Positions 1 to 64,000 of a stretch of 64,000 nt of DNA are shown here, in pieces. Origin of the DNA: Obrimoposthia wandeli (Eukaryota). The notes beneath the pieces are model-generated. The model was not told the DNA's origin. It saw nothing but the letters and a program-made list of their open reading frames with translations, and did no database searches. The translations under genes were made by a program, and so were the position numbers. Each line of letters opens with the position of its first letter. The first letter of the stretch is position 1. The DNA lies in assembly GCA_977020255.1 (NCBI GenBank), contig CDROCS010002126.1, forward strand, positions 372,001-436,000. The letters run 5' to 3'.

Positions 1-1986
1 CAAAAACCTTTTACAATGCTGATTTTAAACCCAGTTCAGTTTTAATATGACGTATATGTAATCAATTTAATGCACTGATTTAAGTGAGAAATGAGTTAGC
101 TTGTAGTCAAAACACATAAGAGGACTAGCTGTGAATTAACGCAAAATACTGATTTGCATAAGAGATAAAAATAAATAAAATATTTTAAATTAGAGGACTT
201 TTGTATGATAAATATTTATAATTATAGCAATGCAAGTATGAATGAAGCAAATTTTAAAATAATTTTCAAAAGGTTTAGTTGAGTCCTTTTACTAAAAAAT
301 GTCCTAAGAACGCTATATTCTCAACTAATTATTGTTTTAATGTTTATTATTATTTAAATATATTACAGTTATATTTTTTACCGTAAACAAAAGTCAAATT
401 CCACAAACACAATATATATTTATAAAGGTATACACGGCATTTTATAAACAAATCTTCTCAGTAGGATATTTCTGGTTTCTGATTACATACTTTCCCTTTC
501 ACTATTCAAACTTGCACTTTCTCAGCCATTCGATTCTCATGGGGAGGATTCCCCTTAATACTGAATTGATTCCTTTCTTGGACTCAAAAATTCTATTATT
601 TTAATTGAGCCTACATACTTGTGTCCTCTATCTACGTCTAACAGGCATAAAAAGGTATTCATTTATTCATTCAAAATTATCATTTAAATATCATTTTTGA
701 CAAGTTGATACTGACGGGGTCATTAGAGCTATAATAATTCCTGTGATGTTAGTAGGTAGATGTGGGACTTCTGGAACAAAGCCTCCTGAGGACAAGTTAA
801 GGTCACGATAAGGACAAAATGTAGGTCATGACCTCATGAGGTCATGACCTCCGAGAGGTCTTTGTCCTGAAAGACACACATCAAGTAGAGGGGTGTGCAT
901 CTTTCAGGACAAAGACATTTTGAGTCATACCCCCACGGGGAGGGGTCATGTCATCATGAGGTCAAGGTCATTTAAGATCATGATGAGGTCAAAACGATGA
1001 CTCATCCTATGACTAATCGATGACTCATCGATGACTCATCGATAACTCAATCCATGACTCATTTTCTACTTTTAGTAATATACTTTAAAACTATATATCT
1101 TTTTATCTAAAGGTTGGATTAACACGCGGTCTTCACCAAAAGACATCTCATGTGTGTGTGTGTGTTCAATCTTAAATTATATAATTTCTAATTTTTTAAA
1201 AACTATCTACTCATAAAAATAAGTATTAAATAATTTCTAAATTTATTTAAACTAAATTCAATTAAACTATCTACTTATAAAAAATAAGTATTATATAATT
1301 TGATACATATGTTTAAACCTTCGTGTAAGTCTTTAACAAAGACAGTCACGTACTGCATCTATATTGCAAATACTTGCAACTTTATGTAATCAATACTAAC
1401 AAGCCACGTACTACATTTATTTTTTTACATGTATGCATGTTAGTGTGTAACAAAGATAGTATTGTACTATATTTATTCTTTTACATCTGTGTAACAAAGA
1501 CAATCATGTACTGTGCTTCGGAGGTGGCAGGAAAACATAACAAATAAGACTTCTTCAACTTCTTTATTCATTGAGTTCTTCATCAAAATATTTCTAGTAA
1601 CATAGCATTATAAATCAATAACATTTTTAAATTAATTTATTACTAAGGTTTTTATATTACCAACTTGGTAAAACACAACAATTAAAATACATTAAAAATA
1701 CTCTAAAATATATTAAAATACTTTTACATAAAAATATGACATCCATTACCAGATCCATTACCCGCCCATCATCGTCATCTCACTGCCCACTATTGAATTT
1801 ATTTCTAAAAATATTTAATATATTTAATTCTTTCGGAGGTTCTTCAACATACTGCATCTATATTGTAAACACTTGCAACTTTATGTAATTACAAATAATT
1901 TCTAAATAAAGACAAGTATTTTTGAAACATCTATTCCTTAAAATCACAAAGGAGAGTAAAAATATATACATATACATTTAAAAAGT

Positions 1987-4900
1987 TTATACAATTTCGT
2001 CCGGGTATAAAAAGTGGCCATAGGCAACTGATTGATTTTTATCTACTCACTTGCGTTTATTATCGCTACTGCTTAAGGCAATTTTAATTAAGCTTACAGT
2101 AAAAGTTGATGATTTAGCGAGCTTATACATTGTTGTTGTACACGCTCGCTAACGCCACTCTCATAGACGGCCAGGTAATTAGAATGTCTAATACTCGTCT
2201 TTTGGAGACTAATACTCTTAGCTCTGATCTGAGATTCACCTTCTGTAGTCTCTGAGCTATATGATGTTGGACGTAAAAAAAATCCCTTGCCTATAGCTAA
2301 ATAATCCCTTGCAGTCATCTTTAAATTTGCCTATCGCTGTATTAAGCGTCGTATAAAGCGGATGGGTTTTTGGAAATTTCGAGGTATCCAACAGTCCATC
2401 AGTAATCATAGCAGGTAACAATGTTTCTTGAACATTTATATTATTGCACTTCAAGAAAAAATTATCAGTGTCACCCGCTATAATTCTAATGGCACAGTTA
2501 AATTGAGTTCGATATTTCTCCAACTGCTCAGATTGTAGCTCATAAATACGAAGTTTGCTTAAATCTAATACTGCCTGGCCCATGTAACTAGGACGATCCA
2601 AAACAATATTTTACTTATCCAGTAAAACTGCAATAAGGTCCGTATCGATTTCGATTATCCTACGATAGGTAACCAGCTTCTGTAGAGTTTTACAATTCCG
2701 GAGGTTAATTCTTTTCATTAGATTCTCAATGAGTTTTCCAAAAATAAGAATTCATCTTAAGTTTGTAGTAATCTCGCTCGAAATCTGTTGTAGCTGCAGC
2801 TCTTTTAAGATAATTTTCTTCAATATATTTTGAAAAAACATTAGTTTGTTCAAACTGTATTGCTCTGTATACAAAATCTACTTTAGCACCAAGTCTAACG
2901 TACATTTGTAGCAATCTAGAATGCACAACATAGTGTTTCTTAGGGTAATGTGTTAGTAATAATATTTCAGTCTTACATTCTGGTGGACGCTGTTTAATCG
3001 GAGCAAGGAAAGATCGTCGAATTTATTATGTAGCTCATTGGGAATGGATAAATCTATTTCCAATAAATGAGCGAAGCGACTACAGGATAAATCTACTGAT
3101 TTTAAGCTAGACATAATATTCCCCATCTCTAACCGATCATTCACCAAGGAAAAGTTACCACAACGTAAAAACTGGAACATTGCCCACCCGTACAAGTTAT
3201 TTACATCAATGTACAAAAGTTCAGTACCGTTGATGGTGTCCACCTTGTGTTTATTCACGAAGGTCATGCCCTACGAATCCCGGAGCGAAAGAGATGGTAC
3301 ATATCCGGATCCTGGATGAGCTCGACTCGTACAGGAGGAGCAGAAGAAGAAGAATCCAGGCGAAGCAGTGACTTGAATGCACTCGCGAAAGTCAGTCCTG
3401 GAAATAAAACATTTATTAAAATCATTACTTAGTGAAAATCATTACTTAGTGAAAAGTTACTTAATAAAAATTACTTGGTGAAAATTTACTTGGTGAAAAT
3501 TTAGTTGGTGAAAATTAATAAAATACAAACCAGGGATGGAGAAGAAATTGAGCGGCTCCAGTTCGTCGTCAGCAATGGCCTTGGTTCGGAATGCTGTAAA
3601 TACATCTGCTAGAAGGTAGACGTCCATCTTCATATAGACCAGCATATAGTCCCAGAGCGATGTGCAGCCGCTCTGAGTCCAGACCATCTTCGCCATCTCA
3701 TATTGAGCTGGCTTGATCTTCTCATCCCACTTTGGTGGTAAGCTAGTGATTGCATGAAGAGCAGTCTCTGATACTGCCATACGGCAAGATGCCCTTAGCG
3801 CTCACCAGATGTTGCGGAAAGACCGAATGTGTTAGAGGAGTCATATCCAGGTTATCCACAAGTATTTCAAGTCCGCTGTTCAAAAGTTGCAAGGAATCTT
3901 TAAAGCGAATACAGACTCCTGTAATCATGTGTGTACCCTGTTGTGGCTGCAACGGGAGACATGAGCATACCGGTCGAGATTGGAAGCTGAATCTGATGAT
4001 GTATTCCATGTGGCAGCAGCACAGCCCCAAAGTTCGAATAAACAGCAAAAGGCAGATAAATTGTTTTTGAAAAGTCCTTAAACTCAATATGCTTTTCTGT
4101 CAGCATTGAATAAAGCGTTGTATGATCTAAATTCATCCTACAGAGTGGAACGTGTTTGGCGTAACTTATTGCTTTCTGGAACCCATGCAGACACTTATGG
4201 CACCAAGTACACTGGATGCGATTAGATACACCTCTGTTCCTATAATTAAGAAGCCTATTGAGTTTACAAATATCAACATAATGGAAATTATCATTATTTT
4301 CTAAAAGGAGAATATTGATTGGCTTAGCGACCGGGTTTGTGGTTCTGTAAATTACATCCACATAGGGATATTTAAAGATATCCCTATTTGTTTGCATATT
4401 AGAAAACCTATTGAATGTAAATACGTTGATTGAGAGATATGGATTCTTTCTCTCAAATCGCGGTATAGTGCAGACGCATCGGCATCTCATTCTCGTCAAA
4501 AACTAATTGACTCAACAGGGCATCATATTGATTAACCCGATGAGGATTAGAGCGAAATACGTCGCGGAAAGGTACAGCTAAGATACTGTAAAGGAAACAA
4601 AAGGTGTTAGAGTTCTGCACATTGATAACGTAATGTGAGAGTGCTATTTCAGATGGATTAGGTATATAACAACTACCCTGGAGATAGTTCATTGTTGTTG
4701 TTTTAGTCACAACAAACGAAATCTCCAGGAAGCGGTTCACTACCCAAATACTGCTACTCTGGAAATAATTCTCAATCTTCTTATTGATCCCATCTACTCC
4801 TGCATCTATAAACCCATCATCCATGGGGAGCCCTCTATTGGAAAAATTCCAAGCACGTGTTTCTCCAATATTGGAAAATTCAACACGCACCCCGAATTGC

Positions 4901-5067
4901 ACCTTACAAATCGCAAACATGCTGTCTGTATCTCTTAAGCTAGTCAAAAGTGACTCGGTAACTTGTAAATAAATTACATCGTCATTAGAAACATCTAATG
5001 ACAATGTCTCAATCGTAGCCCGAAGACTAGTTTTTTGCTTAACGGCATCAACCCTGGGAGACTTCAC
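1987..5067 (-). pseudogene. POLB: Protein-primed family B DNA polymerase of Polinton A, multiply frameshifted
   Basis: Polinton PolB motifs occur in order across the ORF fragments: GSCYIP..VINVQN..CFLYSILA; IPRFERKN..INVF; PFAVYSNF; IRFKDS..KGILPY; YMKMDVYLLADVFTAFR; YIDVNNLYGWAM (motif A); YKLKMNSYFWKT (motif B); GDTDN (motif C); LRPTSYS; ALSSSDNKR..AYGH. A large in-gene deletion appears near 3990-4040. Confidence 0.95.
3398..3530 (-). other. Putative phase-1 spliceosomal intron inside Polinton PolB
   Basis: Minus strand reads ATC CCT G|gtttgtatttt...gttttatttccag|GA CTG ACT TTC GCG AGT GCA TTC AAG. Removing these 133 AT-rich bp restores FFSIPGLTFASAFK..VELIQDPDMYHLFRSGIR, matching the recalled Polinton consensus (PGLSWDAMLK..LELLTD.DMY...GIRGG). 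Confidence 0.78.
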
Positions 5068-5100
5068 AACAGAGCTACCTGAAGTGGATATAACACTTCT

Positions 5101-5560
5101 CTAATGGGTAGATGCTGGTAACAGCGCGGGAACCATATCAACTGTTGATGAAGGAGGCATAACTGGAAACACAGTAGTGGGTACAGCAGATGCAGGAGCA
5201 TAAATTGGTGCAGCAATTAGATAAGTAATTGGAGTAGATACTGGAGCAGCAATTTGCGCAGTAATTGGCGAAGACAAATAAGCAGCAACTGGAGCAGCAA
5301 CTGAATCTTGAGAAATGGTAGCAGGAGAAGCAGTCATATTACTGTGTTGTCTCTCTTAGAAGATAGCCTTCTTGCCACATTGCTGGAAATGGCGAAGATG
5401 GGTGCGATCACGCGCCATAAACTTCAACCAATCAATTTCCTCCGCGGAGAGACATACTGAACAGACGTAGAAGAGTTGTCCATTGAACTTCTGCCCAAGA
5501 AGCTCTTCATTTTCGAATCACATTCCTTGTGAATCTCTTCAAAACGAAGTTTTTATTCAT
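5101..5560 (-). pseudogene. Possible N-terminal extension of PolB (Cys/His motif region plus Ala/Pro/Thr-rich linker)
   Basis: Ala/Pro-rich ORF at 5101-5337. Upstream broken reading YVCSVCLS..RTHLRHFQQCGKK resembles a Zn-binding motif. Lies directly upstream of and co-oriented with PolB. Confidence 0.4.
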
Positions 5561-5738
5561 ATTGCAATTCTAGAAAGAAAAATAATAAATATAGAAATAT
5601 CAAGAAACTTACCATTTTCAATTTCGTTTATAATATAGAGTTATTTGTTGTTTGATGCTTGCTTATATACTATTTTCAAACTAGTATTAAACCAATAAGA
5701 TTCATTTATTATTTAAACCAATCAGAATTGAAAATAGT

Positions 5739-6170
5739 TTAGTGATTAATGTAAGTAGTTGATTTTTCATTAATATTTAAATAATCCAAACTAGCCGCAA
5801 AGCATTTCTTGTATGCACAATGCTCTCCTTGTTTAATATATGGACATTTGATATTTGATGGATTTAATCGTTTTAATGTTTTCGAGTAATTTATCACTCT
5901 AAATTCAGGAAAATATTTATTGATTGTCTTTATTTTAGCTTCATTATATTCATCCAAAACAAAGAAAATTGATTTGGATACATCACAACAACGTTTTATT
6001 TCCTCAGTTATTTCTTTTATCTTTAAATAACTATTACTATCAACTAGTTTTAGTCGATGGTAATGCTTAATGAGATATCTATTTATTTTTCTTGATTTTC
6101 TATCCATCATACTCCTTTTAAAGTTGCATTTTAAAAACATAATGTTAAGGATAGAAGATTGCATCCACAT
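5739..6170 (-). CDS. Polinton A ORF of unknown function (Lys-rich, C-terminal CxxxxxxxxCxxxxC)
   Basis: Intact 143-codon ORF between protease and PolB, co-oriented with the cluster. No recognised motif. Confidence 0.5.
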   Translation of the reverse strand: MWMQSSILNIMFLKCNFKRSMMDRKSRKINRYLIKHYHRLKLVDSNSYLKIKEITEEIKRCCDVSKSIFFVLDEYNEAKIKTINKYFPEFRVINYSKTLKRLNPSNIKCPYIKQGEHCAYKKCFAASLDYLNINEKSTTYINH

Positions 6171-6286
6171 CCATTATACATAGTTCCTTTATTACAAATT
6201 CAGTATTATTATCAATAAAAGCTTCAAAATCAATAAAATAAACAGACATTTTTTATACAAATAATTTTATTTGATATTATTTATAT

Positions 6287-6645
6287 CTATTGTTTATGCT
6301 TTAACCAAAGCAGACAGAGTCGTCTACATGACTGTGTTAAAACATTTTGATAATGTTTCTTACTAAAATGTACTTTCTTTCCAGAGTCAAGTACTGTATA
6401 TACTAATTTAGAAGGGTAATATATCCCATAGGGATCAAAAACAAAGATTTAATTTTCTTTAACATGTATTGCAATCCAATGTCCACCGCGCAAATTAGAT
6501 GAATGTGTATTGATTACATATCCACCTAGACGAGTCAAGAGGGGATATGATCAAGAATGTAGACTCCATTAAAATGCAAACCGAGTAGTTTTCTGCCGCT
6601 TTTTGTTATCTCGATCGAACTAGATTATATAATAATCAATTCATT
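6287..6645 (-). pseudogene. PRO: Adenain-like cysteine protease of Polinton A
   Basis: Manual translation: GYVINTHSSNLRGGHWIAIHVKEN*IFVFDPYG..YQNVLTQSCRRLCLLWL. This shows the HW, FD and Q..C catalytic-triad pattern, with an internal stop. Confidence 0.85.
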
Positions 6646-6704
6646 CAAACTGACTTAATTCATTTATATATTATTTTTTTTGTTTTTTCTTGTTTTCATT
6701 CTGT

Positions 6705-7899
6705 TTATACTAGTACTGTTCCTCCTTTGGTAATTTGAACCTCAGAATCAAATACTCCATAGATTATAATATTAGTAGGATGTTCAAGTGCTTTTGTAAA
6801 CTTGATTTCTACTTTCAAATTTCCCTGTTTAGGGATTTGAGCTTGATTAATATCGAAATCTGGAGAGAGAACAAATGGGAACAGTGAAATCAGTCATTGA
6901 AATACCAACATTAGCATCCTTATTCAAATGACCAAGATTTCTAATTAAAGATTGCACATAAGAAAACAAATAATCATTATTTTCAAAGTCATTCGTATAA
7001 GTTTCTTGATAATCGATATTTAGTGTAAATTTAATTAAACTCACATTCATAGGTCCAAATTGAGAAACCTCATTTTTAGACTCACTTCCATAGGTAGAAG
7101 TGTTTTGGAAAGCAATTAAAACAAAGTTTAGAAGTTGCATATCACCAAAAATCTGATCCTTGTAATAAGATAGTGCTCCCGTAGGGATAGCATGAGAAAC
7201 AAGATTAGTTTTTCTAATAGGATAACATGCATTTTGCTTCTCCAACCCTATTCGATGTGCAAGGAGTACAGATGGTTCCACCCTTACTCTATGAACCAAC
7301 AGTTTTGCCTCCGTAATCTCAATTGCTGCTTTAATAGTATCAGTGCAAACAACACTAAAACCTATTGGATTTCTCTTCATTCGAATATGTGCACTTTGGT
7401 TGCTTAAATAAATCCAAATAGAGACTCCCATAAAGTGACAATACTTTAGATTTCGCAATCGAAGCTTTTCTTATTTTTTCATCATCATCAAACTTAATTG
7501 CATCAAGATTAATCAATTTTGTATCATTACCGTAATTCAGAATTGTTTCAATCATTGCTTTATGGGTGTAAATAGTATTATTTCCCTCAACTTTCACATT
7601 ATTGAGACTGAGAATCACATCCTTGAAAAGAGTATGAAACATGAAATTAGCTGATTTGATATCTAAATCATCATCCAAATCACCTCCTTCTTCCTTTGTA
7701 ATTTTCAATTTAACAAGAAATAAACTATCATTCAAATCAAGATATTGAGTATTTTATCTATTTATATTGAATTCTAAATACGGTGAAGATGTCCTGTTAA
7801 TCGTATTTTTTGAAAAAATTATTCAAAACTAGCACTATCAACCACAACCTGAGGTATATGTTTATCGAATATACACAATTCAGTTTTAGCACAACTCAT
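6705..7899 (-). pseudogene. MCP: Double jelly-roll major capsid protein of Polinton A, frameshifted
   Basis: N-terminus MSCAKTELCIFDKHIPQ; LEFNI..YLDLNDSLFLVKLKIT; HTLFKDVILSLN; ITEAKLLVHRVRVEP; C-terminus QGNLKVEIKFTKALEHPTNIIIYGVFDSEVQI. Confidence 0.9.
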
Positions 7900-7985
7900 T
7901 ACTTAAAAATTGTTCCACCTAGTTTCAAACGTTTGTTTATACCTGATGCTTTAGATGTTTTCTTACGTTTATAACCACTTCCCTT

Positions 7986-8261
7986 TTAAGTTTTCTTTCT
8001 CAAAAATTCAGCTAGACTTGGTGAAATTTCATTCACCTGATCCAAGGCTGCATCCTTTAGTGTGGGAAGAAATTTCTCATCACCAGACAAGTATTTTGAT
8101 CCAACATTAGCAATAAATTTCCTGAGTCGCTTGAGTAGTGGGAAAGCAAACCGACCAAAAACTTTCATCCATCCTGATCCATACTGTTTTCCCACAAAAG
8201 AAGGCAAATCACCTCCTATCATGGGTTTACTATACGCATCGATTATACTTGAATCAATCAT
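7986..8261 (-). CDS. Small conserved Polinton virion/core-type protein (FxGxQxGxG motif)
   Basis: Intact ORF MIGGDLPSFVGKQYGSGWMKVFGRFAFPLLK between mCP and MCP. MIGG|D fits the adenain cleavage consensus (M/I/L)xGG|x. Confidence 0.7.
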   Translation of the reverse strand: MIDSSIIDAYSKPMIGGDLPSFVGKQYGSGWMKVFGRFAFPLLKRLRKFIANVGSKYLSGDEKFLPTLKDAALDQVNEISPSLAEFLRKKT

Positions 8262-9265
8262 AATTTACGAAAATGAACCGTTAAACTTGTTTTAGCTCCG
8301 TAAGCAAATGTAATTAATCTTCCAGAATCATTACGTATATTAACTCTAATATTGTTTATAAAAGAAGAACTCACTGGATTTTCAATTGGAATATGTATAA
8401 CATTTCCATACTTGTGCTTTTCCTGTTGAATCCAAATTGCTTTTATTAATGGAAGTTTAGTTCCTCCTACGAATATTGGTTCAGTAATACTTGTGTAAAT
8501 ATAAATTTGATTATATGCATTAGTTATTTTAGGAATAACCTTTGCTTTGAAAACTTTATTTTTATTTTCAAATTCATTTTCATCAAAACCGTTAATTGAG
8601 GTTAATGATTATCCATGACAACTTTACCATTATTTGATTATAACTGGAATTGAATCACTTTATTAACTAGTTTAAAGTTTTCAAATACATTTGGTAACAC
8701 TGTTTTAAAATGTTTACAATGCTTTCACTATCGGGAAAAATACAATCATTGGGAACTGAATATATTTTCCTCTCTTGTTTAGTGAATCTGCTTTTTATCT
8801 TGAATGTAATTATTGGATACTTCATATGTTTATCCATAATTCCCGAAACCACATGCTTTCTTTTATCAGGGTTAGTTGGAAATCCATATTGTTCCGCAAC
8901 AATCTCATCATTTAAAAACTATTTCAAAATTATCACCTTGTCCTATAATTTGAATTCTATTCTCTTTTTAAAAAAGATTGTGAAATCATCTCCTGCCTTA
9001 ATACGAGCCAAATCCATTTGACCCTTATCAAATAGTAAAGTCACGTCAGTTAACTTGTCAGCTTTTTATTGAGTAATATATTCAACCTCAGTTTCACTTT
9101 GAATATATAGAGGAGAGTAATTGAAAAAAAATCCGTAAGAGCAGCTTTTCAAGCACCTGGTAAATTGATTGAGCTTTGATAATCAATACTAAAAGTATTA
9201 GCAGTATTATTCGGCTGAGTTAATGGTGAACCATTACTTGATAATACAACATACATTGCATTCAT
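8258..9265 (-). pseudogene. mCP: Minor capsid (penton-like) protein of Polinton A
   Basis: N-terminus MNAMYVVLSSNGSPLTQPNNTANTFSIDYQSSINLPGA*KAALT; C-terminus IYTSITEPIFVGGTKLPL..NNIRVNIRNDSGRLITF..SLTVHFRKL. Contains stops and frameshifts. Confidence 0.85.
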
Positions 9266-9675
9266 TCTATTTGAGAAGCTAATATCCAACTAGGTTCAGT
9301 AAGTATATCCATGCCACTTAACTTGATATTGTTTATGCTTTCCTCTCCATTTTGTCTCTAAGATTTCTTGAATTCTATATACATTTGGTTTCTCAGGTAA
9401 GACTTGTAATTCCTCATGATAAAATTTACCCGTGATTACATTATTGCTCTCATCCTCAATGAAATACATTACCGGCACATGTTTATTATCAATTTTAGTT
9501 ATACAAAATACTTCATCACTCCAATTCTATTTGAAATTCTTTATAAAAGGAGAAGTACTAATTTTAAAAATACGTACATAATCACTAACTTTATACTTGG
9601 ATTTCTTTACAACTTGACTTTGGTTACGACGTTGCCAAATTTCCATAGGATTCTCATCTGTAACATCTATAATAA
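9262..9675 (-). pseudogene. INT: C-terminal part of the retroviral-like integrase with chromodomain, Polinton A
   Basis: KYKVSDYVRI..PFIKNFK*NWSDEVF..YFIEDESNNVITGKFYHEELQ..YRIQEILET..YQVKWHGYT-EPSWI. The catalytic core is missing (5' truncation). Confidence 0.88.
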
Positions 9676-10439
9676 AGAAATATAATAAATTTGGGAAGAC
9701 TAACAAGTATAGAAATAGATGATAAGAAAAGTTTGAATTAGTAAATTTTTTTAAAAACTGTAAAAGATAAATAAGCTAAAGAAAGATATATTTTATCTTT
9801 GGAATTTTAATACCTTTAAAATGTCAATTGTTAGAGGAAATGCAGGTGCTGCTGATAAGATTGCTACTGTAGACCAAAAATTTAAATAGTCGAAGCTGAG
9901 AAAGGAAAAGTTAAAAAAGAAATATGTTAATACTTATGATGGTAGAGGGGTTAATGATTTTCTTAAGAATATTTTTTATAATGATAAAAGTATAGAAATT
10001 AAAATTATTTTATTTGTAAAGTTAAAAAGGGTAATCATGAATAAGAAATATTTTTAAAATCTTATGGTGTTAAGAAATAAATAGCGTTTATATTTTAAGA
10101 TTCTCAAAGTATGTCAGCATTTAAATTTTTATATATATTTTATAAAAATTGAAAAATTAAAACGGAAATTGTTGGTTAGATCTAAGATTATTTTTGACAG
10201 TTTTTTAATTTTTTAATTTTATTGAAAATTTCAAGAATAACAAAGATTTTTTGTTGTAAAATGTTATAAAAATGCAAGCAAGGGGAAATGGAGATTGTGG
10301 ATCGCTATCCAAGTAATGAGTGATAACGACGAAACTTGGGTGGTGATCTGTAGTCTCTATTATCTCATTACTACAAAAATATAATTAATATAGCACTAAT
10401 ATATAATAAATATACGATTTATTACTCTAAAGCACTTCC

Positions 10440-11398
10440 TGTTCTCCATTATTCTTCATTATATTTAAAAAATATTAAAGTCTTTAATTGCTTCTTAACT
10501 TTTATAAACATTTTTACAGTTTCATATATTCATTGGTAGAAAGCAATAATGATTTAGAGAATTAATTTCAAATATTACATCACTCTTTGTTATTTGAGAA
10601 TTTCTTTACCAACCAGAAGTCATAATCGTTTATCCTAAGATGCATATACAAGCTCATTCAACCAGGCTCGAAAAGATCACATAAATGTTTGGGTTTTTAT
10701 GAGATAATTTATGTTTTGATTATATGTAGGATTTGGAATTCGATTCAGGTATTGATCGGTAGCCAATGAAGATCCAATAAGTGTTCACATGTACTAAAAC
10801 TTTTATTTAATTTGAATATAATAGTTTAAAATTATTTGAAAGCGATTTAATTGATAAACTAGAATAGTAAACAGTCTTGATTCAAGTCTTGATATAAAAA
10901 TCGAATGTGTTAGCATAGCTTTTATCTCAGTAGTAAAGTATTTTCTTATTAGATAAATCTTTTTTATGAATGTTGTGTGTTCTCAGCACTTTATTTATTT
11001 GACAATTCATTGTAATATTTCATTTTTGGATGCAACCAATGTTCTTAATTTGACTTTTATATTTAATAATAATTTCACCGACATTTATAAAACTTTTATA
11101 ATTGGTATATATTATTTTTAGAACCAAATTACATAGCCTTGATTTTATTTTTATTAATCTTCAATTGTCTTGATTTTATCCATATAGTTATTTCGATAAA
11201 AAAATTCAATATATTTCTCTCATTAGAATCAAAATCAACATAAAGTTGTGTATCGCCAGCTCAAAGATGGAAATGAATGTTGTATTTCTGAATATTAGCT
11301 ACGATTGAAGAAGAACAAATCAAAAATGGGATTATATGAAAAATCAAATCTGGCAATGACAAAATTATTTAAATATTCAGGATATTGAGTATTTAACT
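10440..11398 (-). mobile_element. Degenerate L2/CR1-type LINE ORF2 3' fragment
   Basis: Minus-strand EHLLDLHWLPINT*IEFQILHII (L2-type LHWLP..RI.FK motif) and FHL*AGDTQLY (YADDTQLY). Homologous to copies near 55.1 kb and 60.8 kb. Confidence 0.7.
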
Positions 11399-13289
11399 AG
11401 TAGGTGGAAGGATGGAGTCTAAGCCACTTTACCCCCCCCCCCCTAAAGGATGTCACTCCATAAGGATGTCACTCCTTCGGTGACCCAACATATACCCTTA
11501 TGGTATGGCAAGACACCTTTTATGGTGTGACACCCTTATGGAGTGACACCCTTTAGGAGGGAGGCGGGAGGCGGGGAGGGGAGGAGAGGGGTAAAGTGGC
11601 TTAGACTCCATCCTTCCTTGATATACTACTATGGTCGTCCATAGTTTAAAGGGTCAAGTGGCTTAGTCTCCACCCATCTTTTTGTGATCTAGTCTCCACC
11701 CATCTTTTTGTGATCTAGTCTCCACCCTTCTTTTTGAGATATATCACTATGAAAGGGTCAAATGGCTTAGTCTCCACCCTTCTTTTTGAGATATACTACT
11801 ATGAAAGGGTCAAGTGGCTTAGTCTCCACCCTTCTTTTAGTGATCTAGTCTCCACCCTTCTTTTTGGCTAACTACTAATTCAAAGGATCAAGTGGCTTAG
11901 TCTCCACCCTTCTTTTTTGTGATCTAGTCCATAATGAAAATTTATGATAAAGTTCACTCTTAACAATTAAGAAATGTGGTTTTAAACACACACACATACA
12001 CTATTTTATGTGAAATTTATGATAAAGTTCACTCTTATCAATTAAGAAATGCGGTTTTTTAACACACACATACACTATTTTATGTGAAATTTAAACTAAA
12101 GTTCACTCTTATAAGTTAATAAATGTATTACGTAATCACACACATACTATTTTATGTGAAATTTAGATCAAAGTTTTTCCTAGGCTTTCACATTTATAGA
12201 ATTATGATAAAATTTCTTTAAATACTTCAATTATATATTAAAATAAAAAATAAAATAAGAAAGAAGTCAGAGAATAATACAAAATTAAACACATTTATTA
12301 TGTAATTTCATAATATCATCTTCAAACTTAAGTGAATAACATTTACAAAGTAAGAAAGTCCATTCTTTATACATTCTTTTCGTTTCAACGACTAAGTTAC
12401 AACGGAATTAATAGAAAATTAGTAAAAATATTAATTTATTTGAATATTTGAATGAGAGTTTGAATAAATGAGAGGTAGAATGAATGTAAATGAATAAAAT
12501 TATGCATGCAAGTATGAATGTCATTTACAAGTAAGAGTCTTAGCAAGTGAATGTAATTTAAAAATAAGAGTGTCGATAGTTTGATTGAATGCAAGTGTAA
12601 TTTAGACTATAAGTAAATTAAAATAGAGTTTTTGTTGAATAAATTATAGTTAGATTGAATGCAAGTATGACGAGCAAGTGATTGATAGTTTGAATTTTCA
12701 ATACAAGTAAGTGGGTTTAGCAAGTGAATGTAATTTTAAAAATAAGAGTGTCGATAGTTTGATTGAATGCAAGTGTAATTTAGACTATAAGTAAATTAAA
12801 ATATAGTTTTTGTTGAATAAATTATAGTTAGATTGAATGCAAGTATGACGAGCAAGTGATTGATAGTTTGAATTTTCAATACAAGTAAGTGGGTTTAGCA
12901 AGTGAATGTAATTTTTAAAAAATAAGAGTGTCGATAGTTTGATTGAATGCAAGTGTAATTTAGACTATAAGTAAATTAAAATAGAGATTTTGTTGAATAA
13001 ATTATAGTTAGATTGAATGCAAGTATGACGAGCAAGTGATTGATAGTATGAATTTCAATACAAGTAAGTGGGTTTAGCAAGTGAATGTAATTTTTTAAAA
13101 TAAGAGTGTCGATAGTTTGATTGAATGCAAGTGTAATTTAGACTATAAGTAAATTAAAATAGAGATTTTGTTGAATAAATTATAGTTAGATTGAATGCAA
13201 GTATGACGAGCAAGTGATTGATAGTTTGAATTTTCAATACAAGTAAGTGGGTTTAGCAAGTGAATGTAATTTTTAAAAATAAGAGTGTC
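11399..13289 (+). repeat. Left terminal inverted repeat of element B
   Basis: Reverse complement of 24626-26752 apart from a ~48-bp terminal-hairpin deletion and one fewer ~179-bp unit. Contains a terminal palindrome, repeated AAGTGGCTTAGTCTCCACCC motifs and ~65-bp repeats near 11940-12170. Confidence 0.95.
12543..13289 (+). repeat. ~179-bp tandem repeat in left TIR (4 full units plus partial)
   Basis: GCAAGTGAATGTAATT..AAAATAAGAGTGTCGATAG recurs at about 12543, 12720, 12898, 13077 and 13255. Confidence 0.95.
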
Positions 13290-13344
13290 AATGTTATATA
13301 ATAGTTTAATAAAAGTTAATCATTGAATACAAGAACACAAATTC

Positions 13345-16300
13345 TAATAACTTACAACATATTAAAGTGAATATATGCATAAATATATTATGTTTACAAG
13401 TCAATTTATTGTAAACGATAGTAAACTATCAATTACTTTTTATATAATGTAATATTATAGTAATAACTTACAATATATTAAATTGAAAATATGCAAATTA
13501 TATTATGTTTACAAGTCAATTTATTGATCAAATCATTAAAATTATGATTAATAAGTAAATTACTTGAAGATTTGGTTGTAAATTATATTAAAGTATTAAC
13601 TTACAACATTTAAACTGAATATATACAACAACAAATAAATATTGTAGTTTACAAGTAAATTACTTGAAGTTTTTGTTGTAAATTATATTAAAGTAATAAC
13701 TTACAACATATTAAATTGAAAAATATACCAAAATAAATTATGTTTACAAGTCAATTTATTGTACAAAACATTAAACTTATGTTTATTAAGTAAACTACTT
13801 GAAGTTTTTGTTGAAAATTATAATAAAGTAATAACTTACAACATATTAAAGTGAATATATGCATAAATTTATTGTAAACGATAGTAAACTATCAATTACT
13901 TTTTTATGTAATGTAATATTATAGTAATAACTTACAACGTGTTAAATTGAAAATATGCAAATTATATTATGTTTACAAGTCAATTTATTGATCAAATCAT
14001 TAATATTATGATTAATAAGTAAACTACTTGAAGTTTTTATTGAAAATTATATTAAAGTAATAACTTACAACATTTTAAACTGAATATATACAACAACAAA
14101 TAAATATTGTAGTTTACAAGTAAATTACTTGAAGTTTTTGTTGTAAATTATATTAAAGTAATAACTTACAACATTTTAAAGTGAATATATGCATAAATAT
14201 ATTATGTTTACAAGTCAATTTATTGTAAACGATAGTAAACTATCAATTACTTTTTATATAATGTAATATTATAGTAATAACTTACAATATATTAAATTGA
14301 AAATATGCAAATTATATTATGTTTACAAGTCAATTTATTGATCAAATCATTAAAATTATGATTAATAAGTAAATTACTTGAAGAATTGGTTGTAAATTAT
14401 ATTAAAGTATTATTAACTGAACAACATATATAATAAGTAAATGAAGTTTTTGTTGTAAATTATATTAAAGTAATAACCAACATATTAAACTATTATGTTT
14501 ACAAGTCAATTTATTGTACAAAACATTAAAATTATGATTAATAAGTAAATTACTTGAAGATTTGGTTGTAAATTATATTAAAGTATTAACTTACAACATA
14601 TTAAAGTGAATATATGCATAAATTTATTGTAAACGATAGTAAACTATCAATTACTTTTTTATGTAATGTAATATTATAGTAATAACTTACAATATATTAA
14701 ATTGAAAATATGCAAATTATATTATGTTTACAAGTCAATTTATTGATCAAATCATTAAAATTATGATTAATAAGTAAATTACTTGAAGTCAAGTAAAGTT
14801 ACTTGAAGTTAAAATTATATTAAAGTAATAACTTACAACATTTTAAAGTGAATATATGCATAAATATATTATGTTTACAAGTCAATTTATTGTAAACGAC
14901 AGTAAACTATGAATTACTTTTTATGTAATGAAATATTACAGTATTAACTTACAACGTGTTAAATTGAAAATATATAAATTATATTATGTTTACAAGTCAA
15001 TTTATTGATCAAATCATTAAAATTATGATTAATAAGTAAATTACTTGAAGATTTGGTTGTAAATTATATTAAAGTATTAACTTACAACATTTTAAACTGA
15101 ATATATACAACAACAAATAAATATTGTAGTTTACAAGTAAATTACTTGAAGTTTTTTGTTGTAAATTATATTAAAGTAATAACTTACAACATATTAAATT
15201 GAAAATATACCAAAATAAATTATGTTTACAAGTCAATTTATTGTACAAAACATTAAACTTATGATTAAGTAAACTACTTGAAGTTTTTTTTTTGTTGAAA
15301 ATTATATTAAAGTAATAACTTACAACATTTTAAAGTGAATATATGCATAAATATATTATGTGTAAACGATAGTAAACTATCAATTACGTTTTTATGTAAT
15401 GTAATATTATAGTAATAACTTACAACGTGTTAAATTGAAAATATGCAAATTATATTATGTTTACAAGTCAATTTATTGATCAATCATTAATATTATGATT
15501 AATAAGTAAACTACTTGAAGTTTTTGTTGAAAATTATATTAAAGTAATAACTTACAACATATTAAAGTGAATATATGCATAAAAATATTATGTTTACAAG
15601 TCAATTTATTGTAAACGACAGTAAACTATCAATTACGTTTTATGTAAATTATATTAAAGTAATGTAATATTATAGTAATAACTTACAATATATTAAATTG
15701 AAAATATATCAAAATTATATTATGTTTACAAGTCAATTTATTGTACAAAACATTAAACTTATGTTTAATAAGTAAACTACTTGAAGTTTTTGTTGAAAAT
15801 TATATTAAAGTAATAACTTACAACATATTAAAGTGAATATATGCATAAATATATTATGTTTACAAGTCAATTTATTGTAAACGATAGTAAACTACTTGAA
15901 GTTTTTGTTGTAAATTATATTAAAGTAATAACTTACAACATATTAAATTGAAAATATATCAAAATAAATTATGTTTACAAGTCAATTTATTGTACAAAAC
16001 ATTAAAATTATGATTAATAAGTAAATTACTTGAAGAATTGGTTGTAAATTATATTAAAGTATTAACTTACAACATTTTAAACGGAATATATACAACAACA
16101 AATAAATATTGTAGTTTACAAGTAAATTACTTGAAGTTTTTGTTGTAAATTATATTAAAGTAATAACTTACAACATTTTAAATTGAATATATACATAAAT
16201 ATATTATGTTTACAAGTCAATTTATTGTAAACGACAGTAAACTATGAATTACTTTTTTATGTAATGAAATATTACAGTATTAACTTACAACGTGTTAAAT

Positions 16301-19300
16301 TGAAAATATGCAAATTATATTATGTTTACAAGTCAATTTATTGATCAAATCATTAAAATTATGATTAATAAGTAAATTACTTGAAGATTTGGTTGTAAAT
16401 TATATTAAAGTAATAACTTACAACATTTTAAACTGAATATATACAACAACAAATAAATATTGTAGTTTACAAGTAAATTACTTGAAGTTTTTTGTTGTAA
16501 ATTATATTAAAGTAATAACTTACAACATATTAAATATACCAAATATACCAAAATAAATTATGTTTACAAGTCAATTTATTGTACAAAACATTAAACTTAT
16601 GTTTAATAAGTAAACTACTTGAAGTTTTTGTTGTAAATTATATTAAAGTAATAACTTACAACATATTAAATTGAAAATATACCAAAATAAATTATGTTTA
16701 CAAGTCAATTTATTGTACAAAACATTAAACTTATGTTTAATAAGTAAACTACTTGAAGTTTTTGTTGAAAATTATATTAAAGTAATAACTTACAACATTT
16801 TAAAGTGAATATATGCATAAATATATTATGTTTACAAGTCAATTTATTGTAAACGATAGTAAACTATGTTTAATTACTACTTTTTTATGTAATGTAATAT
16901 TATAGTAATAACTTACAACATATTAAATTGAAAATATGCAAATTATATTATGTTTACAAGTCAATTTATTGATCAAATCATTAATATTATGATTAATAAG
17001 TAAACTACTTGAAGTTTTTGTTGAAAATTATATTAAAGTAATAACTTACAACATTTTAAACTGAATATATACAACAACAAATAAATATTGTAGTTTACAA
17101 GTAAACTACTTGAAGTTTTTGTTGTAAATTATATTAAAGTAATAACTTACAACATATTAAATTGAAAATATATCAAAATAAATTATGTTTACAAGTCAAT
17201 TTATTGTACAAAACATTAAACTTATGTTTAATAAGTAAACTACTTGAAGTTTTTGTTGAAAATTATATGAAAGTAATAACTTACAACCTTTTAAAGTGCA
17301 TATATGTTTAGATATATTATGTTTACAAGTCAATTTATTGTAAACGACAGTAAACTATGAATTACTTTTTATGTAATGAAATATTATAGTATTAACTTAC
17401 AACGTGTTAAATTGAAAATATGCAAAAATAAATTATGTTTACAAGTCAATTTATTGTACAAAACATTAAACCTATGTTTAATAAGTAAACTACTTGAAGT
17501 TTTGTTGTAAATTATATTAAAGTAATAACTTACAACATATAAATATATATACAACAACAAATAAATATTGTAGTTTACAAGTAATTACTTGAAGTTTTTG
17601 TTGTAAATTATATTAAAGTAATAACTTACAACATATTAAATTGAAAATATATCAAAATAAATTATGTTTACAAGTCAATTTATTGTACAAAACATTAAAC
17701 TTATGTTTAATAAGTAAACTACTTGAAGTTTTTGTTGAAAATTATATGAAAGTAATAACTTACAACATTTTAAAGTGAATATATGTATAAATATATTATG
17801 TTTACAAGTCAATTTATTGTAAACGACAGTAAACTATGAATTACCTTTTATGTAATGTAATATTATAGTAATAACTTACAACGTGTTAAATTGAAAATAT
17901 GCAAATTATATTATGTTTACAAGTCAATTTATTGTACAAAACATTAAACTTATGTTTAATAAGTAAACTACTTGAAGTTTTTGTTGTAAATTATATTAAA
18001 GTAATAACTTACAACATATAAATATATATACAACAACAAATAAATATTGTAGTTTACAAGTAAATTACTTGAAGTTTTTGTTGTAAATTATATTAAAGTA
18101 ATAACTTACAACATATTAAATTGAAAATATATCAAAATAAATTATGTTTACAAGTCAATTTATTGTACAAAACATTAAACTTATGTTTAATAAGTAAACT
18201 ACTTGAAGTTTTTGTTGAAAATTATATGAAAGTAATAACTTACAACATTTTAAAGTGAATATATGTATAAATATATTATGTTTACAAGTCAATTTATTGT
18301 AAACGACAGTAAACTATGAATTACTTTTTATGTAATGTAATATTATAGTAATAACTTACAACGTGTTAAATTGAAAATATGCAAATTATATTATGTTTAC
18401 AAGTCAATTTATTGATCAATCATTAATATTATGATTAATAAGTAAACTACTTGAAGTTTTTGTTGAAAATTATATTAAAGTAATAACTTACAACATTTTA
18501 AACTGAATATATACAACAACAAATAAATATTGTAGTTTCCAAGTAATTACTTGAAGTTTTTGTTGTAAATTATATTAAAGAAATAACTTACAACATATTA
18601 AATTGAAAATATATCAAAATAAATTATGTTTACAAGTCAATTTATTGTACAAAACATTAAACTTATGTTTAATAAGTAAACTACTTGAAGTTTTTGTTGT
18701 AAATTATATTAAAGTAATAACTTACAACATATAAATATATATACAACAACAAATAAATATTGTAGTTTCCAAGTAATTACTTGAAGTTTTTGTTGTAAAT
18801 TATATTAAAGTAATAACTTACAACATATTAAATTGAAAATATATCAAAATAAATTATGTTTACAAGTCAATTTATTGTACAAAACATTAAACTTATGATT
18901 AATAAGTAAACTACTTGAAGTTTTTGTTGAAAATTATATTAAAGTAATAAGTTACAACATATTAAAGTTAATATATGCATAAATATATTATGTTTACAAG
19001 TCAATTTATTGTACAAAACATTAAACTTATGTTTAATAAGTAAACTACTTGAAGTTTTTGTTGTAAATTATATTAAAGTAATAACTTAAAACATATTAAA
19101 TTGAAAAATATATCAAAATAAATTATGTTTACAAGTCAATTTATTGTACAAAACATTAAACTTATGTTTAATAAGTTTTTGTTGAAAATTATATTAAAGT
19201 AATAACTTACAACATTTTAAACTAAATATATACAACAACAAATAAATATTGTAGTTTACAAGTAAATTACTTGAAGTTTTTATTGTAAATTATATTAAAG

Positions 19301-22300
19301 TAATAACTTACAACATATTAAATTGAAAATATATCAAAAATAAATTATGTTTACAAGTCAATTTATTGTACAAAACATTAAACTTATGTTTAATAAGTAA
19401 ACTACTTGAAGTTTTTGTTGAAAATTATATGAAAGTAATAACTTACAACATTTTAAAGTGAATATATGTATAAATATATTATGTTTACAAGTCAATTTAT
19501 TGTAAACGACAGTAAACTATGAATTACTTTTTATGTAATGTAATATTATAGTAATAACTTACAACGTGTTAAATTGAAAATATGCAAATTATATTATGTT
19601 TACAAGTCAATTTATTGATCAATCATTAATATTATGATTAATAAGTAAACTACTTGAAGTTTTTGTTGAAAATTATATTAAAGTAATAACTTACAACATA
19701 TAAATATATATACAACAACAAATAAATATTGTAGTTTCCAAGTAATTACTTGAAGTTTTTGTTGTAAATTATATTAAAGAAATAACTTACAACATATTAA
19801 ATTGAAAATATATCAAAATAAATTATGTTTACAAGTCAATTTATTGTACAAAACATTAAACTTATGTTTAATAAGTAAACTACTTGAAGTTTTTGTTGTA
19901 AATTATATTAAAGTAATAACTTACAACATATTAAATTGAAAATATATCAAAAATAAATTATGTTTACAAGTCAATTTATTGTACAAAACATTAAACTTAT
20001 GATTAATAAGTAAACTACTTGAAGTTTTTGTTGAAAATTATATTAAAGTAATAAGTTACAACATATTAAAGTTAATATATGCATAAATATATTATGTTTA
20101 CAAGTCAATTTATTGTACAAAACATTAAACTTATGTTTAATAAGTAAACTACTTGAAGTTTTTGTTGAAAATTATATGAAAGTAATAACTTACAACATTT
20201 TAAAGTGAATATATGTATAAATATATTATGTTTACAAGTCAATTTATTGTAAACGACAGTAAACTATGAATTACTTTTTATGTAATGTAATATTATAGTA
20301 ATAACTTACAACGTGTTAAATTGAAAATATGCAAATTATATTATGTTTACAAGTCAATTTATTGTACAAAACATTAAACTTATGTTTAATAAGTAAACTA
20401 CTTGAAGTTTTTGTTGTAAATTATATTAAAGTAATAACTTACAACATATAAATATATATACAACAACAAATAAATATTGTAGTTTACAAGTAAATTACTT
20501 GAAGTTTTTGTTGTAAATTATATTAAAGTAATAACTTACAACATATTAAATTGAAAATATATCAAAATAAATTATGTTTACAAGTCAATTTATTGTACAA
20601 AACATTAAACTTATGTTTAATAAGTAAACTACTTGAAGTTTTTGTTGAAAATTATATGAAAGTAATAACTTACAACATTTTAAAGTGAATATATGTATAA
20701 ATATATTATGTTTACAAGTCAATTTATTGTAAACGACAGTAAACTATGAATTACTTTTTATGTAATGTAATATTATAGTAATAACTTACAACGTGTTAAA
20801 TTGAAAATATGCAAATTATATTATGTTTACAAGTCAATTTATTGATCAATCATTAATATTATGATTAATAAGTAAACTACTTGAAGTTTTTGTTGAAAAT
20901 TATATTAAAGTAATAACTTACAACATTTTAAACTGAATATATACAACAACAAATAAATATTGTAGTTTCCAAGTAATTACTTGAAGTTTTTGTTGTAAAT
21001 TATATTAAAGTAATAACTTACAACATATTAAATTGAAAATATATCAAAATAAATTATGTTTACAAGTCAATTTATTGTACAAAACATTAAACTTATGATT
21101 AATAAGTAAACTACTTGAAGTTTTTGTTGAAAATTATATTAAAGTAATAAGTTACAACATATTAAAGTTAATATATGCATAAATATATTATGTTTACAAG
21201 TCAATTTATTGTACAAAACATTAAACTTATGTTTAATAAGTAAACTACTTGAAGTTTTTTGTTGTAAATTATATTAAAGTAATAACTTAAAACATATTAA
21301 ATTGAAAAATATATCAAAATAAATTATGTTTACAAGTCAATTTATTGTACAAAACATTAAACTTATGTTTAATAAGTAAACTACTCGAAGTTTTTGTTGA
21401 AAATTATATTAAAGTAATAACTTACAACATTTAAACTAAATATATACAACAACAAATAAATATTGTAGTTTACAAGTAAATTACTTGAAGTTTTTGTTGT
21501 AAATTATATTAAAGTAATAACTTACAACATATTAAATTGAAAATATATCAAAAATAAATTATGTTTACAAGTCAATTTATTGTACAAAACATTAAACTTA
21601 TGTTTAATAAGTAAACTACTTGAAGTTTTTGTTGAAAATTATATGAAAGTAATAACTTACAACATTTTAAAGTGAATATATGTATAAATATATTATGTTT
21701 ACAAGTCAATTTATTGTAAACGACAGTAAACTATGAATTACTTTTTATGTAATGTAATATTATAGTAATAACTTACAACGTGTTAAATTGAAAATATGCA
21801 AATTATATTATGTTTACAAGTCAATTTATTGATCAATCATTAATATTATGATTAATAAGTAAACTACTTGAAGTTTTGTTGAAAATTATATTAAAGTAAT
21901 AACTTACAACATATAAATATATATACAACAACAAATAAATATTGTAGTTTCCAAGTAATTACTTGAAAAGTTTTGTTGTAAATTATATTAAAGAAAACTA
22001 ACTTACAACATATTAAATTGAAAATATATCAAAATAAATTATGTTTACAAGTCAATTTATTGTACAAAACATTAAACTTATGTTTAATAAGTAAACTACT
22101 TGAAGTTTTTGTTGTAAATTATATTAAAGTAATAACTTACAACATATTAAATTGAAAATATATCAAAAATAAATTATGTTTACAAGTCAATTTATTGTAC
22201 AAAACATTAAACTTATGATTAATAAGTAAACTACTTGAAGTTTTTGTTGAAAATTATATTAAAGTAATAAGTTACAACATATTAAAGTTAATATATGCAT

Positions 22301-24330
22301 AAATATATTATGTTTACAAGTCAATTTATTGTACAAAACATTAAACTTATGTTTAATAAGTAAACTACTTGAAGTTTTTGTTGTAAATTATATTAAAGTA
22401 ATAACTTACAACATATTAAATTGAAAAATATATCAAAATAAATTATGTTTACAAGTCAATTTATTGTACAAAACATTAAACTTATGTTTAATAAGTAAAC
22501 TACTTGAAGTTTTGTTGTAAATTATATTAAAGTAATAACTTACAACATATTAAATTGAAAATATATCAAAATAAATTATGTTTACAAGTCAATTTATTGT
22601 ACAAAACATTAAACTTATGTTTAATAAGTAAACTACTTGAAGTTTTTGTTGTAAATTATATTAAAGTAATAACTTACAAAATATTAAATTGAAAATATAT
22701 CAAAATAAATTATGTTTACAAGTCAATTTATTGTACAAAACATTAAACTTATGTTTAATAAGTAAACTACTTGAAGTTTTTGTTGAAAATTATATTAAAG
22801 TAATAACTTACAACATTTTAAACTAAATATATACAACAACAAAAAAATATTGTAGTTTACAAGTAAATTACTTGAAGTTTTTGTTGTAAATTATATTAAA
22901 GTAATAACTTACAACATATTAAAGTTAATATATGCATAAATATATTATGTTTACAAGTCAATTTATTGTACAAAACAATAAACTTATGATTATTAAGTAA
23001 ACTACTTGAAGTTTTTGTTGAAAATTATATTAAAGTAATAACTTACAACATTTTAAACTAAATATATACAACAACAAATAAATATTGTAGTTTACAAGTA
23101 AATTACTTGAAGTTTTTGTTGTAAATTATATTAAAGTAATAACTTACAACATATTAAATTGAAAATATATCAAAATAAATTATGTTTACAAGTCAATTTA
23201 TTGTACAAAACATTAAACTTATGTTTAATAAGTAAACTACTTGAAGTTTTTGTTGAAAATTATATTAAAGTAATAACTTACAACATTTTAAACGGAATAT
23301 ATACAACAACAAATAAATATTGTAGTTTACAAGTAAATTACTTGAAGTTTTGTTGTAAATTATATTAAAGTAATAACTTACAACATATTAAATTGAAAAT
23401 ATATCAAAATAAATTATGTTTACAAGTCAATTTATTGTACAAAACATTAAACTTATGTTTAATAAGTAAACTACTTGAAGTTTTTTGTTGTAAATTATAT
23501 TAAAGTAATAAGTTACAACATATTAAAGTTAATATATGCATAAATATATTATGTTTACAAGTCAATTTATTGTACAAAACAATAAACTTATGATTATTAA
23601 GTAAACTACTTGAAGTTTTTGTTGTAAATTATATTAAAGTAATAACTTAAAACATATTAAATTGAAAAATATATCAAAATAAATTATGTTTACAAGTCAA
23701 TTTATTGTACAAAACATTAAACTTATGTTTAATAAGTAAACTACTCGAAGTTTTTGTTGAAAATTATATTAAAGTAATAACTTACAACATTTTAAACTAA
23801 ATATATACAACAACAAATAAATATTGTAGTTTACAAGTAAATTACTTGAAGTTTTTATTGTAAATTATATTAAAGTAATAACTTACAACATATTAAATTG
23901 AAAATATATCAAAAATAAATTATGTTTACAAGTCAATTTATTGTACAAAACAATAAACTTATGATTATTAAGTAAACTACTTGAAGTTTTTGTTGAAAAT
24001 TATAGTAAAGTAATAACTTACAACATATTAAAGTGAATATATGCATAAATATATTATGTTTACAAGTCAATTTATTGTAAACGATAGTAAACTATCAATT
24101 ACTTTTTTTATATAATGTAATATTATAGTAATAACTTACAATATATTAAATTGAAAATATGCAAATTATATTATGTTTACAAGTCAATTTATTGATCAAA
24201 TCATTAATATTATGATTAATAAGTAAACTACTTGAAGTTTTTGTTGAAAATTATATTAAAGTAATAACTTACAACATTTTAAACTAAATATATACAACAA
24301 CAAATAAATATTGTAGTTTACAAGTAAATT
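13345..24330. repeat. ~11-kb AT-rich mosaic satellite forming the core of element B
   Basis: About four related ~100-135-bp unit types share AAGTAATAACTTACAAC and TGTTTACAAGTCAATTTATTG. 480-bp higher-order periodicity (TAAACGACAG at 17820/18300 and 20250/20730). Confidence 0.97.
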
Positions 24331-24625
24331 TTCGAATGTCTAGTAAACAAATTTAAATAACTCGAAAAACATTTTCTATTCGAAATAATAAACTTAATAG
24401 TCTTTATATTTGAAATTTATGTTATATGCAGTGGGCGGGGTACAGCAACTAACTTTATAATTAAAATATTTTTTTTTAGTTTAAGGTTAAAATCACTTGA
24501 TAAAAACCACAATAATGTGATAAAGAATATTATTTAACATATAAAATGAATTTTTGAAGAAATAAATTGAATATTCATATTATATTAAACGGACAATGGC
24601 AAAAAAAATATCAAGTAATTTAAAA

Positions 24626-26752
24626 AATCAAACTATCGACACTCTTATTTTAAAATTACATTCACTTGCTAAACCCACTTACTTGTATTGAAAATTCAAA
24701 CTATCAATCACTTGCTCGTCATACTTGCATTCAATCTAACTATAATTTATTCAACAAAAACTCTATTTTAATTTACTTATAGTCTAAATTACACTTGCAT
24801 TCAATCAAACTATCGACACTCTTATTTTTAAAAATTACATTCACTTGCTAAACCCACTTACTTGTATTGAAAATTCAAACTATCAATCACTTGCTCGTCA
24901 TACTTGCATTCAATCTAACTATAATTTATTCAACAAAAACTCTATTTTAATTTACTTATAGTCTAAATTACACTTGCATTCAATCAAACTATCGACACTC
25001 TTATTTTAAAAAATTACATTCACTTGCTAAACCCACTTACTTGTATTGAAATTCATACTATCAATCACTTGCTCGTCATACTTGCATTCAATCTAACTAT
25101 AATTTATTCAACAAAATCTCTATTTTAATTTACTTATAGTCTAAATTACACTTGCATTCAATCAAACTATCGACACTCTTATTTTTAAAAAATTACATTC
25201 ACTTGCTAAACCCACTTACTTGTATTGAAAATTCAAACTATCAATCACTTGCTCGTCATACTTGCATTCAATCTAACTATAATTTATTCAACAAAAACTC
25301 TATTTTTAATTTACTTATAGTCTAAATTACACTTGCATTCAATCAAACTATCGACACTCTTATTTTTTAAAATTACATTCACTTGCTAAACCCACTTACT
25401 TGTATTGAAAATTCAAACTATCAATCACTTGCTCGTCATACTTGCATTCAATCTAACTATAATTTATTCAACAAAAACTCTATTTTAATTTACTTATAGT
25501 CTAAATTACACTTGCATTCAATCAAACTATCGACACTCTTATTTTTAAATTACATTCACTTGCTAAGACTCTTACTTGTAAATGACATTCATACTTGCAT
25601 GCATAATTTTATTCATTTACATTCATTCTACCTCTCATTTATTCAAACTCTCATTCAAATATTCAAATAAATTAATATTTTTACTAATTTTCTATTAATT
25701 CCGTTGTAACTTAGTCGTTGAAACGAAAAGAATGTATAAAGAATGGACTTTCTTACTTTGTAAATGTTATTCACTTAAGTTTGAAGATGATATTATGAAA
25801 TTACATAATAAATGTGTTTAATTTTGTATTATTCTCTGACTTCTTTCTTATTTTATTTTTTTATTTTAATATATAATTGAAGTATTTAAAGAAATTTTAT
25901 CATAATTCTATAAATGTGAAAGCCTAGGAAAAAACTTTGATCTAAATTTCACATAAAATAGTATATGTGTGATTACCTAATACATTTATTAACTTATAAG
26001 AGTGAACTTTAGTTTAAATTTCACATAAAATAGTGTATGTGTGTGTTAAAAAACCGCATTTCTTAATTGATAAGAGTGAACTTTATCATAAATTTCACAT
26101 AAAATAGTGTATGTGTGTGTGTTTAAAACCACATTTCTTAATTGTTAAGAGTGAACTTTATCATAAATTTTCATTATGGACTAGATCACAAAAAAGAAGG
26201 GTGGAGACTAAGCCACTTGATCCTTTGAATTAGTAGTTAGCCAAAAAGAAGGGTGGAGACTAGATCACTAAAAGAAGGGTGGAGACTAAGCCACTTGACC
26301 CTTTCATAGTAGTATATCTCAAAAAGAAGGGTGGAGACTAAGCCATTTGACCCTTTCATAGTGATATATCTCAAAAAGAAGGGTGGAGACTAGATCACAA
26401 AAAGATGGGTGGAGACTAGATCACAAAAAGATGGGTGGAGACTAAGCCACTTGACCCTTTAAACTATGGACGACCATAGTAGTATATCAAGGAAGGATGG
26501 AGTCTAAGCCACTTTACCCCTCTCCTCCCCTCCCCGCCTCCCGCCTCCCTCCTAAAGGGTGTCACTCCATAAGGGTGTCACACCATAAAAGGTGTCTTGC
26601 CATACCATAAGGGTATATGTTGGGTCACCGAAGGTGAGGCAACATATACCCTTATGGTGTGGCAAGACACCTTTTATGATGTGACATCCTTATGGAGTGA
26701 CATCCTTTAGGGGGGGGGGTAAAGTGGCTTAGACTCCATCCTTCCACCTACT
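24626..26752 (-). repeat. Right terminal inverted repeat of element B
   Basis: Inverted copy of 11399-13289, with 5 full ~179-bp units (24661-25560) and a complete ~260-bp terminal palindrome (26491-26745). Confidence 0.95.
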
Positions 26753-26758
26753 TTAACT

Positions 26759-27000
26759 TTAAATAGAATACAATATCAAGACAAAATAAAATACGTTAAA
26801 ATAGCAATGTAAAAAAATTGCGGTGTAATTATTTGCCTGTAAGATTTTTAGACAAAAATTATCTGTTTTAATTTTCAAAGAAATCAATGAATTAATTTTT
26901 GTAACCAACATTAGGTTTTTGATTAGTCGAAATTAGAAATGAGATTCTCATACTTTAATTCTCAACTTTCCTGTTTTCTTTGTGCAATTATTCGTCTACA
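26759..27000 (-). mobile_element. Probable continuation of the L2 LINE interrupted by element B
   Basis: Very degenerate minus-strand NFRLIKNLMLVTKI resembles the RT NYRPISNL.F.SKI motif, which lies upstream of the motifs seen left of 11399. Confidence 0.35.
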
Positions 27001-27968
27001 AAAACAACAATTTACAAATGTTTATTTTAATTTATTCACTTTACTAATAATGTGATGATAAAGTAATATCTTTAGTTCTATATTAAAATATGTAAAAAAC
27101 ATTTAAAATTTAAAATTCGAGTCTAATTTTAAAATCTAGATCGACTTTAGTTCATCAAGGCAAATTAATATGTAATAAAATATAAGATAAGAAATCTATA
27201 TTCATAATAAACACATACAGGCAAATAAATTACCTAAAGCAATACACTGAGTGTTTCTAACTCATCAGTTATAATAAATTAATGATTTATTTATATGTTA
27301 ATTATCCGTACTAACGATTTTCACTTTTTTTCTGTTACTTAATTAAAGTTTTTTACTATTAATTTGATGATTCTAATTACAAATATGAATTGTATTGGAT
27401 TCAGATTTGAAGAATTAAAAGGCAAACATTTTATTAATATCCTTGTCTAATTTTTAATAGATTTTACTAATATACAAAATATTTTACACTATCTAATTAT
27501 AACCTAACTTGTTAAAAAAACAAATTTTCCTTTTTGTTATAACGATAAAAAAAAATTTAAAAAAAAATCTAAAATTTAGCTGCTGAGCTAGATTATAAAA
27601 TATAATACCATATCAAAAATGATTTGATCCAAAATTGCTTTCGACTTGTAGGCTTAGCGGATAAATGAGTATCGCCAATTGTTCCTGTCCTCTAATTGAT
27701 ATAATTTTTTTATAGTAGAAAACAATTTTTCAATATTAAAAAATTGCTCACAGTGGAAAACTTTATGGATGTAGATTTGCATTTTCCTACAACGATGTCT
27801 GATGATATATTGAGTATTGTTTGGGACGATGATGTGATTGAAACTGACGAGAAGGAGAAAATATCGAGCCGGCACCAATCATAGCAATTTTAATGCAATT
27901 CCTAAAGTGTTAAAGAAGTTACAATACATTCTTTACGATGAACCATGTTCGATCGAAACATTTTCTTA

Positions 27969-28991
27969 CAACTAGAATATGAGACAAACTTTGAACATAA
28001 AAAAAAGTTATCAAAACATTTATTTTGAAAAACATTTTAAAATGAGTAAACATAAGTATGACAAACTTTTGTATGCTAATTTAAAATGCAAACAATTCAA
28101 TGATCAGCCACAGTTCTAAGTTTAATTTTAACATTTGACATCATTTGTTGGACAACAACCATATCCACATATCTACGTTTCCTTCTTATCCTTCTAATTA
28201 ACTGTTTCGCCTCTTTGGCTATCCAATAATTTTCATACACTTTTACCTTAAAAAGCGAACAGAAGTGCACTATTGATCAAAGTTCTGAAACCTTTCTGTG
28301 TCACCAAACGTTTTTATCTTTCAAAAAACAATAACACACTTATTGTACTGAGCTGTTTCTCCATCAGGCCAAAAAATTGTTTCATACTTGACATAAGTGA
28401 GCAGCACCCTTTTAATTCATTTAGGGAGATGTCACGTGTCATATATCCATTATCTATGAAAATAAGTTTGAAAAGGTTCATTCCTTTTGGTAACAGGCAT
28501 TCTTTTGTAGTACTTCAGACTTGACTTCTTAAGAATCTTTTGATTCCAAACTTACTCGCCGTCTTCGCCTGTAATGTACAAATACGTTCCTTCATGATTT
28601 AAACCAGAAGTTTGACTTTCTTAGCACGCATTTTGATGGCTTTTCTTTCTGTTTCAACTTTTCCTGAAGCAGGCTTTTCTTCCATCTTCTTTAGCACTCT
28701 ATATATCAGACTTCTTTTTAAACCCACCGATAAAAATTGATTAACAGTGAAAGACTTGACTGGTTCTTTATGTTTTTTATAAAAATCAAATAGTATGGTG
28801 TCTTGATCCAACATAGAAAAATACTTAATCGCAAAGAATATACTGTAACTTCTCTAACACTTTATGACTTGTATAAAAAATTTATAGGATAACAATTCAA
28901 TAGTCACCTGAAAGGCATACAAATAATTATTTTGAAAAAGTTTCTATGCGTAGTTTTTAAAATTATTAAAGTTTGTCGGATTTTCTAGTTG
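27969..28991 (-). mobile_element. Internally deleted Tc1/mariner element, copy A
   Basis: TA|CAACTAGAATATGAGACAAACTTT ... AAAGTTTGTCGGATTTTCTAGTTG|TA. Transposase-like N-terminus MLDQDTILFDFYKKHK and C-terminus FKVKVYENYWIAK. Homologous to 47298-48527. Confidence 0.75.
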
Positions 28992-30155
28992 TAAAACCTA
29001 GTTGATTCTAGTTAATGTCGGCATGACCTTGAGCGAGTTAAACTGTTATTCATTACCAAACAACAATCATGGCATTAATAAAATATTTAATTTTTAGTTT
29101 ATACTACAAGAATATATATTCAAATAAATTTATTTAAACTATATCAACATTGTGTTTAACTTTTTCTTCTGTATCATCAGTTTATTCTTCTAATTTCATA
29201 ATAACATTTTTAGGACTGTGATGTCCTTGTGATAATTAAAATATTAAGTCAAACAAAAAATAAAATTACCTAAATCCATAAAGCATGTAGATTTTTTCAA
29301 TAACTAATTCCGGATTCATTCAGACGTCAAAGTATATTTATGTAAGTTCAGATTTTTTCAGCTCTCTGTCTTTTTGTATTGGAGTCATTTTTAAAGTCGT
29401 AATTTATGATTAGCAAATCTAAAGTGAATCGTATTTAAATGCTACATTGACATCTATTCTCATTGGTTAAATTATTTGGTTCAACATACATACACATAAT
29501 ACGTTTATGTTTGTAAAGATCTATACACACGCATACACATAATTTGTTTTAGAATTATTTGCAAGTAAATTTGTAAGCAGTTTGATTTAGATATTCATTT
29601 GCAATGTCTTGAAAGTAGTTTTATAAGTAGTTTTAGATATATATATATTTGTAATTAGATGTTTTGTAAGTAGTTTGAATTAGATATATATATATATATA
29701 TATAATTTATCTGTAAATATATTTAGAAATATTTGCAATGTTTTTTAAATTTGTTTAAGATAAATTTACAGATATATTTGTGAGTAGATTGTTTCAGTAA
29801 TTTTGTCTTCAACTATTTTAACTACTTATGTAAGTAGTTTTTAAAACTTAAAAAATATTTTTGTAAGTAATATAATATATATATTCACTTAATGACATAT
29901 GTTTAAAAAATTATATTCATACACATATTATTTATTATTTATAAGTAGATTTAAAGGTAAAAATATTGGTAATTTGTTTACATTTGTAATTTTGACTTAG
30001 ATATATTTAATAGTAGATTTTTAAGTAGTTTTGTAAGTAGATTTTCAAGTCTTAGATTTATATTGGTAATTATTTTTGTAATTATTTTGTAATTTGTTTT
30101 AGATAAATTTTTAAGTAGTTATTTATATTTGTAATTATTGTAAATAGTTTATGTA

Positions 30156-31500
30156 AGTAGGTACTTTGATGGAGTCTAGACCATTTGTGTGCGCACACCA
30201 TGTTAAAGGGTGTCACACCATAGGGATGTCACACCATAAGGGTCTGGCTCAGAAAGGTTATGAAGGTTTGAAGGTATGGTCGTGACCGTCTATGGACGGC
30301 CAACATACCCAAGGGGTTGTGGTCGTCCATAGGTCAAAGGGTCGGGGTCAGTTTTGACTTGAATGTTTGAAGGTATAATTAAGGTATACTATGGTTGGCC
30401 ATCACATCTAAAGGGTCATGGTCGGTCATAGATGAAGGGGTCGGGCTAAAGACAAAATCAAGTTTAAATATCAAGGTTTAAGTACATGGTTGGAATCATC
30501 TTTAGAAGACGAATTCATCCATAAAGGTATGATTGTCCATAGATGAAGGGTTAAAAAAAATAAGAATTTCATAGTTTCAAGTACATGGTTGTATTTGTCA
30601 ACATATGACGAGTGTAATCATGTAAAAAATTTATGGTCGTCCACAAGTTAAGGGTCAGATTTGAAACAAACATGATAATTTTATTACATGGTTGTATTTG
30701 TCTATGAAAATTGAGTTCAAATATACCCTTAAGGTCATGCATACTTTAAGAGGTCTTTGTGGAAAAATAAAATTCCTTGTAATTTAAAAAGATAATATAT
30801 TTTTAAATTTAAATTTGTGCCAAATTTTTTATGGTTTCTATTGATTTAATTAAACAAATTTTAATTTAACGGGTTTTTAAAATAAAATAATAAAGTAACA
30901 TTATTTAAAATAAATATTAAGGAAAATGTTAATAAACTCAAATTACTTTACTAACAGTATTATTATTATTATTATATTTTCATAAATATTTAAATTAACG
31001 CAAATTTTTATCCATTTTATTAATGTAATTAAACAATTTTGTTTTATAAAATTAAGATTTCTTGGTGGAAAAATAAAAAATACTTGTAATTTTGTTTTCT
31101 TCAAAATAATAATTTAAATTTGCGTCAATTTAATTTGTTAGATATTATTAAATTTAAACAAATTTTAATTTAACAAGTTTTTAAATAAAATATTAAAGTT
31201 TCAAACACATCTATCAATCAATTATTCTATGTGAAAGTTAAAGTTCACTCTTATCAGTTAAGGAATGTATTACGTAACAACACACACACTATTCTATTTG
31301 AAAATTTAGATCAAAGTTTTTTCCAGGCTTAGTCATCTAAAGAATTATGGTAAAATTTCTCTAAATAACTTAAATTATATGTCATGCATACTTTAAGGTG
31401 TTCTGGAGAAAAATACAAATACTTGTAATTTTCAATAATAAAAAATATTTTTAAATTTAAACTTGTGCCAAATTTTTCAATGTTTCTTTGATTTAATTAA
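30156..31500 (+). mobile_element. Solo diverged Polinton-type terminus C, related to the element B TIR
   Basis: Starts AGTAGGT..GATGGAGTCTAG; shares TAAAGGGTGTCACACCATA and ATGGTCGTCCATAG..AAAGGGTC motifs with the B TIR. 31225-31380 is clearly homologous to 12070-12235. Confidence 0.7.
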
Positions 31501-32014
31501 ACAAATTTGATTTTAAACATAAGTATCAAACAAATGTTAATTATAAAATAAAATAAATAATTAATAATTTGATAAATATTCATCTTACCACAAGTTATTC
31601 ATCGAATCCATTGATGTATGTATGACAGTCTAATAGCATTATTCTATAATTTAACTATAACTTTAGAAAAAAAACAAAACAAATTTATTACATTAAAATT
31701 TAAAAATTGCGCGTTTTTTATTGTTTACAATTAATGAATTAAAACAATGACAAAAATAGTTTCAAACGCAAAGCAATTCATATTAATTATAACTAATTTA
31801 TTAAAATAAATAAATTTACAAGTACTATTTGATTATTTTTAAATATTAATAATTTATTTATTTAAAAAATAATACTTCAAGTTTAATTAATAACTACTAA
31901 AATACAAATGTTAAAAATGATAGAATAATACAAGATATTAACTCACTTGTACTTTTGTTAGTTGTTGTTGTTGTTACAATTTATGCTTTAAACCGTGAAT
32001 ATTGTGTTTAAATT

Positions 32015-32336
32015 GTGAATACGCTTAAAACACTCAGAATTCGATTCTGAGACGATTGGCGCTATCAAAATATGAAAAAAAACATTTTTTCTACATAATT
32101 CTAAACTTTACAAAATGTCATAATTCAGCAAGGAAACATAATTTGGTTTTGTGAATACGCTTAAAACACTCAGAATTCGATTCTGAGACGATTGGCGCTA
32201 TCAAAATATGAAAAAAAACATTTTTTCTACATAATTCTAAACTTTACAAAATGTCATAATTCAGCAAGGAAACATAATTTGGTTTTGTGAATACGCTTAA
32301 AACACTCAGAATTCGATTCTGAGACGATTGGCGCTA
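32015..32336. repeat. 136-bp tandem repeat, ~2.4 near-identical copies
   Basis: GTGAATACGCTTAAAACACTCAGAATTCG at 32015, 32151 and 32287. Confidence 0.95.
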
Positions 32337-33441
32337 GAAGTGTAAAGTGTCGGTTCTAAAACAATAGCACACAAAGCCCCCCCACTTAAATTTTGAAAAA
32401 GTCTGTAAAATGATAAATTTTAACATATTTTTAAATTACCGCGATTTTTATATTATCCCTTTTGATGTATTTAAACAAATCTATATACAAACCTATTTAT
32501 TATTATAACTCTAAGTTAAATATCTTAAACATTTATTAATTTTAAATAATGATGAATATATTAAATATAAAATAATTATAAACCAAATTAATACATCTAT
32601 ACATATGTTTACCCAACAAATATTACTAGTATTTAGTTAGCAAATATATACAATTAACCTATTGCTAGGCTCAAACTTGAAAATAGTTGATTATGCTTGA
32701 ATTTCTTGTAGTGTAGTGTTTTGCTGGGCTTTACAAAAATGAGAGAATCTGTTTAATTTTTTCATATCCGTTTAAATTGTTATAATTCGTTCCGGCTCAA
32801 TATTTCAATCTTTTCGTCACTTAAATCAGTTTCAACCACATCATCGTCCAAAACAATACTCAGTATTTCATCAGAATCTACATCAATAAAGCTTCCATCT
32901 GTAAGAGATTTTTTGAATTGTATTAAAAAATTACGATAACAAATCAATAGTCACCTGACAATCATAACAATAATTATTTTGAAAAAGTTTTTATGCACGA
33001 TTTTTAAAATGATTTATGTTTGTCACATTTTCTAGTTGTAATACCATATAAGACTGTAAATATCATTTGAATTTAAATTGCAGGGGAAAATATTGTTGAA
33101 TTTAAACGTTTGAGTTATTGTGCACAATTCAGTTCAGTAAAACTAAAAGAAATGATCATTTCAGTAAACATTAAAAAATAAAAAACTTGTAAAAAATTAC
33201 TCGCACAACGATTAAGAAACTTAATTTTTGTTTTCAAAATAAGTTTTGTCAAAATAAAAATTTTAGTCAAAAATGGGTTGAGAACTGTTCAAGTTTACCA
33301 AATATAAAGACTCCGATTTTTACCGAGTACATCATAAGTATAAATCTAAACAATTGTGGACTCAATATCTGAAGTTAAAAACACCCTCATCAAATATTAC
33401 GATTCTCCCGAGTAAATCATGAGCATTAATCATCTCCTGAA

Positions 33442-33576
33442 CTCAAAACCCTCGTCCTGAGTCATAAGCTATGCGTTGAACCCTTATCAGCAAGTGTCAA
33501 AGTGTAAGTGACTTGACTTTTGACTCTAGCCGATACGGGTTCAATGCATAGTTTGACTAAGGGGGGTTTTGTTGAG
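33442..33576. repeat. ~135-bp imperfect palindrome (hairpin or MITE-like)
   Basis: CTATGCGTTGAACCC pairs with GGGTTCAATGCATAG (14/15). Outer AAAACCC/GGGTTTT and inner TATCAGC/GCCGATA stems also pair. Confidence 0.7.
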
Positions 33577-35708
33577 TCCACGAGCGAGAAATTACACTAC
33601 TTCGAATATATATGGCGTGCCTTTGTAGAAGATTATGTAATCTTGGTTAAGTTGTGATTATCAAATAGATTCATGGTACCAAAGGATATTCACAACATTA
33701 AGAATTGTACATTAAATTAATTAATAGTTTTAAACTGTTGGCCGTTTTGTAGATCAAATAGATACCTTTTTTAAAATGAACTCGTATAGAATAGAATGAT
33801 ATTTTGTTCTGATTCTAGTTTCAAAACCCAATTATTGTTTCGTAAATGATTTTTTTCTGAATATTTTCTATATCTGCCTCTATGGCTGACAAGAATCTAT
33901 GGAATGACAAGAATCGTCGGACCATACAAAGGATTGCTATTTCTGTCCATATAATGGTTTTGGTGTTACCACAAAGACAAGAAAAACAGAGAACTGTCAC
34001 AATCTAATATCATCAATTCATCCGATATCTTGGAGCAAGAAAAAGTTTCGCGAGAAAGCAATTTGACAAGTGCTGACCATGATGTAGCGTTTTTATACAA
34101 ATAGATAACCACACGTTTGAGTTAAATGATCTTTTACACGTTTGGAGTCCAACAATAACAAAACCAGAAATGTTGAGATTTGACAGGCTGATATTTAGTC
34201 CAGTCCCACACTATTGACATCGCTATTCTGTTAAATCGTTAAAATCTATTGTACCTGCCAATGAAACAAATCGCGCCATCTACTCTCAATAACACGATTG
34301 ACTCATAATATTGATAATGACTGGCAATCTGATCATTGTGTTCTCTCTGGGGGACATATTAAAGTATGCATTGTAGCAGTGCTTTCCAATCTTTACGTTA
34401 CAACGCCTACCTTTGAGAAAGATCTAATATCGGCACATCCCCTATATTGAATCAAGAAGAACAGGCACATTTTTAAAAAGTAAAATATTTATTAATACAA
34501 AGAATACAAAAACACTTTTTACCCTATATATTCATTTTCATTTCTATTGCGATTGTTGTACTTGTTTAATATAGCTTATTTTAATATTCTAATAATTAGT
34601 ATTTTTCCTTGACAACAAAGGAATTCATGTATGTATATAGGTTATGGAAGTTATTTTTGTTAAAATTTCCGAGCCTCCCTTTGCTCTTGTTCGTGTCTTC
34701 TCAGGAAGGTATTCCTCCCATTTTGGAAATCGCTGCATTAAAGTATAATGATACTAATTTTTCAAAGTATACCACATGCGTAAAGCGTACGTTTCTCAGT
34801 AATATTTTTTTGTTTTCCGCTGTACACACACACACACGTTACAGAGAACCCTTCAATCCCATGCGTACATACTCAATTCTGACTAAATATATAAGATTGA
34901 TTTTAAAAAAGTAATAAATTTTTAATCAGTTGCTTGTCTGAGAGATAATATGACAATTAAAGCAGAATATGCTTATTATTTGAAGGTAATCTGAAAATTA
35001 ATAATATTCGAGGACAGTAACCTCATAATGGAGAATGTGGACACTATCGTACCTTTAGAAGAATGTAGTAACAATAATCAAACGTAAAAGAGCATATGTT
35101 GATCATACAGCAGCTGATACAGTGTGTGAAACTAAAAATTAAAAATACCGATAATTTTCGACTACTATTGCTAACACAAAAATTAGAATCACAAATTATA
35201 CAATATTTCATTTTAACAGAAAGAAAATGTTCCTTGTTCAATAATTCGTAAAAATATTAATGTCAGAAATCGAAAAGAAAAACAAAACATTTGTACAAAA
35301 TTTATAAATAACTGCTGTGTCATAGGTTAAGATAGAGCCAATCAAAATTACAAATGATTGTACCTTTTATTGTATTTAGAATTAATGCAATAAATTATTT
35401 TCAATATTCTGTATTTCAATTCTCTGTCTAATTTCACTTACAAGGATATTGTATTTCAATTCGAACACACATGCCACAGGTAGATATTTCCATGAGCTCA
35501 AAACTGTTCTGTGATGTCCGAAATGTCTATGCTGTCTATTGTAATCGGCTTGTCGATATTTAGGAAATTGGTACAACTAGCAATAACTGTAATCGATTAG
35601 TACGTGTTCTTGGCTACATGTTGTGTCTGCAATGGCAGATTTCTGCTGAATATTGACAATTGACTACTGAATTGACTGGTGTATCGAGTGGACTATTCTG
35701 TATTGCAA

Positions 35709-35963
35709 ATGAGCAGCGACCAGATGAAGCCGGCCTCGAGAAGAGTCTGTTGTTGTGGGCCTGGCAAGAGACGGTATCTGCTGCCGCTGTTGTGTACTAC
35801 TGCTCTGACAATCGTCATTGGGATGCGCTCGGAGATGCTGAGTATCATCAGCTACATCAGCAGCAACGCCTCGTCTTCAGGCAGCAGCTCCAAAGAAGAA
35901 GTCTCATACATCTTCAAGCCATCAAGTCATCGCCAGCTGCCTTGGACGCCACCTTCACTCGAG
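35709..35963 (+). CDS. SLC17/sialin-family MFS transporter, exon 1 of 7
   Basis: ATG at 35709; MSSDQMK..KRRYLLPLLCTTALTIVIGMRSEMLS (TM1 with conserved R)..LPWTPPSLE|gt. The donor (gttcac) is weak but its phase matches exon 2. Confidence 0.8.
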
Positions 35964-36867
35964 GTTCACAATAAGTTTTCTATTATTATAATAGTTTTGA
36001 AGTTTCTGTCAATTAGATAAAAATAGTACACGTTAGTAGATGTTTTATTCAATTGTTACGAGTCATTTTTTTATAAATTAACCTTTTGCTTTCGTAATTT
36101 ATAAACATTATCAACTTAAAATACTTTTACCATTATTCTATTTTTGGTGACTATTGCAATGATAATACGATATTAAATATATTTTATTTATCATGATTAA
36201 AAACAATTATTGTTTTGATTAAGGATTTATCTGTATCATACTTTTATCAAGCGTCATAAAATACTACATAAATTTTGATCCAATTTTTTACATACAAAGT
36301 AAAGAATTTTTTATGAAACCTTTTATAGTTATTGAGAAAAATGCACAGAAATAATTTTTAATATTGATTTGACAATAAAAATTCTCTTCATTCAAAAAAT
36401 AAATATATTAAAACAAAATTTTACTGTTTTTGCTCTATGAGAAGCCCACTCAATTAATAATCCACTTTGTCCATAGAAGTTAAATTTTTACTTTGTGGAT
36501 ATCGTAGGTTAAGATTATAGATTATATTGATTAAACCGGATATTAGAACATAATCTTCTAACATTACTGGTGATTAAATGGCATCTAATTAAGTTAACAG
36601 ACAAAGTATTTATTTTGATACAAAGCTAGGAGCTCTAGATTTTGTTTTAACTTGTTTCCTTTACTACATCCCTTAGTCTTAGATTTTACTTTGCGTTAAC
36701 GTTATATTGAGTAGGTATATGTATGACTTTTCGAAATTTCCGTACAGTTTCTGTTGTCAAAATAAGAGAAGCCTAAACTTACGTCATTGAGTAATTGAAT
36801 AAAAATACTTATCTAATAGCTTTTTCCAAAATGACTAAGATTCTGACAATAAGCTAAATATTTACAG

Positions 36868-37074
36868 GATTTCATCGAGAACGCTTTCTTCGTGGCCAAT
36901 ATCGTGGCCTCGCCGCTCGGTGGCTACCTCACCATCAACCACGACCCCAGTCTGTTGCTAGGCAGCAGTGTTGCCATGACCTGTGGGCTCAACCTCTTTC
37001 TTCCCTTGGCAGCCACGATTGGAGGAGACAGTCCCATTCGTGTGGGAGTCGTTATCTTTCTCCGAATTCTTCAG
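36868..37074 (+). CDS. SLC17-family transporter, exon 2
   Basis: tttacag|DFIENAFFVANIVASPLGGYL..FLPLAA..RILQ|gtgaga, phase 0/0. Confidence 0.92.
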
Positions 37075-38279
37075 GTGAGATTAGAATCAGACTGACAAAG
37101 ATAGGCTTCAAGTTGGACGCTCGGAATTGAATGAAATTTTGCATACAGTTAAATAATGATAAATTAGTATACTTAACGAAATTTTTCCACGAGAGCTCAA
37201 AATAAGTCTGTATTTACACAAAAGAAACGCTAAATTGTTAATCAATGTCAGCTGATGTTTTATTATTAGCTGGTACTTTAATTATTTAATTCCAATTATA
37301 TTTTGTTATTTGAATTTCATCATTATGAAATGTATAAACAGTAAAAATAAAATAATACTTCAACAAAATTCCTGATAAAGACAATTTTAAAAAAATATTA
37401 CGGAATTATTTACTTCATTTATTTACTTTTAGTTATGTAATATATTAAGATAATTTGTTTAACAATACTTATATAAATGAATAAATCTTCTGTTTGTAAA
37501 ATCTGGCTCTTTTGAATTTTGTCTACGAAGGAAAATAAACATTTTTTCTAGTACAAATTTTAACGGTATTTAATATTATAAGATCAAATTAATTACATTT
37601 ATATTATTTTACTATTTTTTCTTTACTTTCAAACTCGATTATCTATTCTTCAATTTTTCATCAAAATTACTTTGCCAAAAATCATTTATAATTTGTAATA
37701 TTTAAGATAAAATAAATATATTTAATTTGACGTTTTTCTATTGCTTCTTTTGTGTACATGAAGAGTTCATTTGAGTTCGCACGGAAGGCCTTGAGAGCGC
37801 ATTATTTTTGTATAATTAACTATCTATCTAAATATAGAAATTTTCATTTTGTTACAACTCTGTAAAATATGCAGTATAGTATCAGTAATTCGCTCAATTT
37901 TTCTCTCCCATTATCATTAAATATGCCTGACATAATGAAGCACCATCTCATTTGGGGAATTAATTTCATTTATTTAACTATGAATTGGTTAACAATGGAA
38001 TAATCCCAACGTTGGTCCATCCATCTAAATCATTCCAATAATATAGACTAATTCTATTATATTGACGACGAATCTATGCTTATTATATGCTAATTATACA
38101 GAGTTTCAAAATACAGCATTTTAATTAAATAGTATGCATATCCATTAAATCTATATCAATTAATAATTAAAAATTATGTTATAGTGAATTTGTAAAACTT
38201 TTCTTATATATTTTTAAAATTTGATATATACTCTCTAATATCTCTAATATAGACTGTGTGATTCTTTCTTTCAAGTCTT

Positions 38280-38560
38280 TGACAATCACAAGTAGTCATT
38301 TTGGGTGCACTTAGTGGCCATCTGACTGTACCATCTCGAAATGTATTTAGATCATTAAGCTAATGCTGAAAATTCAAACCCCAATGGTTTGGTGCATCAT
38401 CTTGCACAAACCAAAGCTGCCTCGGTGAAACACTAATAGATTCTGCAATTTTAGGTGCAACCTGTTTTGTAACATATCGTAATATTTATCTTTAGTTGCA
38501 GTTCAGTTGAAAAAATACGGTTCAATAATATCATCAAACCAAACTCCTGTTCATATTGGT
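38280..38560 (-). mobile_element. Degenerate Tc1/mariner transposase fragment
   Basis: Minus-strand LWFVQDDAPNH..RWPLSAPKMTTCD resembles WFQQDGAPAH..WP.RSPDLTP.D. Confidence 0.5.
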
Positions 38561-39602
38561 ACTTTTTAGTGCTGAATGATTATGGGAAAAGTTAATCCTT
38601 TAATATTTGTCAAAATCATCTCGATATGTAACTAACAAAACACATAAAATAAAATGAAAAAGTTGTTCATAATTATGAAAAATTGTGCAAATGATAAGAG
38701 AAAATCAAAACAACAAATGAGAAAAAAATCTATAAGTTTGTAATATTTCGAATTGTATATTTATTTGTGTTACTTTAATATGGCGTTTTGAATAACTAAA
38801 ATATAACTTTGATTATAATAAAATATTTTTTTATAATATTGAATTATTTAACAATTATTATGACTTTAAAGCTTTAGTATAAAATAAACTATTTTTAAAG
38901 TTATAATATTTGTTAAATAAATAAATGTTATAAAAAAAATTTGAACTTCAAAATAATACAAAACCATAATTATTATTTATTTTATTTTTCTATTGAAGAC
39001 AGTATAAGTATAATTTATTTATTAATACAAACTACATACATATTTGTAAAAAATAATTTTTTAAGATCCAGTTTTAATTGAAATTTGGACTAATTCAGAG
39101 CATTTAAATAAAATTAATTTTATCGTTTTAATCAAAATTTCTTAGTGATATCTGTTTTTCTATATTTGTATTCAAATGTAGCTTTTTTAAAAATTTTGTA
39201 ATGAAAAATCAAATTGGGTGTTATTCGATTTATCATAACTTAGAAATTATAATATTTTTCAGGGTTTTGGATATAAATATTTGTAAATCTCCCAAATAAT
39301 TGTAAAGTTGTAAAAAGAAGATATTGGATGACTACATCCTAGCAATAGGTTGAAACCAAGGTAGTTTAATAAAACTTTACAATTAATCCTATAAAATAAT
39401 TATATAATTTTTTTCGGCGTGATATTTTTAAGCTGTACACGGATGTGTGTTAACTTTAATATATATTAAAATTATCTCCCTCACACAGATGCATATTTTG
39501 ATAATTGCATTTTTGTATGTAAAATTTGTATGGAATTTAGTAATAACCTTTAGATTAATCAGATATCAGAACTATATTAAATATACGTTGTTATACTTGC
39601 AG

Positions 39603-39930
39603 GGCCTTGCTGAGGGCTGTCTGATCCCGGCCATATTCGGTCTGATCCGGTTCTGGGCTCCAGTCACAGAGAGATCCAGCATCGTCTGCTTTTCCGTTAT
39701 TGGGGTCTCCCTGGGCCCGCTGATAGGACTGCCCGTTTGTCTGGCGATAGAGCAGCGTTGGGGCTGGGGCGTGGTCTTCTACATCTATGCGAATCTGGGT
39801 CTGTTGTGGTGCATATTCTGGTGGCGGCTTGTGGACGAGCGACCGGGTAGAAGCAAGAGCATCAGTGTCGAGGAGAGAGAGTACATCCTCGCCGGCAACA
39901 CATCTATAGACTTCCATGACGACGTGCAAG
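39603..39930 (+). CDS. SLC17-family transporter, exon 3
   Basis: ttgcag|GLAEGCLIPAI..WAPVTERS..GWGVVFY..LLWCIFWW..P..SKSISVEEREYI..G|gtgagg, typical SLC17 motifs. Confidence 0.95.
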
Positions 39931-39934
39931 GTGA

Positions 39935-40222
39935 GGTTCATCCCACATTGCCAGTTATGCTTCCCAAAAATGGCTTATTAGGGATTCATACTAAATCTTG
40001 CAAAATCAATGAAGTAAGACACTCGTTGTACTCATTTAAAATTTGGGAAAATGTTGAGGATGCTTTAGTATTTTATTCGCTTTACCAGATACTACTAAGC
40101 TCCGAGGGAACTGCAAAAGCAATCAGCTACTAGATTGTTTGATTAAGTTTTCGCTCCTTAACGCATGTCAGAACCGATTTGGTCCTCTACGAGTGTTTCT
40201 TCTGGCTTCAACCTGCATACGT
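39935..40222 (-). pseudogene. Degenerate 28S (LSU) rRNA fragment, domain II region, copy 1
   Basis: Plus strand matches the LSU antisense text: GGTTCATCCCACATTGCCAGTTATGCTTCCCAAAAATGGC..ATTCGCTTTACC..CAGCTACTAGATTGTTTGATTAAG..GTCAGAACCG..CTGGCTTCAACCTG. Confidence 0.8.
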
Positions 40223-40339
40223 TAATAATGATAATAATATATTTAAGACCGTGATAATATCTAATAAATCTGATTTATTACTTACAAGCACTTCTTGTTT
40301 TTCATTATTCTTCGTAACATTTTCTGAATAGTTAATTCT

Positions 40340-40863
40340 TCATCTGCTTTTTGCATGTTTTGAAGAATTTTGCAGTTTCTTTTTTTCATTGACAAAGTGT
40401 TGCAAAGATTCAAAACATAAATTTCCAGAGTACGAAATGACATTCCACAAACTTGGACTGCGAGAATATTTATGATTCTTTATGGAAATCATACAAATAG
40501 CAGAAGCACCAATCAGGACCATCAAGGTCAAACGGCATCTCATAACCGAACATTATTTAGATTTGATTTTTGTTTCTACAAATGTCAGTTAATTCTTGCT
40601 AAATTTGTCTATCTTTGCTAAGATCAGTTAATTTAGGGTGCTTTTGCATCTTCATATTACGGTTGATTTCATTGCCTTAGTAGCAGAGGGTGGGGAGTAT
40701 ATAGGAATTTTTGAGTCCAGCAGCATCGCTTCACTGTCATAATATCGAGTACTTCTCTTGTTTCGTTTTGAATTGTTTCCGGGTTTCTTTTGCGGCCATT
40801 AATGAATTTAGAAACGACTCTACGGCTTACATTTATCTTCAAACCACTATTTCGGAAACTCAA
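40340..40863 (-). mobile_element. Tc3-like transposase fragment
   Basis: An alternate frame gives DEMPFDLDGPDWCFCYLYDF, resembling DEKKFNLDGPDG..YW.D; an HTH-like region lies upstream. Confidence 0.6.
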
Positions 40864-41208
40864 TCCTTCATTTAAATAGACGCTTTTTGGAATTTAAAAT
40901 CTATTTACTTACTACAAATGTATCGTTAATCAATAATTCGATTTGGGTTACACATATTTTTAGACTTAATTGGTTCAATTTTTTGTTGTGTATTCAGACT
41001 TAATTCACATGGCCTGAAATATCAATAAAATGTTTTTGAAAATAAATATTTATAAAAATAAACAAATAAAACTTTACATAATTGTGAAAATACTTTTCTT
41101 CAGAAAAAATACTTTACTTGTTTTGCTATATAACCGAAATTCAAAATTTGAAATTAATGACTCAAGAATATGCTTAAAGAAAACAGAAGTTTGTCAATTA
41201 TTGATATA

Positions 41209-41860
41209 CAGGGTGTCCCATAACGAATTACCCATGTTAAAAAAAACATTTCAAGCGACAGAAACCAGCTGGAGTCATGGTGTGGGCTGTAGTTGCTTCT
41301 GATGGGTCTAAGTCTCCTCTGATATTCGTCGATGAAGGTGTTAAGGTGAATACTAATGTATACATCAAAATTTTGGATGAAAACGTGTTACCCTGGATCA
41401 TTAGCACATTTGGAGAGCATTATGTATTTACTCAAGATGGTGCACCGGCTCACACGTCTAATTTGACTCAAAAATGGTGTAAAGATCATTTTTCTGAATT
41501 CTGGGACAAGAACGTATGGCCTTCCTCAACTCCAGACATTAACCCAATGGACTTTTCTATTTGGTCTATCTTAGAGAGCAATGTTTCCTCTAAATAATAC
41601 TCAAATGTAGCTGCTCTAAAAGAAGCCCTTCTTAACACATGGTCCAAGTTTGATGAGGAGATGGTGCGGCGATCTTGTCAATCAGTGACCATTCGTTTAC
41701 AGGCTATGGTGAAAGCAAAAGACGGCCATTTTGAGATTTGACTATTTTAATATATTGGTAAAATATATGTAAACGTATGGTCCGACTTTTATTATTATAT
41801 CTTAAGTTAACATTGAATAATTAAAAAAAAAACATGGGTAAGTCATTATGGGACACCCTG
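41209..41860 (+). mobile_element. Internally deleted DD37D (maT) Tc1/mariner element
   Basis: TA|CAGGGTGTCCCATAACGAATTACCCATGTT ... AACATGGGTAAGTCATTATGGGACACCCTG|TA. The ORF has QDGAPAH and PDINPMD with 37 residues between the last two Asp (counted). Confidence 0.92.
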
Positions 41861-41969
41861 TATACCTTATTTAATATCTGGTTGGGTAAAATTGATTTAT
41901 TCAAAATTCTTCTGGTGTGATTTTATTTTGGCTTGGACTGTATATGATGAAAAATTGATAAATTTAGAA

Positions 41970-42430
41970 AATTGGTTCGATTTCATATTAAATTAAAAAA
42001 TCAAGTGTATCCTCAAATAAAAATGAATGAAAATGAGACCAAAAGTATTAGAAGAGTACAACAGATTCTGAAATCTCCATCACAGCCAAAATACAGAAAG
42101 AGGAAATCTCGACTTCATTTAGCAGAAGTCTACATACGCTGGTCAAAATTGGAAGGAAACAATTTTTAGCGATGAAAAGAAGTTTAATTTAGAAAGGCAA
42201 GATGGTCGTCAATATCACTGACATCCCCACGAAAAGAACACTACTGTTCCAAGAGATCCGATTGGGTTCAGTAATGCTGTGGACTGCCACGAGTAGGAAA
42301 TGGTTAAGTCATATAGGGTAACAAAATCGACCCAAACAGGGTCAGAAATTTGTAAATATACTTCCTAAATATGTACTACCAGTTACCCAATCGGAATTTT
42401 CAACAGGACAACGCTCCTATCCAAACCGCC
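41970..42430 (+). mobile_element. Tc3-like transposase fragment
   Basis: WKETIFSDEKKFNLERQDG and QQDNAPIQ read on the plus strand across frameshifts. Confidence 0.65.
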
Positions 42431-42623
42431 AATGTTACTTAAATATGGTTTTCTGACATTTATGTAAGTGTTAAAAAGAGAGCAAAGAGCCATCAAAGTT
42501 TTAAGAGAGTATCGTGAATTTCATTAAGGCACTAGAATAGAACTGCTGGGGAAATTTATAGGGCATTTTGTGGACAGTAAGGCCCTCATGTGACTGTCCC
42601 AATAATGGCACCGTCCCGATTAG

Positions 42624-42848
42624 ACGGTGTCAGGAAATCTTCACGTGCATTGGTTCCCTGGAGGGAGATGCTGAGATCTCGAGCGATCTACGCCATCCTG
42701 GTTACGTATGCAGCCGACGATTGGACATTCCAGATCACCTCCGTTTGCATGCAGTCATACTTTGAGACACAGTATAACTCCGACATCGACAGGACCATCC
42801 ACCTGCTCATCTACCCCTTCCTGGCTCGCTCCATATTCGTGCCAATAG
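42624..42848 (+). CDS. SLC17-family transporter, exon 4
   Basis: gattag|..VPWREMLRSRAIYAILVTYAADDWTF..YPFLARSIFVPIG|gtgaga, phase 1/1. The acceptor position is slightly uncertain. Confidence 0.88.
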
Positions 42849-43334
42849 GTGAGAATCTTCTCCGGCCAAGATATAAATCAATATCCTTTGAACAAGGAAT
42901 GGGCTTTTACAAATCTTTGAACATTTGTATCAAATTAAAAAAAAACTCTCAATTTTGATAATTCCCACCCAATATTAGCTTGCCTAACCCCGATTTAAAT
43001 TTGTGTTCGCAATGATATGATTGTATCATTTCAATTAATCATACAGCATAAACTTCGTATTTTATATTAAAATCCTTATGCAAAAATTATGTAAAAAATT
43101 TTCATTTTTGACATTTAAATTTTAATAGATCTGTATCCGTTAAAAACGAGTCAAGGTACATTTGTATAATAAGTTATAGCGGGTTTTCTGTAATTGTTGT
43201 AACTGTAATAATTTATTGTTCACATTTAGCACTAAACAGTAGAGAGAGCAAATAACTTTCTAATATACGTTTCAAAATTAAACATTTCATACATCAATTT
43301 ATTAACCATTTCTTTTGTCTGTTTTGGACTATTG

Positions 43335-43606
43335 TGCTTACCAAAAATGGCCCAGTAGTATGTGTTAAATCGTGTGAGTTCAATGAAGAAATGTACAGAT
43401 TGTTTCCATTAAAAGTTTGAGAATAACTTTTGGATGTTTGATATAATAATTCGATTTACCAAATTCAACTCCGCCCCAAAGGAAGCTATCCTGAGGTAAA
43501 CTTCGGAAGGAAACAGCTACTAGATGGTTTGATTAGTCTTTTGCCACTTAATGGATGCTCGACGATTGATTTGCATGTCAAACCGTTTTGGTCCTCCATC
43601 AGAATT
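43335..43606 (-). pseudogene. Degenerate 28S rRNA fragment, domain II region, copy 2
   Basis: TGCTTACCAAAAATGGCCC..AAAGTTTGAGAATA..GCTATCCTGAGGTAAACTTCGGAAGGAAACAGCTACTAGATGGTTTGATTAGTCTTTTGCC matches conserved LSU antisense sequence (LR5 primer region). Confidence 0.9.
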
Positions 43607-44519
43607 TTGTTTCAAACTGCAACAGTAAGGTCTTATAAGGTCTACATCTTAACAAGTTTGAACAACTTGTAATATTTTCGATGAGTATTCATGTTTCGTA
43701 CATTTTTCCATATTGATGACGTAATATATATTTTTTTACAAGTTACCCAGATAGTATATTTAGTCATAGCCTTTTTTCCTTTATTAGCCAGTCTTCTTTA
43801 TAAATCATATTGTATTAGAAAAGGATTTTAGAAAATATATCTCATTTGCATCCGGAACTTAGCAAAAAGGAAAATAAAGAAATGGCTTAAAACTAATTAA
43901 TAAATAATTAGGCACTTTTAGGAGTGATTAATCATCATGGCCGGAATGGGGAAAATATTCCGTCCCTCCATGGTTTAAAATTTAAAAAATACTTATTCAA
44001 TATGTACTTAAGAAAGGTTATCTTTTTGTCATATTACTCCCATATAATTGACTAAATTAAACGTAATTATTACGTCCATCTCGTTTAAGGGAAACAAAAG
44101 AATATCTCAATGAAAGTGCGATTATCAACATTCCATAGAATTATTAGTTCTTTGAGTTTCTGAAATAACTTAATTATAGGTGTTCGGATAATTTAGAAAC
44201 TCAATTAAGTAGAAGGTGAATCAGTCACAGTAATGGTTTTGTTGCCTCTTGCCGAAATGATGATAAATATCCAAATATTTTAGCACTTCACTCTATTATT
44301 CATTAGAACGGTGTTTGTTTCAAGACTGAATTAGAATAAATATGATGGACATTGCTTTCAAATTAGTGAATTCGGTCCGAGACAGACTCTAGTTTAGATT
44401 ACAAAGTAACAATCCGAGGAATGAACTTTAACTTCTTTCTAATATTCGGGGGTTTGGTAGAAGTTAATTTCTATTTATATTTCTGGAAATACTATATGAG
44501 ATTTAAAAAATTCACCTTT

Positions 44520-44557
44520 GAGCTCGCATAGGGACACCTGCGTTACCATTTGACAGA
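44520..44557 (-). pseudogene. Short 28S rRNA fragment, domain V region
   Basis: GAGCTCGCATAGGGACACCTGCGTTACCATTTGACAG vs LSU antisense GAGCTCGCCTTAGGACACCTGCGTTACCGTTTGACAG. Confidence 0.75.
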
Positions 44558-45599
44558 GTGGTTAATCGATTTATCTTTCTTGACGGACTTTAGTGTAAAG
44601 TTTAGTGATGTAAGGTAACGATAAATTTTATCAAACATGAAAAGTTCAATAAGAGCTTTTTAACAGCTGTCAGCAATGTTAAAATCAAATTTGAAAGATC
44701 GCGAATAAAGGCTTTTTTCGAGCATGATAAAATATTTTAGGATAAATTGAGACCTGACTACTTTGAATCCCAAAAAAATCAAACCCGGAGATTCAAATCT
44801 GCTTATGAAGGTAACCTGATGTGGAACTCCAAAATATATGAATAAACATTCATTAAAACACGGTAAGGCATATTTACGGTTTTGGCAATTTTATACAGAT
44901 TGCATGTGTGTAGTTGTAAATGAAGAAATCGTGTCAAATGAAAGTGAGTAACTGTTACACGATTTCAAGTAAAGATCCCAAATTTTGTTTTCTGCCTACT
45001 CCAAGAGTTATTTATAATTCAACTTAATTTTCCGTGTGAAATATATGTATGTCTGTAAAGTAATGTCTTGCGGATCTTTGCAGCTGTTAATTTGTCTCTT
45101 TGAGGTTTTCTATTAAAAATATTAATAAATAAATAATAAATGTCTTAATAACAATCCCTCTTGGAGAAAACAGAGTAAACAATGAGTACATCTACGTTTC
45201 CCGACAGAATACCATTAGATATATGCTCAGGATCGTATCATAACAATGATGATGAATGTCGTTATTTCTTGTTTTAATTATATTTTGATCGAATGGATTT
45301 AATGTCTAAGGGATTTGTGATTATTACACACCCCGTTAATGACTTAATTAATTGTTTGTTGGATTTTAAAATTACTTTGATATGTTGTTAGTAGAGACAC
45401 GAATAAATAGCATATTCAAATGATATCAATTTACTTATTTTTCTTCATACTACTACATAGAAAAATGATCACGTAGGAATTCTCGCATCTGGTCAGTAGA
45501 ATGCACTTTCAACCAAATAATTAAAAAAACACGTATCTTTCAAAAAGTATATTTTTACTATTGTAATACATACATATATGATTATTGTTGAAAATAATC

Positions 45600-45780
45600 A
45601 GTGCATCGAAATGTCACAGGGTTCTGTATGGTGCTCATTTTACATGACAATGCTCAAAACAATACATGTGTATCGCAACATCGCATCCTTAGATCGCCAT
45701 TTGCACACTAGACAATGCCATCTGTTTTATTGGAATCCACTGGAATTAAATCCTCTATCAAATATGTTTGAAATACATTG
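45600..45780 (+). mobile_element. Degenerate Tc1-like transposase fragment
   Basis: LHDNAQ..YWNPLELNPLSNMF resembles QDNAP..WP..SPDLNPIEN.W. Confidence 0.4.
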
Positions 45781-46730
45781 AATGGTACCCCCATTTCGAA
45801 CCGAATTCTAAGGTATTGTGTGAGGTCTTTAGATTTATGCTAAATCTATTTTATCATACAATAAATATTAAAAAATATTAATTCTGTAATAGTTCTAACT
45901 TGCATTATTTTTTTGCTTTGTTGCTAAAAAATTTGTCTAAGCAATTTTAAAATTTTCACCGATATAATAATATTAAAGTTCTTCCTATTTCCTTGCTGTT
46001 GACATCGAAAGACAAGGTAAATTGTTATTTAGTAAATAGAATACGCGGTCTAAGATTGGAAATTTGCACGTAGGAAATCCCCTGTCTGGTCATTAATGGG
46101 GAAATATCTATTTTTTGTACAATTGATTTTTTTCTCTTCGAATTCGAATGATTGCTGGTTTCATTTCCTTTATTTACACACTTTGTTTGATTACAACATG
46201 TTATAAATTGTTTCAGAATATGAATCGAAGAATTCTCAAAATATAATAGCTCTCTGGTTCTTTAGACATTTTGATTCACATCAAATTATATCATTTAAAA
46301 TATGAATGGACAAAAAGCACAATAGTAGCAGAAAAGAAGTCGTTCATTGGGTTGTCTCCCTTACCTTTCTTCATGATTCCTATATTTTCAATGAAACGTC
46401 AAGGTGGTCATGCTTATTCGAAGTTTATTCGAAGAAAAATGTATATGCCTCGATTTCGATTTATGCAAAGTAAGGTAAAAAAATCAAGGACGCGACATAT
46501 GAAGAGAGCCAGCGAAAAAATTGTAAATGTGAGAGAGAAATCAACGAAGAGAGACCTCAAAGATAGATTAATAGTGGACTTGTCTGAAGCTAACAAATTG
46601 CTCGCTACCAATGAAACTTAGATTAATAACAAGTAACTGTACAGTAGGTAGAACCTAAGACGAAATGAATCAGCTAATATAGTAACCGCAGTACAATTAT
46701 CGGTACGTAAATATCATTGTTTCTGGGCGA

Positions 46731-46942
46731 GATTCAGACTTAGAGGTCTTCTGTATTAATTTCTCGGATGGAAGCATCGTGCCCCTGATTGGTCGATAAG
46801 CACATTTATTATAGATCCAACTGTGCGGTTCCTCTCGTACTAAGCAGAATTACCATCACAACAACAATGTATATAGTAGGGTAAAACTAACCTGTCTAAA
46901 CCCAGCTCACGTTCCCTTATAATGTGAACAAAAACTTACTTG
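46731..46942 (-). pseudogene. Degenerate 28S rRNA fragment, 3' region (domain V/VI)
   Basis: GATTCAGACTTAGAGG..GCGGTTCCTCTCGTACTAAGCAG..AGTAGGGTAAAACTAACCTGTCT(~11-bp deletion)AAACCCAGCTCACGTTCCC matches conserved LSU antisense. Confidence 0.9.
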
Positions 46943-47297
46943 ACAGATCATTATAACTTAACTTGCTTCAACTGGGCAAAGGAGTTCCAAATTGCTTTTA
47001 GTGATGAAAGTACCCACAAGTTGAGTACAGGAGATTAATCGCAACCAAGGATTATGTTGTATTCGAGGACTATTCACGGTAAACTCATTTACTTCACTGG
47101 TAAAAATTGAAGGTCCACTGATTGCTAGGATTGCTAGAGAACACTTTACCAACAAACCTTTAAACACTTTTACCAAACTGAGGAAGATTTATGCCGGGAA
47201 ATGTTATTTATACAACAAGAACTACTCGCAAATGATTTGATCAAAAGGAAAATTCAATGAACGCAACTGTATATATTAAAGGTTTATTATGGTCTTA

Positions 47298-48527
47298 CAA
47301 CTCGAAAATACAACAAACGTTAATAATTTAAAAAATATGCATAAAACTTTGTCATATGACTATTGATTTTTTTATCATATACATTTTAGAAACAATTTAT
47401 CAAGTGTTAAAGTTACAGTACATTCTCTATGATGAAGCATTTATCTATGTTGGATTGAGACGCTATAATATTTGCTTTTTTAAGAAACATCAAGAACAAG
47501 GCAAATCTTTCATTGTTAATCACTTTATACCGATGGATTTAGTATATATATAAAGTGCTAAAGAAGATAGAATAAGAAAAGCCTGTTTCACGAAACGTTA
47601 AATCAGGACGAAAAGCCATCGAAATGATTGCTAAGAAAGTCAAATTAATGGTTCAAAACATGAATGAACGTATTGGTACATGACAGACAAAGATGGCGAG
47701 TAAGTTTCCAATCAGCCAAGAATACGTTCAAAAGATTCTTATAAAGTTATATCTGAAATACTACAAAAGAATACCTGTTCGCAAACGGAATGAAATAATA
47801 AAGTAGTAAATCAAAAAGAGATGTGACATAATGAGAAAGAATGAGCGGAAACTCTTAAATCGCTATCTTCTTCTGATGGACGACAAGTCATATTTCAGTT
47901 AAATTGGTAACGAATTTAGTACTAATATATAATTTTATACTGACAACGAACGAGTATAACTTCATAATATTCGCTTCAATGAAATAGATAAGTTTCCTTC
48001 TCGAGTTTTAGTGTGGTTAGCAATTCCAGAACATGTTTTGGTAAGTCACTTTTTTCATGGATAATGGATATATGACATGTGACATCTATCTAAATGAATG
48101 CATTAAAAAGTACTGCTCCCTCATATAAACTCTAAGTAGTATGAAACCATTTTTGGCCTGATGAACAGCTCATTGCAAGAAGTGTGTCACTGATTTTTCG
48201 TTTTATGGCACAAAAACTACTCCAAGGGTTCTTGAACTTCGACCAAAGGTAAATTTGTATGAAAAAGGTTGGAAGGCCAAAGACAATAAGCAGCTAATTA
48301 GAAGGATAAGAAGGAAACGTAGATATGTGGATATGGTTGTTGTCCAACAAATGATGTCAAATGTTAAAACTAAAGTTAGAACTGTTGCTGATCATGGAAT
48401 TGTTTGCATTTTAAATTAGCATACAAAAGTTTGTCATACTTCTGTTTACTCATTTTAAAATGTGTTTCAAAATAAATGTTTTGATAGTTATTTTTCTATG
48501 ATCAAAGTTTGTCTCATATTCTAGTTG
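47298..48527 (+). mobile_element. Degenerate Tc1/mariner element, copy B (same family as 27969-28991)
   Basis: TA|CAACTCGAAAAT ... AAAGTTTGTCTCATATTCTAGTTG|TA. 48270-48527 is nearly the reverse complement of 27969-28230. Confidence 0.75.
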
Positions 48528-49992
48528 TAAGAAAATGTTTCGAACCAACATGGTTCATCATAAAGAATGTATTGTAACTTCTTTAAATCTTTAGGAATTG
48601 CATTAAAAATTATGATAAAAAATCAATGGTCAACTGATAAGCATACAAATAATTATTTTGAAAAAAGCTTTTTATGCATAGTTTCCAAAATTATTAAACA
48701 AATATAACACAACAAATTAAAAAAAATATGATTTCATTCTATAAAAATATATTTATCATGAATAAATTAAATTTGTAAAATTTCTATATCAGAGGTACTG
48801 AAGAGATTATCCGGGAAAATGATATTACGAATATATATATTATGAAATTCCAATGTCTGGAGACCCTTTATTAATAAGTCAAGATCAGTTAAATGACTGT
48901 AAGATATTGGAATCTTTCTAAACGGTAAACGGAAATACTTGATTCACGTTTGTAAAAATGGAATATGATACAGACACTTCATGTTTTCCTAACAAATCGT
49001 CCCTAACATATATCTCAAAATCCAGACGAAATGAATAACACATTTAGACTAGAAATTTGCTATTCAGTTAAATGGGTAAAATGAGAGTTATTATTCGTTA
49101 CACAGAGTATTTAATTGCCGAAAATTCAAGAAATTCAATATTTTCGAAGAATCGCTTTTTTCGTTGATAATTTGAAATTTCTTTTTTGATGGTTTCGTTT
49201 AATTAAATTATCATTTCTAGATTTTCACAATGGAATTTTCATTTAAACTCATTGTCAAAAGGTTTTGGTAAATTCATCCAATTATAATTAGAACGTCAAA
49301 GTGATTTTAAATTTATTTTCCTTATTTTTAATTTAGAATTGTAAAGTGTACCTAATTTCGTTTTGATAAGCTGCAAGAAATTGTGTTCAAGAACTTTACT
49401 TCATCTTACAGCTCCATCAGTCCCAACCAATTTGGAACAAAATTTAAAACATGTTTTAACTCCTTTATTCAGCGAATGACTTATCAAATAGAAGATCATC
49501 TATTAGATTTTAATGACGTTTGACGGAAAGTCCATAGTAGGTGGATGTGTCCGGTCTAATCCACCCTCTACGCGGGAGAGGCTATCACTGTCCTTTAAAA
49601 CCGTGCATGTGTGTGGAGTGAAATTTCGTGTATGTGTGTGTCCATTCCACCTGAAGTGGTGGGGGATACCCCCACGTTTTTTAAAATTGTACTTTGAAAT
49701 TTACCGCTAATCCCAAAAGTGATTAGAGAAGACTACGTGAATCCATATTGGACCCGGCGGCTTATCGCAGAAGAGATTTCAAATAATATGTTCATGTGAA
49801 TATATCACTACTATTTTTAAGAAAGATTTTAGATTAATAAATTACTACATGTTTTTCTTAAATATCTAGGTCAGATTTATAAGAGAAAAATAAGTCAGAT
49901 CTATATAATTTAGAGGAGAAAAACAAAATACGAGTCAAAATTATTTTCAAAACATTTATTAAATCAAACAGAAAACACCATATTGGCTTCAC

Positions 49993-50397
49993 TCAAAGTC
50001 CAAAGAGGCTGCATTTTCCCGTCATCAGCAAAATATCCATTGGAGCATTTAAAGATTCTAGATCATCTCTAAATGCCAGACTGGGATCCGTTTCAAGCTG
50101 GAAAGAATTTCCTTCATATACATAATCAGGAATGTAAAATCCCAAAATATTTTTCAATTGATCAATATCAGATGTTGTTAAAATTTCGATAAGATATTTA
50201 TTCTCCACTTTTGATATTTTCACAGAATTCCTAACTCGTATAATTTGATGCCTCTTTAATATATTACATAGCTTTCCTTTTGAAATTCTTTCTGGATAAT
50301 AAAAATTTCCTACATATCTCAGAAAAGAATCCATAAGGAAACTGATTAAAAAACAATGTTTATAAAAAAATACATATAAGATACATATAAAATACAA
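49993..50397 (-). CDS. Polinton D ORF of unknown function
   Basis: Open frame inside the element; the probable start is the internal MDSFLRYVG. No motif recognised. Confidence 0.45.
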   Translation of the reverse strand: MYFICILYVFFYKHCFLISFLMDSFLRYVGNFYYPERISKGKLCNILKRHQIIRVRNSVKISKVENKYLIEILTTSDIDQLKNILGFYIPDYVYEGNSFQLETDPSLAFRDDLESLNAPMDILLMTGKCSLFGL

Positions 50398-50616
50398 ATA
50401 TTAAGAAAAAATAAAACTGATTATTAATTCCCAAATGAAAGAAACATAGTAAAAATGAATAAAACCGATGCAAAATGAAAGAAAAAAGTTAAAACATAGG
50501 AATATGAGCACGATCAATTTTCCACATAGGCAACTTTGTTCCAATTTCATCCTTCTTGTAACCATAAAGTCGAATTGTTACAGTCTATTGCTTCATTTTC
50601 GGAAATGCATCAACAT

Positions 50617-50943
50617 TTATTTTCTTCCATAGTCATCTAGAAATGCTGCATCGGCTCCTCGGATATAAAATTCGTTCTTATTGAAAGTAAAATTTGGAAC
50701 TGCCTTTTTAACTTTCTGTTTAAGATATTGAAAATCTAGTTTTTGAATATTTGATAGATAACAGCTGAACTTTCTTCTTTCAATTGTCACAGGATTTACT
50801 AAAGCAATCAGTTGAGCCTTCTTCAATAATCTGACTTTGTATTTGAAATATTGTTTCACTTCTTTATACATATCCTTATCCAATTCTTCAAACATTTCTA
50901 AATATTCGTCGCCGCTTAATATCCGTTGACAATCGTCCATCAT
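50617..50943 (-). CDS. Polinton D ORF of unknown function
   Basis: 108-codon ATG-started ORF, Lys-rich, protein-like composition. No motif recognised. Confidence 0.5.
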   Translation of the reverse strand: MMDDCQRILSGDEYLEMFEELDKDMYKEVKQYFKYKVRLLKKAQLIALVNPVTIERRKFSCYLSNIQKLDFQYLKQKVKKAVPNFTFNKNEFYIRGADAAFLDDYGRK

Positions 50944-51554
50944 TGATAATTATCTTTGATATGAATGCATTTATTGTGATTTGTCCTCCAATGGCGCATT
51001 CTTTTATACTAATTTCTAACAAAGACATGAATATCATTGGTTAATATAACTAAAGCATTGAATTTGATTGGACTAAATCCATATTAAAAAGCAAATTTGA
51101 TTGGAAAAAATATATCATCCAATTATAATAGGTTTGCAAGATAATTACAAGAAACGTGCAATAAAAAAACCGGTTCAGACATATATAAAGAAGAATTTAC
51201 AGAATACAATTTTAGTCTAATAAAACTCGTAAATATAAATTATAAAGGTATAATAGAAGATGAATGGAAGCTGAGACAAAATGTGAAACGGTTTCATAGT
51301 TGTTAATTTTCCCACAGGTTAGTTTTTTTTATTTTCATATTGAATTCTTTTAGGAAGTTGTCGTGTAATGGGATGCAAAATACCTTTGCTTGAGTTCGAA
51401 TTACCATTTGGAATTTGAATCACTGCAATACATCAATCACAATTTCGGTTACACTCGGGAAACAAATAAATCTTTTTAAAATTGCAGAGAAAATGAAATA
51501 AGAATGCATGTTTGAACCAGAAATATTTCCTGTTCCCAGTTACTTAAATTGTTA

Positions 51555-51827
51555 CTTAAACCTACATTACTTAGTTTTATTTAAAATCCTAGAGATCAAA
51601 CAGTTGTTGATTTTGTGGCTAGACAGGCATTTCCCCCAAATAAGATCTTTCTTGTTGATTCATTCCATGATGCTGCTAAACAAGTACTTGGGTATATATT
51701 TATTGACTTTACACAAGCTTGCCCAGATGATTTACGTGTTTTAACAGACATATTTAATTTTACGGAAGTAACTGTTAATAAACAAATAGAGAACAATTAT
51801 AAAAAATTAATTTGCAATGCCTTTTAA
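51555..51827 (+). pseudogene. ATP: C-terminal fragment of the Polinton packaging ATPase
   Basis: LNLHYLVLFK-NPRD..VARQAFP..FLVDSFHDAAKQVLGYIFIDFTQACPDDLRVLTDIF. The P-loop part is deleted. Confidence 0.85.
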
Positions 51828-51990
51828 GAAGTTGATATTGAAACGTAAACGTAAAGTAAAATATAAGAAATCATAAAAAAGAATCATTAAGAAAAATGAA
51901 GTGATTAAATTAATCAAATCTGTAGTTAAAAATAAAAGAAAACTTAAATGGCTTCGAATATAAACAATATTCAAATTGAACTTTTTTTAA

Positions 51991-52321
51991 ATGAAGAAAA
52001 TACAAAGAAGCATACTCTATTTTAAAGCTTTGGTCAAAGCCTCTTCTCATAAGAGAATGATTATTCTTAAAGCATTTCCATCTTTTGTTGTAGATGATTT
52101 ATTGGAAGTTTTGTATAATATAGTTTTGGATCGAGTAAAAGTTGGAAAACGGAAAAATGTATTAAAGAAATATAGAAAAACTCTTCTAGATATTGCTAAT
52201 GTAAAAAGTAAAAAAAAGGAAACAAAATATTATTCTTAAGCAGAATGGTGGTTTCATAGCGGTTGTTATTCCAGTTGTTGCTTCAATTATCAGTAGTATT
52301 ATAGCTGCGACACGTACATAA
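51991..52321 (+). pseudogene. Small basic Polinton protein with QxGGF motif, one frameshift
   Basis: LLEVLYNIVL..KNVLKKYRKTLLDIA then shifted KQNGGFIAVVIPVVASII, the pattern of the conserved small ORF found downstream of the Polinton ATPase. Confidence 0.7.
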
Positions 52322-52405
52322 ACAATTATTTCAAAAATCAGCTAAAGATATGGGTGCTAACCCTTCTTTACCTAAATTGAAATTTTTTAGATATTCAAAT
52401 TGTTG

Positions 52406-53294
52406 TAATGGAGAAGATATGGTTCAATCCAAAAGATACAATTGGTTACACAGGAGTTTCAAAAGTAGCAAAATGAACAAAACAGAATTACAAAAAAACG
52501 CAGAAATGGCTGAATGACTGATGCCCGAAGACTCAACCAGATAATGACACTGGTAGCTTCATTATCGATTGAGAAAATCCTATAAATCTCCAAGGAGAAT
52601 GGGAAGCGGCTTTAACAGAATTTTCTTTTTATTATTCACCAATTACTATCAGAAAAAACTCACATATTTAGGAAAATAATTTTATAATAAACAAAATAAT
52701 ATAAATCACTACTCAGTGTTTTCGCAGTACAAAGCAGCAGTAGTAGAAAAATTTAATCGTACTTTAAGATATCGAATAAAAAGGTTTTTCATAAAAGAAA
52801 AATTAATAAATGGATCCAAGTTTTGCCTAAAATAATACATGCATATAATCACTCTGAATATAGAAGTCTCAAGGGAATGAGACCTGTTGATGTTACTAAT
52901 AAAATTTCTATGGATATTTGGATAGACAGCAACAAAAAAATATTAAAAAAGCTAAATATTAAAAAAAAATAAGTATATGTTCAAATTTGTAAAATTAGCT
53001 CTACTCCATTTATTAAAATTTTGTTCAGAATTGGAGCGATGAAATATTTTGTATAAGTAAAATTCATCAAAAGAGTAATCCAATCCAATAATGTATAATA
53101 TTAAAGATGCTGACAATAATATCGTCCACGGTAAATTTTACGAGCAAGAACTATAAGTAATATCAAATAAACCTAGTGTTTTCCGTATTCAAAAAATATT
53201 AAAATCTAAGGGTACCGGTAAACATAAATAATACTTTGTTAAATAGCATGGTTATTCAGATCCAACTTGGATATCAGCATCTAATATGATATGA
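52406..53294 (+). pseudogene. INT: Polinton D integrase, core disrupted
   Basis: N-terminus MEKIWFNPKDTIGYTG..KWLN; then a penton-derived insert; then AAVVEKFNRTL..IIHAYNHS..MRPVDV..NWSDEIF..GKFYEQEL..chromodomain. Confidence 0.85.
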
Positions 53295-53893
53295 AGACTA
53301 TGTATATAGTTTTACCTAGTAACGGATGCCCAAAGACTCAACGAGATAATGACGCTAGTAGCTTTATTATCGAGTGGGAAAATCCTATAAATCTCCAAGG
53401 AGAATGGGAAGCGGCATTAACAGAATTTCCTTTTATTATTCTCCAATTATTATCAATAAAAAACTCACATATTTCGTTTACAAAAGAATTTAATCATGAA
53501 AAAACAACTAAAATTGTGATCGGGTTTGATAGTAAAGGAAAATTCTATTACAATTGTATAGATAAAGAACTGAAAGTAATATTTGAAAATAACAAAGTCA
53601 GATTTAAAAATTGATTAAAATATATTCAACTTATTCAATTGACATTTGAATCTTTAATAGAAGCTCTTCAATTCGGTTTTGGTAGTGAACATTTAGTAGG
53701 TATGAAGATATCTGATATTGTCTCATCTAAATCGGTTAGAAATGTTCCTGGTAAAGTAGCAAGAATGTTGTTACTTGAAACGAGACCAAAGAATGTAGTG
53801 GAACTGAAAATGTTTTCAAAAGATTATAAAATAGATAGTGAAGTGGATTTATGTAAATCAATACAGAAGGAATGTAGTGAATTTTTGGGATAA
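53291..53893 (+). pseudogene. mCP: Polinton D minor capsid protein, 5' part
   Basis: MKTMYIVLPSNGCPKTQRDNDASSFIIEWENPINLQGEWEAALTEF, homologous to the mCP N-terminus at 9265. Broken by frameshifts and stops, and truncated by the right TIR. Confidence 0.85.
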
Positions 53894-54635
53894 ATGTGTA
53901 ACATTAAAAAAGATAAATTAACGTTTACAGAAAAAAGCAATATAAAACGGGTTTCATTTGATGATAAACTCACTAAAAACATCGGTTTAAACAGAAATAC
54001 CTTTCAAACCCATACAATAAAATCCATAAAGCTAAAAATAAGGCAAAACTTTTAAATTTAAAGATGGTCTTATAGGCACTTCCTCACTCTGAGGGAGAAC
54101 TATGAAATTTTCAATTTTAAAGGGGGTTAAATTGGGTTAATTAATTTTTTAGGGTGATGGGTGGGAGGGATAGAAAATTTCACTTCACACACATACATGA
54201 AATTTCACTCCACACATATGCACGATTTTAAAGGACAGTGGTACCCCCGGGGGAGGAGGATGGATTAGACCGGACACATCCACCTACTGTCCATTTTTGA
54301 CAACTCAGCATTGATGGCACTTTTAAAAAGTTAGAACAATATTTATAATGAACCTGTATTGTTTTCAGTTCATTTATCCTTTTGGGACTTTTGAGATCAC
54401 GGGGATTACGATGCATATACTTTGTGTTTATATATTTAATGTTCGGTAGTCCCTCTTTTTGATCAATATTTGTCGGTAATTTATGGATTTGTTTGACCAT
54501 TCTCTAAATATGGCATATGAATATTCTGAATTGAACTGCACAGTCCACTTCGATAAATTTCGATAAAAATATAAATAATCTATTTTTAATACGCACACAT
54601 TTAATGAATGGTTTTAAAATGAAACTCCCATGCAG

Positions 54636-54800
54636 GTGGTCTAATTGCAGATCTTCTCGGTTACTCGTCTTCGTTGCCCTGGACAACTATTCGCAAGATC
54701 CTCACGGGAATTGGTTTTGGGCTTAAGGGTATCTTCTTTGTTGCAATGGCCTTTTCCAAGAATGAGATGACTGCGATCATCATGCTTTCTCTTTGTCTAG
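54636..54800 (+). CDS. SLC17-family transporter, exon 5
   Basis: catgcag|GGLIADLLG..TTIRKILTGIGF..MLSLCLG|gtcagt. Found by manual translation; not in the ORF track. Confidence 0.93.
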
Positions 54801-55039
54801 GTCAGTGATTAAAATATGTATGTCAATGATACGAGTATGGAGGTCAAATAAAATATTTCGATTAATGTAACTGTAATATATTTCTGGAATAAAACCTTTT
54901 TGGTCAATTATATTAGTTTTTCTTTAAAAATGAAATGTATGTCTAGTACAATAAATTGTAGGTTAAATATTCAGAAATTTGGTAACACACTCAATAATAT
55001 ATTTAATATAGCCCTCCCTGTCTTCCATTAGTATTCGTA

Positions 55040-55380
55040 ATATTTTCTGAATACTAAAGTCTTTAGCTGCTTCTTGAATTTTTTAACAATGTTACAATTG
55101 CATAAATTTTAAGTATCCCACCACGGTGTTTGTTATTTGAGAATTTCTTAACCAATCTGCAGTGATAATTGTTACTTCACCAGGCTTGAGAAGATCATAT
55201 ACGTATCTGGGTCTTTGTGAGAGAATTTTTTGTTGTTGATAATATGCAGGATGTTGAATTTAATTCTGATATTGATCGGTAGCACTTTTCTGTAACGAGT
55301 CTTCTTTTATTATAAGAATTAAGGAATTTCAGAGTTCCAGTTTGAATAATGTATGTATATATATATGTGTAAAACATTAA
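55040..55380 (-). mobile_element. L2-type LINE 3' fragment
   Basis: TTGTTATTTGAGAATTTCTTAACCAA.. shared with 10590 and 60790. Confidence 0.6.
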
Positions 55381-58300
55381 TAATTCAAAATAACAAGAGG
55401 ATGATTATTTATTCATGAATGACGAAACTCCACTGTAATTATTATGATGGTATCTTTCTAATATATTTAGTTACCACGTAGGGGAAGCAGTTGACATAAT
55501 AAACATCATGTATTGATTGGCTAATAACAATGCAGCTATTTCATTTTTGAAAATGAGCCTGCAATTACTTTTATACCGATTAACCTCTTTGTAGTCTCTT
55601 TCAAGAAACTTTGCACTTACGACCTCAAAATTTCTGTCACACTTCTGCCTATTCCCCATTCTGTCGACTATTTTTATTACCATTGACGCTAGATATTTTA
55701 AACAATTGTAAAGAACCGCTTAAGAGACGGCAATTGTTAAATTTGAGATGTTAAAAATTAAACAACTGTGTAACCAAAACTCATATGTATTCATCAATCC
55801 GTTTATGGAAGTTATCATTCAACTGAAACGACATTGTTTAGTGTAAAAAAATGTATTAAAATTTTAAATAATGAAAAATGTGTACGCATGAAACTTTCAG
55901 ATCAATATGCAGAATCTGACACTTGATCATGAAATAGTATTACAATATGTAAAAAAAATGAAATCCCTGAAAAGGACCTGAATTGATGATATTCTCAGAT
56001 CCTGTATACTCTGAATGTGTTGTTCATCATGGTTCAATTCAGGGTCCAATCCTTTGTCAATCGTAACGATTATTAAGAAATATAATATTCATTTTCTTTT
56101 ATGTGAATAGTGTAAAATGTGGTTACGAGGACGTCTGTATTTGAGTATCTGGGTGATGGGAATTCAATTAATAAAGTTATGAGAACATGCCATATTCATA
56201 TAAAAATATTTATATTTTAAAAATTACCTAACTACTAAGAAAATTACTATGATAATGATGTGTGGTCATAACATCAATAGTTGATTTTCTAAAATTCTTT
56301 ACTGTTTAATACTCGAGTTTATCAATTAAATCGCTTGCAAGAAATTCCAACACACAGCTATCAGAGTTATATTCGAAATAAATAAAGTTATAGTACAAGT
56401 GAACATTTATTGAATCTCCATTACAATGATCTGAGTAAGAATTGAATTCCAGATCCTAGTAATCATAAAAAATGAGTGAATCTTGTGATCATTTAGGAGT
56501 AACGTTGAAGAATATATTAAACAGTAAAGAATTTAAAAAATAAGTCTCGATGTAATAATCGCATGTGTTAACATTGTAGTTATCTCAATAGTTATGTAGT
56601 TTCTTATTAGATATGTCTTTTTGATGTCGAGGACGCAACCATTAGTTTTTAATTTAATTATTTATATTTTCACAGACATGAATGAACATTTATTTCTTTA
56701 ATACAGTTCATATCATATTTAGATCCACAAAATATAGCTTAAGATTTATTTTCATTAATCTCCAATTGTCTCCAATTGTCTTGTTCATATACCTATTTTA
56801 GTAATCAGAGTTGCATTTCATAAGATGCCATTTCTTAGGCATTGCAATAAAGTTGTTTTGCTGCATATAAATCAGCCTGTGTGTTCAGCCTGGGTTTACA
56901 TTCCGACCCAACTCTGATCGCGGGAGTATGTCAAGACAACCAATCCCTTGTCGGAAAGAAGGTTTCGTCGGCATCCCAGGGGGCATCACTAATCAAGATC
57001 GGTTATCCACCCTGATCCTGGGAAAATTGGATTCTTACTTCTACAGAGCGAGTCCCGGGAAGTAATGATTGATGCTGAGAATTAGATGTAATCATTTGGC
57101 TATTATCATAATCACAATCATAATCATGTCATCGCTGGTTTTCTTTCTACCGCCACTGCGTCATGGCTAAGCCAGTCTTAGACTCTTTTTGTCGCTGTCG
57201 CATCGCTCACGACTATCAAGACGTCGTTTCGAGCTGATCGAATGATAATGTTGTCCATTGAGACACTGTTCATCTTTCTAATAACTTCTGTTTCAATCCT
57301 TCAACATTCAGAAACAAGAAAATATATATAGTACATTTATTTCAACGTACACCCTTCAACATGGACCCAAGGGTCCCTGATTCACATATTGCTTTTTCTT
57401 AGTAGTTTTCCGCATTGCATTAATGAAATTATCGAAAATTTGAAATTTGTGACCAAGATAGTAAATTTAAAATAATAACTGAAATTAAATAATTTTTGAT
57501 TTTCCCCGATGTTTAGAATAGAGCTTTGATGTTATCGGAGATCCGTAAAGTACATGTTTAATAACATATTACTTAAATTTATATATAATACAAATATTTA
57601 AAGTTTTAAAATTGACAATTTAGTGAACTACAAATTATATTTTTATTGCTTCTTATTTTAGGTATATATTTGGCTGATAAATCTTTATTTATAATTTAAG
57701 CCACCATTTTTGTTCATTAGCATAATATTTAGGATCTTTTTTATTTGGAAGTTGAAATAAGTTACGGTTCAAAAGTGAAAGTTTTAAATAAAAGTAGTTT
57801 TTTGAGAATGAAAAAGAGTCGTAATAAATCAGCAATTTTGAGCAGTTAACTGTAGCTATTTCTTTTCAGGAAAGTCTTTATGTGTGCTACCGAATCCTAT
57901 AATTTAATTAGACTCTATCGCTGCATATGTCAAACGTTTTCAAAGCTAATATGCATAGCCCCCGAAAAACGGTCTTCTCTCTTCGACTTAGACCTTTGGA
58001 ATTTTAATTTCTCTAAGTTTTAATACAGGTATGGAGGAAACTTTAGTTCTATAGTTCTAAAGTACTTTACACTCTTTTATAAAGAGATATTTGGTAAATT
58101 GTCAGCGCTGCTTTGTTTGTAATAACTTCTAGGCTGTTAAGATAATATTGAGAAAAACTATACAATAATGAGTTGTGGAAGTCCAGAATAGAAGTGACAA
58201 TTTCATTCAAAAACTTGGTAAACAGCAAATGAATTTTTTTTATTTATTTAAATAAATACCCCTAAGTAATCTTTTAACGAAATACTGATATTCTTATAAG

Positions 58301-58949
58301 AAAATATAAATGCAGATAACTCTGAATTTTAAAAGTAAAAGCTAAATTTTCTATATTTAAATTATTTTAAGAACTATTTACAGTATTAATTAGATGCCAA
58401 ATTGAAATTTTCAATTGTGATGTTGAATATTCAAATTAACGGTTTTACTATAGCTATAATATTTTTCGAATTTCAAATCTTTGTATTAAAAATTGATGTG
58501 CGTTTTGCTAAACAAATATACGGTTAAATATTTTCCTTATATAGTAGTCGTCAAAAATCGTCGCTTACAATCGAATCGTTACAAATTTATCATAACATAT
58601 GTAATAAATGTTAAGTTGCTATATTATAGCGAATGTTTCATACATAGAACATATTTGATTATAAAAGTCTCAATTATTAAATTATGAAAACTTTCAAAAT
58701 TGAAAGAAATTGAACTGAATGTTCGTACATATATTTTTATGATTATTTTTAGTTAATCTACCTAGTTTTTGATTGATATTTAAAAAAAAAAGTTCAAAAC
58801 AAAATAAAAAAAATGATTATTAGAATATTTCCTGAAAGAAAAAGTTGACCAGAAATTTCCCATATTTTAAAGATTTTGAAAACTATTCAAAACTGGTTGA
58901 GTCAACTATTAAGTAGCCCACCTATATTAATGAACTGAGTAAAAAGAGT

Positions 58950-59295
58950 ATAAATTATGCTGTAAATAAATTAAAATCAAATTTCGAACGAGTTCCAACA
59001 TGAAAAGTATTGCTAAAACGAAAACTGTTATGGGACGATCGTCTAAAAGGTGCATGATAACTGTTTGCGTTAGATAAACCAGATGCTTTCTGGAATTGGG
59101 TATATGGAGAAGATTGTGGCCAAGAAAAACCAAATTCTGGTGGTAGAGGTTTAATAGTACACAGATTAATAGCCTAATAATGCACCCGCTCATAGAAGCA
59201 ATATCACTAAAACATTCCCAGACAATCTTGATGTAAACGTATTAAAATGATCAACCCCGATTAAAACGCAATCGAAAATATGTGGGTGTTGTGTT
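58950..59295 (+). mobile_element. Degenerate Tc1 transposase fragment
   Basis: *NAPAHRSNITKTF..VNVLK*..IENMW resembles QDNAPAH..WP..SPDLNPIENVW. Confidence 0.55.
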
Positions 59296-59490
59296 ACGCC
59301 AGTGTCCACTGATTTAATGTAGTTCATTAAATTAATCAAATGTATTAAAATAATTAATTTATGGATAATGTACTTATCGATTCATTAAAGCGATAATGCA
59401 ATTAGCAGCTTAGGAATCCGTGAGAACAAAAATTGAAAATTAAAATAAATCAATCGCGCAACCTGCAACCAAACAATCCATCGTCCCAAC

Positions 59491-59898
59491 GAATCTATGT
59501 CGAAATAACTATTGACACTCGTTGTAACTTACTAAATTGAATCTAGAAAGTTACTAGATAAATTACGGATTAATAGTCTAACTTACTGTACAAAAATTCA
59601 CTCGGCAATTGGTCCAATTGTAACTTCTCTCTAAACGTTTCAAAAATAAAAATAAATAGTGTTTATTAAATAAACTAATTTTCTTAAATGAGGCTTACAA
59701 GTTATTTAAATTTAAATTCAAGATAAAATGTACTATTTAACCTAATAAGTAGTTAAAGTTGTAATGATAAATTTATTTTCATTGTTGTAAAAAAGGAGTT
59801 TGTAAATCTTTAAATCACAAAATACAAAACTAATACTTAGACGTTTTCTGAAAAAGTAAAGTTACTGATTTTGTCAATAGTTATTTCGACATAGATTC
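59491..59898. mobile_element. 408-bp MITE with 27-bp perfect TIRs and 8-bp TSD
   Basis: GTCCCAAC|GAATCTATGTCGAAATAACTATTGACA ... TGTCAATAGTTATTTCGACATAGATTC|GTCCCAAC. Confidence 0.9.
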
Positions 59899-60639
59899 GT
59901 CCCAACTACCAACGATCAATGTGCAAATCTTCGAAACCAAACAATTCAACCTATCAATCTCTACAAAACTCTTTCAAATCGCTGTGTCATTGTTTTTTCA
60001 CGTTTATTCCCGTTAATTTAAATAATATTTGAATAGTTTTGTTGAACGACGACCGTCTACTTCTAGTTAATTTAGAGTGGGCTTATGTATCAAGTCCAAT
60101 CTTTGAGAATCGCCAATATAAGTCAGACTGGTCTTTTTGAAGCTGTATCAGTAGCTTGAAAACCATAAATAATTATCCAGAAATGCTTTAAAGCCATTGT
60201 TGATTGCAACATGTGTTAAAATCTGTTCATGAACTGGTAAATTTTGCTGTACGACATTTTTAGTTGCACTCTGCGTATATATAATAAAAATATTTGGTAT
60301 TTCTTGTATTTCATTTGATACATGAAAATACATAGCAACCTTTTTATTTGTCTTATAGTTGAATGATTTTAATTGAAAATATGTATTTAGATATCTTTAA
60401 AAATGTTTGAATACACATAAAATTACGCGTACGGAACGTTTTGATGACCACTATGTATATTTCGTATTTTGACTGCGCAAGGGTCTATATGAAACGTTTT
60501 GACAAATAATTAATTAAAATTATATAAATTTACTCCAATTTTCGAGGGAGGAAGTTTCCTTGCTTGATTTTTTATATTTGATTGCCGACTACATACTTCA
60601 TATTTACATTATTTATTGAAACTGCTTTTATATTCGTTC

Positions 60640-61150
60640 GTCAGGATTTACACAATTTTTCAGAACTCGTTTATAAAAAACAATAATAATTGGTTAATAT
60701 ATCGCAGCTTCTTGATTGTTTACAGTTTCCTCTATTCATCAGTAAATTTGATATTGATAAAGAGCAAAAATTTCAAATATTCCATCACTCTATTTGTTAT
60801 TTGAGAAGTTTTTGACCAGTCTGCAGTCATCTTCGTTGATCCTAAGATGCATATACATGCTCACTGCACCAGTCTCGAGAAGATAGTATAAATATTTGGG
60901 TTTTTGTGAGAGAAAACATTTTTTTTTAATAATAAGTAGGATCTTGAATCCAATTCGGGTGTTGATCGATAGTCAAAGAAGCTGCTATAAATATACACTT
61001 GTACTAGCCATTTTCCTCATTTTGAATGTAATTCTGGCCACTTTGTTTGCAAAATATTTAATTGATAAGCAGAAGTATTAAAGAATTTTGAAAATCAAGT
61101 ATCGATGTAATAATCACATGTATATAATGTAAACTCATTAATAGGCTAAT
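60640..61150 (-). mobile_element. L2-type LINE 3' fragment
   Basis: Minus-strand LL*LSINTRIGFKILLI (LHWLPI..RI.FKIL); DNA homology to 10590-10800. Confidence 0.68.
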
Positions 61151-61221
61151 TATTCTCCTAAATGTGTAAAGTTCTGCAACAGAAATACTACTGTTCTTTA
61201 TGGAGAAATCTTCCCTCTCAG

Positions 61222-61329
61222 GATTCTCGGGTATAGCAGTAGCAGGGTACGCTGTTAATGTCCTGGAAATCGCTCCCAACTACGCTGGTCTTATCATGGG
61301 CATAGCCAGCAGCGTCAGCACCTTTGCAG
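61222..61329 (+). CDS. SLC17-family transporter, exon 6
   Basis: ctctcag|GFSGIAVAGYAVNVLEIAPNYAGLIMGIASSVSTFAG|gtttgt, matching the SLC17 N.LDIAP.YAG.LMGI motif. Confidence 0.95.
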
Positions 61330-61369
61330 GTTTGTATCTTGCCTATTTCTAAGGGGAAATGTACCGGAC

Positions 61370-61765
61370 GTAACATAGATGTATGCGATGCAAACTCATA
61401 TCTGGAGAATTCGAGGAATATTGAAAATTTAATTGATGCACTAAAATGCTTGTTTTTTCATAGATATTTTGTGGGCTTGTATAAAAATGAAACTTACCCC
61501 AATTAATTGGATGACGAAATTAACCGGATTGGCCAATAATTCTGATATGTTTGTTTTTTGCACCGATTTTCTTACTTGTTTATTCTCAAAGCTGTTGACC
61601 TTCACAATACAAATCAGTGTATCTCGATTCATCTTGCTCATTCAGTGCACATACATGGTGAGAGCGACAACGTCGAAACATTGCTGAGAGCACTGAAGTA
61701 TGACACATTCAGATGGGAGGTTCCCTTCACAAAGTTCCCTTGCAATATCTGCCTTTGAGACAGTA
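61370..61765 (+). mobile_element. Deleted DNA-transposase fragment, probably Chapaev3-like
   Basis: LKAVDLHN..SIHLAHSVH..ESDNVETLLRALKYDTFRWEV..FTKFPCNICL*DS resembles the recalled SLKAVLLHN..AHSVHLKE..FTKFPC.LCLWDSR pattern. The family name is from memory only. Confidence 0.5.
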
Positions 61766-63595
61766 AAAATACAACGAAAAGAGAAAGGGATCTCGGAGGA
61801 TTGACTGTGTATTGTTTCTATTCCTTATTTTTGATTTTGCGTTTTTATAATAATAATGTTAAAATAAAATTATTAAAATTATTCTTTACAGGATTTGTGA
61901 AACCCGTAATTTTCTAAAAAGAATGGGGAGAAACAATGAATCAAACGCATGCACTTGAAAATGTCTCACTTTCGCTTATTTATGCCCTGTAGACCAGAAA
62001 ATAATAGATTTAAATTAAAAAAACTTGTGTTACATGGAGATATCATCATATAGAGTTGTGAAATTCTAATTTAACTGCACTCATTGCTCGTGTAAATGTT
62101 TCCCATATCTTCTCTTTGATTAGTAAATATCATGTTCTAAGTTTAGATTTTTGTTGCTAATCTGCAGATGCATTAGTTAATTGAAAATGTCAAAATTTTC
62201 TCTTTATATATTAAATAGTTTTATAACGTATCTTTATTGAATTTAGAGAAAAACTGTAACAACTAAATGAGCATTGATATTTCCATGCTACGTACCTTTT
62301 CCGATCATTTCTCGTTCTTATCGTTTGGCTGGATCTGTCATCTCTAGTCGAGAATCAATCTAATAAAAAGCTGCACAGTCATAATCTCCTTGATTCCCTA
62401 AACCTCCCTGAAAGTGCCGGAGAGGAGACGGGGTGGTTGCATCGTCATTGTTTGCAGATCTCCCGACCCCCAAATCGTATTAGACGCCTCAGTCCATCGG
62501 TGCTACAGGGGCCAATCTAATTAACGTATGAAAACAGAGTTTATTTGCTTGGCTGTTGACCCAGGTTTAGGGCACCGGGGGTGGCTCTTATCCCCGGTGG
62601 TGGGTCGAGATTAGTTGTGGTCGAGAATAGAAGTCAGCTCTAGGACACACTTTAAGCATTGACGGACTTTCAGAAGCTGGGTTTACTGTTTTGAGCTACC
62701 GAAATATTTGAGGCTGTCATTTTAGTTTACAAATCGTTTTCTAAAATACTAAATACTGATTTCAGTTTGTCTCTAGTACTCTTTTTTGCATAAAATGCAT
62801 TTTAATAATGTCTCGATTAGTGTTTTAGTGGCGGTGGTATGGAACAGCTGGTAAACGTGAGGACATATCCAGTATCATCAAGACATGGGAAAAATTTCAG
62901 AAGCTAACCTAAATGTTAGGCCAAACATCGTAGTCACCTACTGGAACTCGCTCTTAATGGAATTCAAGTTTTCTATGAACCTCATCTTTCAATTGCAATC
63001 CACAACCTCGAACGTTGAACCATCTATCGCCAATAAACTTAAATTGTGCGGTTGAAAAGTGAAGGTTCAGAAATGGACGATTTTATATATAAAATAATTA
63101 AATTAAATTAAATTAAAATTTATAGTCCTGACCAAAAACATTTAGTAACCCTAAAGATTAAATTAAAAAAACAAACGGAAATTAAGTAACTCCTCAATTG
63201 AAAATAGAAGAGTTTATTAACCTCGGGTGACCTCTAACTCTATCACTAATATAGTCACTTGAGACACCACAACTCGTGTGGATTAAGTAGCAGTTGGACG
63301 TAGCAAGACAGGATAGGCCGAATAACATTGGAATTTCCAGAAGACAAGTGGCCCCCTGAAAATGCAGAGAGCATATGTTTGAAATCTGGTCTTAGAAGCC
63401 AATTGTACAAAGAAAAACATAATTATTTTGTTTAATTTAACTATGTATATTACCTTAAAAGTAAAGATATCATTGTTGATAATTAATTCTAATTATACTT
63501 TTATAATAATGTTACTGACATTCAGAATCTATTTACAAACGTATGCAATTACTACTTGGTACAGTCAGTAACGTATTTTGGTCCATCTCACTCAG

Positions 63596-63801
63596 GAATC
63601 GCCAGTACGGTTGTGGCCAGTCTAATGGTTTACCACGTCAAAGACCACGGCTGGCTGATCGCTCTGTGCTCAGCTGGGGCCATACAGTTCCTTGCAGCAG
63701 CCATGTACCTCTGGTTTGGTACTTCTCAACCGCAATCCTGGGCCGCTCCAGCCAGCAGACGGCAATCAGCCAACTCCCACGACGAGCAAGGCCCGCTCTA
63801 A
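63596..63801 (+). CDS. SLC17-family transporter, exon 7 (terminal)
   Basis: ctcactcag|GIASTVVASLM..HGWLIAL..YLWFGTSQPQSWA..GPL*. The seven exons total 1494 nt = 497 aa plus stop with all phases consistent. Confidence 0.92.
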
Positions 63802-64000
63802 ACTAATCAGATAAACTAACCAATGAAAGTAGCCCGCTTATCTGATGGATTAACCAATAGGTTTAACCTGTCAAATTGTCCAATGAGAATAACATACCAA
63901 TCAGATCTATTGAGCAACTATTAAGCGTCCGAAAAGTATTTTTTCATAAAAGTTTACTGTTATAACATTTAAATTTCAAGGCATTAAAGTAAAATTCTCA

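Follow-up and report, generated by a model that had tools for sequence, protein, structure and literature searches.

Animal Polintons or Mavericks (polintoviruses, proposed adintoviruses) carry a protein-primed DNA polymerase (pPolB, PF03175 with an EndoVII-like PF02945), an rve integrase, an A32-type ATPase, a C5 protease and capsid-like genes, together with AGTAG terminal inverted repeats (TIRs) and a 6-bp duplication, and the elements described here likewise comprise all of these. In the relevant part of PMC8097293, intact vertebrate Mavericks are described with intronless ORFs, and the intron passage of bioRxiv 10.1101/2022.07.12.499685 reports for a nematode Maverick intronless core genes and introns in cargo genes only. 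These parts of both sources agree with the first-pass annotation of the present DNA, which held that core Polinton genes are usually described as intronless. In contrast to the vertebrate and nematode elements, the polymerase gene analysed here contains a fixed insert, read as an intron, under long-term selection. The elements are of the known Polinton kind and not a new kind of element; the fixed pPolB intron is the difference. Intronless core genes are a reported tendency and not a defining rule, and the elements here mark a variant. Polinton surveys, as described in the pertinent part of PMC8097293, score elements as intact if their core genes form unbroken frames. Since unbroken core frames are required there, a clade like the present one, with thousands of copies in a single genome, would be scored as having a broken polymerase.

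Spliceosomal introns in Polinton-like elements have been found in dinoflagellates, where introners in Maverick/Polinton-like elements are mostly read as secondary insertions of active families after integration (relevant passages of PMC11957031). Group I introns occur in cryptophyte Polinton-like viruses, according to the part of PMC12220804 concerned. In contrast to the dinoflagellate introners, the present insert occupies one site and is inherited through element replication, the interiors are unrelated, and a limited search gave no sign of a mobile family.

A chlorovirus PolB has a spliceosomal intron, and the polymerase mRNA of adenoviruses is spliced. The intron sections of PMC12768974 describe spliceosomal introns as frequent in mirusviruses and also name pandoraviruses and some chloroviruses as carriers. 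Like the intron proposed here, these are host-spliced GT-AG introns in essential genes, which are read there as a ratchet tying the virus to the nucleus. The differences are that those viruses belong to other viral phyla, and that mirusviruses have many introns, some with homing endonucleases (same sections of PMC12768974). A literature search yielded no paper describing a fixed spliceosomal intron in the pPolB of a Polinton; the original Polinton papers (Kapitonov and Jurka 2006, Pritham 2007), Repbase entries and the supplements of a preprint that reports, in its relevant part, a Maverick expansion in Dugesia (bioRxiv 10.64898/2025.12.11.693146) may annotate one. The intron passages of PMC10748475, PMC8502044, PMC11296320, PMC11131425 and bioRxiv 10.64898/2026.07.28.741278 contain nothing on a pPolB intron, and the relevant part of PMC6431247 nothing on Polinton introns.

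The window Polinton and its insert

The window, i.e. the whole analysed stretch of 64,000 nt, contains a Polinton which spans 751-9670, keeps one terminal end and ends inside the integrase. Its features, and one host splice site for comparison, are as follows:

751-1401, no strand: remains of a terminal inverted repeat, start AGTAGG
1990-3397, minus: pPolB exon 2, which encodes the polymerase part (about 475 aa where the frame is open) and is broken in the window copy
3398-3530, minus: 133-nt phase-1 GT-AG intron (putatively spliceosomal), splitting the Gly codon of the pPolB PG(L/M/F) motif; basis: sequence, homolog and lineage comparison
3398-3410, minus: T-rich tract and 3' splice site ending CCAG; the letters at positions -1 to -12 agree with those of the window in 70-75 of the 75 other rows
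3425-3516, no strand: interior of the intron, with a 15-nt unit present about 6 times, the number of copies differing between elements (repeat inspection, family-A comparison)
3525-3530, minus: 5' splice site GTTTGT (non-GTRAG donor), found in 71 of 76 located family-A rows
3531-5560, minus: pPolB exon 1, which encodes the N-terminal region with an EndoVII-like zinc finger and the exonuclease part and is broken in the window copy; 5' end set by eye
5748-6252, minus: 170-aa element ORF, without Pfam match
6290-6654, minus: adenovirus-type cysteine protease (PF00770, under cut-off)
6708-7902, minus: major-capsid-like gene (double jelly-roll lead)
7902-8237, minus: 121-aa element ORF, without Pfam match
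8261-9289, minus: candidate minor capsid gene; its Atlas neighbours are Preplasmiviricota proteins
9302-9670, minus: 3' part of an rve integrase; the element is cut off here, without ATPase and second TIR
61330-61335, plus: 5' splice site GTTTGT of the VGLUT-like SLC17 gene of the host, directly behind exon 61222-61329 and listed for comparison

The label of 8261-9289, a probable minor capsid gene, was given by gene position. In the window, pPolB is split into 8 tblastn pieces in shifting frames with 6 stops within them. Since these other frameshifts and stops are present, the insert is not the sole break of this copy, which is a dead, truncated member of family A. Among 17 window ORFs searched against Pfam, only the host transporter scored above cut-off.

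Fuller copies elsewhere comprise ATPase, rve integrase, protease, two capsid-like genes and pPolB, all on one strand. PF03175 was found above cut-off in both pPolB exons and the integrase (PF00665, E 5e-14) in a family-A copy, while the packaging ATPase (PF04665, E 1e-4) and the protease (PF00770, E 7e-4) lay just below their cut-offs. The capsid-like genes gave no Pfam match; by Atlas features they came to 0.98 with a cluster in which 30% of the members carry PF21738 (DJR-like), with recognition values below threshold, and to 0.97 with Preplasmiviricota clusters. AGTAG ends and a 6-bp target duplication could be determined in four of seven candidate elements, 13-17 kb long. Each of the genes for ATPase, integrase, protease and capsid-like proteins forms one frame in young copies; pPolB carries the intron. 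Family-A elements also hold a dual-specificity phosphatase gene (PF00782, E 4e-13; L062:9314-10000, minus strand).

The genome (1.35 Gb) is AT-rich, and the window contains further elements. A 15-kb element at 11399-26752 with inverted ends of about 1.8 kb (99% identical, start AGTAGG) and an AT-rich satellite core of about 10 kb is probably a non-autonomous Polinton derivative. The VGLUT-like SLC17 transporter gene (35690-63760, plus strand) comprises at least 7 exons, and its named best matches are all flatworms (49-73%). Within one of its introns lies a fragment of a second, more distant Polinton (51556-54007, plus strand; ATPase, integrase, minor-capsid-like).

On the minus strand, the 133 nt of the insert at 3398-3530 show a GC content of 21%, compared to about 42% in the flanking DNA, start with GTTTGT and end with TTTATTTCCAG. 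The upstream pPolB frame stops at ...NFFSIP plus one base and the downstream frame restarts with two bases plus LTFASAF..., resulting in a Gly codon split in phase 1. The earlier description of an AT-rich, internally repetitive 133-bp GT..AG segment in the Gly codon of PGL is borne out in coordinates, ends, phase and a repeat of about 6 x 15 nt. An inverted repeat was not found within the 133 nt. Removal of the insert had also been claimed to restore the frame and a PGLT/SF...ELI.D.DMY...GIRGG consensus; 102 of 120 long continuous homologs, which are intron-free by choice because they were selected for length, read P-G-(L/M/F) without a gap at the projected site, and the flanks lie edge to edge when aligned separately. 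The site falls between profile positions 160 and 200 of PF03175 (matched parts 7-160 and 200-391), presumably after Exo III and before a YxGG-type motif.

The donor GTTTGT had further been said to be used by the host gene at 61330. This use is real, following the phase-1 exon 61222-61329, but since the four other readable host donors (GTGAGA, GTGAGG, GTGAGA and GTCAGT) differ, GTTTGT being the only one of its kind among five, the shared hexamer by itself says little.

The insert in family A and in six further lineages

The best 30 DNA matches of family A all contain the insert, with lengths of 122-147 nt. A protein search with exon 2, which is blind to the insert, gave 38,518 first-look candidates, and an open frame of more than 508 aa was absent in all 150 of them that were scored. 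For 76 of 80 fetched family-A loci, chosen like the other copies by similarity or intact exons and not at random, the insert was located, in 74 distinct places, with GT in 72 and AG in 70. Two of the six exceptions are anchor offsets: one locus (L008) reads GC..AG, and in the other (L019) the AG lies two bases on. The lengths range from 98 to 612 nt (51 values) and are distributed 22/24/28 modulo 3. In 11 places, at least 400 open codons before and at least 450 after the insert surround lengths of 135-612 nt, 7 of which are not divisible by three. In 76 of 76 rows of family A and 19 of 19 of family B, and thus in every insert, the frame of exon 1 runs into a stop.

The old family-A interior gave matches at the intron site only in the nine regions searched. 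The long introns of young family-A copies (200-612 nt; L051, L046 and others) include at least one copy of a unit of about 110 bp which belongs to the inner end of the TIR of the element itself; the homologous TIR piece lies at 1334-1401 of the window.

Six further lineages showed an insert at the same site, with unrelated interiors and lengths of 43-162 nt. Exon 2 of family B is 76% identical to family A at the amino acid level. In 19 of 20 family-B loci the insert was located, always as GT..AG with 45-46 nt and a sequence unlike that of A, and both exons are open in 8; the exon-1 frame of 786-806 aa ends at the same motif. Forty loci picked for other variants of the exon-end-plus-donor motif revealed lineages C (76-77 nt), D (110-148 nt), E (133-162 nt) and G (147 nt) and a variant of B (43-49 nt). 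Exon 2 was located here for 29 of 41 donor matches, with an AG end in 26 of these 29 and a length of 0 in none. Lineage H has an insert of 133 nt, GTAAAT..CCCAG. The donors are mostly non-consensus (GTTTGT, GTTAGA, GTTAGT). Compared to shuffles, the interiors gave z values of -2.3 to +2.6 in 20 between-lineage pairs and 11.3 within A.

Site, phase and GT/AG ends are the same in all seven lineages. The comparison with other PolB copies that the first-pass annotation had proposed thus finds a common position with conserved GT/AG and a variable interior in family A as well as in six other lineages, and with 74 distinct family-A places the insert is not unique to the dead window copy. In 6 of 6 representatives, C/T make up 11-15 of the last 18 bases, and all end in YAG; since the DNA is AT-rich, this pyrimidine tract adds weak support. 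Because each G of the ends can be read as a 2-bp duplication in the Gly codon, the T of GT and the A of AG alone are independent of the register. Multiplication of the per-lineage chance values results in 2e-5 for T and A alone, which is only a rough guide because the lineages are related. A short GG-centred repeat is common to both intron ends; the context at the site is CAG|GT in family B and mixed in intronless relatives.

The exon-end-plus-donor motif was found in 3,593 places, compared to 10 for a control, a count which takes in a few mutated intronless copies (1 of 12 loci of the intronless family fits the motif). The clade's uninterrupted junction motif gave 0 matches in the genome. A broader junction motif gave 28. 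Ten of these were fetched, and all proved to come from intronless lineages other than the clade: 7 are 86-98% identical to intronless families, and 3 represent a degraded lineage with at most 47% to A or B.

Selection on the exons and history of the insert

Both exons evolved under purifying selection. Among the 21 pairs of seven representatives, dN/dS of exon 2 was 0.08-0.16 in the 6 computable pairs, the rest being saturated at synonymous sites. For exon 1, values of 0.05-0.24 were determined in 12 pairs, some on only 40 codons, and eight within-family pairs showed 0.14-0.59.

In a quick tree without bootstrap, all 23 intron-bearing rows formed one clade against 32 others (SH-aLRT 100), the lineage-C row being short and badly placed, and in a second quick tree the 6 of 6 intron-bearing rows again formed one clade. 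The same genome contains intronless pPolB families (L225-L236) with open frames of 1,186-1,253 aa. These families share about 56-59% identity with exon 2 of the intron-bearing lineages and appear as weak sister of the intron-bearing clade (SH-aLRT 84). All 12 loci of the intronless family in this genome are continuous at the site, and no intronless member of the intron-bearing clade was found in the loci and motif searches. Among metagenome loci, 27 of 49 were scored as continuous at the site, and most others were off-site or crossed by one tblastn piece; one (L198) has a frame change about 8-20 residues behind the site.

Since the relatives outside the clade are continuous at the site, the insert represents a gain. 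This agrees with the intron gain in a virus-like replication gene proposed in the first-pass annotation, now with GT/AG at the same site in seven lineages. A single gain of the intron, in the common ancestor of a large Polinton clade of this host, is likely. The simplest history comprises one gain on the clade stem, no loss observed, and separate gains in relatives. Three metagenome relatives without the clade's intron show two other GT-AG phase-1 inserts of 43-44 nt at shared sites in the N-terminal half of pPolB (L169:718-760 and 1133-1176, L172:735-777, L175:571-614), which are likely independent intron gains.

Proposed splicing and alternative explanations

Taken from comparison, the insert is very probably a major-type spliceosomal intron, which would be removed by the host spliceosome and make the clade dependent on it. 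The element would be transcribed in the nucleus by host RNA polymerase II, and the two exons (about 800 and 475 codons) would be joined by splicing in one mRNA, giving a polymerase of about 1,270 aa, similar to the intronless neighbours with 1,186-1,253 aa. Since the site lies between the exonuclease and polymerase parts, unspliced RNA could yield only the N-terminal half. Because Polintons copy themselves as DNA, the intron would be passed on and be hard to lose, without an easy loss route. Its interior is nearly free: the length has drifted between 43 and 612 nt, and young family-A copies have taken up pieces of their own terminal repeats.

The position between the two halves of PF03175 would also suit a split gene with the insert as intergenic spacer, whose stop would end the exonuclease half, while the polymerase half would start at its own ATG. 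An in-frame ATG is in fact present near the 3' end of the insert in 73 of 76 family-A rows, with AATAAA nearby. However, this ATG derives from a repeated unit, and variants with 4 T and 5 T have a different ATG in frame. None of the 19 family-B inserts contains such an ATG, and none precedes exon 2 in the displayed open frames of D, E and H copies. The first Met of family-B exon 2 is located 36 residues in, behind the conserved LTFASAFKSLL. Since the 45-nt insert of family B has an in-frame stop and no ATG, a split gene is disfavoured, and a spacer gives no reason why seven lineages should have GT and AG precisely at this codon position; altogether we consider it very improbable. Conserved intronic polyadenylation was rejected as well, since the AATAAA of family A is absent from the B insert.

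Even less probable is a neutral or disabling insertion (a small transposon or repeat expansion) in dead or non-autonomous elements moved by the intronless families. Several observations would fit: the window copy is dead, the interior is repetitive, intronless families with open frames of 1,186-1,253 aa exist in the same genome, and family B often occurs in rearranged two-polymerase elements. In contrast, the exons before and after the insert show dN/dS values well under 1 over branches so long that synonymous sites became saturated, and they stay open around frame-breaking inserts. A transposon is also at odds with an insert that has no inverted repeat and an old family-A interior confined to the intron site in the nine regions searched. 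These last two observations also bear on an introner or MITE, for which terminal inverted repeats and many near-identical copies at unrelated sites would be expected; an old introner origin would be invisible by now.

A removal or bypass without the spliceosome, by self-splicing, a ribosomal hop or frameshift, recalls the group I introns reported in Polinton-like viruses of protists (relevant part of PMC12220804) and is very improbable too, since no Rfam intron family matched, the insert RNA folds worse than 194 of 200 shuffles (z +1.8), and inserts can be as short as 43-45 nt. A fixed frameshift is ruled out because the insert lengths fall in all three frames. For a group I or II intron, 43-45 nt are far too short.

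Contigs of four runs (kind unrecorded, one sample) compared with 2200-5200 showed no joint at the intron ends among the 15 listed of 123, which speaks neither for nor against splicing. A protein more than 60% identical to exon 2, e.g. the spliced product of a related host, was found neither in the longer-protein search nor among the best 150 of 8,398 representatives. When family-B exon 1 was used to look for proteins that stop directly behind the motif, none of 72 new proteins was a clear case at the same site, and an IMG/VR scan gave 80 pattern matches with no relative among them.

As a tentative and rather doubtful idea, the intron could act as a control switch. The weak donor between the two halves would let host splicing choose between a truncated product and the full polymerase, setting when and in which cells the genome's most abundant Polinton clade replicates, and would tie the clade to hosts whose spliceosome reads the intron. 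Polinton pPolBs are reported, in the passage of PMC11161782 concerned, to carry the terminal protein at the N-terminus. More generally, a virus-like element can apparently acquire an intron of host type in its replication gene and remain successful through a long divergence. Since intron-bearing and intronless families share one genome and relatives gained other introns elsewhere, the cost, the origin and a possible regulatory use of a new intron are testable with ordinary RNA data.

Two arrangements were observed in addition. In one of them two pPolB genes lie head to head, the first of family B and the second of family B, D or H (G000 C997, C928 and C3973; L086, L091, L092 and neighbours); one such two-pPolB element comprises 13.4 kb with TIRs and a 6-bp duplication, and the family-B search gave many inverted match pairs a few kb apart. 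In two lineage-C copies (L118, L122), another Polinton-type end (AGTAGG...) is inserted in or directly behind the intron.

Follow-up and report, generated by a model that had tools for sequence, protein, structure and literature searches.

Introduction

Among described mobile elements, Polintons or Mavericks (adintoviruses, with Beta-type PolB in the available text of PMC8502044) come closest to the element presented here. The shared features are a 6-bp target-site duplication (TSD), AG...CT tips with an AGT repeat and long TIRs, together with coding relatives that carry PolB with an OTU-like motif, an A32-type ATPase, an rve integrase and a capsid-like protein. For the release of Polintons and the start of their replication a panhandle model exists, which is presented as a proposal in the accessible parts of 10.64898/2026.07.28.741278 and PMC4046053. 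Here we describe element B from a window of 64,000 nucleotides of Obrimoposthia wandeli (assembly GCA_977020255.1, contig CDROCS010002126.1, positions 372,001 to 436,000), the whole stretch to which all window coordinates below refer. What sets element B and its family apart from Polintons as described is a hairpin of 255 nt placed 7 nt into each TIR, together with inverted and solo versions of this hairpin; element B itself encodes nothing.

Terminal hairpins with flip/flop loop orientations are found in parvoviruses, including AAV, and in poxviruses. The ends described here share with them a long, mismatched terminal fold-back and two loop orientations, but the 3' end is unpaired, no Rep was found among eight scanned ORFs, one orientation makes up 92-96% of the ends, the breakpoints vary, and the ends are integrated with a TSD. 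Bidnaviruses possess a protein-primed PolB related to Polinton PolB (available text of PMC4061559), and the N-terminal region is structurally similar; the likeness to bidnavirus hairpins drawn in the preliminary description does not hold, as the same text reports bidnavirus ITRs as not forming hairpins of the parvovirus type. Casposons are self-synthesising and some of their TIRs contain internal palindromes, but they are prokaryotic and use a Cas1 integrase (accessible part of PMC4046053).

Terminal palindromes of 52 nt have been described for endogenous virophages of Halocafeteria and for PLV subtype 4, where they occur preferentially without pPolB and where self-priming was proposed (available text of 10.64898/2026.07.28.741278). 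Like the hairpins reported here, they lie inside TIRs and adjoin the TSD of integrated elements with an rve integrase. In the present case, however, the hairpins measure 170-255 nt, the elements have pPolB with a predicted terminal protein and the tip is unpaired; population data on covariation, inversion and solos are given here, unlike for the protist palindromes in that text. Terminal palindromes are already in print for protist virophages and PLVs and for casposons, and the ends described here are a variant of Polinton end architecture with rich natural variation. The words hairpin and palindrome are absent from the nematode survey 10.1101/2023.08.22.554363 and the vertebrate survey PMC8097293. 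In the literature on Polinton ends that was covered, most subscription papers and Repbase reports lying outside it, no account was found of animal Polintons with pPolB whose ends show such hairpins, inversions or solos; PMC11296320 gave no further information on such ends. Hairpins in pPolB elements weaken the association between palindromes and the lack of pPolB, as far as it is reported for protist elements in the available text.

Two large and very young families in one genome supply thousands of natural end variants. These point to ends that are structured, to inverted forms that can be inherited at both ends and to recombination of the ends as direct repeats, and they narrow the range of models by disfavouring a routine rolling hairpin. 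The hairpin ends also define short substrates for the biochemistry of protein priming and of the nuclease embedded in the polymerase, and together these findings explain a new kind of small, TSD-flanked remnant.

Classification and features of element B

Element B (11399..26752, no strand assigned) is a non-autonomous Polinton derivative of 15,354 bp without any ORF of at least 90 aa; polymerase and integrase ORFs are absent, and the element is therefore not autonomous. It is flanked by the duplication TTAACT at 11393..11398 on the left and 26753..26758 on the right (both + strand), which the preliminary description had missed together with the tips and the exact bounds. The left TIR (11399..13295, + strand, about 1.9 kb) contains 74-bp and 178-bp tandem repeats; its identity to the right TIR (24808..26752, - strand) is 99.4% over 1827 bp. 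The outermost 7 nt at either end lie outside the hairpin and are unpaired, AGTAGGT at 11399..11405 and ACCTACT-3' at 26746..26752 (both + strand), the latter being a candidate protein-priming template. These tips are followed inwards by the terminal hairpins (11406..11617 and 26491..26745) and by subterminal arrays of a 16-nt terminal motif, the left one (11648..11929, - strand) with seven copies in the orientation of the inner hairpin arm, the right one at 26179..26460 (+ strand). An AT-rich satellite (17% GC) fills the interior at 13452..24330; comparison of the interior with a coding relative by tblastx gave no match and no coding remnant.

A 4-bp TTAA duplication, a Kolobok-like feature, was considered for element B and rejected, the duplication being 6 bp long and varying between sites.

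In two relatives of element B the polymerase gene is replaced by the same AT-rich satellite. Because the long TIR of element B equals the satellite-side end of these two polymerase-less relatives, element B is likely a copy-back-type derivative in which one end was duplicated. At loci L039-L040 (G000:C1469) and L033 the satellite takes the place of the polymerase while the capsid/integrase half is retained, and the elements at these loci are likely intermediates toward element B.

The Polinton identity proposed for the end of element B is supported by the TIRs, the tips, the 6-bp TSD and the coding relatives. The assembly of 1.35 Gb contains 2925 exact copies of the 21-nt terminus, against 0 for a control, and a 6-bp TSD is present in 27 of 32 consecutive +/- end pairs. 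Five family elements were read whole. The TIRs with AG...CT tips, 1.9 kb long in element B, measure 590-820 bp in a coding copy. Those of the five elements that are 12-12.5 kb long contain a 1213-aa polymerase, an A32-type packaging ATPase (PF04665 match in a relative, above cut-off), an rve integrase (PF00665 match in a relative, E 2.5e-4, below the curated cut-off and in a split frame) and a 406-aa capsid-like ORF, which sits at the expected place but has no Pfam match; several reading frames are split in the coding copies examined. The capsid-like ORF exists in at least 102 copies at 99-100% identity, from which it follows that the family is very young. No HUH/Rep family was detected among the eight ORFs scanned from one coding copy, which cover part of its frames, and the viral_contigs set yielded no relatives of the polymerase.

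Terminal hairpin

DNA folding confirmed the right-end fold-back of 255 nt at 26491-26745, where the preliminary description had placed it. This hairpin is intact. Its outer stem is a perfect 30 bp (26491-26520 paired with 26716-26745), one arm contains an extra pyrimidine tract of 26 nt, and four single mismatches and one 2x2 loop interrupt the inner stem of about 80 bp; the apex TCACC-GAA-GGTGA at 26625..26637 (+ strand) is in the majority orientation. The DNA MFE of the + strand is -120.4 kcal/mol as compared to -33.9+/-3.6 for shuffled sequences (z -24), that of the - strand -116.8 kcal/mol as compared to -36.5+/-4.2 (z -19), with 60 dinucleotide shuffles per strand. In the ensemble computation the pairing probability of the 3'-terminal 7 nt is at most 0.01.

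For the left end the same fold had been claimed, with a deletion of about 48 bp in one arm. The coordinates 11406-11617 stand, the full fold does not: the outer arm is short by 45 nt and carries one further substitution, the deletion takes out half of the apex stem, and only the outer 65 bp or so of the stem remain, with an energy of -73 to -76 kcal/mol (z -13 to -15). The deletion junction is private to this copy, occurring once in the whole genome by pattern search.

The 16-nt motif is found nine times in the end, as one outward and eight inverted copies, and the inner arm of the hairpin is the first member of the inverted array. Both variants of the outer stem are also present within the subterminal array. 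Over 262 nt, complete pairing of the TIRs with each other yields -360 kcal/mol and folding into two local hairpins -237 kcal/mol; as the duplex is the more stable form, the hairpin state would be a kinetic one.

Variation among family ends was studied in the first 90 of the 2925 ends in contig order, unselected for similarity; the 40 best DNA matches, near-identical by selection, were left out. An inverted copy of the outer stem is clear in 60 of the 90 ends, whereas 30 scored below 20 for the inner copy, many of them unpaired fragments or noisy. Among 27 TSD-verified elements the outer stem is present at both ends in 25, at one end in two and at neither in none, and in 19 the two ends differ by a private hairpin indel of at least 10 nt. 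The hairpin is thus family-wide, which refutes a one-off fold-back duplication, the possibility on which the original proposal would have failed.

Compensatory changes between the arms, which had been suggested as a check, were found when family termini were compared. Arm could be read against arm in 56 of the 90 ends, positions 8-21 being fixed by the search and hence uninformative. Positions 24 and 25 switch their pair type jointly (24 vs 32 ends) with no mismatch, the pair at position 29 is C-G in 39 ends and A-T in 12, and position 26 is paired in 38, mismatched in 16 and a wobble in two. A 17-nt deletion is mirrored: of the 90 ends, 12 have it in the outer and 10 in the inner arm. Several sampled ends have small indels clustered in one arm. 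The covariation amounts to about five events at the level of subfamilies, not to 56. According to the available text of PMC8794818, a single step of template switching can exchange several bases in a compensatory way and also yield inverted loops; because it creates such covariation, the latter argues for copying from arm to arm and not, by itself, for selection.

Loop orientation

Inversion of the loop, the second kind of variation that had been anticipated, does occur at family termini but is rare (about 8%) and variable in length. Genome-wide, 1417 matches in the majority orientation stand against 132 inverted ones. The share of about 8% is approximate, since the gap windows of the two patterns differ (85-115 for the majority and 70-130 for the inverted pattern, the latter with 32 + 100 matches) and at least nine of the 132 inverted matches are solos. 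In the unselected sample one clearly inverted loop was seen in 56 readable ends, which is below the 8% expectation; a reading of the 90-end sample as free of flop forms was overturned by the genome-wide loop patterns.

Inspection of 50 of the 132 inverted ends revealed at least eight outer-stem types and three loop types, the shortest inverted tracts comprising only the loop and the longest the entire hairpin. Inversion of the whole hairpin was seen at one end of a long element, and a second case is a solo. Inverted ends are overrepresented in the subfamily whose centre is more perfect (31/44 vs 22/53, p 0.007), and a marker mismatch is symmetrised in 8 of 18 inverted vs 1 of 20 other ends (Fisher p 0.007), the marker being unreadable in 24 and 70 ends. 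In the available text of PMC8794818, inversion combined with symmetrised mismatches is ascribed to template switching between strands.

Elements inverted at both ends have a TSD in six of six cases tested, and in the six double-inverted elements both ends share the inverted loop and neighbouring features with few differences. The partners of eight further inverted ends comprise one inverted end and five that are not inverted, the remaining two being solos. Most inversions would accordingly be events at a single end, some of them copied to both ends before integration. Over both families described here, 10 double-inverted candidates (6 + 4) were counted vs about 3-4 expected (p 0.001-0.006, a rough estimate). 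The insertion L188/L189 (G000:C2455) has a TSD and an inverted loop at both ends; most of its inner arm is gone and the outer stem is kept.

Solo hairpins

The pattern tip-hairpin-tip was found at 11 loci of 214-273 bp, 10 of them from the family of element B, and a perfect 6-bp TSD is present at eight of the 11. Solo LTRs arise when terminal direct repeats recombine and one repeat is left between the original TSD. As the palindrome lies inside the TIR, the two ends of a Polinton of this family are also direct repeats of each other, and by analogy the solo hairpins are most simply taken as recombination products like solo LTRs, with the difference that direct repeats exist here only because each inverted end is a palindrome.

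A second family with terminal hairpins

A second Polinton family was recognized from an element of about 15 kb (TSD TATATT, tip AGAAGT) that is nested in a copy of the first family at G000:C5763, about 123150-138360 (L031:3655 to L032). Its capsid is 48% identical to that of the first family, and its end sequence is different. The genome contains 2408 exact termini of this family. The end consists of a free 6-nt tip followed by a hairpin of about 170 nt with a C/G tract (z -23), and an inner inverted copy is present in 28 of 30 ends. The geometry of tip plus hairpin is common to both families despite their different end sequences. The 19-nt loop is found in one orientation at 1822 ends vs 72 inverted (4%). 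Double-inverted elements have a TSD in three of three cases tested, each with a different variant of the 19-nt loop, fully inverted, and solos with a TSD account for two of the 12 loci.

Polymerase

Residues 115-400 of the family polymerase were modelled with 93 relatives (94 rows) at a pLDDT of 93. In the predicted structure the first domain comprises a beta-sheet and two helices, and the loop that connects helix 2 to the last strand contains a serine conserved in at least 90% of the 94 rows; the position of this serine matches that of the linking residue of the D1 terminal-protein domain in the available text of 10.1101/2024.03.18.585575. In the second domain one helix starts with a conserved cysteine, as expected for an OTU domain. 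The closest structural matches of the N-terminal region are PolB of adintoviruses and of MELD-viruses. Among solved structures, none resembled the terminal-protein model with an E of 0.001 or better, and sequence and fold searches of the PDB gave nothing significant. PF03175 is absent from the family polymerase in the Pfam search, as it is from PolB of the Beta class under Starrett's Alpha/Beta definition. PF02945 Endonuclease_7 was detected at residues 525-566 above the curated cut-off, and its Cys/His motif is common to both hairpin-bearing families. Judged from the model, the polymerase looks protein-primed, with terminal-protein and OTU-like domains.

Interpretation of the hairpin

We read the hairpin, with moderate confidence, as a structured origin for protein-primed replication that is kept symmetric by template switching. 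A displaced single strand would fold locally, and the hairpin would form before TIRs 12 kb apart could pair. The folded end would leave the 7-nt 3' tip free as a template for the predicted terminal-protein domain of the polymerase, and the exposed AGT-AG tip would adjoin duplex DNA carrying the repeated 16-nt motif. Protein-primed initiation in adenovirus uses a jump-back, and initiation at the AGT-AG tip may likewise involve one. Copying from end to end would maintain one loop orientation, while occasional template switching between arms or strands would restore the symmetry of the stem and invert its centre; the inverted form would then be copied to both ends before integration. Recombination between the ends as direct repeats would delete the interior and leave a solo hairpin.

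Of the two functions that had been suggested for the hairpin, that of a protein-binding platform is plausible from the sequence, the ninefold 16-nt motif of the end making it a candidate. Self-priming is unlikely, since it needs a paired 3' end and inversion of the whole hairpin in each round and neither holds: the 3'-terminal 7 nt are unpaired, and the polymerase has a predicted terminal-protein domain. As a whole, the earlier interpretation is partly supported. Because little of the inner arm is left at either end of the L188/L189 insertion, which still has a TSD, the outer stem alone may matter, or nothing. Against the reading as an origin, and against a universal one, speak also the Polinton ends of the window at 49536/54288 and at 30156, where a long terminal hairpin is absent.

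T4 endonuclease VII resolves four-way junctions, and PF02945 in the polymerase, with its Cys/His motif in both families, gives some weight to a different reading, which we consider unlikely, namely that the palindrome is a signal for excision or integration. A cruciform, or a four-way junction made of two hairpins and the paired TIRs, would serve as a substrate for the endonuclease VII-like domain of the polymerase or as a binding site for the integrase, and the element would be released from the chromosome. The base of the junction lies 6-7 bp inside the end in both families, and the enrichment of inversions in the subfamily with the more perfect centre (p 0.007) agrees with such a signal. 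From the geometry, however, a cut at the base of the cruciform would strand the 7-bp tip on the host side, whereas the tips are invariant, and nuclease insertions of this kind are taken for homing or intein remnants in the available text of 10.1101/2024.03.18.585575.

The hairpin could also be neutral and without a role: a by-product in which the terminal motif array is duplicated in inverted orientation and which perpetuates itself, its symmetry being kept by template switching. The membership of the inner arm in the inverted 16-nt array, where both stem variants occur, fits this, as do the existence of ends without a hairpin, the insertion with little of the inner arm left at either end, and the capacity of template switching to make and maintain perfect stems in one step (available text of PMC8794818). 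We nevertheless regard it as improbable: two families with different end sequences have the same geometry of tip plus hairpin, the outer stem was lost at both ends in none of 27 elements despite frequent private deletions, and the structure costs element copies in the form of solos.

A wider proposal, which we put forward as speculative and rather improbable, would join the structured origin to the nuclease. The free tip of 6-7 nt and the long hairpin would then be the general end signal of this Polinton class, and the embedded endonuclease VII-like domain would cut the four-way junction of the hairpin and thereby couple release from the chromosome to protein-primed initiation, with inverted loops and solos as its footprints. 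If true, cutting of the four-way junction would answer how integrated Polintons get out.

A parvovirus-like, self-priming origin with rolling-hairpin replication, the comparison made in the preliminary description, is largely refuted and very improbable. It would account for a long terminal hairpin with a GAA-type triloop and for inverted forms that are heritable at both ends, and hairpin priming has been proposed for the palindromes of protist virophages and PLVs in the available text of 10.64898/2026.07.28.741278. Against it stand the unpaired 3' tip, the predicted terminal-protein domain and the lack of HUH/Rep in eight scanned ORFs; moreover, the inverted share is about 8% and 4% in the two families and not near half, the breakpoints vary, unlike those of routine rolling-hairpin resolution, and the whole hairpin is seldom inverted.

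It is likewise highly improbable that the deletions, inversions and symmetrisation are largely artefacts of long reads or polishing, with only the basic hairpin real: small indels do cluster in one arm at several ends, the left-end deletion of element B is private to one copy, and hairpins are known from satellites to disturb long-read sequencing (available text of 10.64898/2026.07.13.738322), but the two ends of an insertion agree in inverted loops and private features above chance (p 0.001-0.006), three elements of the second family each have a different loop variant, fully inverted, and solo hairpins have perfect TSDs. Private deletions, including the left one of element B, may be partly artefact; contigs from four sequencing runs do not reach into the host flank on the left.

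Other ends and features of the window

An internally deleted Polinton at 49536-54288 (TSD GTCCAT, tips AGTAGGTGGATGTG) has no long terminal hairpin at either end (49536/54288), where a 7-bp stem is the only fold (z -1.3). The sister terminus at 30156-31500 shares the 16-bp and 74-bp repeats of element B; a terminal hairpin is absent at 30156. One end of element A, a degraded Polinton, lies at 751-920; some 50 nt inward of its tip it bears a branched hairpin (z -7.7), of which a perfect palindrome of 28 nt (823-850) is part. The polymerase and capsid frames beyond it, at 2257-8608, are broken.

Nine mixed ends retrieved with a degenerate tip pattern contain no terminal hairpin of the family type. 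Six metagenome contigs with a related capsid have no recognisable ends, and the hairpins of contig L256 among the material searched are intergenic. A solo-like hairpin of the second family at L265:1344-1656 mirrors some 30 bp of the host flank as well and is either a fold-back product or a read artefact. Locus L246 is a MITE-like element of about 200 bp with AGTAGGTGGATGTG tips and an apparent 6-bp duplication.

Among the remaining features of the window, long inverted arms at 27888-28906 and 47357-48608, 78-92% identical and 19 kb apart, probably represent a different DNA transposon present twice. Exon-like pieces of an MFS transporter gene, interrupted by repeats, extend over 35657-42958 and 63519-63806, with PF07690 at 39432-40130; in the same region, the frame at 41241-41594 is transposase-like and has no Pfam match. 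A tandem repeat with a unit of 136 bp is present in 2.4 perfect copies at 32013-32336, and an AT-rich imperfect palindrome of 120 bp at 38821-38942.
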